A stretch of 64,000 nucleotides of DNA, taken from Catajapyx aquilonaris (taxonomy: Eukaryota). Within the stretch, counting starts at the first letter, position 1. Each line of letters opens with the position of its first letter. A program made the position numbers and the translations under genes. The notes beneath the pieces were generated by a model that did not search any database, was not told the DNA's origin, and saw nothing but the letters and a program-made list of their open reading frames with translations. Of this stretch, positions 1 to 64,000 are shown one piece after another. The stretch lies in NCBI GenBank assembly GCA_000934665.2, contig JYFJ02000072.1, forward strand, positions 62,001 through 126,000, given 5' to 3'.

Positions 1-78
1 AGAATATTATGAGGTCCCAGCTGCAAAACTCACCCGGTGAGAAATTGTGTACGTGCAGATGTTCAGTACTGGCCATAT

Positions 79-210
79 ATGGAGGCAACGACTAGCGACA
101 TTTTTCCGAAGCGGCAGAAGAAGGAATCGACGATAAGCATGCTACAAGCCGAGCGAGCAAGATTTCTTCTTCTGCCGCTTCGGAAAAATGTCGCTAGTCG
201 TAGCCTCCAT
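79..210. mobile_element. Palindromic MITE-like hairpin
   Basis: ATGGAGGCAACGACTAGCGACATTTTTCCGAAGCGGCAGAAGAAG (from 79) is matched by its near-perfect reverse complement CTTCTTCTGCCGCTTCGGAAAAATGTCGCTAGTCGTAGCCTCCAT (ending 210). Weaker complementarity extends about 15 bp further out. TSD not resolved. Confidence 0.7.
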
Positions 211-3200
211 CCAGTAATAAACCGGCTTCTAACCTACGTTATCAAACGGGTAGATGACATTCCATAGAAATTCATATTGCTATTGAAAAGAATGAAGTTC
301 GAGATTGGTTGTGTGAAATTGGTGACTAATTTGCCTCAATTTCACATGCGGCAGATTTTAACTGAACTTGTGTGTTTGGCGGTCTAGCTCTAGCAAGCTT
401 AGACTTCTAAATAATTGGAGCTTGTTTTCCCCTAAGTTATATGGGTCCACAGAGAGTAAATAACTTTTTTTTAAAGAGTTTCTCCGCAATTAATTAACCC
501 AAATGTTCTGCTGTTATTTACTCCCATTACTTTTTGCCTCCCTTTTCCTGTTTCGGGCCGGGAACCTTTTTACAAAAGGTAGGTTAGAAGTGGGAAGGAA
601 ACGGCTGAGGGACCCACCCCTGCGTTCTCTGGAGGATCCGATTGCAGACAACTCCAAAAAAAGGAATGGGCTACTATGGTCATATAGAACTCTGCTCCTT
701 TCCGGCCCTTGTCAGCTGCTGTACCGTGTACGAGTATATAGGCACCTGCACTGTAGTATAAACTAGTTGTCCTCTCTGCCAGATTTAAAGCGGCGTTCTA
801 CTCGGTGCAGTGACACATATCCAACATGACAGCCAATGCAGCTCATCCCGGATATGGTGATAAACAAGCCCGAGTTACGTAAACAATATTTTCACAAAAA
901 CAGGGCAAAATGTCAAGGTTCTGCGGTTCACCATGTAATACGGCTATAACACACCCAGCTATAGACAATATCTTCTTGACGATCAATACACCGGGGTCTC
1001 ACCGAAGTTGCAGCACAGCAGCACACCTACCGAATTCGCACGACCGCCCAACATATCACATCTAGCTGCAACATTGACTCCTTATGGAAGGATACCAATT
1101 AGGCCTCGTTATCAGTTAGTCATTACTGCATATCCGATTCTCTAGCGCAAAATTAGATTTACCGCGCACCAAACTTAGCCTTCGTCCCGGTGAATGATCG
1201 CTTAAAGTTAATTTCCGGTTGGACGACTCGGAACTTCAGGTCGGTAATCAAATTTCCCGGCACATGTAGTCATCTGCGGGGGTTGATTGGCCGGGCGGGA
1301 GACCCGTTCCCATCATGTAGCTGGGTGTGAGTAGGCCATTCCGCCGGTTGGATCAGGTGGACTTGCTCAGCACCAGTATAACCAAGAGCTGGTATAACCC
1401 TTACAAAGTTGGACTACTTGAAGGAAATTGCCTCATGGTTTCCTCCACAAGAAACACGCGCCACGGCTTCTATGAATGCACTTCTGCTTGGAGCTCCAAG
1501 ATAAGCCCAAGCCCCATACATAACTCCATTAATAAGGTTTTCCCTGGCTGAAAGAGGACGCTGAGGAATGGAGTGATGGCAGGGTATCTCGACGCTATAC
1601 TTTCCGTCTTTGTAATTGGGAGTTGCTCGAGCGAGGAGACTCTCTTGTCAGGCCACTCCCAGGAAATGAGGGCTTTCTTCTGCAATAAAAGTTATTATCC
1701 AGGTATAGTAGAGTATAGTTCCAGCCGGCGAAACTGGAGGAGATAAGGCAGTTTTTGCCTGGAAGATAAGCGCCATTGTCTGCATGACTTGCGAACACCT
1801 GATAGTGATCATTCCTTGTTGTGTGTGGTTGTTGAGGGTGTGGTGTAGGTGTTGTTTAATGGAGTGAGAGAAACAGGCATATTGCGTTACAGCATTAATG
1901 TTTTAGCGAAAATGTCAGTGCTTTGGCCTTGCTTTTAGCCTCCATGTCATTTTTTTTGCTTCAAAGTTCAAACAGCAATCGACCCGGCTCTGTCAAAACT
2001 TACTCGTTAACCCCTTGCTTTTGCGTTCGTTTTTTGCCAAAAAAGGGGCAGCCATTTACTCTACAACCGTTCGTCAGTTCAATTTTGCCAAAAAATATTC
2101 AGATAGCGCATTTGGAAACTAGGAAGGCGGCACACCCTTTCTGAAATTGGCACTTGAAACTCTCCTGCATAACACCTCTCGAGACTGGAAGGAAAACAAA
2201 CGGAGTGATACGGCTCCTGTTTTCTTTGCTGGTAGCTCAACCTAACCATGGTCGCGAATGGAAATGACACTTTCTGCTATCGCATTTCACTTCCAGCCGA
2301 GTCCGCCGAAATAAAGGACCTGCCCACTTCTTCCCCCAGCAGACTTTTTCTCAACTTGGCCCATTTCCGGTAACTGTTTCTGGGGGAAAGGAGCCAGGGA
2401 TGGGGAAGGTGTATATAGGTGGTTCGCCCAGGGCACGCATCTTTGGGAGGTGGAGCAGAAATAAGGAGGAAATGAAACCGCAGCGGTTTGTTGGCCTGGC
2501 CCAATTTCAGAGGGCAGAGAAGCTGCGAAATTAAATTCGCATCAGGGCCATGCCACTTCTATTGGAGTTTAATGAACGGGTCTAGCTCATATAGCATTTT
2601 GTTTCCTATGCCTAACGAGGTTCAGCTGCGAGCAAATTACATTCGAGGGCAGTTGGGGAGATTGGAATTTATTACATTTTGTAACTCAGCTGCCCTTTGC
2701 CACATCACCCGGAATAGTGGTTGAAATTTTTTTGGGGCCTTTCAAAGCCGCTTACATAGGTTCTGTATTCATTTTGCATTCTGGTGCTCCGCGAGTCGGA
2801 AAACCCGTTTTAAACACAATTGTGGTGTTAATGAGATGGCCTCTGTTTACTGGGAGGTCGGGTATAGACCAACACCTACATTTTAACAATACAGGCTTTG
2901 GGGCGTACGTTAGTAGCTTTTAACATTTATTTTGAAATCTGGTAATGTGGAAACGCCCTTTTTATTACTCTTTTTGTAGGTGCACATGTAGTTACGGGAA
3001 AGTGAAGGCTAAAGATTTAGAGCGGCATTGCATAATTGCACAATCTGATGAAAAACTAATCTAGGCTTACCTACAGGTTGCATGGGTATAAATTTTTCCA
3101 TCCAACACACCGGAGAGAGATCACATGACTTTTTACTCTGCGGAATATATTACAGTGCGATGCCAAACAACAGGACATGTGATGCTAAACAACCCAGATG

Positions 3201-5561
3201 TTTATTTTGTGAGGAATTATGGTAGCACGCAACGAGAATTATGCATCCAAATGCTAATTTTTGGCTTGATTTGTGTTGGGCAAACGCCTTCGAAACTAGA
3301 TCCACTTAACAATTATTGCGCAAAACTTAAAGGTGCTGGAAGTGCTATTAAGCTATCTAATCAGAGGCAGCGTTAAAACGGGTGCTTAGAGTATAATCCA
3401 TAATATTGGCTCGTTGAGTGTTTCGGCAGATATAAACGTTGATGAAATGGTGCGTTCAGGCTGAAGTAAAAAGTTGGAGCCGAAATATTGACCAGCCATC
3501 GGCTCAGTCCTGCCTCCATCCTGCAGTGTCCTAAGCTATCCTCGCCCCAGGATTATGGCCCAACTTATGTGTCCTGGTTGGCAATATGAAAGTTCGGATG
3601 CTGCAGGAGGCGGAAGGGGAGATGAAGCTTATCAAGGGTAGTGAATGAAGATATGGGTGTAGTCATAGTGGATCAAGTCGAGCCAAGTCTCCTTCCCATG
3701 GAGTATGCGGGATTGATGCTTCCGCTTCCTCGCCTTCGCTTGATTGCAAGGCAGCCAGGCTTGCTCGCCTACCGAGGCACTGACTTTGGCCAGGAGCCTT
3801 GTGCTTTGCGATCCATACATCGATTTTGTATTAATCACTCGTGTCATCCTATCAAATCGGGGTGCAATAAGGCGTTCTGTTTTTGAATTGCTTTTCAAAT
3901 ATTATGGGGGCGGTGATAGGTAAAATGACGTTTATCCTGACATGATGCAGCATAAGAGTCTCAATTGATGTGCAGGTGACGGGGTTTACAGGGTGAACGG
4001 TTTGAAACGACAACTGAGGTTGTTGGAGTCCATATATCCAGAGGATATGTAGTGAGATGAAATAGCCAGCAGTTTATTGCATTATTCAATGAGTAGCCTT
4101 ATGCAGTGGCCAAACCTACAGCTGACTGAAACCTAATAATTATTTACATAACCTACACTTACTCTAAGTGTTTCGGTGTTGACACAAAATTATTAATGAA
4201 TGACCAGGGCTCTAACATCGCATTTTTGGTCTGCCCTTGTCAGTATTGCTCTTGGAACAGCGTTACTGTCAGAGTAACTATAAATTTGTAATATTAACCT
4301 CCTTTTTGCGTTCCTTTCTGCCTGCTAAGGTGCCCTTGTATTGGTAACGTGACACGCAAATATTAGGCTTTCATGTTCCTTTTGCTTGCAGCATGCAAGT
4401 GCGTGATCACTTTTTCTGATACTTGTTGATACTGCATTATTACTCTGAGCTCTGACTAATGCTTCTCTATGTCATAATTGTGAGCTTAAAAGCATTGCAA
4501 CAGTATATAGGTTATGCTGGATGGGCGGATGTACATTTTACACTACTTTTTAAAATGTGAAAGCATCTCAAGTGAAGTGCAGCAGTACAGTACAACACCG
4601 TGGGGTCCTATGAGCTGTATTAGGATTTGCTACCAGCAACAAAGCCGTCTCTGAGAAAAATCACTCTCTGTCATGGGATCCGGAAGGGGAAAATTCAGCG
4701 CAGAGTACACATATAACCATAAAAAAAAGAAGGTTGTTTGCTTCTGAACAAAAGTTTTTTTTTGCATTCTGAGTGAATCGAAATTCGGGAAGAAGGCCGC
4801 GTAAGGGCCGGAGACAAGATAGCGGAATGATGGTTGTTCCTTGCGCCTAGTTCCCTCGAGATGCTTCCGACTGAAAGCGTAGTTTGCATTTGCTGTCTGC
4901 ACCAAATTCGCTCTGGCGCCACTCCTGCCTCCTTGTCGCAGATTGGCTCACGGAACTTGGCCCGGAACAGCTTTTAGAGCTGCTTATTGCTCCAATTGGG
5001 CCGATTTTCCCAGGGAAAAGGGGGGCACTTTGCCTTTTGCCACGTGGACGGAAAGGCCAATGCAGAGTTCTAAAGAGGAGGCGGTTCTTGGAGAATTTAC
5101 TGCCCCCATGGGCGCCAGAAGGACCCTGGATCATAATTCAGGGCTATGCTATTTTCCGCTCTGGCAAAAACTGGAGTTCCCCTGACTGCTAATCTTCCTC
5201 ATCTGCGAAAAGCCCTGGTCAAAGACCGTGGAGCGCAAGAAGGGAAAATCCAACCCGTTGTGGGGAGCTCAACATTGCTTGCGGACACAGGCAGATGTTG
5301 CTGTACTGGCCTATATCTGGAAAGGGCTTTTCCAACATGTATATACACAGTGGTGGATTAAACCAGATTTTCGGCTTGGTAATTTTTTTTAGAAATATGT
5401 TTATTATTTTGCTTATCTGCATAAAGCGGTTTCATAATATTATCAGAGAGTGCCAAACATATGTTTTTGGTTAAATGCTGGTATTCCATATGATTGTGTA
5501 AAACCTGCATAGTTTCCTCTCTCGACACATTGTCCCTTTCCCACTTGAACAAAATCCGGGG

Positions 5562-5739
5562 CTGCTTCCACTCCAGCCGTGTTTGAACCCCACTCGCACT
5601 TTTCATCAGGGATGAAAATTTCCCCCGGGAGATTTACCGTCAACAAGAATGTGTTTCCCTGTAAACCGGGGGCTTGTCGCAGCTGATAATGCCCCGCCGT
5701 TATTTTCCCCCGGCAGTTTCAAACATGATGGAAATGCAG
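5562..5739. mobile_element. Degenerate inverted-repeat element (possible old MITE)
   Basis: CTGCTTCCA...CCGTGTTTGAA pairs imperfectly with TTCAAACATGATGGAAATGCAG, and there are internal TTCCCCCGG/CCGGGGG motifs. Boundaries are approximate. Confidence 0.35.
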
Positions 5740-6330
5740 ATCACTTCAGCGGCTTAGTTGCTGCAGTGCTACGAAAGTTACTTTTGGGCTCCAGCCACAC
5801 TGCATAGTCGCTTGATTGAACGTGATAATAATCACCTATAGGCGCATAATTACTGCAAGTTGAAAGTTAATGTATCAAGTTACGTGCAGTTTAACAATTG
5901 CCACGGCCTCTTCAACGGGAGTGTGCTAGGTGACGGTGGAATGAAGTTCTCTCCAGTACTACATATTAATTATGGAATAGTCAGTGGATGAAGTGGAGCC
6001 TGGTAAAAATCCTTTCAAAAGTAGGGAACTGGAAGACTTGCTGATTTATTTTTAGAATTATTCGGCCTACGACCTCATGTGAACCAGAAGTTTCGTACTT
6101 TCTCAGTAAAAATTAGCAGACGGAAAAATCATTCTGACTGCATGCCAAAAAAGCGAAAGGGCTCAGTTTAATATTTTTGCAGCCATTAATCTGCATCACG
6201 GTGTGTCAATTTTAGCGTGCTTTCAATATTTCGGAAATCGTCGTGGGAAATTCCAAAATATTCAATTCACAACTTTATTAAAAGCCCTGGCCACCATCAC
6301 GCTCATTTGCACAGAGCTATATTAAGCAAT

Positions 6331-6580
6331 AGAAGGGGTTAGTGCCATAACGTGCTAAGCCACACTTTTGTGTTTTTTGAGCTTGCACGTGTCTGAAAGT
6401 CCCACCATCGTGCTTCACAAGTGGGCATCACGTAGTTAGAAAAATTCCCCATAGATCACGAGAAAATCACGAATAATGTTCCTTGTTTTGTATGATTTCC
6501 ATATTAAGCCAAACTTTTGAAAGCCCATATCTCAGAATGAAGGTTTTGTGGCTTAGCACGTTATGGCACTAACCCATTCT
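6331..6580. mobile_element. MITE with ~34-bp terminal inverted repeats
   Basis: Left AGAAGGGGTTAGTGCCATAACGTGCTAAGCCACA and right TGTGGCTTAGCACGTTATGGCACTAACCCATTCT differ by one mismatch. The interior is non-coding. CAAT occurs at both flanks, but the exact TSD is ambiguous. Confidence 0.8.
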
Positions 6581-9500
6581 TCAATCCAAACAGCGAGTTT
6601 GCAATGGCAGCTCAATTTTTACACACCAAACGCCAGATATTCCATTTAGCACCCGCCAGCAATTCACTAATCCGTACCTGCTGCTGCAGGCATGGTTATT
6701 TTGGTTAATGTAACGCTAGCATGCTTCTGACTGGAGGTGTATTCAGAATCCATGCAGCAGGGGGTGCGGTTCGAGACCAATAGGTCTTCTCGCTGTCATG
6801 CGGTCGAGCAAGCAGGACGTAAAAGGATCGCATGAGCTTTGTCGCGGCCTGTGGAATTGCGGCTAATTGCATGCGGGCGTCGCAACAACTCCGACATCCC
6901 TCCTAGATTATAGAGCCCAACTACTCCGACACAATAGGCCTTCTGCACGCAGCCTGCAGCAACTTGCGTCGACCGATATCTGTATAGCCCACTCCATTTC
7001 TCATTGCGTCCTATGGACAACCCTGCTATACCTCCTATTACATATGGGAAAAGCTGCATGCCTTTTCGGGGCCACATTGTGTACAGCAGAGGGTTTAATT
7101 TTAGAATTGCCAGTTTGTTCAGGCCATTATTGACGCCCAATTTAATGGGAGTCGATAATTTAAAGGACATGTCGTGTTTTCTGATGGCAGTGAGGGGCCC
7201 TGCATGTGTGGAGAGAATTCGCTCAGAATTTCAACAAGTGGTGTATAGTGTATACTCAAGATATTTAACTTATATTATCATAAGCAAAATATGTATGGAG
7301 GCGTTATACTGGTATATGCATGTTACGCTAATTTTAATAGACCACCTGAAATTTGATAACCAAAACAAGAGAATGTGCTGCTAAAGTCAACGCGGGGCTA
7401 TTATGTAAATGTTTTCAAAAGGCGAGAGAAGGTTGTAATAATAATAATACTTGGTACATTAGGGGCATTTCAATGCTGACCCAGCCTATGAGGCCCTGCA
7501 GCTCATAGTTGTTTCGAGAGGACACAGAATTGCGAATTTTGTGCATTTTAAAATTAGTCTTTGTAAGATAGGTACCGGTATGCCATTGTTTTGATATTGC
7601 TATTGCGTTGTTAAGTGCTGTATTTTTGCCATTTTTGATCCAGCATAATCGCTTAATTTTAAAAATAACGTATCAAGAACAAACCATTCTGGTTCCTATA
7701 GAAAGGAGGCCACTCTGAGGACTGACCATCGCAATGTATCACTTTTCTTTATGTATTTCCCCATCCCAAGTTTCCACGACAGACACGTTTCAGCTTATAT
7801 GAAGGAACCCCAGTCATATCCCATATTAAAGCACCCCGGGAGTGTATCCGTGCTCTGAAGTCAGAGCAGGGCAGTGGCACTGTAGATCCTCCATTGATCC
7901 CAGAGTGTTGTTGACAAAGACACGGACAAGTCCAAGGATGGAGCACTCCATCACGGCTTTGTTATAAAAATATTGTCCCAGGATTACGTTCAGCCTCTCT
8001 CCTGCTAAGTGGCCTAAGGACAAACTCATCGTTGCTAATACACACAATTCGCCACGTTCCAATATTTGCACAGAGATTTTATGACTCTATGGCTGGATGG
8101 GTATAGCAAGAAGAATATTAGAAATGAAACATGGCAGCTTAGGGATAAATACGCCGAGGCTGCAATGTAATTCCACACCTCCCAGAGAGGTGCTTTGTAA
8201 TGTTTATTGCTAGAATCCTGTTGCAGTAGCTTGTACACACGGGGCCAAATAGTACACTGCCACTGCAGGTACTACGTACTATGGCGTTTCCGCTCTTCCA
8301 TGCCCCTAATCAATAGGCGCCATGGCCGTCGGGGTGGACACTTTTAGCTCTCACAGCCGAATTTTTTTTGTGTGCGCCTTTTGTATTTTTGTGTGCGGGT
8401 GGGAAGGGGGATGAGGGCGGATCGTGTGTGGTGTGAATTCCAATAGAACCAGAAGTGTTGTCGAGCATTAAAAATGGGCTGGGACAAAAATGGATATTTT
8501 TCCCGCTGCCGAAGGAAACGCGTGGCATTGGATTTCTGTCATCGGAATCGGATGCGGTGACATGTCATGTTTGTGTGACAGGCTGACCTTTCATGAGGTC
8601 GAGGATGTATTTCACACGTTTGGTAAGAATACTGATGAATGTTTCGGACGGATCGTTGCTCTTGTCAAAATACCACCCATGCTATACATCATTGGCAATA
8701 TTATTGTCCTCAACATAGCGTATACAGTACAGTACAGTACACAGTACGAAAAGTAATCCTGATCCTGCAGGTTATGCCAAACGTGATACAAGGGTGCTTG
8801 CCTACGAGGTTAGGATGAAAGCAGAACGAGGTGTACACATTCTGGAGGTAAAGATGATTAATGAGATAGGCTTATTTTATTGTAGATGTGTCAATTGGCC
8901 TGCGATGCTTTGTAATCGAAATTACTTGCTTTGTATATACCACGAACTATATGGCATACCCAGGAAAATATTTGCATCCGAGAGTTGAATTTCTCTGAAA
9001 ATGGCTAACAAACAGTCGCTCGGATGCATGCAGCGCTTGTGCTATAGTGCAGTGTACATATTGAACGCCAATTATCTCGCAGTAACGAGGTGTCGCCTAC
9101 CAAGTGAATCTTTGCATAAAATGATCGTGGAGTGACCCAGAATTCATCCCACGTCTCTCCGTCTGCAACAGTTTAGATTGGCACACAAATAACTCTAGTT
9201 GGTATGCCTGCAAGAAATGCACACCTATAAGAAAATATTGAATTAGTATAAGAACGCCAGGTGATAATGTCCATTGTTTCTCTCTTCCTTTTGAACCATA
9301 GCTCCTGGTTTATAACTCAATTTGAGGCTTCTGAGATGGGAAAAGCTGGAATCACAACCCTTAGTAAAAAGGCGTTTGAAAAACCTTGGTAACTTGGTTG
9401 GAGGGAACAAAAGCGTTATAGAGACCATTACAATGCAATTCCCCCACGCAATTTGGTCCCCGAGACTATATAGTGTCCTCCATTTTGGAAGAGAGACGGC

Positions 9501-10201
9501 TAGGTCTTAAATCTCCACGTGTGCCGGAGAACAAAGAGGAAGATGGGGAGGAAAAGGCTGATGGGGAGTACTGTCCTGATGTTGCGTAAGTAAATTTCTC
9601 AGCCATTTCCTCCCGACTTAACGACACACTTGGCATTCAAATGTGATGAGCGAGGGCGCTTTGTAGATGGAGCAGAACAAATTGGGGGGATAAGTTATCG
9701 CGACGGAATAGGAAGAGGTTGCTATCAGGCCTTTAGGGAGAGCCAGCCGATGGGCTGCTTCGGATTCGAAGGCGACAGTCAAGTCGAGGAAGGACCAGAT
9801 ATCGCGACCCGCTTCTTGGGAACGGATCAAAAAGACTAATAAGCGAGGGTATAAGCTTAGGGGAAGATCAAGCGAATTTTGATGTAAGGAGAAAGAGCTC
9901 TCGATGGAAATTCATGAGCAGAGGGTTCAGGTGGGCGATATTAGTCAGCTGCAGGAGATGTGATCTTATCTTCATCTTTATGGATCTGGTGCTTAGGCGT
10001 GCGGGAGCCGTTGAGCTCCATCCATTTTCTGGAGTGTAATGATTCATGTAAATGGTGTAGCTCATGAATGGCACTGTGACATAATGTTGCAGCTTTGTTG
10101 GTGTGAGACTGTGAGTAAGTGAACTGTTGTGATATAAGAAGCTTGGAAGCTCGCCTTCGTCCGACGTCACTGCCTTTTGAACATCCATCCACCGCTAGAA
10201 G

Positions 10202-10724
10202 ATGAACCGCATCTATTACGACGACCACAACAATGTTGTGGTGGGTGAAGATGACATCAACGAGAACCTCCGATTCTCCAAAGTGCCCCTGGTCACTCCG
10301 GAGGACTATCTTCTGGCCAATGGACCACCCCCATCGCCGCTTGCGACCACTTCTCTGGACCAGTCTCCGGAGGATGTTTCCCGGAGCTCCCCCAAGGCCA
10401 AAAGAGTGTATGGTGAGGCGCAGGTGCCAGAACCGAGGTGGAAGAAAAGTTACCACCAAAGTTACGGTCGGTTTGTGAGTCGCATGACCCGCATGGACAT
10501 CTCCAGGCGCTTTACAGTCGACTTGCATGGCTTGGAAGAGAAGTGGAGGAGGTCTGTAGCTGCATCCATGGGATGCAGGAGCACCATGGAAGAGGCGTTC
10601 CTCAAGTTCAGGAAGGATCGTTGCGAGCAGGCGTTCGCGTTCAAGAAGGATTTCAAGTTCGGGGTACGAAGATCTCCCAGCTCCAAGTCGTCCGCTTCGA
10701 CAACGCTCTCCACTGCTGAAACAG
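10202..10724 (+). CDS. Candidate first coding exon of the DBS/MCF2L-like RhoGEF (long isoform)
   Basis: ATG-initiated 174-codon frame with coding-like composition (MNRIYYDD...WRRSVAASMGCRSTMEEAFLKFRKD...TAET). It ends at donor AG|GTTTGT in phase 1, matching the phase-1 acceptor TTGCAG|AT at 23556. The linkage is inferred, not shown. Confidence 0.55.
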
Positions 10725-10819
10725 GTTTGTAAACAGTATTTACCGCGAGATGACTTTTGGTACATGTGTACGAACTGGGGTCCAGTGTGAACTGGTAGCA
10801 TATTCAAATGGGGCGCCCG

Positions 10820-11460
10820 GGACCACATCCCTCTGCCAAGTGGACCCTTCCTTCGACGCATGCGCCGTGGCATCATCCGCACAGGGTGGGCTGAGGAGGG
10901 GGTGAGGGGATAGAGGCGCCCCCACCCCCACCCCCACCCACTGCCGACAGATCGAGACGCCGGCTGTGGTGGGTGGCTGGCGCTTGGCCTCTAAGCGCCA
11001 TGTTGACGGCCTTGGACCCCTGGCACTCAGGACACCAGGCGGAGGGCAGGGGAGGCCCCTGGGCGGAGGAAGGGGCGGCCGAATAGTCCGGGAGGGACCC
11101 CGGCCTCCGGAGACGGGATCCGCGCAGCTGCAAGGGTGAGCATGCGGGGACGGGGCAGGCACGCATCGCCCCTACCCTGCGGTGCCCTTTAGGCGCAGTT
11201 TTGTGCGTCTCGTTTGGTTGGGGGCGGGAGGGGAGATCCACCCATCTGCCATCGGCGGCAGGGGACGGAGGAAGGGGAGGCTTGCAAATCTCGACCTTTT
11301 CGGCCTGCTCGTGCTTGTCACAGGCGCCGCCTCCTCTTCCGACCTCGCCTCTCGCCCAGCTATGTGTGCCTTCCTTCCACACGTGCTTCCTGTGTTCGAC
11401 TCACTCGTCGCACGTGCCCATGTTTGCCCATTAATCCGTCCTCACTCACTCACTGATTGA
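10820..11460. promoter_or_regulatory. GC/CpG-rich island, candidate promoter or non-coding first exon
   Basis: Markedly GC- and CpG-rich with several GGGCGG boxes, in contrast to the AT-rich, CpG-poor DNA from 11.5 kb on. It lies upstream of the splice acceptor that precedes the 13204 ORF. Confidence 0.45.
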
Positions 11461-12011
11461 CCTGTCCACAGTCACTGATGGCCTGCACATGTCATGGAAA
11501 AAAAACACTAGTTCGTATTTATTGTGTGTGACTGCTTGTAAAGGGGTGTGGAAATGCACAAGAAGAAGAAAAAAAACATAGGCTGCTAGACAGGCATTGC
11601 TACCTGCCAGTAAAAATTTCGGTGCATGTTGTTCAGTCATACACGATTAGGCAATTAATTTAAATTCAGCAAGTTGACCAGGGCTTTTGATAGTTGGTGT
11701 TTGAAATGAGAGCCTAAGAGTGCCGCAACGCATCTCGCTATAGTGGATAACAGCTGTGAATGTTGACAATCCCATTAAAGGAGTTGTTCCTAAAGTATAT
11801 CAGACCAGCATTTTTCACGTCCCCCTAAATCCATGTCATGATTTTCCAGACCCCCATCCAGAGGCACATAATCCTCCTGTTAATAATATTTTAATAGTTC
11901 CCCTCCTCAAGCTTAGGATATTTGCTGCCACAAAACTAGACTTTGAATGCTACTATTGGCCTTGCTACAAGAAACTAGGAATCTGTAATTGGCTAATTGT
12001 ATAAAAGGGTA

Positions 12012-12186
12012 CAGTGAAACCTGTTCATAATGGACCCTGAGAGTAGTGGGAACCTGTCCATTGTGAAATTATTTTTGGTAAGGGTCATAGGGCGTGCAAT
12101 TATTTTTTGACTTCTATAATGGAAACATGCCCATCATGGAAAAATTTTCGGGTCCCATGAGATTCTGCTATACACAAGTTTCACTG
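12012..12186. mobile_element. pogo/Tigger-like MITE
   Basis: TA|CAGTGAAACCTGT ... ACAAGTTTCACTG|TA: CAGT termini with TA target duplications. Confidence 0.75.
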
Positions 12187-12274
12187 TATTAGGTCATTAT
12201 TCAGAATTGGAAGCGTCATAATTTTTTCATGTTTCTACTGACATGCTGGGATATACGCAACAGGATGTTCTATA

Positions 12275-12421
12275 CACTGTAAACCGCAAAACATTAAAAG
12301 AGCATCACTGGTGAGTCTCACATGGAACATCAATTTGTAATGCTCTTCTAATGCTCTTGTGATGCTCCTGTGATGCTTTTTTGTTGCTAAAAAGGGTTTT
12401 AATGATTTCAGGTTTACAGTG
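12275..12421. mobile_element. CACTG-terminated MITE (CMC/EnSpm-like)
   Basis: TA|CACTGTAAACC ... GGTTTACAGTG|TA, with subterminal GAGCATCAC/GTGATGCT repeats and 2-bp TA flanks. Confidence 0.7.
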
Positions 12422-12550
12422 TACTCAGTTGAGGTATCACAAATGAATTTCTGATTCCTAGAACAACTAAACTTCTAGCCATGAACATGCTGGCTTGCAG
12501 TTCATTAAAATTAAATGAAAAACCCACAAAGATGGCTATTTGAAATATTT

Positions 12551-12560
12551 AATAATAATA

Positions 12561-12599
<39 letters not shown>

Positions 12600-12624
12600 T
12601 AATAATAATAATAACAATAATAAT
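12551..12624. repeat. (AAT)n microsatellite, imperfect
   Basis: Run of AAT units with a few AAC/AAGT interruptions. Confidence 0.95.
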
Positions 12625-13203
12625 TCACCAGTATTTGTAACCTGTAGAAATTGAAATCATTATTGAGATTAACTGGTTTAAGTTGGCTGTCGGTAATATA
12701 GCTATAATTTTTTGAAAACTGTGACCTACCATTCTGAATAATTTCATATGATTCGATTTAAAATGCCTCCATATCATGGTCGGTTATTGTGGCACCAACT
12801 CCCTTCCCTGACCCATACCATGTTAAGGTACTGTACTTACCGATAGACATTAATAAGCAAATCAAGCCTGGCCATTATACTAAAATTAATACTTCATACT
12901 CCACATGGCAGGATCAGTATTGTGAAAAGGAGATGAGTCATGTGTAACCCACATTGTTGTGGTTAGTTGAATGCATGCTACTAATGAGGGGGAAGTCACT
13001 TTGGAACTTTGTCATACATTTCACCAGAAATACATGAGCCGATCTTACTTTCTTACAAGGTTAAGGTACAAGTCCACAAAAAGTCTGGCTGGATTTACCG
13101 AAATCTAAATCCCATCTTATGCAAAAATGTGGAGTGACTTACCTCTCTTGTAGCTAGTCAGGCACACATTTGTAACAGGGGTCATTCTTGGCAGTTAAGC
13201 ACA

Positions 13204-14733
13204 ATGGTGGATGCAGCAGAGAAAGAAGCAAGTGAAGTACTTCACTCCCTCCTGGCTGTGGAGCGCATAGAGAAGCCTACAGGTACCAACCAATTAGTGA
13301 ACAGTACAGCTGTAGTTTCTTCTGAGATGACTTCACTGGATCCAGCCCACTCCAAAGTAGGGGACGATGAATGGCATCAATCATTCCCTCCACGTTCTCT
13401 GGAGCAGCCATCCTTTCCAACACAAGAGCAAATGACATGGGACAACCACGTGAATCCAGAATTTGATGTTGCAGCACCAAGTGATGGAGAGGTTCCCCAA
13501 GACAACCAGGAGCCATCAAATCCTACTACATCACCTAAGAAAAAGAAGCGAAAACTGGCTGACCTGGTGGCTGCAGGGTTTGACCCAACCAAACTGGAGG
13601 ACAATCCAGAACAGGTAAAGGAGCGATTCACACAAGGATGTGAGTGCCAGGAGGACAACTGCTTCAAAGGAATGAACCCAGAGTTTGTGTATCGCCATCG
13701 TCTCAACATTGCAGAGCTAACAAAGGCAGAGCATGACATGTATCTGATGGGGGTGACCATGGCTTGCCTTGCAAATCCAGAAGAGACTGTTAGGCACAGG
13801 GAACGGAAAAGGTTGCGTGCCCGGTATGTATTCCAAGGGAAAGAAGTGTGCCTAGATGCATTCTTGTATCTTGAGAACTGCACTCACTACCAGCTAAAAC
13901 GCATCCGGAAGCATGTGATGACCCATGGAGTGACCCCAAGGATACATGGGAACCATGGAAAGAAGCCACACAACACTTTCTCTTTGGACATATATCAGCA
14001 TACTACTGCCTTTCTGCAGCATTACATACGAACATCAGTGTTAAATTCTGGAAGTGGCAGTCACGGCCAGCTGGGAAACAAGACTGGAAAAGTTGGACCA
14101 GGACATAAGGGTAAAAGTGCAGTGGTGAACCTTCCACAGGATGTTACAAGAAAGAAGATACATGTGGCATATCGCCAGTATTGTGCTCAGTTTGAACCCT
14201 CCATCAAAGTGATGGGCTACTCCAGCTTCCGGCATTTTATGAAAGAGCAGTTTCCAAATGTGAGATTTGCCAAAACTGAGCCCGGGAAGAGTGGAGTTGC
14301 AGGATCTGCTGGCGTCAGTGCAGGAGCTGGAGAAAATGCTCCAGTTTCCACCACCTCCACACCAGCTTCAGCCACAGTGTTGCCACCAACATCGCCCAAG
14401 TCAACCTTACCTACCATTCCCAACACTAGTGCAACCATCATACAGCAAGTGGCAATACCAGTTGTAGTTACAGCTACTAGTAGTGGTTCAGCAAGCCAGC
14501 AAGGACAAATTCAAACAGCAACTCAAGTGACAGCAAGTAGTGGGACTTACAGTCAGCCTGCTTTTGTAGTGACTCCTTTGTCACACTTGACATTGACTCA
14601 ATCTGAACAGGTGGGTTTTCCAACATGTCAGCTGCAACAGGTTGCTGCTGTGTATCATCACCAACCAGCCCAGATGACCATGGCTGTCACCAATGCTCCA
14701 TCCCACGCCAATTATGTCTTCCCATCTCTCTGA
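13204..14733 (+). CDS. Intronless 509-aa protein, probable domesticated Sola-type transposase N-terminal (Cys/His, DNA-binding) region with an S/T/Q-rich tail
   Basis: Uninterrupted ORF. Acceptor TCTTGGCAG sits just upstream of the ATG and AATAAA is at 14855. NLS-like PKKKKRK. The core CECQEDNC...YVFQGKEVCLDAFLYL...RIRKH...PRIHGNHGKKPHN...LPQDVTRKKIH..Y...C...F..FMKEQFPNVRF matches the layout I recall for Sola-like transposase N-termini. No DDD/E domain follows. Confidence 0.85.
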   Translation: MVDAAEKEASEVLHSLLAVERIEKPTGTNQLVNSTAVVSSEMTSLDPAHSKVGDDEWHQSFPPRSLEQPSFPTQEQMTWDNHVNPEFDVAAPSDGEVPQDNQEPSNPTTSPKKKKRKLADLVAAGFDPTKLEDNPEQVKERFTQGCECQEDNCFKGMNPEFVYRHRLNIAELTKAEHDMYLMGVTMACLANPEETVRHRERKRLRARYVFQGKEVCLDAFLYLENCTHYQLKRIRKHVMTHGVTPRIHGNHGKKPHNTFSLDIYQHTTAFLQHYIRTSVLNSGSGSHGQLGNKTGKVGPGHKGKSAVVNLPQDVTRKKIHVAYRQYCAQFEPSIKVMGYSSFRHFMKEQFPNVRFAKTEPGKSGVAGSAGVSAGAGENAPVSTTSTPASATVLPPTSPKSTLPTIPNTSATIIQQVAIPVVVTATSSGSASQQGQIQTATQVTASSGTYSQPAFVVTPLSHLTLTQSEQVGFPTCQLQQVAAVYHHQPAQMTMAVTNAPSHANYVFPSL

Positions 14734-14909
14734 TGATAGTTGACTCAAATATTGAGGTGTGTTTATTTCACTTGTCTTAGGTTGAAGGTGTCCCAAACAT
14801 GTGTCTTCATAAATGATTGGCGAAAGTGCTTGGGGTAACTTAAGAGGTCTGATTAATAAATAGCCAGTTTTTTTTGTGTGTGGGATATATATATATTTTT
14901 AAAAAAAAG

Positions 14910-15075
14910 CAGTTGAATCCGGATATAAGGGACGTCAGGGGACCATGGAAGTCATTATCTTATAACTGAGTCTGAGATTTCGTATATCCAAATACACAGT
15001 CTTTATGGAAGTATACTGGAAGGCCTTTCGAGTTGGCTATAACTGAGATTTGCTTATAGCTGAGGTTGCTATGTG
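14910..15075. mobile_element. Truncated pogo/Tigger-like MITE, related to the copy at 15433
   Basis: Begins CAGTTGAATCCGGATATAA and shares GGGAC, TTATGGAAGTAT and TTATAGCTGAGG blocks with 15433-15619. The right end is missing. Confidence 0.55.
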
Positions 15076-15432
15076 CAGCTCCATGATTGGTTGTATGAAA
15101 GGAGATAAAATGGACAGCTTTCATACCTGAAATTGCTGGTAACCTGGATGAGTCAAATTTTGAGCCCAGAAAAAGAAGTAAGCTTCTACAAAAAATTTCT
15201 ATTCCAGTCAGAAAGTTTTCAATTGGCTTGGAAAAAAAATCTACAATTTTGGCTCAGGACCTTTTGCACAGAGTTGACACCAAGTTATAATTTGACACAA
15301 GTTATTCTTGGTATTTAAAATTTTGCTATCCATCAGCAGCACTTACGTTCTTATTGACAAATTTTGTGCCGGCCCAAAGGAGAACATTTTTCAGTTCAGA
15401 ATCTTATTACCATCTGGACTTGTTTCTAAGTG

Positions 15433-15619
15433 CAGTAAACGCTGGGTATAACAGACTTCAAGGGACTGCAGAAATCAGTCTGTTATAACCAAGGTCTGTT
15501 AAAGCTAAATACATAGGACCTTATGGAAGTATGGCAGGGCCAGCCTTTCAAGTCTGCTACAACCAAGAATCTGTTATAGCTGAGGCTGTGTGTCAGGATG
15601 TTATATCCAGAGTCAACTG
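15433..15619. mobile_element. pogo/Tigger-like MITE
   Basis: CAGTAAACGCTGGGTATAAC ... GTTATATCCAGAGTCAACTG|TA imperfect TIRs, with internal GTTATA repeats. Confidence 0.65.
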
Positions 15620-15892
15620 TATTCTGCCTATCAGAAATTAATTTCACTCTAAATGCTTAGTATGCGTGTTTGTCCTAAATTGTTTTGACTATATCATGAA
15701 CCAATTTTGCCTTCAAGCAAATTTCCAGTTATATCAATAGGCCCAATTTTTCATTGGTGGAAAGTGGCCTTTAAGTAGACACACTTCCTAAAATGGTGGT
15801 AGAGATAATGCACTTTGTGAATGGTTTTAATTGCCCTGAGATTTTAGATTGTTTGGTGTGCACTCTAATGAATGCTGGTTTGTGACCCAACC

Positions 15893-16150
15893 ACACTGGG
15901 GAGAATTTTTGGCATGGAGAGCCGCTGCTAATTCTAGGCAGCTATTATTTCTCACTCCTTTGTCAGTGATGTCAAAACCAGTAGTATGAATTGGCAGCTG
16001 TAATTTGCAGAGAGTAAATTAAATGATGTCAGAAAGTTGCAGTCACCATTTGATACCACTGGTTTTGACGTTAACTGACTCGTGAGAGAACAACAGTGAG
16101 AGCTGTTTGTAATTTTTAGCTGCTTGGTGTGCCAGAATTTCTGCCCATTG
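15893..16150. mobile_element. Degenerate hairpin/MITE
   Basis: Inner arms GTCAGTGATGTCAAAACCAGTAGTAT and ATACCACTGGTTTTGACGTTAACTGAC are complementary. Outer arms AGAATTTTTGGCA and TGCCAGAATTTCT pair imperfectly. Confidence 0.55.
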
Positions 16151-16872
16151 CAGCTGGGGCCTTGGTGCTACCATTTCATGTTGATCCTGAATTCCCATAT
16201 ATTCTGGAAAAATGGCTGTTGCCCAATTCCCTCCTTTCTGTAATGTGAATTGAATTGAATTTCAGGATGTATAGTATAAAAAGAGTCAGGTGTTTTTTAT
16301 ATTGCATATTAATCTTACACAACATTAGCATGTGTTTCTCACATCTGTATAATGGTTGTGAATGCTGATGCGTCAAATTGGTCGAATAAGAGTCTGTCAG
16401 AAGAACCAGTAACAAACCCACCTCACATGCAACTCCTGTGACATGCTTGCCTCTCTCACTCAGGGTCTAATTGGGCTTATGTGCATAAGCAATATTTCCA
16501 CCAGTACAGATGCAAGCTAATTTCCAAAATACACAGTATATTATACGAAACTGCATAGTTTTAATATGGGTATCGACAATTATAAGTAGGCCTACTTGTA
16601 GTTTCCCTTTTTCCATCAAAATATGTGAATCCTTAGCAAAAAGTAAAGGGAAATGTTCAGGATTTCATTTTCCCATTTTTTACTGTAATTTTTATCAGTA
16701 GGTGTGCCTGAATGTGACATTCTATGAAAATTGTACATATCAATGTTATCACTGCAATACAGTACTGCAATGTGCCTTATCTTCAATATGCTGAGAATTT
16801 TATGCAATTAAGTTCACACCAAAGTGAAACATTGTTTATAACAGTGAAATTGGCATATTATGCATAAATTGA

Positions 16873-17893
16873 AGGGTTTGGTGCAAAAACTGGATAAGAG
16901 AGTCCACCTTTGGCTGAAAATGAGTTCTGCCACCTTGGGGCCATTCTGTATTTTTAAAAATACAAAAATCAGACCTGGCATGTAGTCCACTGAGGAAATA
17001 TAGCCCTCCCAAGTGACAGTGTAAGGGTGCAGCGTGCACGCTGCGTTTTCGCCCTCTACTAGGGGGTGAAATTCTAAAAGGTGGTACCTAGACTTTTGGG
17101 AAACATGAAGCACACATTTCACGCTTCATTTTGAGTGCCATTCAGAAAATCTCAAAAATAGCGAACTTTGAATTATATTAAAATCAAAATTTCGCCACCA
17201 TCTTGAAATCGAAATATATTATTCCTGCTATTTTTAACGAGATTCTTCCAAAATCACGTATCACATTTAGATTCACTTGAGAGGTTCAGAAGGTACAGGC
17301 CTCCATTGAAAGCCCTGACAGCTTCAAATGCGTTCAAATTTGGGTGAAAAATCGCAGTTATATACCCTGTAGTTTTGCAACCACCTGTCATAGGGAGACG
17401 AAATCTCGGTTCTCTACATACAACAACGCTACTACAAACCTCTGAATTTTGGTCGAAATCGGAAAATATTTGTCGGAAAAGTGGTCCTAGCTGTGGGGAT
17501 TGATGTAAGTCACGAAAGTGCAGTATACGGCTGAACAGAGTGATGAGTCTGATGATGAATGAGGTGATGAGTTTGTATCACTATGTATGCCTATAATTCA
17601 GGAAAAAAGTTTGTTCATGCTCATAAGAGTCATAACACACCAAAAAATTTATTTGGACATGTCTGGTTCTCATTCAGTCCAAAAACAAGACATGTCCACA
17701 TTCTATTCTACTGTAGCATGTGTAATATGCATAATACAAACTTCATACTTGGATGCATGTTGACTTTGGTATCAACCCTATTAAACAAAAAAGTATAATT
17801 AGAAACATTTTAAAAATTTGCCAGAAATTCAGTTTTTCTTTGTTTTCTCGAAAGTAACAAAAGTGGACTTATCCTGTTTTTGCACCAAACCCT
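16873..17893. mobile_element. Non-autonomous DNA transposon, ~1 kb, Kolobok-like
   Basis: TIRs AGGGTTTGGTGCAAAAACTGGATAAG..AGTCCAC and GTGGACTTATCCTGTTTTTGCACCAAACCCT. Flanks TTGA and TTAA suggest a degenerate TTAA TSD with AG...CT termini. No transposase ORF is recognisable. Confidence 0.7.
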
Positions 17894-20800
17894 TTAATTA
17901 CTATTGTAGTCCTGAGATAAGTGTGAGGCAGGGTGGGCCAAAATTCCTGCCATTCCCTTGTAACATCCATACTACTACAGGTAGGACAATGAATCAAGTT
18001 TACATGTTGCTGCAAAATTAAAATGGTGTAGGGGAGTGCCATTGCAAGTATCATATTGCATTACAAAGATGACATTTCCATCAGGCAATGAATAAGAAAT
18101 GGATCTACATAATTCAAGTTATTGATTCGTGGTCTTATGACTCCTCATCTGTAGGGTCTGGCAGGACGTTTGGCCGATTCTGAACAGTACCGGTGTGAAA
18201 TAGCAACTGTCTTCCTTTTCATCAATGGTGCATTTCTTTTAGCAAAGGGGTACTCACTCCCTTGCATACACCTGCATACCGGAATATCTACTTATGTTCC
18301 TTGTTCCAGTTTGGATTGACACCATTTTTATTGCCACTTTTATTGTCATGTGCTTACTAATGACAACACAGGTGTTGCAAATCTGATTACATATCTGGCG
18401 TAATTGTGCAGGCCACTCATAGTGTACAATCACAATCAGAATAAGTTCTCCTTTGATTGCTACATGCATTTATTGAATTACTAAATTGTAAACAGATTTG
18501 GACACCTTGTGGGAGTTGACCCACAGTCCGTTTAGAGTGCCTCTGTATGATAAGGGAAAGTGCAAAAAATAACAATTTGCCAGAGGAAGGAACTTGTTAT
18601 TGATACATTTCTTCAAATTGTGTACAAATGATAATGAAGATTTTATGTGACATTTTAATTGTTGTTTTTCACTACTTTTCACCCGCAACCATCCAATATC
18701 CAGTACTGATTGTGCACATCTTCAGGATGAATAGGGGTATTACCCCCCGATTTCTCTTTGTCTGCAGATAATTTAATCTCCGAACTACGACCTACTTGGC
18801 CAGAAGTGGCTGAAACTCCCTTATTATCTACATGCGTAGAGTATCGGGATGAGTGCCAGCATATACACTGCACTGTACCACTTTCTCGACGCCTGCAGGA
18901 TTCTGCAGTACGTCGCATCCCTGTACCCCAGTTCTGTACCCTTTCAGTACATTTCCTGAGAACAAGATTCGATTACAGCGGGCATTGCGCTTTACCTTGT
19001 GTCCGCCAGAACGCACCGTCTCTCGGCAGAGGTGACTCGAGCGGTACTCGCAGGAACTTCCAGTACAATCTTTTTGTGGCTCCGCGGCTCCTCTGCAGGA
19101 ATCGTTGGCATGTTGAACGAGCGGGGAACGGGGGGTTGGTGAGGGAATGATGTTTAGTAGGGTGGGTGGGAAGCAAAAAATATTGACTCCCCTCTTTCCC
19201 CCACCTTCCCTCCTAACCCTTCCCTCGGTGGCCATGCGGGACCTGTACCAGTCGTCAGTGCGCTGGTGCAGTGTGTGTGTGCTTACCATTTTGAGTGGTC
19301 TGCTAAACTATTACCCGGAATATATGGCCGAGAGGTGTGTAGCCAGATAAGTGGTGACCTCGCACTAGATTATCCGCATTGTTTGAACAAGGCGCTCAAC
19401 ACATGACCTCTCATACGTGAGAGGTTAATTAAATTCTTAGTCGATGTGAGGACGCTTTTTGAGAGCGTCGTAATTGTAGGCACGCGAGGACAAAACGCAC
19501 GAAACGATTTTTTTGGCGGGTCAAGTTCTGGTTCGGTAATTAATCGGTGTTGATGAGATTACCAGACACTGTCACACTTAATTGGGGTGGACGACCCTAT
19601 TATTGTACTGTATGTATATTTGTGTTAATCGGAGGATTCTCTGCCAACTGTAATTGCCGGTCTTATCTACTTCCGCTTTCTTGTGTTTACCACTTGGAAA
19701 ATAAACGGAACTTTTACCGTCCCGTTACCTGGACTTGATCGATCCTGGTGTTTTCAACCGGCAGATTCGATTCTGGGGGTGATTAATGCGGATGCTGGGA
19801 TAGTATGGCCACGGAAATTAATCTTCTTTTCGTCAAACATAAGGGTTGGTCTTCGACCCCACGCTTGGCAGGTGAATGCACCCAATGCACCTTTTTTTTT
19901 TTTTCGTGATGGGTGTGGCCGGTACACATGCCGACATGCTCATCGTTTTGGGGAGGTGGTAATTGCAGAGTTTCAATAAGAAAGACTCACGTGTTTGGCA
20001 GCCCTCTCACGTGGAAGGTCGTATTTATTCAGACGTTACGTCATGCTAACGACGGGTGAAGGCTCTTGTCAATCTGCGTGCAAAAAAAAAAAAAAAAAAA
20101 GGACGACATTGTCGCCTGCGATATTGCTACGGCCTAATTATGGCTAGCTCGTGACTCGACTTTTACTCCCAATTAACGTGGCATATATGGGCTAAACTGC
20201 GCTTGACATCAACGGTGCGACAATATGGCCACCAGGCGTTTCGTAAATAAATAATAACAAAAGTCGCGTTTTTTTCATGCTTAAAATCATTTTTCCTGCT
20301 TAAAATATGGGCAGAACATTTTTCCAAAATTCAATTTGGGTATTCAGAGTTGATAAGGAGTGAAGGAACCATCGCATGCCGGGAAGTCCTGGCCGGATGG
20401 CGTGGTGTCTCGATTTTAGCCCGTGTGCCCCCTAATGCTTATTAGATGCTGAGGAAGGAAGCGGAAATGGTGTGTTTTTGACCTTCAAAGAGGGAACCGT
20501 AAAGTTTTGAGGATATGATTTGTGCGTCTTCCGCACAAGTAATTGCGAGGAAACACACGGAATAAAAAACCGCGCGTGCCTGTAGCAGGTTCTCAAACTT
20601 TATGTGTAGAAATATCAACAAAAACAGGCGGAAGTGGAGCAAAACCCGCTTATTTATGGCAAGTTCATGGGCCAAGTTGGTTGAAAATAGTTCGATTCCC
20701 TTCTTAGATAGGCACATTGGCGACTATTATTTTTAGGGCGACAATTTTTGGGGGATCCTAGAATTAAAACCGAGACCAGTCACTGAGAGTGATGTGCAGT

Positions 20801-23555
20801 AGCGCAGTGCTTGTGGGAGGGCTTGCGGTCTCGGGCTCAGTCGGGCTCTAGACCATCTCCAGTGGTGGTCGCGTTTTCGTTCCGGGGGATTAAGATCCGG
20901 GTTTTGAAATTAGTGCTTCTTGCATATGGAAATGAGGTAAGTTGCATATAAGTTGTATCAAAATTTTTGTGATTCTGTACGGATGACCGTTAATGTATCC
21001 TATGTTAGCACCTGGCCAGCAGCTGCCGATCATCACCTGCCCTTTAAAAAAAATTTGGGGAGCAGCCTCACATGTATGGCATATGGTATATCAGGTTAAC
21101 CCCACCCGTAGCCATTTGTGACCTTTCCCCATACGCCGCATCGTGTATCATACAGATAATTGAGGATGAACTTGTTTGAGCAGCGGACTCAAAATCCTGG
21201 GTAATAGAACCGGACTGACAGTTATGTTGGCACACATCTGCTTAGTATGTGCGTGCTTAACCTGACAAAAATCGTAATGTGACCCTAGTCTACACATATG
21301 TTTAGCAAGGATGTGTTTTTCTGGGACCAATGTGCACTCGGTATTTTTGGTGGGTGCGAGGCCATGTCCCCCTGCAAAGTTTTTCTTTTTGTGTCTTGGC
21401 TGATGTGTGTTGGGAAGGAAGGAAAAAAGAAAAAAGTGTTGAAGATTTTTGGGGAGCTTGCATCCCGAGGACGTGAGTGGGATGCGGAACTTGGGACCGA
21501 AGAACACACAAATCATCTTCAACTTTGCAGGCACGTTTTATTGATCGATAAAAAAGTCAGCCACCTCACATCCTCTGATAAAAAAACAATGTGCAATTCA
21601 CTTATTTGGTGTCAAGACTATAGGTACGAATCTGGAGTAAGTGGGGACAGTTTCGGTCTTGTAATTTTTACAGGTGCAATACACAATTTTCTGCTTTTTC
21701 GACTTATGAATTGCGGCTTAAGTGTCGGAAAAAGAGGGTCAAGGTGTACCAAGATGCACACCTTGTAACTATTTCTGGTCGGGTACACGTAATCATAATG
21801 GGCGCTTCACACACGCTAAAACAAGCGGCGTCCTTTTAATTCAATACCTCTTTATATAATGTGTGTATTGTTTATTACACAACAGTTGCATGTGCTTCCT
21901 GCTGAAGTATTATATGGTGCAGCAGCCCAGTGCAGTATGACATAATGTGTCCTTTATTGCGACCTCTTTATCAATCGGGCTGAACTGATCACGATACCGA
22001 AACGTTGGACAGTTTTTATTAACTGGTTTGAAATTTTGAGGAAAAGTGGCACATTTCCGTGTTAATTGTCCTCCTAATTGCTATTTCTTCAACCGACATT
22101 TCAAGTCTGGAATTGTTCGTTTTATTGTCTCAGTTTGTGAATATTGCGGGTGGAGCGAATATTTTTCAAGTTTTATGGTCATGAACTCTAGGTCACACAG
22201 CACATTTTTATATCATTAACGATCCGGTGTGGAATTTAGCTTATTGTTACACCTGCATTCAGGGGTTTGGGACAACCGTCGGCACGTGGGTATTGATCTG
22301 GCCTTCTATCGATTGACTATACTGTAGAATGTGGTTGGCAAAGGGAAAAGGGGGGTGGAGAGGAACGCACAGGTAGGAAGATACCCCTTTTAGGGCCAAT
22401 TATGGCACTTCTCCAAAGAAAAGGGAATCTAAGCAGAAGCTTCCTGTGGGGTTGATGGGGGTCAACCATTAGCGAAAAGGTCATATTCGCAAATGTCGTC
22501 ATCCGTTCCACTATATAAAGGATGTCCTCGATTTTTTTTTTTAATAACAAAAATTTGTAGCCATTGGTCGTGTCTTATTGCGACCGACTTCTTTTTTCGT
22601 CACAACTTTTTTTACAGTTATGTCAAGTCGTGATATGAACAATTCTGACCGCCTTTTGTGATGGGTAGGATTGTCTCGATTTGGCTGGCGGAAGTGCAAG
22701 TGCGAAAGGAAGCGGAACGGAATGTGTCTTCGTTTTTCCCGCTGGAGGCGATGAAAAGGGCTATGGAACACTAGATCCGAGCTTCATTTCCACACCATCG
22801 CACCCGACTGTTACCACTGCATCGACCTGGCTGCTCCATCATTCTCATCACATGTTCAGGAAACCTTAGCATTGGAAGAACCCTACAATATTTGCTCTCA
22901 GGAAAAAAGGGGGGAATTTCCCACCGGTATCACAAAATTAGGTTATAAAAGTGTGCGAGCTTGGAATTTGAATTGGGCTTGATATTCAGAGGCTTACGTT
23001 AAGACTTCTGAGACGCCATTCAATTTAGCGACAATGGGATTTTGGGGAATCCCTGTTCAGTTCCGCATCTGTTCCCGTCAGATGGATATTAGCAAGGGAG
23101 ACAGTCGGACAGATTTTACACCTGCTGGGATTAGCTGTGGGTACTGGACCACCCGGTGATCCCATCTGTATTCACAATGGGCACTCAGGATTCGAACCTT
23201 TAAAAAAAAAAAAAGGGTGATATACTGTAGGGGGATGGGACTTTCCACGGTCTGGTTACCAAATCACCAAAAAACGTGTGTGTCCCTTAGGATAAAGTTG
23301 GGCGCGAAAGAGATAAAGACCGTTATCTGGAGCTAGATAGTAAGTGGCAGGCACTTGGCGGGGGATGTTGCACTTTCAGCATGCAAATCTGGGGGAGTTT
23401 GCAGTATTAGGTCTGGATTTTGGGGGCCATTAGAGCACAAAGCTGGTGTCAATTCTTATCTGGGAGTATTTGCTTCTTGTTGGGTCGTTTTCAGGGAGGG
23501 AGGTGTTGTTACAGTTATTTGTGTTATTGAGGGAGATCTTTACTTGTCGTTGCAG

Positions 23556-26500
23556 ATGACGGAATGGACGACTCCAACAGTGCCCTCTCTGTGCGAGACG
23601 TGGCTGATTTGCTGTATGCTCGGTATGCCATCCTCAGCGGTAAGTTGGTTGCATTTCTAAATATGCCAGCATGAGTCAAAAACTTTGTACTGATATGTTT
23701 CGATTGAAGACTCTTATATGATAAGGGTGATAACACAGCACATACCAGTCATATCTTTTGCACTACAAAATTGAACAGCATGAAAGATTTCAAGAAATGC
23801 TATGTAAAAAAAGTGTTGTAATTTTCAAACTAGGAAAAGGAAATGGCATTAAGAGATGTCATTTATTTATTGCGTAATTGACTAGCCCTGCCGCAAGGAA
23901 ATCTGAGAATGATGATTGCAAATGTATATGCTGAATATGACCCTCCCGTCATATAAAGTGAGGAAAAATGCTTTATCACTGCAGAGTTTACTTTTTCAGT
24001 AACCTGTAATATCTTGAGTGGAGAAAATGCTTTCTGCACATAGCTCGTCTGTCAATAAGGACAGGCAATGTAAATATGTAACATCACGTGAGGGTGACTC
24101 CTATTCTTTAATTACACTTGCAGGTGGGAAATCCAGAGACGGCTGCCCTATCATTACATTCCCAGACTATGGGAACTTTTACAACCTGAGCGACGAGGAT
24201 TATCGGAGACTTATGACTTATCTTACCTCAGTGCCAGCGTATGTGAATTTGTTAATAGCTCCTTACTACAAAGATTATGAAGTGTAGGCTATTGTTGACC
24301 ATGTCGTTATTTTGCTTCACAGGTTAGAAGATTCAGATCTGGGTTTTGTTTTAATCATAGACAGGCGAAGTGACAAATGGAATTCTGTCAAAACTGTCCT
24401 GCTCAAAATCTCAGTAAGTTCTGAACTTTCAAAATCAAATTGAGGTTACAACCTGTGATTGAGATTGTCAAATTAACTGCTGAATTGTTTCAACAGGGGT
24501 ACTTTCCAGGCCTTATCCACATTATTTATGTCCTTCGACCAGCAGGGTTCTTTCAGAAGGCAATCTCGGAGGTTAGCAATAAGTTATTTAAGGAGGAATT
24601 CAAGTTTAGGGTGAGTGTAATTAAGTTTTTATTGCACCAATCCTTGTCTAATGAAGGGATGTGCCAGATTAAGATTGATGTACTTTTTATTGCAGGTAGT
24701 AGTCTGTAATTGTGTAGAAGAGCTACATGAGCATGTAGACAGGAATCAGTTGACCAAAGACCTGGATGGATGCATAGCTTACAACCATGAAATATGGATC
24801 GATCAAAGGCTGGTCAGTATTTACGATGCAATTTATTACAAGGGCAGCATGATGGAAATTTGTGCCAAAAATTGTGACATAAGTGATTGTGATGAACTGA
24901 TGATACAAATACATATGCATCCTCAAAAGTGCATCTGTAGCATATTCGTGATTACAGTGATTAGCCTATTTCCATTAATACCCTGACAAGATAAAGTTTA
25001 TTAACAGGAGATTAGTTTATTAATAGGAGATTAGTTTCTGAATTAATTAAGTTATTTGTATCATATTTTTGTAAATGATGTTTTTATATCCTCATTAAAG
25101 TTTCTCATTTGATAGTCTTAAAAATATAGCTACAGTGTACCCATGTGATTTTTTCTTCTCATAGAATTTTATTACTTTACCTATCATGATTGCATGGTCT
25201 TGCCTCAAGGCCATTGTTTGCAGTCTTTATAAGGTATATTTACCTGTTGGACCTCTTTGTCATTGTGGACAAATGACACTTGTCTTGGTTTTATAATGCG
25301 TCAGTATTTATAAAACAGCAATTTTGAGGAACTTTAATATGGTTTCACTCTTTGGTACTATAGAGAATTTTTCTGTCATAATTATATTCTGCTTCCAAGG
25401 TTAATAAAATGGCATATATTTTTTCCAGGCTGTGGAAAAGTTTTCAATCAACACTCACGAGATCTCTATGGCCTTACGGAACTACACCCAGCGGTTGCAG
25501 GAAACGGAATTCCCTAATGATGCAATTTCAACAGAGGAGCTCTTGCAGGTGCAAGTGAGTGCTTTTCTATATGGCACGTATTCGAATTTATGAGTTGAAA
25601 GCAGCTCACATCATATCTCACTTGCCAGGGCAATGAATACCGAGAGCTGAAGGAGGACCTGCACAGTGCCTCTCACCATGGAGAAGCCCTCCTGGAATAC
25701 ATCCGCAAGCCAGTCAAGGAAGGAGGGGAGTCATGCCCAGACAAGCTCATTAACGTCACCGCTATCGAGAGGTATCACTCTAATACTCCGGTTCAACTTG
25801 GTGGCTGTCCATGAATTATGTTACAGCCATCCTACATGCAGAGTTGTAGGCCTATATCACATGCTGATTTTACTTTTGTCGCTGTCTGTTCAAATTAGAA
25901 ACATGTACAATAAGGTCATGTCCTTATCAGATGGTTGTAAATCAACATGTTTAATTTTAGGCAAGGTTAATCTGGAAAGAAATAGTTTGTAATGTTTTCC
26001 TGTGAGGGAGTGTTGAAGCATGCCAAGGAGTGCAGTTAATGTGATTTATGGAGGGCCCTTTGCCTGTCTGTTTTTTAAAAATCCACATTTGGTTTGCCTG
26101 TGTACCATTTTGACAAAGTACAAAAGCGTGTTTGGTAGGTTGCTGCTGCAGCTGGAGGAGACAGAGAGGATGTTTGATGAATTTTGGCAGCAGCATGAGG
26201 GCAAGCTAAAGAGATGCCTGGAGTTGCGGAGGTTCGAGCAGGACTTCCGAGAGCTACAGTCCATCTTTGATATCAACCTCAGACGGCTGGCAGACATGAC
26301 AGAAGTGGGGGACTCAGTTGCCCACATTGATGCCTTACTCAAGGAAACTATGGTCTTCCAAGAGCAGTGCCTGGTGAGAATTTGCATTATTGCCAGTGTT
26401 CTATGAGTTCTTTTTCCATTGTTATAAAATCATTACTGTTTATTCAGTATTTGTTCCAAGCTACATTACAAGTCGAACTGAAGTGGTAATTACTTTGGGA

Positions 26501-29500
26501 TATACTGTATATTGTAATTGTCACTTTTACAGGATGAGCTGGAGAAGGCAGAGGATCTGAGGTCAGTAGGTCTGTCCCTGGTTGACCGTCACCCAGAGGT
26601 GGTGGACTCGGTGCAACCCAAATGTGTGGAGCTGCAGAGGGTAGCTGAGCTGTTCCGTGAGCGGATTGGACGGCGCTTGGAGTCTCTCAGAAGGGGGAGG
26701 GAGCTGCATGAGAGGATAGAGAAGGCCAACAAGTGGTGCACACAAGGGGTGGAACTGTTGGCTTCCCAGCAGATGGAGCAGTGTTCCTCGCCCAAGTTTG
26801 CTGAGATGATGCTCGCAGAGCTAGAGGACTTTCTGGCCAGTGCCTCTGACCTCAGGATTGCTACACCTAAAGAATCACGCAATATGTTCCATGATATGGT
26901 CACTCCAGACACCAAAGCACTAGTACAGCAGGTCAGCCCAATATTAAAGTAATGGTGTTGTAAGCTGTGTGAAAGCGTGCATGCCCACACACAACAAGGA
27001 ACCTAGACAATTCAATTATAACAATTTATCACTTCTGGTCATTCTCTATTAATAGTGATTGGGTTTGTAGAATCTACAGGGTATTTATGAATTACACTGA
27101 TAATCTTTGTGATGGGGTGGCTTGGGGGATATCAGAACTTTTAGCCTGATTCTAGCACTTCAACATTTCAGCTATTACTTTTATCATTTTGAAACACCCT
27201 GTATAAATCTAAAGGGTTTGAGAACTCCAAAGAGTGTTTTAATTCGGAGGTTCCTAGGCATAGGGTTACATGCTTTGTGAATGGTCTGCAGTATGACCTT
27301 CACTTCTTGGTTCATATTCATAACTATTGTACACAGGTGTTGCAGAGAATAGATGACATCCAAACAATGTGTGAAAAGAGGAAGAGCAGTCTCCGAATCC
27401 TGGCAGTGAGGCAACAGTCAAGTGAGGCATACCGAACTGCCCCCAAGCCCCACCTCATGAGCTATGCCCACACCAATGGAAACCTGGAGGGGCACAGCAA
27501 CACTCCCAAGTCGCCAAAAATATTTAGAAAAGCCAAGACTGTGCCAAAGGTAAGGATTATGCTAATGTGATGAAAATTATACATTGCATTACTAGTGGTG
27601 AATACCACATAGTCTCACTAAGTTATGGTGGGATTTTTGCGACAGTGATTGGTACTATTTTCAACTAGACATTTTCCATTTTTAACACATTTTTAAACTT
27701 GGTTTTTCAGCTGGAGACACCCAACCGAGACAGACAAGAACGTAGGAATAGCTCTTCACCGGATAGTGAGGGTTCCTTCCGAGACTCAGATGCCCTGAGA
27801 GCCAAGAGAGGCCATGTCCTTACAGAGCTGCTTGCTACTGAGCGCATTTATGTTGCAGAACTTCGTAGCATTCTGTTGGGTTATCAAAGTGAAATGATGA
27901 ACCCAGAGGCTCAGTCTCTCTTGCCCCCTCTCCTTATGGGCAAATCTGACTACCTCTTTGGCAATCTGGATGACATTCACAAATTCCATGACAAAGTCTT
28001 CCTTTGCGACCTAGAGAATTGCATCAGCTCACCTGAGCTGATTGGTCTCTGCTTCCTGCAGAGGGTGAGCATAGTAAACTTGCATTTCATACTTACCTAA
28101 TTTGTTGACTAAAGAAGCTAATGAGAATTTATCCTGGTAGCGTGATGCCTTCCACCAACTGTACAGCCGCTACTGCCAGAACCATCCCCAGTCGGAGGCC
28201 CTTCGCAGGGAGATGGGAGAGCAGAATCCTTTCTTTGTGGAATGCCAGCGTAAGCTGGGCCACAAGCTTCCCCTGGGGGCCTATCTACTCAAACCAGTGC
28301 AGAGGATCACCAAGTATCAGTTGCTTCTCAAGGATCTCATCAAATACAGTGAGGAAGGGAAGGGATACAAAGAACTGCAAGAGGCGCTTGATTGCATGCT
28401 GGCCGTGCTCAAGTGCGTCAATGACAGCATGCACCAGGTGGCCATTACTGGATTCCCTGTAAGTATCTTGAAGAGGAAGTTGTAAGTTTTGCAGGTTTGA
28501 AAATTGCCTTTTTATGCACAGGGCAATTTGTCTGAGCAAGGGCGTCTACTCTTGCAAGGATCATTTCGAGTATGGTCAGAGAGCAAGAAAGATCGGCTGA
28601 AAGACCTCCGTCTGAAGCCACGGCAAAGGCACATATTTCTCTACACACAGGCAATTGTGTTCTGCAAGAAGGCAGGAAGGGATCCAGATAAAGTGTCATA
28701 CCAATTCAAGAACTACCTCAAGGTATTAAATAGAGCTTAGGAGCTCACCTTGATTTTTCAAATGTGCATATAGCACTGATCTTTTATCACCTAATGCATG
28801 TAGTTTTTGTGGTACTTACGATTAAACCTTTATCCCAGATGTCCCAGGTTGGCATGACTGAGATGGTGCAGCGAGGTCGTGGTGACCAACGCCGCTTTGA
28901 ACTGTGGCTTCAAGGTCGTCAGGAAGTATATACTCTGCAGGCTCCATCCCTGGAGATAAAGGAGGCCTGGATTGGAGCTGTGAAGCGACTTCTCTTTGAA
29001 CAGCTGGAGCACCTTCGGGGGCAGAGCATCCGACACTTCACTGCCAAGATGCAGGCCAAGGGGGGGAGTGGGACCAACACTGCCATCAATGGAATTACCA
29101 GGCCACATCCTGTCTCTCCTCCTCTCGGTGGACACAAGTGAGTTTTTTTGTCAATTGTTGACCGAACATACCTTGATTATTGCTTACATGAAGTGAAGTG
29201 CCAATTATTATTACTGAACATCAACTACATGGCATTATTTTCTAGGCCACTTAGACACACCAGCTCATGGGATTACAGCAGCCAGAGCAACAACAACGTT
29301 CCAGAGCTTAACTTTGGCCGGCGCCTGCGCTTAATGAGCATGCAGGAAGGAGCAAGCAATGGGAGTGGCAGCATGGTTAGTGGAGGACCCGTCCCTTCGG
29401 CAGGAGGCAGCAGTGGCGACTCCCAGCATCCTAGCTGTGATGAAGAGGAGGGCTGGAGCACTGAGTACAGCAACAGTGATGATGATGACATCACTGATCC

Positions 29501-30289
29501 GTTCACTGAGCCTGCAGAGGTTGGTTGACTATATCACCAGACTTGCTTGAGATTGGGAGAATGCAACGCACTGTGATTGATCATTTCCAGAGCTACTCAA
29601 ATCACTATGTGGTGCTGGCTGATTACATAGCAATGGATCACGCAGAGCTTTCCCTCAGGGAAGGGGATCTGCTTGACTTGCTGAAAGTTGGATGTGCTGG
29701 ATGGTGGTTTGTCAGGCTCTTAGGTAAGGAGTCTCAATATCTTGGTTGCAGGAAGACCTGTTTATATCCTTGAATACTACAGGGAAATATCTGGAGGTTT
29801 AGGTACAAAGCAAGATATACCATAGCTCAATGTGAAGTACTGATTGAGTAATTATTGCATCCTACTGGGAGACATTACTGTTAGACATATAGCATAAACC
29901 TTTTCCAGTAGTTAGGTTCTTAAAGTATGCAGAATATATGGGCGGATCATATGTTACATTCGTTTTTTACTTTGAAACGGCTGCACTTTTGGCGCATTTA
30001 TTTAATCCTCCTTTCTGTTCCTTTGGATACAAAAGGATCAGGCCAGGAAGGTTGGGCTCCATCTGCCTACTTGGGCCGTATGTCGAAGACCAACCGCAGT
30101 TCTCCATCAGTAAGCAGCCAGGACAGTGGCATGGGGATCCTCCTCAATGGTGCCAGTGGAGGCGGCGGAGGAAGCAGTGTGGGTGGTGGCAGCAGTGGCA
30201 TCAGCCTGGATGGAGGGAGCAGGGGCCTGCGACATGCCACCAGCAGGACCAGCGTGACTTCCATTGTGAGCTCTACAAGCCACGACTGA
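23556..30289 (+). CDS. MCF2L: Rho guanine nucleotide exchange factor DBS/MCF2L-like (CRAL-TRIO, spectrin repeats, DH, PH, SH3)
   Basis: Phase-consistent GT-AG exons: 23556-23639, 24124-24238, 24323-24413, 24497-24610, 24696-24812, 25429-25554, 25629-25771, 26139-26373, 26533-26931, 27337-27549, 27711-28064, 28141-28458, 28522-28722, 28839-29137, 29246-29519, 29591-29723, 30036-30289. Motifs: GGKSRDGCPIITFP and GFVLIIDRRSDKW (Sec14-like); HVLTELLATERIYV and YLLKPVQRITKYQLLL (DH); RHIFLY...FELW (PH); VLADY...GWWFV..GQEGWAPSAYL (SH3). The 5' end lies upstream, or at the in-frame ATG at 23564. Confidence 0.93.
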
Positions 30290-33200
30290 GATGAGGGGAA
30301 AGGGGGAGGGTGGGTATGCTGGAGGTGACCTGGGCATCTCCAAAAGCAAACCACTGCCATCCCTCATGCTGTTGCTGTGGTACTCTTCTTCCGCCAACTA
30401 CAGTACAAAAGAGGTATATGATCGCTCCCAGAGGGTCAAAGCTTGTTACGTTACGTCTTACGTTCAAGATGCGGTGCGGTTGGAATTATTTCGGGAGAGA
30501 CCAGCTCCTTCCTCAAGCGAGACATGTTTTTCTCTTTTTTTGCATTTTGGGGCTTCCAACCAAGTTTTTAAAAAAGACCTTTTGATTTTTGCAGTTTGTG
30601 AGTTTGTGAAGAGGGGAGTGGAATACTAGTAGAGGTCTGTCTTAAGACAGATGAGTGTTTGATTTCTTTTGTGTGTGTGTTTTTGTTGCTGGGAAATGCA
30701 AGTGGCGAATAGACAATGAGATTTATGACGTGGAGTTTCCGCCAAATAAAAGGATGCTCGGAGTCTTCCTCCTTGTGTGTGTAGTCGCCATTATCTTCTC
30801 CCAGCCATGGGCACCTTGGTTGTTCCATCCTTTGTTGACTAGTAAGCATGTGGGGACTAAGAAAAACGAGGAATGTACAAAATGGACGTTTCAGTGTTGC
30901 TCTAGGCACATAGCTCCCCGACCTCACCCCCTCTGACCCTTTGTTTATGTAAACAAGGAAGTGACAGTCACCAATCTTCTTCAGTCTCTCTGTCCGTTGC
31001 ACCAAAGATTGAACCCAGTTTCTAGTCCAGCACATTTTTTTCCCCCATGCTATTTGTTATGAATGTTGAATTTATTCAAGGGTTGTCATTGGGGCTGGAT
31101 TTTAGAGATTGTTGTAAGTTATTATTATTATTACAAATCCTGTTTCACACCAAATGCATGAAACACACAAATCCTGTCTCTAGTCACAGCTGTTTTTGCA
31201 CAAGTCTGACAATGCATGAATGGTACTTCATTGTTGCTCTGTCAACCTGCCTTTCCAATGTGTGAATTTTGAGATGTATGCAGTATGCTGTTAATACTGG
31301 AATACATGCAGTTACTTCACTCCTATATCACCACTGCCCCCACAGCAATGTCTAGTTATCACCGGAATTAATGTTGGGTGTCCTATTGATGCATAGAAAC
31401 AGTTTAGGAAGTTGGTTGGAATATTGTGTAATTATGCTGTTATTACAAAGAATGTTGTGTTTGTCAAGTTATACCAAAGGGTGTGTGTTTCAATTGATGT
31501 AGGTCTTGAAAAGAACGGAAAGAAAAAAGAAAATGGCAGGTTTGGGTTGGTAAAGACTAGATGATTCTGTATGTGATAATTTTGGGTCTCACCCACAGCA
31601 CATTTACTTTCCTGAGCTTTGGTCCTTTCTTATGGCCACTAAGCAAATTGTTGACAGACGGGACCAAATTTGGTAGTTGTTGGAAGATGTGCTTGATAAT
31701 TTGGGCAGTTTGACCTGTTTTGTTTGTATACTCTGAGTTGTTGAGAAAGGAACCGTGTGTCATCCTTCATGATGAATGTGACTCAGAAATCAAAACGAAT
31801 GTGAGTAGCATGTAAGCCACAAGGACATATCCGGTGATTGTAAAAAAGAACTGTACACTAGACAAAAAAAGTGCCAATTGAGCCATGTTTTTTGCTGTTT
31901 AGGTCACAATTGCGACATAACTATTGCACCTCTGTATTTATTTGATAGGTGCCTCCCTTGTCTGTCTATCTCTTTCTACATTGTACTCTTCACACTCTTT
32001 TCCTTGCATGCGAATGGCAATAACGTGCACCATTTAAACCCACGATAATGAGCTTGATTGCAAATTTTTCCCAGTAATAATTTGTTGGAAAATAGTCTGA
32101 CAGGACGGAGTGGCTGCAGAATTTATTTTCTCCCTTACCCCGTAACTAGACAATAATAGCTTCAGGATACAACAAAGAGCGACATGGTGGGGCACGAAAC
32201 AAGTTCCCCATTTGTTGACTTGTTATGCACTTGCAGTACCTGTACTTCTGATGATTCGTTACACGATATTTGCAGTAACGTGACTTTCAGTATTTCAATG
32301 GGAAAACAGCAACAGGGCAAATTCTAATTAACGGGTTCAAATTAAAGGGTTCGAGAAAGCGTGTACATAGTAGTTCATAGGCGAATTGTTTTATTGCTCG
32401 TGCAACCAGAAATGGTGTTTTATAAACTCTCTTGGCTGGACTATGTAAAAAAGGGATCCTAGGCATCGTCCTATGTGTATTCAATGCCATTTGTATTTCC
32501 TGGCATACCTGTACTGTACACTATATACTGTATTTAAAAAGCAGCTGCTCATCGACCGCTCCAAGTGCCATAGTGGATCCAATCAAATTGTATTTTTTAG
32601 TTATTTGGGGGGGAGTTGGGTGAAACCCACCTTTTTCTGCTCACACTAATTAGCGACGTCATTCACTTGTCAGGCTCTGCGTGGGGATTGACACTCGTGT
32701 AGGAATGACTTGGATGACGAGTTAGAGACGCACTTTTACTGTCATTTGCACTACTCTGCCATGGCAGCAGAGTAAATGCCAAGTGAATCATTGAGTGTGT
32801 GTGACCTGTTAGATTGTTAGGCCGGTATCATGCAAGGAACGTGATTTCTTGTGGTTCATAATATGCGTAGGACTGAAAGTTGATTGTTGACTGTGCGTGA
32901 AATGTGAAGAATATTTTTTGCTACACGATGTTGGTTGAGGAAGTAGTGTTTTTGTGAGATGGGTCGAGAGTACCTGTGAGGTTTTGTGACTACACTTTTT
33001 TTCACCCCACTTTTTCTCTCCAGTGGCATTTGAATATGAGCGGGGAGGAAAGCACTGATGCATTGGTGGATTCGTTTCCTGTATTCAAAAATTTTACTCC
33101 TGGGCAGTCTTATTTTCATACAGTAAACGGCTTCAAAGCAAGTTGGACAATCGTACACAGCAGTGTTTCAGAGCATATGGTGTCTGGATCCTTTTTTGTA

Positions 33201-35162
33201 TTGTGGATATTCAATAACCCTTCTCAGTATCTCTTGTAAACTTGTGTAAATATACAAACTGATTTAATTGCTTGTGCCTGTTCTTTGTTATCCCATACCT
33301 CCACAGAATGAACTCGGTTCACACGAACCGCATAGTATTCATATAATTATTATCTCCCAGAAGCTGCTGTTGCCCCGAAGCTCTCATTTCAAGAATTTAA
33401 ATTGCCGTTCACTGCCACCACCACACAGACAGCCTATCAACACTCCGAAGGTCAAATATATCTATAAATGTGTCGAGGCCCATGCATTTACAAGTGGCAA
33501 ATGTGCAAACTGCAATCGGGATCAAAGTCCTTGAAAGAGAAGGTGAAGGTGAGAACATGAAACCTGCCATCAAAACCAGGGAGTGGTCGCATTATTTCCT
33601 TGCAACTTGTAGATTGAACTTGGCACCAGGTTTATTTTGGTAGACATCTAGCTCCACCCCTAGTCTGCTGGGGAAGGCACGCACATGGCATCTGCTCTCA
33701 AAAAACCGTTGTTGGCCAGTATTTGGCGCGTGCGCCAATATCACCACACAACTTGCAACCATTACATCATCCACTGCCGGTTCACCTGCTAATCAGTCAC
33801 GCAACCCTCTTTTTTAGCCTCAAAACACATTTTCTGATGCAATCTTCCTTCAATGTTGGCTAAGATGCTACCGAATGCAGGTGGTTATCAGAGGTGGTCA
33901 ATTTCCTCTCGGGTCACTAGTTTCGTATGGGCGAGGTCATATCGGCTGGTACGACTTTGCATGGCGTTGCATTCAATGGCATGGATTTAATCGAACTTTT
34001 CCGGCCCTTGCTCAATGGCCTCAGTGGCACTACACATAATAATGGGATGACGCCCTCGACCTTGATCTTGATTTGTGGATCGGGCTGCTGAGCACATTGC
34101 TTTACTACGTTACTTGGTAGTGAGATACGGAGGCCGCCAACTTATCAATGAATTGGGAGGGGTGGGCGGGAATATTAGGGGGTGATCTAGCCGAGATTTG
34201 TACTGGTATCTTGACGTGAAGGTGACGCGCTGTATATGGCCGGGGATGTATGTAAATGTCCCCTGTTATGTAACGGATATAGTTGCACCACAGGGTGACA
34301 CGATACCTGCTCATTATGTAAAAAAAAAAAGTTGAGGTCATTTGATCAGTTCGTTGCCTTCAAGTGGCGTACTATTCCACCGAGGATTGATTTTCAGATA
34401 TGTATGTGTAGCACATTGTAGAAATGAAAAGCGAATTAGGTGTGCCGTACAGTACAGTACAACCTATAGGTTCTGAATCAATTTTTAGTAGACCTACATT
34501 TAAAAAAATTATGTAGCCTACGACACTGAAATTCCTGCACCGCACTATAAAATTTCATTTTCCGGTAACGAGAAAGTTCGGCTGTAATATCAGTAACAAT
34601 TCGAAGCAATTTTCTGAAAAAGAGCATGATTGGTACCGTTACCATTTTTATGAGAAAAAAAAAATCTTCGGCATATTGCAGAGCTACACGATTTTCTCAG
34701 TAATCGGATAATATCAGTGAATTTTTCCATGTACACGCCTTCAATTATGCGACGCGGTATTCTGCCATCATCAGGTACATTCCAGATTCCAAGCGGAAGC
34801 AGGTAGTGCCTAGAACATACCGTCACAAGCTGGCAAAAAAAATGAAGACAAATATAATACTGTTGACTTCTACATCAGCAATGAAGCAATCAGTCAAGTT
34901 TGCAATTCTCGTGACGCTCCTTTAGCAATTCCCATAGTTGACACTCGGAAATGCCATTCATTTATTGAGTGTCCAGGTACGCAGTCTGTCTAGTGACTTG
35001 TCAGAGTGCGTCGCACCAATGCCCAATCAATCTTGATCAATAATAGAGAAGGTGTCCCTAGAAGAGGCGTTGTCGAGCATGATGCAATATCCTGAGCCCT
35101 TAGGCCAGTATACAACCTGCCTGACGTAGTGCGAAGGCGTGGTGGGCCTGTCTGGCCCGGCC

Positions 35163-35252
35163 ATTGGCTGCCTTCCTGGGGGCTCGGGCTCTTCGTCACG
35201 GAACCTCCGCCGGCACTATAAAACCAGGGGCACGGGGCTGGTCTCCTCATTA
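35163..35252 (+). promoter_or_regulatory. Core promoter of the TMEM205-like gene (inverted CCAAT, TATA, Inr)
   Basis: ATTGG at 35163, TATAAAA at 35217-35223 and an Inr-like TCATT at 35247, about 30 bp after the TATA. The ATG is at 35286. Confidence 0.6.
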
Positions 35253-35285
35253 TTGTCTTTGCCTGTGCAGCATACACACACAACC

Positions 35286-36296
35286 ATGTGCCAGTGCGAG
35301 CCCATACAGTCCCAAGCGGAGGACCCCAGGAGGGAGGAGTGCGCTGACCCCAGACTCACCCAGTGGTCACCATCATCTGACAAGAGGCCAGACAGCAACT
35401 ATGACAACATGGACCAGGAGAGGATACATCAAAGGCCATTCAAGTAAGTGTCAGCTATTGGACCACGGGCGTTATTATGCAAAGTGCCACGTGCGTTGCG
35501 TCATCTTTCTGTGCTCATTGCTCCCGTGTGTGTTTCCATAGGGCTATCATGGGGATGCCCCAGCCTGCTCACGTGGCGGCCCTTGTGGCGGCCGTGACCT
35601 CGGCCTTGCTGCTGATGCCATCAGATTCGGATCAAGGAGGAGGGACATTTCTACCGGCTCTCTTGTATATCTTCACTTTCGCAGCTCATGTTGGGACGCA
35701 ACTCTGGATGACATTTGTGGCAGGTGAGGCCAGTGTTAAGCCCTCTTTAATCACATCTGAAATCTGGTTAATCTTTCTAAAAAAATTTAAGCTAGTGACG
35801 TACGGATTATCGGTATTAATACTTGGCTTCCATCATTACAGGGATTCTGCTGTTCTTCAGGGTAGAGAGACGTACTTTCGGCCAAGTGCAGGGGATACTG
35901 TTTCCAGCATATTTCTTGCTGAATGGCCTGTTGGGGCTGGTGACCGTCACGTCGTTCCTCAGGTTACATCCAGATGCCCAGATGCAAGCTCTGGCTCTGG
36001 GTGGTGCTTCAGGGTGCGAGCTGCTGGCCAGGCTGGTGGTTGCTCCTCCTATGCTGAGGATAATGAATGCCAGGGCCGCCCTGGAGAGGCGATGGGGACT
36101 CAATCGCAAAGTGGGGAGGTTGACTCCCGAGGACTTGAGTGTGATTCCCGGTGCACAGTACCAGGATCTCCGCAAGAAGTTTGTAAGGCTGCATTCGGCT
36201 GCTGCCATGGCCAATCTGACTGCCCTCGCCTGCAATGCCTTTCACCTGTGCTATCTGGCTGCCAAGATCGCTCAAATATCGCAGCTGCCCAGCTAG
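35286..36296 (+). CDS. TMEM205: Transmembrane protein 205-like (DUF4149)
   Basis: Exons 35286-35443, 35542-35723 and 35842-36296 are phase-consistent. Motifs: QPAH, FAAHVGTQLWMTFVAG, RRTFGQVQGILFPAYF, YQDLRKKFVRLHSAAAMANL. AATAAA at 36497. Confidence 0.88.
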
Positions 36297-36428
36297 GGAT
36301 CTCTCAAAAGACTCATTCATATCTTGTCAGCTCAAGCACAATCAAACCGATCAGTATTATAATGTTATTGCATCGCGCGCTTTGGTTGTTTCTCATACTC
36401 GCTCATGTCTGTTCCTGAATAATAATGA

Positions 36429-36478
<50 letters not shown>
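36429..36478. repeat. (TAT)n microsatellite in the TMEM205 3' UTR
   Basis: Perfect TAT run of about 16 units. Confidence 0.95.
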
Positions 36479-36483
<5 letters not shown>

Positions 36484-38960
36484 TGATGAGTGTACAAATA
36501 AATTATTGATGCATTCACATTTTACTCCTTTCTATTTTTTTCCTTCCACTTCCATGCAAATTGCAATGTTGGCACGTGAGAATCGGAGCTATTCATTATG
36601 GATAGTTGAAACAGAATATGGAAATGAAGTGCGGTTAATAATATTGTTAGAAATGAAAGTAATAAAGCCTATCGTCATCGGAAACATGATCTCACTATGT
36701 ATAATATGATGGCGTCAATCACACGTATGTGTACGTCAAAAGAAGGAATACTAATACGAGAACTTGCGTCATGTGAGATATGCATATATACACAAGCAAA
36801 GAATATGTCTTGAAGGTATCAAAATCTACATAACTACTTAATCCACTATACACCATGCATTTCGTAACAATCCCAAGTAAGTGGATCGCACTAACCTAAC
36901 CTACCGCAAGGGTAGATGACCCGTGACCCAGTCATTACGAGGCTTTTCCCATTCAAAAAGCGAGGGCTCCTAAAAACCATTTTAGAGGGAAAAGCACCGT
37001 TCCTGCCATCTAGTAACGGAACATAAAACCACGTGACCTAAAAACCTGTGCGGATGACATTTGCAAACTTGGCGATAGATGGCGGTGACTTCCATACACT
37101 CCAATTCCCGAGTGGCAACTCCTTCCACCTGTCGGAGGAGAGGCCAACTTCAGCAGCGGCTACCTTTCGAAGAGTGAAAGCAAGAGAAGTTAATGTCCTC
37201 TCGATAAACCTTCGGATAATCCTCTTTTCCTAGACCAGCTGGTGCACACCTTCCTGGTCTGGTGTGCCCTCCTTTTATCGACTTGGGTGGGAGGGGGGGC
37301 AGGGGAAAAGAGGGCGAAATGATGGGATTGGTGAGGTGGCTGGAGACGACCTTCCGACAGGGGAGGAGGTCACCTCTAGAGAGCTGTGACCACCACCCCG
37401 ACCACCACACGACCACCACGGTCTGGGCAGCAGGCAGACTGGGTCGCACGTGATATGTACGTGCACGGAATTGGCACAACATTTTATTCCCATTTGATTG
37501 CCTATTTTAAGGAAAGGTTGGTATCTGCAGTGTCTGCGTCGGTCTGCGTTTATAGTTTGCTCTCTTTAGTGCTGTTTAGCAGGGTATGAGTAGTATGGCA
37601 TGGTCGTGCACGTCCACAACAAACAAGACACAACAAGACACAAACCCAGCATGGGAATTTTTAAAATGCAGTCCGTTGATAAAAGGAGGGTGGTCGAGTG
37701 CTGACGGGCTGAGTAGAAGTGTAGAAATGTTATAATCTTCAAACAATTTTCTTGCAATTCTGTGAAGAAAGTAAGTCCAGAGGTCCAACTAATATCAAGA
37801 CGATACTACGTGGTGATACCCATGTATCAGTTGAATATGGCTTGACCATGTCACTCAAGGAAATTATCTGAAACTAGTTCAAATGTAATATGGAATATAA
37901 CCAAGATTCAAGTAAGACTTCCTGAAATTTTGCATCCTCATCATAATCCATCAGTTGTAATGACCGACGAATGAATCAATGTGCAATACTTGTTTAAAAA
38001 AAAATTTCAACACTGATGAAGGCAGTACAGTACGACGTCAATTTGCATAAAAAGCTAAAGTCAATTTTATGAAGCAATTACCTCACTTGCTCAACTGTGT
38101 AAACTTACAAGACACACGTAGTTCTTGAAAGCGTGCAAACAGTATGGGCCGTGCATATTGACTCAATCTTGCACTCTAGCAACCTACTTGGAGTGTTGCT
38201 TCCACAGTGCTTTATCTCTAAAAAGCATGATAAGATAAACAAAAACAGTCTTACGAGGGAGGCACTGAGAAAAACTAGGTGTGTAGGTTTTTTTCCCCCT
38301 TACATTTCCATGGCCAACTTGCTCGCCTTGTTATGTAATATGATGTAACGCTTTTTTGGACAACAGGGCTTCCTCTCTCGTGCATGCTGCTTGCACTGGG
38401 TTGCTGGACAATACTGCTGAATGGGCCCAGGGTTATCAATTCTTTGAAGTGGGGTAGGGGAGCAGAGACCCTTGGACCAAAGGGAGCCAATAACAGGCAG
38501 TAGATCACAACAGGCCAAACCAGTCCAGGCCAATAGACTGAGAAGTGCAAAGTGAGAAGTAGGCCTACTGTCCTCAGGGTATTGTTAGACGGGAATTGTG
38601 CTGGTGAGTTGTGCTACAATACATAAGATAATTAATTGCCATTTAACTAATTATGTGTGTGCATGGAGCAATGATATCAGCCGTATGTTGTCAGTGGCAC
38701 TTGAGAGATATCGAGAGAAAATAAATTATCTATTTGACAGTATATTAAGCCGTAAATGTGGCATTTGATAAAATGCCAATTAATTCAGAAATTGTAAAAT
38801 TCCGCAATGTTTTTAATCTGTAAAGTTAATTTAAAAATTTATCTTCATTGCAGGGGTCAAATCTTAAATTTTTTGTACGGGTGCAAAGTTTGCACTCGAG
38901 ACCTTCATCTGGAGTGAAGATTACTTACTTGAAGTGCTTAATTTTTAATTACTGGATTTA

Positions 38961-39121
38961 GGCTGGGTTGCACCATCTCCCGGAAAATTACCTGGCCAAA
39001 GAAGAGCCAGAATAGTTTGTTATTCATTGTTGACAGATATATTAGTTGACAACAGTGAATAACAAACTATTCTGGCTCTTCTTTGGCCAGGTAATTTTCC
39101 GGGAGATGGTGCAACCCGGCT
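38961..39121. mobile_element. PIF/Harbinger (Tourist-like) palindromic MITE
   Basis: ~70-bp near-perfect arms GGCTGGGTTGCACCATCTCCCGGAAAATTACCTGGCCAAAGAAGAGCCAGAATAGTTTGTTATTCA and their reverse complement around a short loop. TTA flanks both sides (38958-38960, 39122-39124). Confidence 0.85.
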
Positions 39122-40463
39122 TTAGCCATGGTAAAAAGCAAGATATTAATCTATAATATTTTAGTTAGTTGTCAATTTGTTTGTTTGTGGATTCGCTATA
39201 AAAATCCAGGGGAATGCCCCTACACTGCCTTAAACTAGCTCATTGGGGGTTACTTTTTTAGAGGAATTTAATGGTGCATGTTTCAGCTTCCGAACTCCCA
39301 CAACAGTCTATACTGCCTCTGCTTTAACCACCATCGACAACAATATAAGCAATATATTACTTTGTTTGGGGCCATCTCCATGGAAAAGAATTTCCAGAAA
39401 TGCATTCTCGGCGATATCAGGTGTCCGCTTTCTACGTATTTCTCCATCAAATGCCTCCAAAGAAGCGTTACACATTTGGACAATCTCCTGGCGCCAAACG
39501 CCAGCGAATTAAAAAGCAGCATGAAACAGTCAACGCCAGTCCCGTGTAGAACTTAATGCAGCCAGACACAATAATATTGAAGGGTATGGTGCAAGTCAAT
39601 TTTTAATCGGCGTTCATTTAATGGGCAGACTCCATTGATAAAAAAGAATGGGAATCATCACCCTGTGCAAGGTGACACCCTTCAGAGATAATGACAAACT
39701 TTGGCGTATTGTTTTCAATTAGCCTATAGCCATATACCCAATGACCAGTTTTAAGGAATATCAAGTGTATGTGGCTTGGTATATGGAATACTAATTTGAT
39801 TAATAAATACACTTCCTAAAAGTAATGCAGATATGGATACCCCGACCACTACCACCACAACATACCCGGGCAACGCCGGGTAACCTGCTAGTCAATAATA
39901 ATTTGAGTGCAAACTTTGCACTACAAGGCAAGCTGGAGTGCACATAACAATTTTGAAGTGCAAATTGCGCCTTTGCATCTGAATATTTCATCCCTGTCCT
40001 GCTAACCAGTCACTTGCTGTTTTAATATTGGATGGATTTGGAATTTATGAAAGTCTAGCTCGACTTTCCAGAAACTTTAGACATATGGAACTGTATTTGA
40101 GCCAAGTACAGACTTCCTGAAAAGTGTACAACTGATGTAACTTTTTGAAGTGACTTCCCCCTTAGTGAAGAAGGCAATTTTTTTTACACAGAGTTGTTTG
40201 ACTTTTACAAAAATACTGGGTAACCTGATTGCAAAAGTTGTTTGTAGCATATTTATTTGCTTGTTGTTGTGGCAAAAATCACATGGCTATTATTGCATGA
40301 TTTTATTTTGAGAAATCAAAGTGCACTTAGGGTGACCTGCCTGAACCCTACAATCTCGGGAAGTCTTATGACTATGTTACATCGTCTGTTGTAGCCTGCT
40401 GACCAACCCTGGCGTTATCCAACAATGTGCTCATGTAGGCGCATTTTAATTCTCAGAGAAACC

Positions 40464-40747
40464 ATGGATATTGAGAAGAGAGTGTCTTTCCGAGATGACC
40501 CAGACTCAGAGCCTCTACTCCCCGAAGTGCAAGTTTTGTCGCAGGATGACGACGAAGAGGAAGAAGTGGAAGAGGTTGACCAACCTGCAACTTGCAACCG
40601 ATGCGGCTTTCCTCGTCGCCGATGCACCTCAGAAGGACCTATGGTCAGCTCATGGGCTACTGCTTCTTCAGGTGCCACTGCACCTGAGCCTATTCCTCAG
40701 AGGGCTGACCTTGATGGACCATCATATGCAGCATCCTTACCTGCACA
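40464..40747 (+). CDS. Candidate distal first coding exon of the zinc transporter
   Basis: ACCATGG Kozak context. Encodes MDIEKRVSFRDDPDSEPLL...SLPA and ends CA|GTAAG in phase 2, compatible with the acceptor CAG|G at 49394. Confidence 0.65.
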
Positions 40748-41871
40748 GTAAGCCACACATATTGCATTAAGCAAAATTTAAGTTTATCCTAAGTCCACCA
40801 CAATTTATTAGAATGAATTGTGCTGGATTTAGGAGATCAGTTCAGTTTTAAAAGGATGGTTGTTCTTATTGCAAATTGCAAAGGATCTGATATTAAACTC
40901 AGGAATGTAGAGTAGAGTCAAGTACATTGATCATGTTGTCAATTGCTTGTGCATTGGTCAAGTGTGGTATTAAAAAGATAGATGCATTTGAGATACTTCT
41001 TGTCGTTGGCAGGCCAACCAGTAATTTCACATCAGTTTCTGAACCATTTTTGATCATAAAATTACTTTAGTAAATTATATGAAGGCAACACTTTGCACAG
41101 AAATCCTCATTGTGACACTGAATTAGGTAAAGTAATCCGATTTTGTGAGTAAGATTTGCTGAGTGATCCCTGAAACTAATGCTTGACTTAGTTCACGCAG
41201 GAGTGTCATGATGACTTTTGGCATTGATTACCTATATGACTTGGACTTTGCTTACTTTTGGATTATCAGTAGCATGACTCATAATGGGAAATTTACTCAG
41301 TCAAACATCTTAGTGGGAAATGCAATACCCTATCTTGAGGCTAACATCTGTTAGTTTCTCTCCATATGCACAGGGTTCTTTAGTGCTCCTATACTTCCAT
41401 ATGGGTTGTATTGTACTGTTTTATTACCCACGAGCAATACATCATAATTATGATTTCCCAATACCGGTATGTAATAAACAGCCACAGAAACTCCAACATT
41501 GTAAATTGCAGGACAGCTTAGGTACACATATGAATAGACTCGTTTCCAGAGTATTTCCAAAGAGGAAATCTGTATGGAAATTTTAGGAGTAAAGTAACAT
41601 TTGCATTATCACGCATTATTAATTTTGTGTACTAGTAGTACCCAACTGAATTGCTCCACTGAATCATTTCATCAGTCAGCACACATCCATAATTGCTTCC
41701 CATTTGTCGCACCATGATACAGTACTGCACTGTAACAGGTGTGGGTACTGAGGTAGGCATACATTGAAAGGGTTTAGCAGTGTGTTTCTTACACTAAAAT
41801 CAATTCACAATTGTTCCTTTATCATATTCTGTGCACCAGATGTGATTGTGGGATTTATATGTGGGTTTGTA

Positions 41872-42441
41872 CGAGGGCTGTTCCAAAATGATTTACACTT
41901 TATTTTTTTGCCACAAATGCAGGGCCCATGCAGGTTGGCAGATAGGCAAACATTATTGATATAATCCTCATAGAGCTGAATGCCACAGGTGTACCAGCCT
42001 CTCCAGGAACCACTTTTGGTTAGACAACTGCTCACTGTCAAAAATGTCCTTGAAATGGCAGTGGCGAAGTAGTTTTTTCATGGATCCAAACAGGTGAAAG
42101 TCACTGGGGGGCCAGGCCAGGGGATACAGCGAGTGTGGAAACATCAAAATCTGGATCCATGAAAAATCAATTTGCAGACACCATTTCAAGGACATTGTTG
42201 AACAGGAAGCAGTTGTCCGGGAGTGGGTGTACCAATAGATTAATAAGCCACCTTATTAATCTATGGGTGTACCCCACCACCAAAAAGTGGTTCTTGATGA
42301 GCCTGGAGAGATTGGTATGCCTGTGGGGATGGTACATTCGGCTCCAGGAGGATTCTATCGATAAGGTATGCCTATCTGCCAACCTGCTTGGGCCCTGGAA
42401 TTGTGGCAAAAAAATTAAGTGTCATTTTGGAAAGGCCCTCG
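41872..42441. mobile_element. Mariner-derived fold-back element (two inverted 3' ends)
   Basis: TA|CGAGGG...CCCTCG|TA. The arms are complementary for about 230 bp. Minus-strand remnant WPPSDFHLFGSMKKLL and plus-strand remnant GSMKNQF...WFLMSLERLVCLWGWYIRLQEDSIDK both match the mariner transposase C-terminus. Confidence 0.85.
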
Positions 42442-42969
42442 TATAAAGTAGGCAGTGTGACAGTTCTCTTGGGAAAAAGAATTCTACATGCTTTAGTAGT
42501 GGTTTGCTTAAATGTGCCCCCAAAAAATCAAATGTTGCTCTTTTAATGCAGATTAGATATTGAGAATAATTAGGCATTATGTAAGTGGTGCAGCACACTA
42601 CTTCCTGATTTACTGTGCAGATGTCATATGTATTATTTCCATGTCAGGACTGTGTGGCATACCATTCTCTCAAACTGATCTGTCGTATTTGCCATGCACT
42701 CAAAGCAGGAGGTTATATTTTGTAATGTATTTGTACATTGTGTGGAGACCATTGGCTGGCTTTTATTCTCACTCCAGAAGTAACTTTTACTTACATTGCG
42801 CAAGACTTCTTCATTACAGATTGGGTTGTGTATTATGTGGCCAGGAACTGGACTCGTACACACTGTGAATCCAAACACATTTTGCAAGGAATGAATTTCC
42901 GTGGTTGTTTTGTAGACAAGTAGCAGTTTAAATTACCAGCAATGATTTTAATTTTAAGGCTTGAAAATA

Positions 42970-43685
42970 CAGCGTGTCCCACTACCGACTTGACCCGGCA
43001 TCTCTTTAAAAACTTTTAACAGGAATGAAGATATACCGAAATTTGAACTGAACTAACCTCACTATGTGAGAAAGGAAATGGCATCACAACATATGCTGGA
43101 AATGGCCATCATTTGTGTCTAGGAAGGGCTGAACTCCTCACTACGTATTTTGGAAGGTCCTGGCCAGCATGTCCTGAGGCGCTGCCTGAATTTCTTGGGT
43201 GATGTTTTCTTTCAAGGCGTTGATAGATTGTGGTTTGTTTCGGTACACATGCCACACATCACACGTCAGCATGGCCGAAATTCAGTCCGTTCTTGGCGAC
43301 CAAGTCATTTCGAAGGGAATTTGGCGGACTTTGGCCACTGCAGTCGCCCGATCTTACGCCACCTAATTAATTGTTATGGGGCTATCTGAGAGGGCGAGTG
43401 TACTGAAACAGACCAAGATCCATAGATCCCTTGTACAATTGTAAGAACACACCATCCAAGAAATTCAGGCAATGCCTCAGGACATCCTGGCCAGGACCTT
43501 CCGAACTATTCAGTGTCTATTCAGGCCTACCTGGACACAAATGGTTGCTATTTCCAGCGCATGTTGTGATGCCATTTCCTTTCTCACAGAGTGAGGTTAG
43601 TTCAGTTCAAAATTCATTGCAATATCTTCATTCATGTTAAAGTTATTAAAGAAATGCTGGGTAAAGTAGCTAGTGGGACACCCTC
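42970..43685. mobile_element. Tc1/mariner (maT/rosa-like) fold-back element
   Basis: TA|CAGCGTGTCCCACTA ... TAGTGGGACACCCTC|TA, with about 240-bp complementary arms. The central plus-strand remnant WPLQSPDLTPPN*LLWGYLRGRVY*NRPRSID matches the WPxxSPDLxPxDFFLWGxLKxxVY motif and contains stops. Confidence 0.85.
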
Positions 43686-44522
43686 TAATTAAGATATTTA
43701 CCCAAGCTCTAGAGCAGCCAGTGTGTTGCACAGAGTAGAACAGCTTTCTGGTCAACGATGGTTTGCACCACTAAGCTGTTATTTGTATGATAATACAGTC
43801 GTGACTGAACTCCTGCACATATGTGACATTTTCATTGGTTGTTAGTATTTCCAAGAATCTAATTTTTGGTAGAAAAACTGTGAAAGCCACTACATATTGT
43901 CTGGAATTTAAGGTCATTGCACGTACAATTTGTGTGCATGTCATAGTTTGCTCTGGGATATACTGGATATTGGATATACTGGTGAAGGAACAGCAGACAC
44001 GGCCATTGTCACTATCAATCCCAAAGCTGAATGCAGGTAAAGATCCACTTCAGAAGGGAGTGCTCATATGCTCGTAACACCTAGGTTGCGAGTAGTGGTT
44101 GATCAGGACTTGAAATAATGGTCACCAGCATGATCACCAGCAGCCCATATTAGAGGCCAGTAGAGAGAACGGGAAGGTCTAAGGATGCCCTCAAAAAGCA
44201 GGTTAGGTAGTGGCACCACGTGAACAAAGGCATCTATTTGATGAATTTGGTGTCTGTCAGGAGACTGTCACACCTGATCTGGGTAAATGTATGTGCACAT
44301 GACAATCAGCATCAACAACATGGCATAGGGCAAGCCTTCAATATGATTAATGGAGGCATCACATGCTAGTGCTGGACTCCAGGTTGGACTGTTTTTGGTT
44401 ATGTTGTGCATAGGAAAATTGTTCTCGTGTACAGATGTACTACATTCTTTGCATTTATAAATTCCTCCTCCCCACCTATTTTGTCATCTATCTCCCATTC
44501 CCCGAGGGGGGGGGGGGGGGGG

Positions 44523-44529
44523 NNNNNNN
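44523..44529. other. Assembly gap (7 N) after a G homopolymer
   Basis: nnnnnnn directly follows a poly-G run. Confidence 1.
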
Positions 44530-47500
44530 CAAAAGCAATCATTCCAGTTGCCTGCAGTGTTGTGTGTTCATTCCCTACGACTCCTTGTGAAATACCATTG
44601 TGCTTGGTGGCTGTATACTAATTTGTCACCATTTTTATTACTGCATCCCCACCTTATGATTGTGCAAGTATTTTTATTTGGGCTTGTAAAAATAATCACT
44701 CACTGTTCATGTGTGGTGTCATTAAATTGGTATGTGTCACAATATGCATGCTACTGGTTTTATGCGCAGGAAATATTTCATGTGAGTTTTATTTTGGCCT
44801 TCCTCTGATGATAGTGGTGTCGCTGTTATCTGGTTGATAGTGTGAGTACAGTATCTTGTAGTATCTGAGAACTTGGTAGCATTGATGCCTGGTTAATTTT
44901 CTTTCCCTATATTTCAATAATTTGACATTTTTAAGGAATATTAATAAAATTTGAGATGTCTTAATAGGGAAGAAATGTATGACTGTTTGTTGTGTGCTTG
45001 TAAAGTTGGGGCTTCTAGTGATGTAATTTAAAGTGTGAGTTCAGTGATGGGTTAACTGCCACATGAAAATCTTTTTACAATAATTATTCGTAATTTTGTA
45101 TCATGAAGTTATCCAGGTGTGTGTCACTACTGAGCATCCATCTGGTATCATACTTGTTGGCCAAAAACTAATGTAAATGCAAAATCTGTAGCAATTGATT
45201 TCTTTTGAGTTGGAAGGAGCCAAAGCAACTAATATTATCTGGCCTTTAGAAGATAGTTGAGATAGATGGAGATAGAAACTAAGAGAGAGAGAATACAGGA
45301 ACGACTGATATCTTTCTTTGTTTCCTATCTCACAAAGACCTTTCCAGAATGGATGACCCTGCCAGTAGACCAAGCTACTTCCAATGCAGCTCTTAGAGTT
45401 GTCAGAGTATTATAAGACCGTGTCAGAGAAATACAGCAGTGTTGCCTAGGGAAAAGGATATGAGAGGGATATTGATTACTTTGCAAAAGGTTGAGTTTTT
45501 TGCAAGGACATCTCGTTGCATCTTGTGCACAGTAACCATGCTACTCTAACCTTACAGCTCTACCTTCCTAGACCAATGATGTAGCATGCAGTATTCTCTG
45601 TAGTTGTTAGCGTTCAGCATAATTAAGCTCATTTGACATGCCCCATTCACAATACAGCAGCCATATAGGCTCTGTAGCAAGAACTTTTGCCCTTGGGTCT
45701 GAGGTCAACATAACTTCAAATAAATTCTATCCCTATGTACACTCTCTGACTGTCCTGCTGCTCTGTACTAAGCCAAGGGTGAAAGTCTTGTAAGTCACAA
45801 AAGTTATGACACATGGCATGTGTATAAGAGTGATTAGGAAATTATGGCAATGGCTGTGGTGGGGGCTTCGAATGATTTAAGCAGCATTATGTGATCTTCT
45901 TCATGTATTATGTAATGGAAAATCCATTGTAGTGTTACAAAGTTATATGTCTCGCTCACTAATGTTTATAATATAATATTGAGCAATAGTGCTTGAATGA
46001 GTACACATTGCCCTAATCCCCTGCAATATGACTTTCCCGTTGGCATGCAACATAATTGTGCATGTAACCAACTATCGTCACAGACATAACAGCAATATGA
46101 GTCAGATTGCTCTTCATCCTGATGTTACAGCAAGCAGGATTGCACTGTTGAATATTCATTTATCTATCACTATGATACACGGTTTCATTCACATTTGTAG
46201 TAAACTAGGCATGAAGTCATACTTTTACGCTGGCATTAATGGGATCTGAGAAAAGTTGATCATAGGCTCCAAAGACAGAACAATTAGACAACATGGATAT
46301 AAAAATATCACATTTGACGATTTGTGGTACTGTTTTTGATATCAGGCAGGATTTTTATGTCACCTGCTAGTCCTTGTCATATATACAGAATGACGGATAT
46401 GTGCCTGAATCACATTATTCTGCTGCACGCGAGTACCAGGTTTTAGGTACTGTTAGGTGATACACATTTTCAAATAATTATCATACGATTTTCTCTGGTG
46501 CCAACAAAGTTTTGTTACATAATTTTCTATTTCATGTCACCTCAGTTTTCCCCAACATCTGTTACCAGTACTGCGTATGGTAATGGGAAGATTTTTGAAA
46601 TATTAATGTGATTCATCAAACATATGTAACAACAAGCAGGTGGTCTTAACAATATTGCTACACTCCCTATTTTAAAATTTCACGTAGCACTGCTTCCAGC
46701 TGCCCCTACCAAGTACTCTGGATTGTGCTTCAGAGGCTACTGCATCACCCATGCACGCAAGGTGACCTCAGCAATTTTGTGTGACAAAGAAGCCTGCTTT
46801 ACGTCAGGATCTGTGTAATTAATTATGGACTGTGTTAGAAGCGTATTCTATTCTGATTCCTTCCGGAAGTGAAGACCAGGTGTGTCCGGGTGGAACTGCC
46901 AACAGGAGGTCATGTTGTGCCGCAACAGTTGTGAGACCAAGCAGTAGTGACTCCCCCAAGTTGGTTGTCGCTTGCATTGATAATGACCGATATGATGAGG
47001 GTTGTTCCCCGGCTGTATTAACACCCAAGAGGACAAGTGATTCCGGAAGCATTGCTCAGTGGAGGGTTACCACCGCCAAGGAGATTGCAACATGGGATGT
47101 CATTATTCTACATCAGCCAAAGAATGGATCCGATTGGGAAGGTGGGGAACCTCCAGTGACGTGGGCATTCTTGGTAACCTCCCATTTAGCTGTCACCTGG
47201 AGGCCACTCAGTAGGGCACACACATTGAACCTGTCTCACCTCCTGCCCTCCCTCCCACCCAATATCCCATTAATGTTACACCAATATACAGGTGCTTTTG
47301 TTTATTTGTGACATCCTGGTGACGTATGTAGGGGAGGAGAATTTTTGTGTACTGATGAAAAAGAGATAGTAGTGGTGCAGGCAGCAAACCGGATTCACAA
47401 TGGTTTTTCTGTGAGAGACTCTTCTACCACCCACCTGTTGTAACGCTGGGCTCTGGGTGACCACTTGAGGAGGTTAGGAAGGATCTGAGTGGTAAGAAGG

Positions 47501-49203
47501 CCGTTTTGGCATTTTTTTGAGGCAATATATCCCAAATTATTTTATTTGGGCAGCTTTGCGAGTTATCCTGGATCAATTTCTTGCGGCTGTATCTGCAAAT
47601 AGGCGATCACGAGTGCAACTATTTAAGGATGGTTTCTTGACCTGTGACCCCGATATTGCGTGTGATTGTCGCATTCCCATTTTTAGCTTTTGTTCACAAA
47701 ACTATTTACTCCCTCGAAATGAGCGAAATCTGACGTCAAGGAATTCGCACAAAAATATGTTTCCTGATTATGCCGCGTAATTTTACTATAAACGTGATAT
47801 ACACAAATTGCGAAGGGACTGACCCTGAAATGGCAGTATGTGTCTGCATACATATTATTGCTGTGCAACATATCACGATGAGGGTCGTATAATTTGCATA
47901 ATAAAAGAGTATCGGGAAGCGAAAACAGGAAGCGGACAGTAATTCCGAAATAAACGATGCGATGAAAAAAGGGTATTCGTAGGCAAATTGCTGGCTGAAT
48001 TTTTTAGCGAAATTTACGATGCAAAATTCGATTCCGAATATAGCATTTTGTACGGTATCAGTATATAGGCGGTTATCGCTCGGTATTAAAATCTGAAATT
48101 GTAGCTTATGTGGTAGCAAGTGTACCCGCGAAGAATTTTTCACAAAAGTTCATTGCAGTATTATTTTTAACAGGGTGACGTTTTTATGTCATTTTTGTCG
48201 CTTGCGAAGATTTACTGCGATATGTGCAATTGCAGGCGCGGAACTGGTATGCAGGAAGTTGTAATGGCTCGTGCTTTGTTCAGTTACTGAGAGTAGTGGT
48301 GCCGCGGGGCAGATTTATCGGCTTCAGTGATAGGGGTTCAGGTTCTTGTCGACAGCTGACCTCACGGTATTATTTACACCGGTAATTAACAGTTAATTGA
48401 CCTTGACTTGACAAAGAGTGCGTTTTATTTTTGTGTCGAGACTTTTGATAAATCGTGAACTGGTAGATAAGAGTCGAATGTTCCTGAGGACACATTCCCA
48501 GAAGGTGCGATTTCCTTGCGTGAGAAATCACATAAATACTCCGATAATAGCTAAGAGGTTAATAATTCGTTCACTGAACTTTTGATATGGAGACCGCGTA
48601 CACATTATACCTCCCAACCCCCGCCTTTCACCCTTGGGTTGTTGTTGCTTGTTGACTTAAGCTGGATGGTCAGTTGATTCTGAACAGTGGTATCATCTGG
48701 TCCCATTTACTGCCGGCCCTACAGTTGTGTCAACTGAGGTGCCGAGTGCAGAAAATGATACAATTCAGTATCTCAATTTATCTTTGACTAAACGGGCGCT
48801 TTTATCGGTTCTGGCAATGACCAAAATAGGGCACTGTCGTTTCACTCATTTTTAAAGGATCATTACTAATCATTATTAACACCGTCCCTCACCTAAATTG
48901 ATTAAAATGAGACTACAATTTTGGCGAATTTGCATGAGGTCGTTGTGTCTTTCGTAAGTTGATTGATCACTGCTGACCCTGACCTCAAGAGATATGTTGT
49001 AGGGATGATATAAGACGATTTATCTGGGACAGGGAGAATCTTTGGGTTGGGTGTGATGATGGGAGGGGGATCGGGAGGGGGTGTTGCAAACGGACCCACA
49101 GTAGGAGTCGTGTGGAAAAGGTGTCATCTGTTTGTGACTGATTGCGTGGTCTTTTGAGCAATTGAATTTGGGGCAAGTGGTTGGCAGTGCCAGTGTCTTA
49201 GCC

Positions 49204-51581
49204 ATGGACAAGAAGTCTTCAGAGTATTCGTCCCTGTGAGTGACAAAAATAGAAAACTTTTTTTGTGTGCTGTGACCATTGTTAAATAATTTGTGAAGGG
49301 GTGATAAGCAACGTGTACTTTTTTTTTGCATTCAGTTGGTGATAAGACTCATTTGCTATGATAAAATTGCATTGCTTTTTGCATATGTTGCAGGTTGGGG
49401 CAACTGAGTCCATCCTACTACTCCAGTATGGGCGAATCAGCCCACCGCATTGTTTTCTGCACACATGGAAATGTGTATGGTGTGGGAACAGCCACCTGCT
49501 GCCCTGATGCCAAGGTGGAGAATGGTGTCACCCCAACTGACAGAGACAGGAAGGAGTCCTTTGCAGAACACTGCCACCCTAGTAGAAATGAAGGACCAGA
49601 CACGAAGGCTAGGAAAAGGCTCATTATCGCCAGTGTCCTATGTGTCGTGTTCATGATTGCAGAGATTGTAGGTAAGCAGTGTCAATGCCCCAACAGAATT
49701 GATGACATTGCATGGAGGTGGCTTGATTGGCATGTCCTGAACTTCCTGCTCTAATTATTATGTCACAGCCTTGGACTTGCATCAGTGATGCATGTCAGCA
49801 TTCAAAACAAAAATTTACAATGGGAACTTAACAAAGCAACTGGGCAAGCTTTACAGTTCATTACAAGTGGATTGTCTATAAGCAGTTTTCTGAGGCTTTA
49901 TACCCTCCCACATGAAAAATCCATGCGCTTAATTAATTATTACATCTTACACTTACTTCTTTGACTTCTAGGTGGATACTTAGCAAACAGCTTAGCCATA
50001 GCCACTGATGCAGCGCATCTTCTGACAGACTTTGCAAGCTTCATGATCTCCTTATTTTCTCTATGGGTTGCTACCCGCCCTGCCACACAACGAATGAGCT
50101 TTGGCTGGTACAGAGCTGAGGTGATTGGAGCCCTTACCTCTGTCCTGATGATCTGGGTAGTCACAGGAGTTTTAGTTTACATGGCCGTTCAGAGGGTCAT
50201 CAACCGGGACTTCGAGATTCAGGCTGACATCATGTTGATCATCTCGGGTGTTGGGGTGGCAGTTAATATTGTGTGAGTATTGCTGATTGACTGTTGCATA
50301 GCATGTCAAGGAAGGTTTTTATTGTTCTAGAGTGGCTCCATAAAAGGCCAAAGTGTAATGATGGGGATTTCCTAGTTATGAGGATCTCTTTTGTTTTCAA
50401 ATGATGTTATTGTTATTTTTAAAATTTAGGATGGGCTTAACACTCCACCAGCATGGGCATGGTCATGGAGGCCACGGTCACAGTCATGGAGGTGGTAAAC
50501 ATGGCCACAGCCATGGAGATGGCGGACATGGCCACAGTCATGGTGATGGAGGAGAAAATGGTGAAGTCAAACTTAGTGAAAGGGCTCAGAAAGAAGCCAA
50601 TATTAATGTACGAGCTGCTTTCATCCATGTCTTGGGCGATCTCCTTCAGAGTGTGGGTGTCTTTGTCGCTGCTCTTATTATATATTTTAAGGTAAGTGGT
50701 CACTTGTGGGTCCTGGTACATACCATTAAACTGGCCATTACATAACCATTGCCTTCCTGCAGCCGGATTGGAACATCGTTGATCCCATTTGCACATTTCT
50801 GTTTTCAATCTTGGTGCTGGCCACTACATTTGCCATTATGAAGGACACTCTGACAGTTCTTATGGAAGGTGAGAGTTCTTGATCCTATCATTTGACACTC
50901 ATGTAATCTAATAAACATTCTCTCCCCCAGGTAAGCCTAAAGGAGTAGATTTTGCAGAAGTTCTGAGCACACTCATGGATATAGAGGGTGTAAAGCGAGT
51001 GCATAATCTGCGAATATGGGCACTCAGTATGGACAAGACTGCTTTAGCTGCTCACTTGGCCATTGGTAATTTTTTAATTCTCTTTGTGTATCTGACTGAT
51101 ATCTTACGTTGTTCCACATCAGTAAAACCGGGCATTATCACAAACGATCATTCTCATGACTAGACTAGAGTGCATTATATAACATGTTGTGCCTGGCAAA
51201 TTTGTAACCAAGTATACTGGATGGTGCACATTCTAAAAACCAGTTATGATACAATATTGTGCATGGTAGACGTTCTTTAGGTGGATAATATTTTGTGATT
51301 TGTACCATTTTGAAAAACTTGGTGAGAAACTAGATGCAAATGGAACTGATTATGGGGCTTATATACATAATATACTGTATAAATATTTTATATTTACATA
51401 TGTCATGATGCAACATGTTTTATATCTCATTGTAGAACCTGGAGTAGGTGCACAAACAGTCTTGAAAGCAGCATCTCACGTGGTTCGTTCCAAATACGAC
51501 TTTTTTGAGATGACACTCCAGATTGAAGAGTTCCGAGCAGAGATGGAAGACTGCACACAATGCCAGTGTCCAGAAAAATGA
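49204..51581 (+). CDS. SLC30A2: Zinc transporter, SLC30/CDF family, ZnT2-like (proximal isoform)
   Basis: Exons 49204-49235 (candidate first exon), 49394-49671, 49972-50272, 50430-50691, 50763-50868, 50931-51065, 51436-51581. Motifs: [30 protein letters not shown], His/Gly-rich loop, [42 protein letters not shown], CxxC tail. Exact orthology among ZnT2/3/4/8 is not resolved. Confidence 0.93.
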
Positions 51582-54204
51582 TGATTGATGATTATATGAT
51601 TATGTAAATCTTAACACTGTATTGTATAGTGTATAAAAGGAAGAAAATAATGTATACATGTGCCTTAATGTAAGTGATTATTTGTAAGGGGCAAATTTCC
51701 ACCTAAGTTTATAATAAAGGTGTGCCATGTTTTGAATCAATATGGTTTTATTTTGAAATTGTGTTTTTAAGATGTTTTAGTACTTCTAGCACTAATTTTT
51801 GATTTCATTATGGTATTGTTTATTTTACGATTTGACAAAAAGACTTGCAGTGCAAAATCTGCTGTAAGGCTTTGACGTTTGTATTTTTGTTTCATTGACA
51901 AGAGGTTTAATTGTATTGGTCATCATGTGAGATGGCCAGATGTATGCACAATACACCTGGTCATTAGCTCATTACTGGCTACTTCGTCATGCTGTAATTG
52001 TTTGTATTGTTTTTGTATTGCATTGACAAGCATGTTGTTTAATAATGCCTTGTTTCAGGTATACAACTTTTGAAAAAGACCTCATGGTGTGTGAAGTAAA
52101 GAGGATGGGTTAAAAGTTGTCAATCAGAGGCAACATCTCAGCTGCAGTCAATTTCTATAGGTGCACTTACTAGATGACCAGAAAAGTCTTGATGTTGCAA
52201 GTGTGACTCAAGATTTCTTCCCACATGGCTGAGCAAATTCGTCATTGTGATGAGTGCTTTTAGGTAGTATATTTTGTGCATTTAAATAGGGCAAACCATT
52301 GATAGCCAGTTTAGTGTATGGGTCTCAGTTATAAATGCCTATCCTCATAATTTCTTTCCATGTAGATTTTCTAAAATATTTTTCTAATAAGAGAAGTTGT
52401 CCCCATTCACACTGCATCACATTGACTCAAATCTATCCGAAAGTGTAGGGTTAACCACACAGTGATGGCCCACTGTGCCTTGGATCTTTAATAAATTACC
52501 CAGGCTGCAAATGCCTTACCATGAAGAAATGGTCATGTTGCGACACCTGATGCTGTCCCTGGCATGAACTAGGTCGAAAATCCTTCCACAGACAGAATTA
52601 TATAACCTATGACAGCAATAGCAAATCCATACCTTATTGTGTTAGATGGGATTAATACTTGTGATATTAAATATTCAGTGATATTTCCCTACAACCTCTA
52701 GGGTTTTGTGTGACTTCATCTCATGCCAGTTAGGACATTACTGCTCTTGCAATGCCCACTGCGGACGAATTATTGAGCTATTTCAAGTCATGGACCACAA
52801 GTATCATCACTACCACCATTTATAGTTGAAAAGGCATACTACGGTGTTTTACATAGGGGCTACCGCCCATAAAATACAATGAAATTTTAAAAAATCAGTA
52901 TGATGAAAATGAAAAGTTTCTTCCCATTTGCAAAAAATTAAATTATGCGATACCGTTCATCAAGGGAAGGACTTTCGTATTGGGATACCGAATGTGGCAG
53001 GAGTAGGCGCATGCTGCACCAACATATCCCATGACCTAACTTTCCTTTCTGTCAGATACGAGATACACACCTATCCTTCAGCGGGTTGACGCCTATCATC
53101 TGTCAGCAAATGCAAGCCTATTAGGAAAGTAGATGAAGGTTCGGGGTATCCAGATATGAAAGCGTCGGGAAGGCGTAGCCTTCATCAAGTCGTTGATAAA
53201 TACAAGTACAATCACATACGAACTTTTTAACCATAGGTAGGCTAGTACGGATGCAAAAAGGTTTTCTGTGACTTCTTTCTTAATTTTCCGCAAATACAAT
53301 TTTCAGTGGTCAGAGGAGTTGATGTCCAACTGCTCAAGTTCGTGAGATTTGAGCAGGGACACCCATGGGAGTAATTTCATGACATGACTTTTGACCTTTT
53401 GAGTATGCCGAATGGAAGAAATCTGAGAAAAATATCCACATGTACCTCTATACTCAATGCCTTTCAGACGAAAAAGTTCCATGGTCACACACTCACACTC
53501 CATGCTCCATGCTTCTCATCTACTTACCTGTTAGTTCACCTTAGTTTGAGTCTATTTGCTTCCCGTCCTAACCACGTCAGATCTCCTATAAAGCTGGTCC
53601 ATAATAATGACATCTTTCCATGTTCCATCTAATTATTAGTGACTAGCGTTTTCAGTCTGGCACAGGTGTTTGTACAGGTGTTCGTTCAGGTGATAAAAGC
53701 TAATCAATAAGCATCGTAGTATCGTATGCATAAAACCTATTGACATCATTGAAGTAAATGAGACATTTTTCCTGTAACCTGCACTTTGGCTTTTCTTTAG
53801 CTGCCACTTCTTGTACAATTTCCTTAGATGGAAACATGATGGGATGAACGCCCATTAATCACGACCGCAGTGAATCAGTGGTTGATAAGCTGCGAATATA
53901 AGTCATGATGGGAACACTGAGAGCAGTAAAATTACTGGTACACATAGAGCCCATATGAAAACTATTCTGAGGCGTATAGATTACGTTAGACATCAGTACT
54001 AGTGACTCCATGTCTATATATATAAAGTAGGAAGTTTGTATGTCCGGGTTACCTAACCCACTTACAGACTACTGAGAGTGCTGAAACTTGGCACATGATG
54101 ACATCATAGATAAAATTGGTTTGAACTACACATAATTATAAAGCACGTTTTATTACAGACAAAAACATGTTATAACATCATCGTTCTCACTGCCAATTAA
54201 ATTC

Positions 54205-54777
54205 CTATCTTCCTAAGAAGAGTCCAGCAATCATGGAGTGGCCATTGATAATAGCCAGCTTGAGGGGTGTCTCACCTTTAGAATTCAGCTCATTGTGTTT
54301 GGCTCCCGAGTCTTTGAGCAGCTTGGCGCATCCGTGTCGTCCGTTGGCCGCAGCCAGATGCAGAGCCGTGTCTGAGTCATCATTGGTAATGTCCAAGTCG
54401 GCGTCGTTTTCCACCAGCAACCGAAGAATGGCTTCGGACCCTTCCTTGGCCGCCAGATGGACCGCGGTGTTGCCCTTGTTGTCCTTCAGGTCGAGCAGGG
54501 CTTCGGCCTCGATTAACTGCTCGGCCACCTTGACATTGTTGCAAATGGCTGCAAAGTGCAAGGCGGTCAGACCCATTGGATCCTTCACATCCACGTTCGC
54601 GTTCTTCTGCAGCAACATCTCGGCGGACATGAACCCCGTGCTCATATCCTTGGCTGCCGAGTGCAGCATGGTGTGCCCAGAGGCTGACACCTGGTCCACG
54701 TCGAGGGTGTCTTCCTCCTCCACTGCCGCCTTGCCTTTCTTACCACCCTGCTTCATCTTAGAAGTTTTGCCGGACAT
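54205..54777 (-). CDS. Small ankyrin-repeat protein (190 aa, single coding exon)
   Basis: Repeats GHTMLHSAA, GLTALHFAA, GNTAVHLAA, SDTALHLAA and GETPLKLAI. Acceptor TTTCAG just upstream of the ATG. AATAAA on the minus strand at 54149-54154. Confidence 0.9.
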   Translation of the reverse strand: MSGKTSKMKQGGKKGKAAVEEEDTLDVDQVSASGHTMLHSAAKDMSTGFMSAEMLLQKNANVDVKDPMGLTALHFAAICNNVKVAEQLIEAEALLDLKDNKGNTAVHLAAKEGSEAILRLLVENDADLDITNDDSDTALHLAAANGRHGCAKLLKDSGAKHNELNSKGETPLKLAIINGHSMIAGLFLGR

Positions 54778-55264
54778 TACTTCTGAAATGACACACCCTC
54801 ACATCGCAATCAGTCTGGCTTGGGATTACAGAGTTTGGAAGCAATTTACCTGACTCCTCTTTTGCAAGGGTCTGTCCACCTAGCCGGATGAAATGTGATT
54901 GTTTCTGCTATCAGCAAGATAAGTACAGCTCTACAGGATAGGCCAACTGCAAATCTCGAGAGTACCAGGCAGGACTAATCGAAGGCACTTCCTTCATCTT
55001 ATCATGACTCAGGCGGATGAGGTTTATAGCAGGACTATGACATTTGCGAAGGCAAGCTATACATAAAGACATCCACACAAAGGCAAGTCCTGATTACTTG
55101 TATGTGGAATTGGAATGAGGAATTCTGTAAATGCAATGCTGCCGAAACGAAATGTTTTGTTTGAAGTGATGAGCATGAAAGGCATCACCATCTAATTACC
55201 CTTGAAATGGAAATGGAACCAAAATAACTAGAATGATTAATGTTGCGACCTGAGAAGAGCTTTA

Positions 55265-57232
55265 TTAACGACGAATCAGGCTCGACTGTCTTCGTGCTTT
55301 AAGTAGCATTTTTCTTTTTTCGAGAGCCTTTTCAATTTCTCCTTTGCTCGGGGTATGTTCGTCATATTTTGTGTCAATGAACTCTGTCCCCAATCGTCCA
55401 CTAGCTGCGTTATGATGTAGGACTATCTTAAGATGAGCTGCCATCTCCTCCAGCAACTTGGTGTAGCTGATAAACAAAACTATCATTAATGAAGAACTAG
55501 AATAAATCAGTAGGCCACCTACTTCTCCGATGTCGTTTCCATTTGTTTCAGAGCCAATAGTAAACGATTGATCCAAGCAGGATTAGTGAGGACAGTTTTT
55601 GTAGATACAAAGTCGTCGTGTCTCAAATGCCTTTCAAATTCTTCAGCCAAGGAAGAAAAATCTGCATCTGTAAAAGGGCAAAAGAATGTTCATCAAGTTC
55701 GAAACAAAAATTCATAATTATATTCTCGAACCTTTGAATGTTATTTCTGCTTTCACCACTCTATTAGTCTGAAGCCGACGAATAACATCTTTCTTCTCTT
55801 TCACAGCTAACTCTCTCTCGCGAGTAATATCTTTCTTGTTCTGCGTGGTGGTTTCTTGAACGTTCAAAATAATGATTCCCACAAATATGTTGGTTAGCAG
55901 TAAGTGACCCACACAAACGAAAGCTACGGCGAAAGCTCTTCCGAAATTACGCCATCCTGATTTTTCTAGGGCGATCACTACATCAGTCCAGCCGTCGATC
56001 TAGTTGCCAAAGTTAGTTTTATAGACGTTATAAAGCATTGCTATAATTAACGAAACCTACCGTAACCCATGAGAACAACGTCAATGTAGCCATCCCAAGA
56101 GACCCAAAATATTCCTGATTTCCCTTGAACAAGTTGAATCCAACTAGAGCAAATAGGTACATGACCAATAGCACCAGAAAAACCACGCTCAGGACATTGT
56201 GTGCCAAAGTGTCGAGCAAGGCTACCACCAACACCTGCAGATATACCGGTACTGTATGTCGCATCAAAGGGCTAAAACTATTAGCACCAAGGCAACATTA
56301 ACGTACTTGTAAAGTGGATGAAAACGAGACACTTCGTAGAGTTCTCAGAGTTCGAAAAGCTCTCAACACCTTAAACACTTGTGCGCCCTTGGTTCCAGTG
56401 CTGACAAACGACAAGAGCTCTTGAGCCATTGATCCGACAAGGATGGCGAAGTCAAAGATGTTAAATCCTGAGTCCCAATATTGAGTTGGCTCGGCGTATA
56501 TTTTGAACACAAATTCCAGGGTGTATATGGCCAGGAACACCTTCGCAAGAAGAAGGTAATTAATAATTGGTGAATGTTGATTAAAATTATGTTGACCTAC
56601 TTCATCCACTGCTGACAAAAAACCCTGCAAAAATGCAAGTGTGCGAAAAGTGTCCAGACACAAGAAGACTGCGTTGATCAGAATGCAGAGCATGATAAAA
56701 TTTTGAAACCAGTTTGATTCTGTCATGACCTGCAATGAAAGTACTCTCATTGTCATGTGTGATGTCTGAATATGGGGCGTACTGTACCTTTATGAAATCA
56801 TGAAGTTCTTTGTCTGGACGTATGCTCTCATCTTCTTCCTCGTCCGATGAGGATTCCCAATCCTGTGCATCATCTTTGCCTAAATACGTCTCCAACACTA
56901 TCGTCTCCTTCAATGACTTTCTTTTATTTCCTTGTCTCAATCTCCATGCTCGAGGAGAAAGTATTATCCTGGCAAAAACCCTAGCTATTCTTCTCGGTGC
57001 ATTACGAATCTGCCGGAAGATGCGTGCTAAAATACTCCTAGAATTTAATGCACGGTTTAATTCATGTCTTATTCGCTTCTGCTCTGCCTGCGACATCGTG
57101 CGTTTGGTCTGAAAAATGATATGAAAATATTTCAACTTGTATATCTTGCAGAATGATTTATATTGACGAAGCAGTTACCTTGCCCTGTGCATCATTCTGT
57201 AATAATTGCTGGCGTTGCGTCGGAGTCAACAT
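55265..57232 (-). CDS. CATSPER3: CatSper3-like sperm cation channel alpha subunit
   Basis: Eight phase-consistent exons: 57232-57179, 57108-56788, 56729-56601, 56540-56307, 56234-56061, 55999-55732, 55667-55523, 55466-55265. Single 6-TM domain: YTLEFVFKIYAEP..YW.SGFNIFDF, S4 KVLRAFRTLRTLR, pore TIDGWTD, S6 TNIFVGIIILN, a coiled coil and FSSLAEEFERHLRHDD. Confidence 0.85.
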
Positions 57233-57521
57233 GATGCTGGCCTAACACTTGCGACGGTGTACCACTTCAGATATACGACCAGCCGGGTTATAGCACGGCA
57301 ATTCAATCGTTACCAAGCAACAATATAATAGTATCTAATGACTGAAAAAATAGGGGGTAAAAATATCCCAACTCCAGTCCTGGAGCAGGTGGAACTGTGA
57401 GGTCTTGAACATAGATCCTGCAGCAGAACTTGAGTTAGGGAAAATTTAAAAAACGCAAAAGTCATTGTTGAAAATAATTGTTTGAGGTTACAGTATAATG
57501 CATGTATAGCACACATAAAAT

Positions 57522-59183
57522 TCAGCAGAGGATTTTGAGAAGGCGTGCGAAACGCAAGATGTCTTCGAAGCTGCAGTAAAGCGGAGATGGCGACACCCGT
57601 AGATATCCAGGCGGTCTGACATCACACTGAAAAATATACAGTACATGACCAATCTGATACGTGCACGATATTCAATTGGCGACATACCACAACTCCTCTG
57701 GACTCCAGAAATTGATGCACTTTTTTGATGTCCACGTTTGCAAAGTTTAGTGTGATAAGAGAACCTCTCTGAAGTGGATCTTGTGGAGTGACCACTTGGA
57801 TCTGATTAGGGTCAAAGTTTAGGCGAATAAGAAGTTCAAGGTATTCAGAGAGGCAGCGTTGCTTTTCCCGAATTTCGTCCATGCTTGTCAATGAGAATAT
57901 TTGCAAAGATGCATATAAAAGGCTTGCATGCCAAGGAGAAGGTGTTGTAATCCGGAAGGCTCTTGCTCCCTTGGAGACATCTATGTGTTCTTCCATGTTG
58001 AAACGAGTCTCAATTTTGTTTGACCACCACCCCACCAACGCTGGAGTTGTCGCTTGATGGCGATTGTGCACAAATATTCCTCCTAAGCCTCCAGCACCAC
58101 CACACAAATACTACCAGCAATGAAATGTATGAACAACAATTCGAAGAACGAGAGTAGCTGATACTTACTTTGTTGGAGCACCAGCAAGCAAAGTCCAGTC
58201 CCCACGAGTGAAGCTCCAGAGGAACATTTCCGACTGCATGAGCCAAGTCCCAGCCCACCAAACATCCCCGAGCTCTTGCCATTTGAGTAATCTTGGGAAT
58301 GTCTAAGAGCTGACCTACACCATGAAACATGTCAGTTTGAGCCAGTTGTTGCACGATACCACATTTTACCTGTTCGGAAGTTGATCCCTCCTAAAAACAC
58401 CACTGATAGGGTATCTCCATGCTCATCGATGGCTGCAATAATGTCTTCATTTCTAAGGAGGAATTCGCCTTTCCGAGGACCTACTTTGATCATGGCTTCT
58501 TCAATTGTGTGCCCATGGTGTTTAACCTGAGATTGCAACATGTACTGAAAGAATTGATGTTAATTAGTATGGACATCACTAGTCATGCATCATTAGTCGG
58601 TACCCTGTCAGAAGGAAAGGCTCCATCTTCGAAGAGTATCTTGAAGCGTGTTTGCGTCGGCTGGTAAAATGACAGCAGGAGCAAACCTATGTTGACACTG
58701 AGGCCATTGAGAAGAGCTACCTCTCCTGCGACCGCCCCGACCAATCTTTGCAAGCCTTCTTCGCAGGCTTCATCGCAGGAAATGACAGGAAGAGATCCGT
58801 GGACATAGCTGTGGGCGCCCCTGTTGGCAATGTGACACAATAAGAATCACTTTGTTTTACAATAACACGTGTATGGTACCATTGACCCCAGCTGTCCAAC
58901 TGCTCTTGGATGTACTTGTCTGCCGTTTTTGGCTTCAATCCAAGGGAATGCGTGCACAAGTATATGCAGTCATCATCAGGATGTACCGAATTCAAATCAC
59001 CTGCAAGTTGTTCAAGAAGAGTTTACTTTTATTCAGGACCGTGAGAATATTTTGCTTACAGTTGGGCAGTTGCTTCATTTTTGGAATGGTAAAATGCGAG
59101 CGAAGGTCCTTCAAAGGATCTAGAGCATCCATCATCTGAGCAAATTCCGTGCTTTCAGGATTCACATTGAGAGCCTTGGACAT
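57522..59183 (-). CDS. KYNU: Kynureninase paralogue A (divergent active site)
   Basis: Exons 59183-59060, 59000-58880, 58820-58604, 58544-58370, 58314-58169, 58110-57688, 57626-57522. Motifs: [57 protein letters not shown]. The reading frame is intact. The true start may lie upstream (in-frame exon 59337-59273). Confidence 0.9.
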
Positions 59184-60659
59184 TTGCAGTGGAGTAATAT
59201 CTGGGTGGGTGGCCTTGAAATGAGAATGGCACTAATTCCGCAGCCTGTATGTCAGGAGTAACTTCACCTTACCTTAAACTTGGCAAAAGAAATGGTGCCG
59301 ACCTCGTCCTTGGCATTCGATAATTTCCTAGCAGGACCTGCAAAATGTTGGAAATTTATTTCATTTGAAGCGTTGTGTAATCTGGCATAATCTTATCGGT
59401 GAACATTGGCTTCACAACCATTTACTGGCAAAACACCATTGTGTTCAATACGCACCAAGTAATATTGTTGAAGTTTTAAAATAGGCGTATGGAGCAAATA
59501 AATTTCAGAGAGCACAATGAAAGTACCGGTACTACAAATAAGTGCAATTAAACTGATATCCTTTAAAATATTAAGATATATACGGTATTTAAAATGTGGC
59601 AACAATTTCTGCACGTAATAGGTAGTACAGTAGTTGGGAGATAGCGATTATGTGAACTTGCACTGGCTTCATTCCAAATATGACAAACTTACTTGGCACT
59701 TCCAAAGATGCTCTAGGTGCACTAAATGGCATCCAAGATACACACACATTATCCGTCATAGTGCTTTCGAAACTGATGACTCGTGTGCAGCTGACAAGAC
59801 CTAACGTGAGACTGGTCCAGCTACCCAACGAAACGTGGCTTTTATACAGCGAAGTTGTTGATCATCAGGCTCCAACTTTCCAGGAACAGAGTGTGACGTC
59901 AAACCCACATTGGAGTCTCGTGATATGGCTATTGGCATGGGTATACACGGGGACGTCTTCATGTGTTACCCAGCAGATAAAACTTTCCATTTCATTCTTT
60001 CTCAACATATTGTCTACCAGCAAGATTGTTGTGGTTGGCTTTATCTTCTCAATCAGTCACTCTTACAACACATGCGTTCAGGGTAAAGGACGGGTGTGTA
60101 AATTTTTTAACCTTCTGTGAGCTTCCATGTTTGCGTAAACTAGTTACTTGCTTTTCACTTGACCGATAATATTTTCTGACAAAAATGTAGACGTGTTGTT
60201 TATCTGAAAAATATGTTTGCTTACGTGCTTATCGGAGTCTGAGAGGTGCCAAACCGAGCAAAATGTTTGGACGACTGGTCGCGGAAATAGTTCAAATTCT
60301 GAACGTCAGGATATTATGACACTAACGTTTCACCGCAACGCTACACCTGCGATCTAGTACAGTACTTAGTACTTCAGTTGATTGGCTCTTCCACTAATCG
60401 ACGAAACCTATCTTCATTGGGATACAGTGTTCACTTTTCTGTTTAGTTTTCATTGCACTAGTTGAGAAGTCGTCTATGATACAATAGTATTGCGTAATCA
60501 CATTTTAATAAATAAAGAACCCCTTGAAAATGACAAATAACAATAGGTTCAAAATTATTGTAAGATAATAACATAGGAAATTTTATTACTGCCGACACTA
60601 CTTCGTTACGTCAGGTTATAATAATAACATAATTATAAGTTCCCAAGGATTCAGTGCGC

Positions 60660-62415
60660 TCAGTGCTGAGCAACAGTTATGGCATCCTCAATGGCCAAGA
60701 CGAAACGGTAGACATCCTTGAAAGTGTTGTACAATGGCACAGGAGTCACCCGCAGAAAACTAGGAGGGCGTAAGTCAGCCTGAAAAGCATTGTTACCAAT
60801 GTGAGTGTATAGTATACCAGTATGTTTCATCAAACAAAGATAGCTACTAACCACAACACCCCTTCGCTCCAGTTCGTGAAACACCTTGGCGAGTTCGACT
60901 CCATGCAGAAGGAGTGTCAGCTGTGCTCCTCTTTGCGTCGGGTCTCGAGGGGTCACGATTTCCAGTGTGTCAGGACGAAAGTGCAAGTTCAGTAGCACCT
61001 CCAAGTAGCCGGTCATTAGGCGCTGCTTTCCCCTCACTTCCTCGATGCTGGTTTGTTCAAACACCTTGTAAGAAAGAAGACAAGTGGTGTTGAAACACCA
61101 AGGGAACATCCAGGGTCGGTTGAACAAAAAATTACCCGCAGACTGGCCATCAGCAGAGACATGTGCCATGGAGATGGATTGCTCATTCGGAAGGCGTCTG
61201 CTCCTTCTGCCAAGTCCACATCTGGTCTCATCTCGAATCTGGTTTCATGTCTTCCGGACCACCAGCCCTGAAGTCGAGGATGCCAACGGGTATCGGTGTG
61301 ATGACGCTTGTGCACGAAGATCCCGCCCATTCCTCCTGCTCCGGAGTTCAGGTACTGGAAAGAACACGCTGTCACCAAGAAAAATCGACTGCCTCGGATT
61401 ATGTTTCTTACTTTGTAAGTGCACCAACAAGCAAAGTCCACATTCCAGTTGTGCAAGAAGAGCTGGACGTTGCCCACAGCATGAGCCAAGTCCCATCCGA
61501 CCATGCAGCCTTTCGCCTGAGCTGCTGATGTGATGGACTCTGCATCCAGCATTTGACCTGAGGAAACAGTGGCACATGTCAGCACTGAGAATTTTTGGTG
61601 ACATGGGACAGTACCAGTTCTGAAGTCAACGACGTTGAGAAACACGACAGCGATGGAATCTCCTTCTTTTTCAATAACATCTAGGATGTCTGAATTGCGC
61701 AAGATGTGCTCTCCAGGACGAGGACGCAGAAGAATCAGTGCCTCGGAAGGTGAATGGCCATGAAGTTTTGCTTGTGTTTGTGCCGCATACTAGAACGTCA
61801 GCCATTTTATTTCGGTACAGATAAAATTTGATGTGCTCTTACAAGATCAGAGCTGAAGGCACCCTCTTCCATGAGGATCTTGAACCGTGTGTCATCAGGA
61901 CTATAAAAAGTAGTCAGCAGGACATGAATATTGACAGTAAGGCTGTTCATCAGAGCAACCTCGTCCTGCTCTGCCCCTACCAACCGCCCCATGCCCTTCT
62001 TTGCAGGCTGGTCGCACAAGGCAGCAGGCCATCTTCCATTGTGATGCATGTGAACGCCCCTGAAATGAGCCAAACACATCTAATATTGCAGTCGGGAACA
62101 CCCCCGACAAACTCACCATTTCCCCCAGTTGGTCAGTTGCTCCCGAATGTATTGGTCGGCCATCCATGGTTTCAACCCCAGCGAATGGCCGCAGAGATAA
62201 AGGGCCTCGTCGTCCAGGTCAGCCAGGCCAATGTCAACTGCATGGTTGGTGATGTCAGTGTCAGTTTTTTAAGTATCGTAATCTGACTTACTGTTTGGAA
62301 GGTCCCTCATCTTGGGCATAGCAAACTGTCCTCGAAGAGGCCGCAAAGGATCGTGCTCGTCCATAAAATTGGCAAATTCCACCGAGTCCACTGAGACGTC
62401 GCTGACTTGTGCCAT
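60660..62415 (-). CDS. KYNU: Kynureninase paralogue B (canonical)
   Basis: Exons 62415-62292, 62237-62117, 62059-61843, 61789-61615, 61557-61412, 61354-61136, 61064-60852, 60779-60660. Motifs: [81 protein letters not shown] on the minus strand at 60582-60587. The start codon is uncertain. Confidence 0.92.
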
Positions 62416-64000
62416 TTTGTTAAGGACGTCATCCGGTCTTTGCTTTTGTTCCTTGGAGTCAATAAGATTATGTCAAAAACAATGATCTAGTATATTCAAA
62501 CACTGCAGTGACAAACGGATCGCACTTGGCATTCGTTCCATAAGCGCTGGATCTGCTCATGGTCCTTGGCATTTAATATCTCGCTCGTCGTAGATAATGC
62601 AGCTGTAAATGTAAACGATGCAAACAACCCGCTGTAAATTTCTACAAGACAAATTTAGCATACTTAATCACACAAGGTTTCTGATTTTGCAATGACTACA
62701 GGAATGCGAGATGACCTTTCCTTGTGTCAAAGGTTTCCTGGGTTATCAGTCTTAAAATGTCCTCCAAAAGCTTTTAATGCGTATGAAGCACACACGTATA
62801 AACTGCACTAATCAGGCTAATTACTGCGTATGTAAATTAAGCGCAACTTACAGTCCCTCCTTAGGAATCCTTCTGGCAAACTTCCTCTTCTGGATGGAGG
62901 TGAAAGGGCAGATTGAGAGAGCCAAAGAGGTGGTGTACCTCTACTACACACAGCCATGGTGCCACTCTAATGGTGGCTCTTCTTCAACAAAGGATTCCAC
63001 TCTTTAAGAGAGACGAATCTTACCTCGTTACAGTTCGCAAGAAGCCTCTCCCGGTTCTGTCACGAGGAGCAAGACGATCGCGAGGTCACCCTCGACCCTT
63101 GACCACTTCTTATCAGAGAAACTGAGCAACTCCTTATTTGCACCATCGAATGTTGCGCTCTTCGAACAATCGGGAAGTGTTGTTGGGGATTGGTTGGATA
63201 CAATAATAATAGTGGGAGGATTTCAGCTCTTATCTGGATGGGACAAAGTTTACTATTGCGTTGTAACTCCATCAGCCAGTATTACAGGCTCGATTACAGG
63301 CCTATAACATGATGATGCTGATGTGTTAGTTATGAAATGTTTTACGTATGCAATGTAAGAATCTTTTGACCAATAGGAAGCTTTCAGGGACATGGGTATT
63401 CCCAATTTCCATGAGGGTAAAGAACAGATAACTCATCCAGGGTCAAAGGGCACCACGGTTGCACTCCCAATGCCACCTGCAGACCAAAATAATCAGCCCG
63501 TGATAATAATGTTCAGCCATCATCAATTGACCTAAAATTGGGACGTGTTTCATAGTCTTCAGGATTTACAGGTGACGATGAATATAGTTATCTAATAGTT
63601 TCAAGGTTCTGATATATTCCACCCACATGCATGATAGTGTGTTGCTATTTACATTATAAGATTTTATTTACTCTCAAAGTTCTTACCTTTGGCAGCATGC
63701 CCTAAATGACTGGACACATTAGCCAAGGAGACCTTGCTTGCATGATGACCTTGAGCAGATGTGGAGTAAATACATCAAGTAGATGCACACTTCTGATTAG
63801 ATTGGATTGGTATATTGTATGCAATGTGCTCAGTGTGTATTGGTTTCAAAGATATCACCATGGTGTGTCATGTAATGTAATGACAAACATGCAAAGTATA
63901 GGAGAAAACTTTTCTTAATGCAGCTTACAGTTGATAGTAATATACATGTTGAACGAACAGAACAATACGGTACTACTACTTTACAGTTTAATTGCACATA

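Follow-up and report, generated by a model that had tools for sequence, protein, structure and literature searches.

A single-copy arthropod gene probably domesticated from the DNA-binding half of a Sola2-type transposase

In the genome of Catajapyx aquilonaris, an intact open reading frame (ORF) carries sequence blocks reminiscent of a DNA transposase and ends in a long low-complexity tail, and this raises the question of whether the ORF belongs to a mobile element or to a host gene that was derived from one. The stretch of DNA that was analysed, referred to below as the window, comprises 64,000 nt of contig JYFJ02000072.1 in assembly GCA_000934665.2. We consider it likely that the ORF is a host gene domesticated from a Sola2-type transposase, of which only the DNA-binding half was retained, and that it encodes a probable transcription or chromatin factor.

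The open reading frame and its features

The ORF begins at the first ATG following an in-frame stop codon and contains no internal stops. Its start codon is backed by an N-terminal motif common to the aligned orthologues, and the best database match of its product, P0001 (E 7e-123), sets it far from chance. An earlier interpretation made without database searches (the sequence-only reading) had described an intact ORF with a nuclear localisation signal and a series of conserved blocks, most of which were recovered: the basic block is KKKKRK, VCxxxF corresponds to VCLDAF at aa 215-220, HGNxGxxPxN to HGNHGKKPHN and LP..TRK..H..Y...C to LPQDVTRKKIHVAYRQYC at aa 310-327. The claimed CxCx3C block, however, is the form present in the transposon relatives, whereas the spacing in the window ORF is CxCx4C. 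The features are as follows, all on the plus strand.

13193..13194 (+), AG, possible 5'UTR splice acceptor (ttcttggcag) preceded by a short pyrimidine run, read from the sequence only
13204..14733 (+), CDS of 509 aa (P0001), uninterrupted frame, stop included
13210..13275 (+), N-terminal helix, aa 3-24, DAAEKEASEVLHSLLAVERIEK, with an LxxLL motif, from the orthologue alignment
13537..13554 (+), KKKKRK, a candidate signal for nuclear localisation at aa 112-117, most orthologues having a basic cluster in the corresponding position
13585..14277 (+), core derived from a transposase, aa 128-358, with homology to the DNA-binding N-terminal half of transposases of the DUF7869/Sola2 type
13639..13662 (+), Cys cluster C146-x-C148-x4-C153, part of a candidate zinc site with C216 and H237/H248
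13945..13974 (+), HGNHGKKPHN, aa 248-257, linker between the two sub-domains of the core and a low-pLDDT loop
13978..14277 (+), putative winged-helix sub-domain, aa 259-358, from the model and superpositions
14047..14121 (+), variable G/S/K-rich loop, aa 282-306, which interrupts the winged-helix sub-domain
14278..14730 (+), S/T/A/Q/V-rich tail, aa 359-509, in place of the catalytic half, from composition and shared motifs
14855..14860 (+), AATAAA, candidate polyadenylation signal, 122 nt past the stop

The KKKKRK cluster may direct nuclear localisation of the protein. The AATAAA downstream, which had also been pointed out previously, is a single hexamer in AT-rich surroundings and by itself is not significant.

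Homology to transposases and absence of the catalytic half

Comparison by hhalign of an arthropod alignment (A1) with an alignment of DUF7869 proteins (A3) yielded a probability of 100% and an E value of 7.4e-45 over 209 columns, and thus bore out the profile similarity to a transposase that had been predicted. Residues 134-358 of P0001 pair with residues 146-349 of P0260, which lie within the N-terminal ~210 aa of the DUF7869 proteins. Past the end of the match these relatives run on through PRTDVCxKCE (TDVCxKC) and a coiled coil into a catalytic domain with the motifs HYTFDFAQ and HADNCxGQNKN; the similarity ends, as the sequence-only reading had held, just before the D.C..C and DDD region. 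The strings DNCxGQN and GQNKN do not occur in the examined part of the supplement of Majorek et al.

The catalytic HMM gave no match in the window ORF or in any of the 22 members of A1. When the window was searched in six frames by tblastn with five transposase-type proteins, the sole match region was nt 13600-14310, with no catalytic remnant in any frame, and an origin of the tail by frameshift within the catalytic domain was rejected on these results.

The DUF7869 (PF25273) proteins that share the N-terminal module come, by their named sources, from molluscs, hemichordates and an annelid. In the AlphaFold model of P0260 (pLDDT 76.6) strands and helices follow the RNase H order from aa 426, and the alignment has an invariant D431 and D516 and a nearly invariant D558. 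Foldseek searches found TnsB, retroviral integrases and IstA as best matches, and VIA-align superpositions gave Z scores of 7.4-8.9 against integrase cores (rmsd 2.4-3.0 over 122-136 aa) and 9.1 against Mos1.

Two element families of the relatives were delineated, each with three near-identical copies of 3.4 kb on different contigs. All six copies have a 4-bp TSD (ATAT in five, AAAT in one) and imperfect TIRs of 27-30 bp, with 25/27 or 29/30 matches, and the elements code for both the N-terminal and the catalytic halves. An HMM built solely from the arthropod proteins matched the N-terminal half of the transposases encoded by ORFs within these TIR/TSD-bounded elements (E 2e-31 and 2e-20). Since they occur in elements with TIRs and TSDs, and are modelled with an RNase H-like fold with D..D..D, the DUF7869 proteins are transposases and, as judged from the model, DUF7869 is the integrase/RNase H-like catalytic domain of Sola2-type transposases. 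The Sola2-like label proposed in the sequence-only reading fits the TSDs and TIRs found here, given that the hallmarks listed for Sola2 elements in PMC3627910 are 4-bp AT-rich TSDs (AWWT; ATAT, AAAT, ATTT) and short imperfect TIRs; the label rests on these hallmarks and the DDD domain, and not on reference Sola2 sequences (Repbase/Dfam).

Within the core, residues C148, C153, C216, H237 and H248 are invariant in host-type and transposon-type sequences, and the Cys cluster, together with C216 and H237/H248, could bind zinc. H248 and G249 of the HGNxGxxPxN linker are likewise invariant in both forms. The AlphaFold model of the window ORF has a mean pLDDT of 53.8, exceeding 90 for aa 261-280 and 311-350 and being poor outside these regions. 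Superposition of aa 260-362 on many different known winged helices by VIA-align gave Z scores of 4.7-7.5 and rmsd values of 2.0-3.7 over 63-69 aa, which are middling scores from a mixed-confidence model; the individual values were 7.5 for the WHB domain of APC2 (rmsd 2.0 over 64 aa), 5.9 for RFX5 and 4.7 for the RFX1 DNA-binding domain.

The Pfam profile RFX_DNA_binding (PF02257) scored 15.6 bits on the window ORF, below its threshold of 27, and sub-threshold matches occurred in 16 of 22 orthologues at aa 314-354 (best E 6e-4). Because of this low score, and because the cullin/APC2 WHB and ORC winged helices score equally well or better, the likeness of the aa 314-354 region to the RFX domain is considered to reflect a probably shared winged-helix fold and not family membership. 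Foldseek of the window ORF model against the PDB returned nothing at E <= 0.001, and a PDB sequence search with the protein gave chance-level matches only. No Pfam family corresponds to the core module, and the ESM Atlas yielded only arthropod clusters apart from a faint link (0.75) to a cluster in which 11% of the members carry DUF7869.

Conservation among arthropods and host-specific parts

Database searches yielded 315 relatives at E <= 0.001. Among the best 120 of these 315, from which source names were taken, every name is that of an arthropod, including insects, a mantis shrimp, an ostracod and a barnacle, and all are annotated as 'uncharacterized'. Further named members derive from Hemiptera, Lepidoptera, Collembola and Ostracoda, and orthologues are present in experimentally accessible species, among them Tribolium, Blattella and aphid relatives. 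Over the core (aa 128-358), identity to the 21 aligned proteins from insects and crustaceans is 60-71%, and for aa 128-281 the mean identity to the 21 orthologues reaches 76% (70-81%), as against 7-16% for the linker regions. This conservation at the protein level suggests that the core is under purifying selection across distant species.

Among 280 proteins with a near-full core, 175 scored at least 150 bits and none of these matched the catalytic HMM, whereas the HMM matched 98 of the 105 that scored below 150 bits. An unrooted tree of 132 rows placed every one of the 55 host-type rows in a single clade (SH-aLRT 100, stem 0.60), with a median pairwise distance of 1.16, compared with 2.21 among the transposon-type rows; being unrooted, the topology alone gives no direction, either from transposon to host or from host to transposon. 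The Aplysia protein P0244, which lacks the catalytic domain, was considered as an orthologue and rejected, as it falls outside the arthropod clade; its relatives in one search were named from Aplysia only, together with one record lacking a name.

Around the core, the host-type proteins carry parts of their own. The N-terminal helix, in which the LxxLL motif is LHSLL (aa 13-17), was modelled by AlphaFold at aa 4-18, and among the 21 orthologues mean identity is 59% for aa 1-24 versus 16% for aa 25-127; in the alignments the helix was not found in the transposon relatives. The tail had been described as about 150 aa of low-complexity sequence, and its length (151 aa) and composition (61% S/T/A/Q/V, with five charged residues) agree with that description, but it is not featureless: the short hydrophobic motifs QQV.IPLVV, F.VTPV, SYQLT and Y.F..L also occur in orthologues, and they were not seen in the aligned transposon proteins. 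Together, the helix and the tail motifs suggest recruitment of partners.

Origin of the gene and relation to known systems

The most sceptical interpretation, that the ORF has no host function and represents a transposon copy that is truncated, decaying or of recent insertion, or else belongs to a non-autonomous element, draws on its intronless structure, its homology to a transposase and the presence of high-copy repeats less than 1 kb away on both sides. It appears extremely improbable given the properties of the locus, which is single-copy and non-mobile. The contig has a depth of 32.9 compared with 34.1 for a neighbouring unique contig and 1155-7118 for the flanking repeats, and the ORF occurs once in the window. 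No convincing inverted repeats or TSDs surround it, the sole bracketing pair being a 15-nt AT-rich match at 12441/15630, in agreement with the earlier remark that no TIRs hug the ORF. Moreover, the 509-aa frame is intact, the ORF groups monophyletically with orthologues from crustaceans and many orders of insects, and the host-specific N- and C-terminal motifs are conserved and absent from the transposon proteins. Unique depth and a conserved arthropod clade, where dispersed TIR/TSD copies might have been found, support the exapted-transposon interpretation put forward from the sequence.

Two further explanations accept a host gene and differ as to its role or its direction of descent. The half of a DDE transposase that is retained here normally recognises element ends, and a domesticated, catalytically dead protein might occupy Sola2-type or MITE ends and block transposition, as a KP-type repressor and not a general regulator; the match of the arthropod-host-only HMM to the transposase N-terminal half (E 2e-31) is in keeping with this. 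We regard such transposon control as unlikely, since the core has stayed 70-81% identical over aa 128-281 through hundreds of millions of years and the transposon-type proteins diverge about twice as fast as the host-type, a combination more readily explained by a constant target in the host than by an arms race with changing element ends, and the conserved additions to the core, the LxxLL helix and the tail motifs, point to the recruitment of partners. Alternatively, the Cys/His and winged-helix module could be an old host DNA-binding domain that was captured by the transposon ancestor, with the arthropod gene representing the original lineage, and the tree would permit this as the host clade forms one side of a single branch on which the root could lie. 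Nevertheless, this reverse direction is very unlikely: the module is joined to the catalytic domain in several phyla (molluscs, hemichordates and an annelid, by name), while its stand-alone form was met, by source name, in insects, Collembola and crustaceans only; among the best 150 of 1015 profile matches no further host family contains the module, and no Pfam family covers it.

The explanation that we favour is therefore domestication of a Sola2-type DNA transposase, which would have occurred in an ancestor of insects and crustaceans. The N-terminal DNA-binding region would have been kept, as a Cys/His helical module, probably stabilised by zinc, followed by the HGNxGxxPxN linker and the winged helix, and the D.C..C/coiled-coil/DDD RNase H-like catalytic half would have been lost. 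The LxxLL helix, the basic nuclear-localisation cluster and the S/T/Q-rich tail with its short motifs would constitute host-specific parts placed around the core. The protein presumably binds DNA. It could act in the nucleus by binding specific sequences and bringing in partners by way of its N-terminal helix and tail motifs, most likely as a transcription or chromatin factor.

New regulators have repeatedly arisen by domestication of transposases. The present family ranks with the more strongly conserved genes of insects and crustaceans that lack a name and has no Pfam domain; an origin and a domain map can now be assigned to it, together with a function that can be tested, the DNA binding that we infer. 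In addition, the Pfam domain DUF7869 can be identified, on its predicted fold, as the catalytic domain of Sola2-type transposases. In the part of the literature covered by our search we found no description of a Sola-derived host gene and no paper on this gene family. More tentatively, and on balance doubtfully, the gene may represent the founding domestication of the Sola superfamily and a pan-insect/crustacean family of single-copy transcription factors with an undescribed DNA-binding domain made up of the Cys/His module, the linker and the winged helix, in which the conserved LxxLL helix may dock nuclear receptors or other co-regulators. If so, the recruitment of a transposase DNA-binding domain into the hormonal or developmental gene regulation of arthropods would date back more than 400 million years.

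The Sola superfamily is reportedly due to Bao, Jurka and Kapitonov (2009). The core of the window ORF shows homology to the N-terminal stretch of ~210 aa in Sola2-type transposases, but the D.C..C motif, coiled coil and catalytic domain are missing from the ORF, no TIRs or TSDs surround it and it is present in single copy; without the catalytic half, TIRs and TSDs it is considered to be derived from a Sola2 transposase and not to be one itself. With the DUF7869 proteins of molluscs, hemichordates and annelids it has the N-terminal module in common, whereas DUF7869 itself, the catalytic half, is found neither in the window ORF nor in any of the 175 host-type proteins that were examined. Host genes are known to have arisen from transposase DNA-binding domains in the CENP-B/pogo-derived, THAP-domain and ZBED/hAT-derived proteins. 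The logic is the same in each, with the DNA-binding part kept, catalysis lost or dispensable, and a conserved single-copy host gene as the outcome, but the gene described here comes from another superfamily and carries another, predicted DNA-binding fold.

The reading frame and its arthropod family

The open reading frame proposed from sequence alone is intact at 13204..14733 (+), encoding 509 aa (P0001) within a frame open stop-to-stop from 13138, and its first ATG gives the N-terminus common to the orthologues. The AG at 13193-13194 could be a 5' UTR acceptor, and an AATAAA, a candidate polyadenylation signal, lies 122 nt past the stop. All of the motifs listed in the sequence-only reading were found, although the cysteine spacing, read there as CxCx3C, is CxCx4C; the shorter CxCx3C is that of the transposon relatives in A2, the alignment with DUF7869-type proteins. 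The low-complexity tail was borne out, with S, T, A, Q and V constituting 61% of the last 151 aa, which contain five charged residues.

Features of P0001, with mean identities to 21 orthologues (alignment A1, 22 arthropod sequences including P0001)
aa 1-24: mean identity 59%
aa 25-127: mean identity 16%
aa 112-117: KKKKRK
aa 128-281: mean identity 76% (range 70-81%)
aa 146-153: Cys cluster C146-x-C148-x4-C153
aa 215-220: VCLDAF
aa 248-257: HGNHGKKPHN
aa 282-306: mean identity 7%
aa 307-358: mean identity 61%
aa 310-327: LPQDVTRKKIHVAYRQYC
aa 359-509: tail, mean identity 15%

The sole Pfam match of P0001 is a sub-threshold one to RFX_DNA_binding at aa 314-354 (E 0.026, 15.6 versus 27 bits). A large protein collection yielded 315 relatives with E <= 0.001, and among the best 120 of these all named sources are arthropods and all proteins are "uncharacterized" or "hypothetical". 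They include insects (cockroaches, termites, locusts, stick insects, mayflies, beetles, a lacewing and Hymenoptera) and crustaceans (Oratosquilla, Darwinula and Amphibalanus), and further named members occur in Hemiptera, Lepidoptera, Collembola and a second ostracod. Within the drifting tail the orthologues in A1 share the short motifs QQV.IPLVV, F.VTPV, SYQLT and a terminal Y.F..L. Conserved blocks separated by freely drifting linkers, from insects to crustaceans, are the pattern expected of a host gene under purifying selection.

Relationship to Sola2-type transposases

When 1.84 billion representatives were searched with a profile built from A1, 1015 matched with E <= 0.001; 376 of them reached E <= 1e-10 and 113 reached E <= 1e-30. 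The weaker of the best 150 matches listed (E 1e-36 to 1e-23) include bivalve, sea hare and hemichordate proteins, and in several of these DUF7869 (Pfam) lies on the C-terminal side of the match. In A2 these relatives run parallel to P0001, sharing the Cys cluster, VC...F, HGN.G..P.N and LP..T...H..Y..C, up to FPH[IV]KF; beyond it the relatives carry PRTDVCxKCE, a long helix, HYTFDFAQ, HADNCxGQNKN and AGHTRCxVD, while the arthropod proteins switch precisely there to the low-complexity tail. Similarity thus ends, as in the sequence-only reading, just before the D.C..C and DDD region. A profile-profile comparison of A1 with A3, comprising 30 full-length DUF7869 proteins, supplied the transposase match sought in the proposed check (probability 100%, E 7.4e-45, 209 columns), pairing P0001 aa 134-358 with aa 146-349 of the DUF7869 protein P0260. 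Six-frame tblastn of five DUF7869 proteins against the window matched only nt 13600-14310, by their N-terminal parts only, and therefore no decayed catalytic remnant is present in any of the six frames.

P0260 was modelled with AlphaFold from a 30-sequence alignment (mean pLDDT 76.6, C-terminal half mostly >90). From aa 426 the model follows the RNase H order of elements, with D431 on strand 1, D516 directly after strand 4 and D558 on the helix after strand 5; the first two are invariant in A3 and D558 nearly so. The best Foldseek matches in the PDB are TnsB, the RSV, ASV and PFV integrase cores and IstA (E 1.5e-3 to 7e-2, probabilities <=0.97). VIA-align gave Z 7.4-8.9 against retroviral integrase cores (rmsd 2.4-3.0, 122-136 residues) and 9.1 against Mos1, values that are middling by the tool's note, yet uniform in family and covering the whole core.

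Clusters of 10-95 sequences sharing >= 90% identity are numerous among the DUF7869 proteins, and element structure was read from 80 loci on metagenome contigs. Two families (L058/L061/L062 and L042/L056/L079) each have three copies, which lie on separate contigs within a single assembly and are 99.3-100% identical within a family across about 3.4 kb (3399-3454 bp), with sharp ends (5'-GTGACC ... GGTCAC-3'), terminal inverted repeats (TIRs) matching at 25/27 or 29/30 positions and identical duplications of the target site (TSDs), 4 bp long, flanking all six copies (five ATAT, one AAAT); both families are apparently young. Each element contains two ORFs that match the core HMM built from arthropod proteins only (E 2e-31, covering HMM positions 2-217, and E 2e-20) as well as the catalytic HMM (E 1e-113 to 1e-125). 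One intron interrupts the transposase gene, and ATAT is preferred for insertion. Bao and Jurka (2013, PMC3627910) describe Sola2-type elements with 4-bp AT-rich TSDs (AWWT; ATAT, AAAT, ATTT) and short, imperfect TIRs of 12-13 or 21 bp. On TSDs, TIRs and fold the DUF7869-type relatives therefore fit Sola2 in every published hallmark compared, and, as a placement by hallmarks, the earlier "Sola2-like" label is supported to that extent.

Host-gene status and surroundings

What the window carries is a host gene rather than an element. Its depth, in contigs from a DNA run possibly made on the source sample, is 32.9 versus 34.1 in adjoining unique contig, there is one copy in the window, and the only inverted repeats bracketing it are a chance-like 15-nt AT-rich pair; the absence of TIRs was as first read, and dispersed TIR-bearing copies, named as the refuting case, were not what was found. 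Among 375 proteins collected, 280 have a nearly full core: the catalytic HMM occurs in none of the 175 scoring >= 150 bits and in 98 of the 105 scoring below. Six of the remaining seven extend <=43 residues past the core, consistent with truncated records, and the seventh is P0244 of Aplysia. For a tree, 269 rows with the core over >=195 HMM positions were reduced to 132 by removing redundancy relative to the rows retained, at >80% identity for host-type rows (stand-alone core) and >70% for transposon-type rows (core fused to the catalytic half). The 55 host-type rows together make up a single clade (SH-aLRT 100, stem 0.60), with a median pairwise distance of 1.16 versus 2.21 among transposon-type rows. 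Since the tree has no root, the transposon-to-host direction is inferred from how the two forms are distributed: several phyla have the fused one, and named records of the stand-alone one come only from insects, Collembola and crustaceans. Transposase origin together with host-gene status we regard as very probable.

Three Aplysia californica proteins on one 1.38-Mb contig (P0244, P0394 and P0396) share the transposase N-terminal module, an S/T/Q-rich tail and the lack of a catalytic domain. In the tree P0244 is placed outside the arthropod clade, so this small family may have been truncated or domesticated in an independent event restricted to its lineage.

Just upstream of the gene lies a MITE-like short element (12113-12514) with 27-nt arms (12273-12299 and 12397-12423), 89% complementary and 97 nt apart; its depth of 4700-7100, reaching 7118, versus about 33 for unique sequence, makes it a very high-copy repeat. 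A (TAA)n/(TAATAA)n microsatellite follows at 12549-12630, and a second high-copy repeat (15329-15500, depth about 1155), with a small palindrome at 15443-15491, begins about 600 nt past the stop. A GC-rich island at 10000-12000 (GC 0.535 versus about 0.42 around it) holds long open frames at 9941-10990 (-), 10199-10732 (+), which has no Pfam match, and 10873-11400 (-); the island may serve this gene or a neighbour as CpG-island promoter or 5' exon. Nearby host exons encode ankyrin repeats, an Ion_trans channel segment and a DUF4149 domain (54205-54798 (-), 56298-56789 (-), 35820-36296 (+)), and the ORF therefore lies in an ordinary gene-bearing region. Separate exons at 57622-58110 (-) and 60660-61244 (-) match KYNU_C, the kynureninase C-terminal domain (E 1.4e-7 and 1.4e-16), which suggests tandem kynureninase copies; the frame 61034-61789 (-), adjoining the latter exon, has no Pfam match. 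An assembly gap of 7 N occurs at 44523-44529.

Domain layout and proposed role

The retained region has a helical part (aa ~128-245) and a predicted winged helix (aa ~259-358), linked by the invariant HGN.G..P.N stretch, an arrangement that appears akin to the bipartite DNA-binding regions known from other transposases. C148, C153, C216, H237 and H248 are invariant in host and transposon forms, with C146 almost invariant, a pattern suggestive of a zinc site in the helical part. The second part, modelled at pLDDT >90, superposes on winged-helix domains including those of RFX5 and RFX1 (Z 4.7-7.5), and weak RFX matches occur in 16/22 orthologues. An N-terminal amphipathic helix, the basic cluster and the tail motifs are absent from the transposon proteins in A2. 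The helix carries an LxxLL, LHSLL (aa 13-17, window 13240-13254), kept in most, not all, aligned orthologues, which we take to resemble a nuclear-receptor box, and the basic cluster is placed like a nuclear localisation signal, for which it is a candidate.

Given the two-part core and these host-specific additions, the protein may be read as a nuclear factor whose core would bind DNA sequence-specifically and which would recruit partners. A transcription or chromatin-factor role is slightly favoured. The main rival reading is a protein dedicated to repressing Sola2-type elements; the host clade evolves more slowly, which speaks against an arms race.

In the literature covered, outside subscription papers and bioRxiv supplements, no paper was found, going by titles and abstract openings, that names the arthropod family, DUF7869 or a Sola-derived host gene; searches by the name DUF7869 or by six orthologue locus identifiers returned no papers, and passages of one further paper list only other superfamilies. 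Coming from a superfamily without domestication reported in that literature, the arthropod gene is a host gene derived from a transposase DNA-binding domain and, as such, of a known kind.

Follow-up and report, generated by a model that had tools for sequence, protein, structure and literature searches.

In arthropods the CatSper channel of sperm has a scattered record. The accessible part of Cai & Clapham 2008 (PMC2572835) mentions an EST resembling CatSper4 in the springtail Onychiurus arcticus, and Cooper & Phadnis 2017 (PMC5553355), in the accessible passage that cites that paper, count arthropods among the lineages in which the CatSper suite was lost entirely. The accessible text of Romero & Nishigaki 2019 (PMC6660944) reports CatSper in Brachiopoda, Cnidaria, Ctenophora, echinoderms, amphioxus and tunicates, and a heterogeneous pattern in arthropods (its Fig. 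4) that includes a butterfly with two alpha subunits; in the accessible portion of its supplements, six arthropod genus names had no occurrence. NCBI protein names record CatSper3 in the barnacles Amphibalanus and Pollicipes and in Priapulus, and a literature search for CatSper with springtail or centipede gave no paper containing 'CatSper' among the 10 matches listed of 2,571.

Among solved structures, the closest relatives of the gene reported here are mammalian CatSper3 proteins, namely chain C of the mouse CatSpermasome (7EEB) and chain C of the human 9UBW and 9UBX, and they have the same single 6-TM repeat, T-x-D-G-W-T-D filter, S6 and post-S6 helix. Our gene lies in a window of 64 kb, the whole stretch of DNA analysed, and is a new CatSper3 member in a phylum in which scattered retention was already documented. 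As database annotation and two earlier surveys show CatSper in non-insect arthropods, the find is incremental. A reading made from the sequence alone (hereafter the sequence-only reading) had implied more novelty than this, an overstatement in view of the springtail EST (PMC2572835), the arthropod distribution (PMC6660944), both as given in the accessible parts of those papers, and the NCBI entries for barnacle and Priapulus CatSper3.

Gene model

Joining reading frames at GT..AG sites between 57300 and 55200 gave a minus-strand gene at 57232..55265 whose eight exons encode a single-repeat 6-TM channel. The sequence-only reading had described an intact eight-exon, single-domain 6-TM gene with the limits 55265..57232, and the rebuilt model has exactly these limits. 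Translation starts at the ATG at 57232 and ends at the TAA at 55267-55265, giving a coding sequence of 1527 nt (508 codons and the stop) with no internal stops or frameshifts. Introns 1 to 7 measure 70, 58, 60, 72, 61, 64 and 56 nt, and all seven are bounded by GT..AG. The parts of the gene are as follows.

57179..57232, minus strand: exon 1 (54 nt), codons 1-18; a prediction, with a GT donor after 57179 and a frame that continues into exon 2
56788..57108, minus strand: exon 2 (321 nt), residues 19-125; Arg-rich stretch, acidic run and, at its end, a conserved pre-S1 motif
56601..56729, minus strand: exon 3 (129 nt), residues 126-168, S1 at 132-150; Ion_trans 2-25, CatSper3 profile 23.2 bits
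56307..56540, minus strand: exon 4 (234 nt), residues 169-246, S2, S3 and S4; Ion_trans 50.8 bits, CatSper3 profile 103.8 bits
56061..56234, minus strand: exon 5 (174 nt), residues 247-304, spanning the S4-S5 linker, S5 and the pore helix and ending in the T of the filter; CatSper3 profile 50.3 bits
56000..56060, minus strand: intron 5 (61 nt), with in-frame stops; 57 nt of it retained at the 5' end of the X5 contig
55732..55999, minus strand: exon 6 (268 nt), residues 305-393, filter IDGWTD at 55999-55982, S6 at about 327-351, post-S6 helix; matched by CatSper3 in the PDB and by the X5 contig
55523..55667, minus strand: exon 7 (145 nt), residues 394-442, C-terminal motif DFSSLAEEFERHLRHDD at 55662-55612; CatSper3 profile 32.9 bits
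55265..55466, minus strand: exon 8 (202 nt), residues 442-508 and the TAA; covered by the X5 contig
55242..55264, minus strand: 3' untranslated region of at least 23 nt, to the end of the X5 contig

Exon 2 has no in-frame stops, whereas its two alternative frames have 11 and 8, and only 8 of 20,000 composition-matched shuffles were open, so that its open frame goes beyond chance. Exon 1 is predicted, as is the start codon, which may be M1 or M23 (57096, in exon 2). Junctions 6/7 and 7/8 are confirmed by the spliced contig from run X5, without mismatches, and the other five are supported by gap-free alignment to the CatSper3 profile only. At the exon 4/5 junction a candidate acceptor at 56271 was rejected because it breaks the frame; the site at 56234 (CTGCAG|GTG) keeps the frame open and aligns without gaps to orthologues.

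Channel features and similarity to CatSper3

Exons 3 to 6 match successive, collinear parts of Pfam Ion_trans (2-25, 41-116, 126-184 and 188-239 of 241 positions), and the protein thus carries one 6-TM repeat of the voltage-gated type, with exon 4 alone above the 25-bit cut-off (50.8 bits, E 1.7e-13) and exons 3, 5 and 6 at 18.3, 17.5 and 21.9 bits. The S4 segment, KVLRAFRTLRTLR (residues 225-237, 56372-56334), bears five basic residues at every third position (K225, R228, R231, R234 and R237), which is the charged sensor that the sequence-only reading had recognised as an Arg/Lys S4. The filter TIDGWTD, which that reading had also reported, is present at residues 304-310, spans the exon 5/6 junction, conforms to T-x-D-x-W and aligns to vDGWtd in the orthologue profile and to VDGWTD in human and mouse. 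The resemblance of the C-terminus to CatSper3 holds as well: exon 7 alone scores E 1.8e-11 against the orthologue profile, with the motif 'F..m.e.Fq.tLrhDD', and the corresponding stretch here, DFSSLAEEFERHLRHDD, occupies residues 396-412. Judged by this profile score the C-terminal resemblance is real at the family level, although a comparison with mammalian chains only does not reveal it; exon 7 found no match at E<=10 among PDB chains.

Searches with single exons place CatSper3 first for the pore. In the PDB, exon 6 is most similar to CatSper3 of human (49.9 bits, E 2.5e-12) and mouse (49.0 bits, E 4.7e-12), followed by Cav3.2 (3.2e-8), and chains of CatSper1, 2 and 4 are absent among the best 60 of 61 matches. 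With exon 4, CatSper3 scores 35.0 bits and CatSper1 27.1; the larger totals of Cav and Nav entries arise from summing over four repeats. Exon 5 is nearly balanced, with 22.4 bits to a bacterial Nav of the NaChBac type and 21.8 to CatSper3. An exhaustive HMMER search with exon 6 as query, over 1.84 billion representatives, found 98 matches at E<=0.001, of which the best has 39% identity. The top match (P0001) carries the NCBI name 'Cation channel sperm-associated protein 3 [Amphibalanus amphitrite]', and its relatives from Pollicipes, Lingula, Tubulanus, Glandiceps, Branchiostoma, Nematostella, Priapulus and others carry the same name. A word-indexed search with exon 6 among longer proteins produced 156 candidates, none at E<=0.001, and the gene and its close relatives seem to be absent from that collection.

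With the full-length model the family signal becomes much larger. BLASTP against named CatSper3 proteins gave E 3e-85 to 1e-68 at 36-41% identity over about 330-390 residues, vs 52-90 bits (E about 1e-21 to 5e-9) for four-repeat Cav and Nav channels. The named CatSper3 proteins that aligned came from barnacles, Lingula, annelids, a nemertean, a hemichordate, amphioxus and cnidarians. A profile built from 15 metazoan CatSper3 sequences matched at 361 bits (E 3e-111) over profile positions 12-374 of 382, and the alignment runs on through the cytoplasmic region after S6 to residue 461, with exon 7 contributing 32.9 bits when aligned alone. In exon 8 the profile alignment covers the first 20 or so residues and leaves out the basic tail. 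For calibration against mouse CatSper3, a barnacle CatSper3 scores 188 bits, and a named fish orthologue scores 201 bits, vs 81.5 to CatSper2. By these scores the protein is closer to CatSper3 than to CatSper1, 2 or 4 or to other one-repeat channels, the accompanying trees being without CatSper1, 2 and 4 rows, and the comparisons support its assignment as a putative CatSper3 orthologue.

Phylogenetic placement

In a 71-row tree (quick method, bacterial Nav outgroup) the protein falls inside a 66-row CatSper3-like clade (99), at its base (81), apart from the arthropod rows and on a long branch, and a branch of length 1.62 supported at 99 separates this clade from the bacterial Nav channels. A 36-row tree (careful method, non-metazoan CatSper3-like outgroup) puts it inside the metazoan clade (100/100), which also holds the named CatSper3 of Podarcis (a lizard) and Amia (bowfin) within a fast vertebrate clade. 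There its sister is P0021, from the springtail Allacma fusca (97/90), and next to this pair stands a group of four barnacle-type rows as their joint sister (91/96). The tree tool flagged the join with Allacma as long branches meeting. When Allacma was left out (31 rows, quick method) the protein joined the barnacles (94) in a 12-row, all-protostome clade (95), and the tree followed the species order of sponge, cnidarians, deuterostomes and protostomes. The end branch of the protein is 1.83-2.43 vs a median of 0.53-0.58, so that long-branch effects may bear on its placement, and the sister join with Allacma may be a long-branch artefact. The sequence-only reading had called the gene CatSper3-like; the protein falls in the CatSper3-like and metazoan clades, at a basal position under the bacterial Nav outgroup, in trees whose rows were without CatSper1, 2 and 4.

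CatSper1, 2 and 4 sequences were left out of all trees, and the exclusion of these paralogues rests for that reason on the PDB scores and on the species-like order of the clades. This bears on whether the protein could be another single-repeat channel, either CatSper1, 2 or 4 or a one-domain channel of the Nav/Cav kind, drawn to CatSper3 by chance or by its long branch. The composition of the trees, the basal position with the bacterial Nav outgroup and the equal closeness of exon 5 to bacterial Nav would all fit such a channel. However, the branch supported at 99 parts the protein and all CatSper3-like rows from bacterial Nav, the 361 bits to the CatSper3 profile include the family-specific C-terminus, CatSper3 comes first in the PDB for the pore exon with the other CatSper chains absent among the best 60 of 61 matches, and the fish calibration shows how far an orthologue's score for CatSper3 exceeds its score for CatSper2 (201 vs 81.5 bits). 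We therefore regard another channel type as extremely improbable and close to refuted.

Transcription, splicing and constraint

Five sequencing runs of the organism were found, none of them recorded as RNA. Runs X1-X4 derive from a 2014 sample that is possibly the source of the window DNA, and X5 dates from 2022 and belongs to a different sample and study of the same organism, with tissue and library type unrecorded. Run X5 contains a 695-nt contig that lies without mismatches on 55242-55466, 55523-55667 and 55732-56056 and skips introns 6 and 7 exactly, the CT..AC boundaries on the plus strand being GT..AG on the gene strand. The DNA run X1 covers 55000-57500 in one piece and has no contigs with the intron 6/7 joints. 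As these introns are skipped in X5 and not in X1, we take X5 to contain sequence derived from RNA, and the gene to be transcribed and, at its 3' end, spliced as modelled. A separate joint in X1, from 56257 to 57318 (side 21), was discarded because the side was too short.

The X5 contig covers exons 6-8 and continues unbroken for 57 nt into intron 5, where it ends; the molecule or assembly path that it represents is unspliced at intron 5. X5 has no contigs over exons 1-5, an absence that carries no information on their expression. As that intron has in-frame stops, its retention would truncate the protein before the filter. The sole transcript contig retaining an intron is one of the observations that would fit relaxed constraint, in which a gene on its way to becoming a pseudogene is open and transcribed and no longer makes a working channel. 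A terminal branch 3-5 times the median, a deletion of eight residues in the loop between S5 and the pore, and changes in 14 of 72 columns that are near-invariant among orthologues point the same way. Against this, 508 codons in eight exons are free of stops and frameshifts, and 58 of those 72 columns are kept. About 10 of the 14 changes are hydrophobic swaps (I/V, L/V, F/L, M/L), and neither the filter nor any of the S4 charges has been lost. Divergence is of much the same degree in the springtail orthologue, which keeps 62 of 84 columns, and sperm proteins usually evolve fast, as stated in the accessible part of Cai & Clapham 2008 (PMC2572835). A decaying gene is in our judgement very unlikely.

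An arginine-rich N-terminus

The sequence-only reading had pointed to an Arg-rich amphipathic stretch followed by an acidic run, unlike vertebrate CatSper3, and both elements are present. Residues 1-105 contain 17 Arg, windows of 18 residues over residues 43-66 (57036-56965) have amphipathic moments of 2.0 and 2.15, and the acidic run SSSDEEEDES follows the Arg-rich stretch at residues 104-113 (56853-56824). The Arg-rich N-terminus is included with either start, M1 or M23. It matched nothing in our searches: comparison with the barnacle and springtail N-termini found no detectable similarity (best E 0.16), exon 2 aligned to the CatSper3 profile only in its last 20 or so residues before S1, no Pfam family was found in exon 2, and exon 2 had no relative in the ESM Atlas (best score 0.78, recognition 1331). 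On these comparisons the predicted Arg-rich N-terminus is a lineage-specific add-on to CatSper3.

These roughly 105 residues might be a regulatory module new to the pore subunits of CatSper, made of a strongly amphipathic Arg-rich helix (43-66) and an acidic Ser/Asp/Glu run. Such a module might act as a calmodulin-binding or autoinhibitory basic helix with a phosphorylatable acidic patch, and might take over the sensing of Ca2+ and pH that in mammals is given to the His-rich N-terminus of CatSper1 and to EFCAB9-CatSper-zeta, or might let a reduced CatSper work with fewer partners. We consider this idea very unlikely, and the calmodulin-binding or autoinhibitory role for residues 43-66 is a guess.

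Neighbouring genes and host

The window also contains the following genes.

24.4-30.3 kb, plus strand: RhoGEF of the DBS/MCF2L-like type
35.8-36.3 kb: DUF4149 protein
49.4-51.2 kb: zinc transporter of the ZnT type
54208-54798, minus strand: ankyrin-repeat ORF
57.5-59.0 kb and 60.7-62.45 kb, minus strand: two tandem kynureninase genes

The kynureninases were used to place the host. Among the best 120 of 686 matches of the kynureninase ORF the top named ones are crustacean (Artemia, Scylla, Tigriopus, Portunus and Petrolisthes), at 47-50% identity. In a tree of 43 rows (33 hand-picked named matches across phyla, eight unnamed top matches and the two window copies, the other listed matches being omitted) both copies group within a clade of 15 rows (99) in which every named member is a crustacean, and their highest identity is 53%, to Tigriopus. 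As chelicerate, myriapod and insect kynureninases are absent among the 120 matches listed, this clade is compatible with other arthropod classes. Taken with the CatSper3 tree, this evidence makes a pancrustacean-type arthropod the likely host, one distant from every annotated species in the collections searched. An ESM Atlas search with an exon of the ZnT gene gave no information on the taxon. The sequence-only reading's probable arthropod is upheld by the kynureninase clade and by the CatSper3 tree with barnacles and springtail.

The sequence-only reading had supposed that the lineage retains a CatSper complex. The 143 ORFs and ORF pieces of the 64-kb window gave no other channel or CatSper-related domain in Pfam, and an Rfam scan of the window gave no matches. 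That no other CatSper gene lies in the window would fit an orphan alpha subunit, left after most of the CatSper complex was lost and working alone or with one partner, as a homotetramer or as a tetramer of hetero-dimeric pairs, possibly outside sperm. However, CatSper genes are not expected to be clustered, and their absence from one window is therefore uninformative. There is precedent for reduced sets, as the accessible text of PMC6660944 describes a butterfly with two of the four alpha subunits and an ostrich with three, and the very long branch and new N-terminus would fit a change of role. Retention of the filter, of S4 and of the CatSper3-specific C-terminal helices, which form part of the assembled channel in the solved complex, speaks against it, and we hold an orphan subunit to be unlikely, though conceivable.

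Proposed function and significance

On the reading we favour, the gene is probably the CatSper3 orthologue in a pancrustacean-type arthropod, and its product would belong to the four alpha subunits that form the pore of CatSper in sperm. As judged from its sequence, the protein lacks nothing that such a subunit requires. In this CatSper3 the fully charged S4 would act as the sensor in the voltage-sensor domain, the Asp of the T-x-D-x-W filter would supply one quarter of the acidic ring that selects Ca2+, and S6 would form the gate, followed by cytoplasmic helices of the CatSper3 type. By homology, the subunit would assemble with CatSper1, 2 and 4 as a heterotetramer in the sperm flagellum, where alkalinisation or depolarisation would open the channel to Ca2+ and alter the flagellar beat.

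An intact, spliced CatSper3 in one more pancrustacean-type lineage, grouping in trees with the barnacle and springtail genes, is a data point for the presence of CatSper in the ancestral arthropod, and if CatSper was present there, its losses in insects and others would be later and repeated. The organism would also be a place to test CatSper-dependent control of sperm motility in an ecdysozoan. Many crustaceans have aflagellate sperm, and CatSper retention among arthropods may track the retention of a beating flagellum.

Comparison with known systems

The nearest named arthropod orthologues are the barnacle CatSper3 proteins of Amphibalanus amphitrite (P0001) and Pollicipes pollicipes (P0101), at 40-41% identity over about 360 residues (E 4e-80 to 3e-85). 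As barnacle identity is only about 40%, the host is not a barnacle. Barnacle CatSper3 has an N-terminal extension of its own of about 90 residues, which is dissimilar to the N-terminus found here (best E 0.16). The springtail protein CAG7829679.1 of Allacma fusca (P0021), annotated as 'MSP domain-containing protein' and 889 aa long, is 38% identical over 336 residues; the TIDGWTD filter is common to both, and the springtail protein is similarly divergent, but it carries about 500 extra N-terminal residues, probably from a fused gene model.

Bacterial Nav channels (NavAb, NaChBac) and four-repeat Cav channels share the Ion_trans fold, and the S5 and pore helix of our protein are as near to NaChBac as to CatSper3. 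These channels are without the C-terminal motif of CatSper3 and, to our knowledge, their filters are not T-x-D-x-W.

Mammalian CatSper3 is the top single-repeat PDB match for exon 4 and for exon 6, and exon 6 aligns to it over 81 residues (E 2.5e-12). This likeness is detectable exon by exon only, and exon 7 finds no chain. The filter of mouse and human is VDGWTD, compared with IDGWTD here, and our protein has 508 residues compared with 395-398 in these mammalian proteins, owing to the Arg-rich and acidic N-terminus of about 105 residues and the basic C-terminal tail.

Intron 3 and the flanks of the CatSper3 gene

The features that bear on the CatSper3 gene and its immediate surroundings are as follows.

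54208-54798, minus strand: ankyrin-repeat ORF
56541-56600, minus strand: CatSper3 intron 3
57336-57453: short high-copy repeat
57534-58977, minus strand: kynureninase gene, proximal copy
60678-62454, minus strand: kynureninase gene, second tandem copy

Intron 3 is 60 nt long, stop-free and in frame, and its retention would add 20 residues to the S1-S2 loop instead of truncating the channel. The ankyrin-repeat ORF lies on the same strand as CatSper3, about 470 nt 3' of its stop codon. On the other side, the repeat sits roughly 100 nt 5' of the predicted ATG. There the summed contig depth in the DNA sequencing run X1 climbs from 33.7 to some 2,800-7,000, with numerous diverged copies and loose ends.

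Both tandem kynureninase genes are upstream of CatSper3, the proximal one adjoining it, and both have short introns. The two copies share 50% identity and are each other's closest relatives in a 43-row tree, in which the branch of the proximal copy is far longer than that of the second (1.44 compared with 0.53), and because of this difference the proximal copy may be diverging or decaying.

Other features of the window

Elsewhere, the window carries the following genes and ORFs.

13138-14730, plus strand: 531-codon uninterrupted ORF (ORF scan)
24425-30300, plus strand: DBS/MCF2L-like RhoGEF with spectrin-like, DH and PH domains
35820-36293, plus strand: DUF4149 (TMEM205-like) ORF (Pfam)
49365-51160, plus strand: ZnT-type zinc transporter gene (Pfam Cation_efflux and ZT_dimer)

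The 531-codon ORF, which matched no family in the Pfam scan, has a central block containing Cys and a C-terminus rich in Ser, Thr and Gln. A long His/Gly-rich loop is encoded around 50440-50560 of the ZnT-type gene. The whole window contains 7 N bases, which probably mark a small assembly gap at about 44.5 kb; two X residues in the ORF at 44461-44805 explain at most 6 of them.

A probable springtail counterpart

The Allacma fusca protein CAG7829679.1 (889 aa) has a CatSper3-like channel in its C-terminal half, at residues about 510-839, and this part includes the TIDGWTD filter. The database labels the protein only as "MSP domain-containing / unnamed protein product". The entry probably represents a fused gene model that conceals an unannotated hexapod CatSper3.

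What the first reader, a model, noticed from the sequence alone, without database searches (positions are those of the whole stretch)
57522..62415. Tandem kynureninases with opposite substrate-specificity residues: paralogue A looks switched to the bacterial type
Seen: paralogue B reads GVHMHHNG and FRMSNP, keeping the residues that align by eye to human His102 and Ser332-Asn333. Paralogue A reads GAHSYVHG and FRITTP, with Tyr at the His102 position and Thr at the Asn333 position. Established: human KYNU uses His102/Asn333 to select 3-hydroxykynurenine, Pseudomonas KYNU has Trp/Thr there and prefers kynurenine, and H102W/N333T switches the human enzyme. Inference: after duplication, copy A converged on a kynurenine-to-anthranilate enzyme or took a new substrate. 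This would give an animal a split pathway like the inducible/constitutive pair in fungi, possibly feeding anthranilate-derived defence compounds, fluorophores or pigments.
Basis: partly seen in the sequence, partly recalled or inferred. Interest (0 to 1): 0.85.

Follow-up and report, generated by a model that had tools for sequence, protein, structure and literature searches.

The report
Tandem kynureninases, one with rebuilt pocket
Two neighbouring, expressed copies of the tryptophan-breakdown enzyme kynureninase sit here; one is ordinary, and the other has replaced the residues that recognise the usual substrate, a change that shrimps and a deep-sea snail made independently, so it probably does a different, still untested job.

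Summary
Two intact kynureninase genes lie head to tail on the minus strand. Spliced contigs of one public run match both without a mismatch.

- Copy B (upstream) keeps His102, Tyr275, Ser332 and Asn333 (human numbering).
- A also has Asn in place of Tyr275, the residue next to the PLP lysine, and Cys279.

A is not decaying. It keeps Lys276, Asp250, Arg434 and Ser75. It matches a 77%-identical relative at 117 of 127 family-conserved columns, against 158 of 229 other columns.

The five-residue signature (102/275/279/332/333) is Y-N-C-T-T in A. Penaeus 'kynureninase-like' proteins also have Y-N-C-T-T, and a Gigantopelta paralogue has Y-N-C-S-S. Trees and an AU test (p 0.0003) indicate separate duplications, so the pocket was rebuilt at least three times.

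A has most likely left 3-hydroxykynurenine. A plain 'bacterial switch' is too simple, because bacterial enzymes keep Tyr275, and H102W/N333T alone harms the human enzyme. The activity is untested.

I rate it a new variant of a known kind, interest about 0.6.

The parts
57486..59836 (-). Copy A transcript (divergent kynureninase paralogue). Exons: 59836-59693, 59337-59273, 59213-59060, 59000-58880, 58820-58604, 58544-58370, 58314-58169, 58110-57688, 57626-57486. The predicted protein is 490 aa from the ATG at 59759. The stop codon is at 57524-57522.
   Evidence: Gene model. Seven of its eight introns are listed as joints of a 1586-nt spliced contig.
60533..62602 (-). Copy B transcript (canonical kynureninase), the part covered by the laid contig. 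Exons: 62602-62526, 62451-62292, 62237-62117, 62059-61843, 61789-61615, 61557-61412, 61354-61136, 61064-60852, 60779-60533. The stop codon is at 60662-60660.
   Evidence: Gene model. Eight introns are listed as joints of a 1768-nt spliced contig.
62852..62957 (-). Inferred first coding exon of copy B. It has an ATG at 62957 and a GTAAGT donor after 62852, and gives a 517-aa protein.
   Evidence: The frame is open and the donor is present. The B contig has about 193 nt more than the exons laid within 57400-62600. This exon is not directly confirmed, because it lies outside the laid stretch.
58805..58807 (-). Copy A codon TAT, giving Tyr at human position 102. Copy B has CAT (His) at 62044-62046.
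58169..58174 (-). Copy A codons AAC AAA, giving Asn275 and Lys276 (the PLP lysine). Copy B has TAC AAA (Tyr-Lys) at 61412-61417.
58102..58104 (-). Copy A codon TGT, giving Cys at human position 279. Copy B has AAC (Asn) at 61346-61348.
57943..57948 (-). Copy A codons ACA ACA, giving Thr332-Thr333. Copy B has AGC AAT (Ser-Asn) at 61178-61183.
59837..60532 (.). Spacer of 696 nt between the 3' end of the B contig and the 5' end of the A contig. A TATAAAA lies on the minus strand at 59846-59840, just upstream of the A contig's start.

Best explanation
A DNA-level tandem duplication of an animal kynureninase gene produced two genes that are both transcribed and correctly spliced.

Copy B is the ordinary 3-hydroxykynurenine hydrolase of the NAD/kynurenine pathway. 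It keeps His102, Tyr275, Ser332 and Asn333.

Copy A is still a PLP enzyme of the same fold and is kept by purifying selection. The cluster of residues that holds the 3-hydroxyl group and ring of the substrate has been replaced: His102Tyr, Tyr275Asn, Asn333Thr, Ser332Thr and Asn279Cys.

My reading is that A no longer specialises in 3-hydroxykynurenine. It most likely cleaves a non-3-hydroxylated aroyl-alanine, with L-kynurenine (giving anthranilate plus alanine) as the first candidate.

Shown here: the gene structures, transcription, the residue placements, the constraint on A, and the independent recurrence of the same signature in other animals. Inferred: the change of substrate. Unknown: the actual substrate, the catalytic rate, and the physiological role.
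For: 1. Both genes are intact and spliced, and the listed contig pieces show no differing letters.

2. Residue mapping was done by two methods. A keeps Ser75, Phe165, Asp250, His253, Lys276, Trp305, Phe314, Met316 and Arg434. It changes 102, 275, 332 and 333.

3. In docking reported in PMC11329768 (passage read), Tyr275 and Asn333 hydrogen-bond the ring hydroxyl of 3-hydroxykynurenine and His102 faces the ring. The changed residues therefore form one functional patch. The 272-289 loop, which holds position 279, is where activity-raising mutations for kynurenine lie.

4. Constraint: A and the 77%-identical P0001 agree at 117 of 127 family-conserved columns against 158 of 229 others (Fisher p 1.8e-7). 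P0001, P0222 and P0154 pass the TIGR01814 kynureninase cut-off with 330, 384 and 454 bits against 246.

5. Recurrence: 10 of 344 aligned rows have Asn275. None of the 10 has His102 or Asn333; two of them have a gap at 102. By contrast, 267 of 331 Tyr275 rows have both.

6. The signature Y-N-C-T-T is shared with Penaeus indicus, P. chinensis and P. monodon. Y-N-C-S-S is found in Gigantopelta aegis.

7. Trees:
- B groups with (A, P0001), SH-aLRT 95.
- The Penaeus copies nest in Malacostraca, SH-aLRT 99.
- The Gigantopelta copy is sister to its own canonical paralogue, SH-aLRT 99 and 81.7% identity.

8. An AU test rejects A, P0001 and the Penaeus copies as one clade (lnL difference 64.3, p 0.0003).

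9. An aromatic residue at 102 with Thr333 occurs in the ten W/F/Y-102 + Thr333 rows of the alignment; the five that carry a name are from Chlamydia/Chlamydiales, Bacteroidota and a Chitinophagaceae bacterium, the other five are unnamed. PMC11329768 calls Trp102/Thr333 the hallmark of kynurenine-preferring enzymes.
Against: - No enzyme assay exists for any protein with this signature.
- All ten aromatic-102/Thr333 rows keep Tyr275. I recall, without having seen the paper, that the Y226F mutant of the P. fluorescens enzyme loses about 3000-fold activity. Asn275 may therefore cripple the normal hydrolysis rather than retune it.
- PMC11329768 states that the Trp102/Thr333 motif is neither sufficient nor necessary for high kynurenine activity.
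- P0001 comes from an unnamed contig. It could be another paralogue in the same lineage rather than an orthologue in another species.
- Run X1's library type is not on record, so that it is RNA is inferred from the splicing.
- The clade tested by AU was named after I had seen a first tree.
Confidence: 0.55

Rival explanations
1. Copy A has acquired a different reaction or an unrelated amino-acid substrate. Loss of the phosphate-linked Tyr275 disables the retro-Claisen hydrolysis. The enzyme now runs other PLP chemistry on a substrate still held by Arg434.
For: Tyr275 is kept in 331 of 344 family rows and is named among the conserved active-site residues in PMC11967295 (passage). The identical replacement by Asn in at least three separate duplicates points to selection for something specific rather than drift. 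Lys276, Asp250 and Arg434 are kept.
Against: The rest of the aromatic pocket (Trp305, Phe314, Met316, Phe165, Ser75) is unchanged, which fits a kynurenine-like ligand. No candidate substrate emerges from the gene neighbourhood.
Confidence: 0.22
2. Copy A is a weak or inactive subunit that acts through heterodimers with B. Each active site is built from both chains, so an A/B dimer would have one site combining B's Tyr275-Lys276 with A's Tyr102/Thr333 (a bacterial-like arrangement) and one site combining A's Asn275 with B's His102/Asn333.
For: The figure legend read in PMC11329768 assigns Phe165, Asp250 and Lys276 to one monomer and His102, Trp305 and Asn333 to the other. The duplicates lie next to each other here. 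In Penaeus chinensis and Gigantopelta, the two copies are on contigs of identical length, presumably the same chromosome. Both copies occur in the same run.
Against: Nothing tested here bears on dimer composition. At 51-54% identity the interface may have diverged. Co-expression in the same cells is unknown.
Confidence: 0.1
3. The substitutions are functionally neutral and A is a redundant 3-hydroxykynureninase.
For: A passes as a kynureninase by sequence family, and most pocket residues are kept.
Against: His102 and Asn333 are described as specificity residues. The same three positions changed together in independent duplicates, while their sister copies kept them. The A-type branch is longer than its canonical sister in all three pairs: 0.71+0.16 against 0.52, 0.76 against 0.17, and 0.16 against 0.08.
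Confidence: 0.05
4. The Asn275 genes descend from one ancient animal paralogue. Their grouping with local canonical copies is an artefact of gene conversion between neighbours or of long branches.
For: The five-residue signature is identical in A and the Penaeus copies. The genes sit on the same chromosome as their canonical partners, which would allow conversion.
Against: The AU test rejects the arthropod Asn275 genes as one clade (p 0.0003), even though the signature columns were left in the alignment. Long-branch attraction would pull them together, not apart. The Gigantopelta pair is 81.7% identical over 465 columns. Intron positions are shared between A and B.
Confidence: 0.08

Closest known systems
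Human kynureninase KYNU (PDB 3E9K, 2HZP)
   Same: Same family and fold. Single exons of A and B align end to end with it (E 1e-23 to 1e-9). The PLP lysine, Asp250, Arg434 and Ser75 are kept in both copies. B shares His102, Tyr275, Ser332 and Asn333 with it.
   Different: A has Tyr102, Asn275, Cys279, Thr332 and Thr333. Both window proteins appear to have longer N-terminal regions.
Bacterial kynurenine-preferring kynureninases (P. fluorescens 1QZ9; Chlamydia and Bacteroidota enzymes)
   Same: An aromatic residue at 102 and Thr at 333. A Chitinophagaceae enzyme even has Tyr102 with Thr333.
   Different: All keep Tyr275. 1QZ9 is only weakly similar to A (28 bits on exon 6). A is not of bacterial origin: it groups with B, shares its introns and lies among animal genes.
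Engineered human enzyme HsKYNase_66 (PDB 7S3V)
   Same: It was made kynurenine-selective by changes at 102 and 333 plus changes in the 279-283 loop, the same places that changed in A.
   Different: It has Trp, not Tyr, at 102 and Ser332-Thr333. It needed many further laboratory mutations. Its residue 275 was not in the alignments I saw.
'Kynureninase-like' proteins of Penaeus (XP_063614951, XP_047468827, XP_037778563) and Gigantopelta aegis (XP_041360763)
   Same: Tyr102, Asn275 and Cys279, with Thr-Thr (Penaeus) or Ser-Ser (Gigantopelta) at 332-333. Each has a canonical partner gene on a contig of the same length.
   Different: They are only 45-47% identical to A and arose by separate duplications. 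They are uncharacterised as far as my searches show.
Fungal inducible and constitutive kynureninase pair
   Same: Two kynureninases in one organism with a division of labour between kynurenine and 3-hydroxykynurenine. This is recalled; only the citation of Soda and Tanizawa 1979 was seen, in a reference list.
   Different: Every fungal sequence in my alignment keeps His102, Tyr275, Ser332 and Asn333. Yeast kynureninase gains kynurenine activity while keeping His102/Asn333. The fungal solution, as far as seen here, does not use this residue switch.

Membership tests
Kynureninase (EC 3.7.1.3; TIGR01814, Pfam KYNU_C PF22580 + Aminotran_5) | Whole-protein score above the curated model cut-off | tested here: inconclusive
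   Only single exons of A could be given. Exon 6 scores 79.3 bits and exon 3 scores 54.4 bits on TIGR01814, against a whole-protein cut-off of 246.4. Exon 6 passes PF22580 with 30.7 bits against 27. The 77%-identical P0001 passes TIGR01814 with 330.4 bits.
Kynureninase (EC 3.7.1.3) | PLP-binding lysine (human Lys276) with Asp250, Phe165 and His253 | tested here: met
   All are present in A, B and P0001.
Kynureninase (EC 3.7.1.3) | Substrate carboxylate and carbonyl binders Arg434 and Ser75 | tested here: met
   Present in A and B. P0001 lacks the N-terminal part that would hold Ser75.
Kynureninase (EC 3.7.1.3) | Conserved active-site Tyr next to the PLP lysine (human Tyr275, P. fluorescens Tyr226) | tested here: not met
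   A and P0001 have Asn, B has Tyr. Tyr is present in 331 of 344 aligned rows.
3-Hydroxykynurenine-preferring (eukaryotic) kynureninase class | His102 and Asn333 | tested here: not met
   A has Tyr102 and Thr333. B meets both.
Kynurenine-preferring (bacterial) kynureninase class | Trp102 and Thr333, as defined in PMC11329768 | tested here: inconclusive
   Thr333 is present. Position 102 is Tyr, not Trp. Tyr or Phe at 102 with Thr333 does occur in bacterial enzymes.
Kynureninase (EC 3.7.1.3) | Hydrolysis of kynurenine or 3-hydroxykynurenine to (3-hydroxy)anthranilate and alanine | not testable with these tools
   This needs recombinant enzyme and kinetics.

The most novel reading that the evidence does not exclude
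Animals have repeatedly evolved, from duplicated kynureninase genes, a second enzyme class defined by Tyr102, Asn275, Cys279 and Thr or Ser at 332-333. In this class the whole 3-hydroxyl-recognition patch is rebuilt. It may be the first natural animal enzymes that prefer kynurenine, making anthranilate. Alternatively it may carry out a new PLP reaction, with the hydroxyl of Tyr102 from the partner chain taking over the role of the lost Tyr275.
Probability: 0.35. Interest if true: 0.8.

Novelty: new variant of a known kind. Interest (0 to 1): 0.62.

Why it matters
The passages I read in PMC11329768 describe His102 and Asn333 as present in all eukaryotic kynureninases. Copy A and its counterparts in shrimps and a vent snail are natural animal exceptions. 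They also lack Tyr275, which 331 of 344 aligned family members keep.

Three or more independent duplicates reached the same set of replacements. That is a natural experiment on how this active site can be re-specified.

The question has practical weight, because human kynureninase is being engineered to degrade kynurenine for cancer immunotherapy (the same paper). Animal enzymes that solved a related problem by another route would be useful templates.

For animal metabolism, such an enzyme would add a branch: kynurenine to anthranilate, or a new product, beside the 3-hydroxykynurenine route to NAD and ommochrome pigments.

Tried and rejected
- The whole genome of the window is not held, so other pathway genes and further copies could not be sought.
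- The word-based search with A's exon 6 gave only 2 hits.
- Searches with P0001 and with a profile of five Asn275 proteins found no closer relative than P0001 itself. The best others were 46-48% identical.
- The metagenome scan gave 80 loci, all at most 44% identical. No DNA of a close A-type relative was obtained, so no dN/dS could be computed. dN/dS between A and B was not attempted, because at 51-54% protein identity the synonymous sites would be saturated.
- Sequencing runs: no RNA holder is listed. The one holder, X1, has no library type on record. Depths of the two contigs (21.3 and 72.1) cannot rank expression.
- Papers not held: Lima 2007, Lima 2009 and Phillips 2011. No held paper contains both 'kynureninase' and 'Y226F'. 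The role of Tyr226/Tyr275 therefore rests on one passage each in PMC11329768 and PMC11967295 and on my recall.
- Literature searches for kynureninase paralogues or kynureninase-like genes in arthropods, Penaeus or Gigantopelta found no description of this class. Supplements were not opened.
- The scan's earlier notes hold nothing on this genome. The notes found under 'kynureninase' concern prokaryotic pathways.
- No structure or complex was predicted.
- Considered and rejected: horizontal transfer from bacteria or fungi as the origin of A, suggested by its short introns and its bacterial-like residues at 102 and 333. A groups with B inside an animal clade and shares B's intron positions.
Full report
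**What is there**

The region holds two kynureninase genes in the same orientation on the minus strand. Copy B is upstream (higher coordinates) and copy A is downstream.

Reading the frames and locating splice sites gave complete open models with only GT-AG introns.
- A has seven coding exons counted from the Met at 59183.
- B has eight coding exons counted from the Met at 62415.
- The first five of these exons have identical lengths in the two genes (124, 121, 217, 175 and 146 nt).
- B has one extra intron inside what is A's 423-nt exon.

This is the pattern of a DNA-level tandem duplication, not a retrocopy.

**Transcription**

One public run, X1, holds half of the sampled words of window 57400-62600. 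Its library type is not on record and its organism is coded.

Laid on the stretch, X1 gives two contigs of 1586 and 1768 nt, one per gene.
- The contigs skip exactly the predicted introns. Fifteen joints are listed, all CT..AC on the plus strand, which is GT..AG on the minus strand. One further joint was not shown.
- The listed pieces have no differing letters.
- I take the run to be RNA-derived because both contigs lack all introns. That is an inference.

- With them, A encodes 490 aa starting at 59759.
- B encodes 517 aa if the exon at 62852-62957 is its first coding exon. That exon lies outside the laid stretch. It is inferred from the open frame, the donor site and the contig's extra length.

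HMMER alignments of single exons to human kynureninase give these placements:
- A has Tyr at 102 and Thr-Thr at 332-333.
- B has His at 102 and Ser-Asn at 332-333.
- P. fluorescens 1QZ9 aligns Gly-Thr at 332-333.
- The engineered human enzyme 7S3V has Trp102 and Thr333.

A MAFFT alignment of 272 family members, numbered on a 465-residue mammalian sequence whose His102, Lys276, Ser332, Asn333 and Arg434 fall at the human numbers, gives the same result.

In A the tyrosine next to the PLP lysine (human Tyr275) is Asn, and Asn279 is Cys.

Tyr275 is present in 331 of 344 aligned rows. Ten rows have Asn, two have Gly and one has Phe.

A keeps Ser75, Phe165, Asp250, His253, Lys276, Trp305, Phe314, Met316 and Arg434. 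The cofactor site, the carboxylate anchor and most of the aromatic pocket are therefore intact.

In the passages I read of PMC11329768, docking places Tyr275 and Asn333 in hydrogen bonds to the ring hydroxyl of 3-hydroxykynurenine, with His102 facing the ring. The 272-289 loop is a site of mutations that raise kynurenine activity. The positions changed in A thus form one patch around the 3-hydroxyl group.

**Is A alive?**

The only close relative found is P0001. It is a 374-aa protein from an unnamed contig, 76.6% identical to A, and carries the same five residues.
- A and P0001 agree at 117 of 127 columns that are at least 80% conserved among 266 canonical family members.
- They agree at 158 of 229 other columns (Fisher p 1.8e-7).
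- That is the mark of purifying selection on the enzyme core.

P0001 could be an orthologue in another species or a further paralogue. Either way, two diverged A-type genes keep the core.

P0001 passes the TIGR01814 kynureninase cut-off.

**Where else does the signature occur?**

Across 344 aligned proteins the five positions 102/275/279/332/333 read as follows:
- Y-N-C-T-T in A, in P0001 and in 'kynureninase-like' proteins of Penaeus indicus, P. chinensis and P. monodon. A partial P. vannamei protein has N-C-T-T.
- Y-N-C-S-S in two isoforms of a Gigantopelta aegis protein.
- Asn275 also occurs in a Dinothrombium mite protein (I-N-N-S-H) and in an unnamed protein, P0107.

None of the 10 Asn275 rows has His102 or Asn333; two of them have a gap at 102. 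Of the 331 Tyr275 rows, 267 have both.

The aromatic-102/Thr333 rows that keep Tyr275 and carry a name are bacterial: Chlamydia pecorum, Chlamydiales, Bacteroidota and Chitinophagaceae. Five of the ten such rows have no name.

**One origin or several?**

I built two trees.
- A FastTree tree of 267 rows, after dropping 5 rows with under 70% occupancy.
- An IQ-TREE tree (LG+C20 PMSF, quick search) of 54 rows. I chose these from the 344: the named animals plus all animal rows with a non-Tyr residue at 275.

The two trees agree:
- B is sister to (A, P0001), SH-aLRT 95.
- The Penaeus copies sit inside Malacostraca, SH-aLRT 99.
- The Gigantopelta copy is sister to the canonical Gigantopelta gene, SH-aLRT 99. 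The two are 81.7% identical.

Holding A, P0001 and the three Penaeus proteins together costs 64.3 log-likelihood units (p-AU 0.0003). The signature columns were left in the alignment, which biases toward joining them. The group was named after I had seen the first tree.

In a three-pair comparison (A/B, Penaeus pair, Gigantopelta pair), positions 102 and 275 are among only four columns where all three divergent copies share a residue that none of their canonical sisters has. The six mixed labellings of the pairs give 0-2 such columns and the mirror labelling gives 4.

The divergent copy has the longer branch in all three pairs.

I conclude that the same pocket was rebuilt at least three times after duplication.

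**What it most likely does**

The shared direction of change argues against drift and against a redundant 3-hydroxykynureninase. That direction is loss of every residue touching the 3-hydroxyl group, gain of an aromatic residue at 102, and a small hydroxyl residue at 333.

The nearest natural analogy is the bacterial kynurenine-preferring class, so kynurenine to anthranilate is my first candidate.

Two facts temper this.
- Those bacterial enzymes keep Tyr275. I recall, without access to the paper, that the equivalent Y226F mutant of the P. fluorescens enzyme is about 3000-fold less active.
- PMC11329768 reports that H102W/N333T alone damages the human enzyme, and that the motif is neither necessary nor sufficient for kynurenine activity.

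A new substrate or reaction therefore remains a serious rival. So does a role as a subunit of mixed dimers, whose hybrid active sites would combine B's Tyr275 with A's Tyr102/Thr333.

**Comparison with what is known**

By sequence family, A is a kynureninase. It fails one conserved-residue test (Tyr275). It fits neither the eukaryotic His/Asn class nor, strictly, the bacterial Trp/Thr class.

PMC11329768 states that His102 and Asn333 occur in all eukaryotic species. PMC11967295 lists Tyr275, His102 and Asn333 as conserved from worm to human.

My literature searches found no description of this class. The library lacks most subscription papers, and I opened no supplements.

**Source organism**

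The organism is not identified. The window carries ordinary animal genes: a DBS-like RhoGEF, an ankyrin-repeat protein, a cation-efflux transporter and an ion channel. The kynureninase tree places both copies among arthropod sequences, but with only moderate support (SH-aLRT 89, with unresolved forks inside the clade).

**Verdict**

The stronger result is the recurrent, constrained Tyr102/Asn275 class. I rate it a new variant of a known enzyme kind whose function must be settled at the bench.

Noticed in passing
P0027, P0277-P0280 (Opisthorchis, Clonorchis) and P0073, P0281-P0284 (Gordionus): Liver-fluke and horsehair-worm kynureninases have Tyr at position 102 but keep Tyr275, Ser332 and Asn333. 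This is a further exception to 'His102 in all eukaryotes'.
   Followed up: partly
P0155, P0157, P0160, P0164, P0174 and others: Many canonical crustacean kynureninases have Cys instead of Ser at position 332. The pattern H-Y-N-C-N is seen in 32 of 344 rows.
   Followed up: no
P0063 (Styela clava), P0082 (Oratosquilla oratoria), P0066 (Dinothrombium tinctorium): Other animal 'kynureninase-like' proteins have odd active-site residues: Gly275 in the tunicate; Thr102, Phe275 and Trp332 in the mantis shrimp; Ile102, Asn275 and His333 in the velvet mite. All sit on long branches.
   Followed up: partly
window 59693-59759, 59273-59337; 62852-62957, 62526-62602: Both genes have two extra 5' coding exons, giving N-terminal extensions of 54 aa (A) and 73 aa (B). 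A short NAKD motif is shared between them. B's extension is rich in Ser, Arg, Pro and Leu and might be a targeting sequence.
   Followed up: partly
window 61065-61135: B has a 71-nt intron that splits what is a single 423-nt exon in A. This is an intron gain in B or a loss in A after the duplication.
   Followed up: no
window 56298-57230 (minus strand): Directly downstream of copy A lies a gene with an Ion_trans domain (69 bits), preceded by an acidic, Ser-rich N-terminal region with no Pfam match.
   Followed up: no
window 13138-14733 (+) and 9941-11434: A 531-aa uninterrupted open frame has no Pfam match. Next to it is a block of the highest G+C content in the window, 0.535 at 10001-12000, with long overlapping open frames on both strands.
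   Followed up: no
window 44523-44529: A run of seven N, which is an assembly gap.
   Followed up: no
window 57400-62600: The introns of both kynureninase genes are uniformly tiny (53-74 nt). The RhoGEF gene at 24-30 kb appears to have its exons spread over several kilobases.
   Followed up: no
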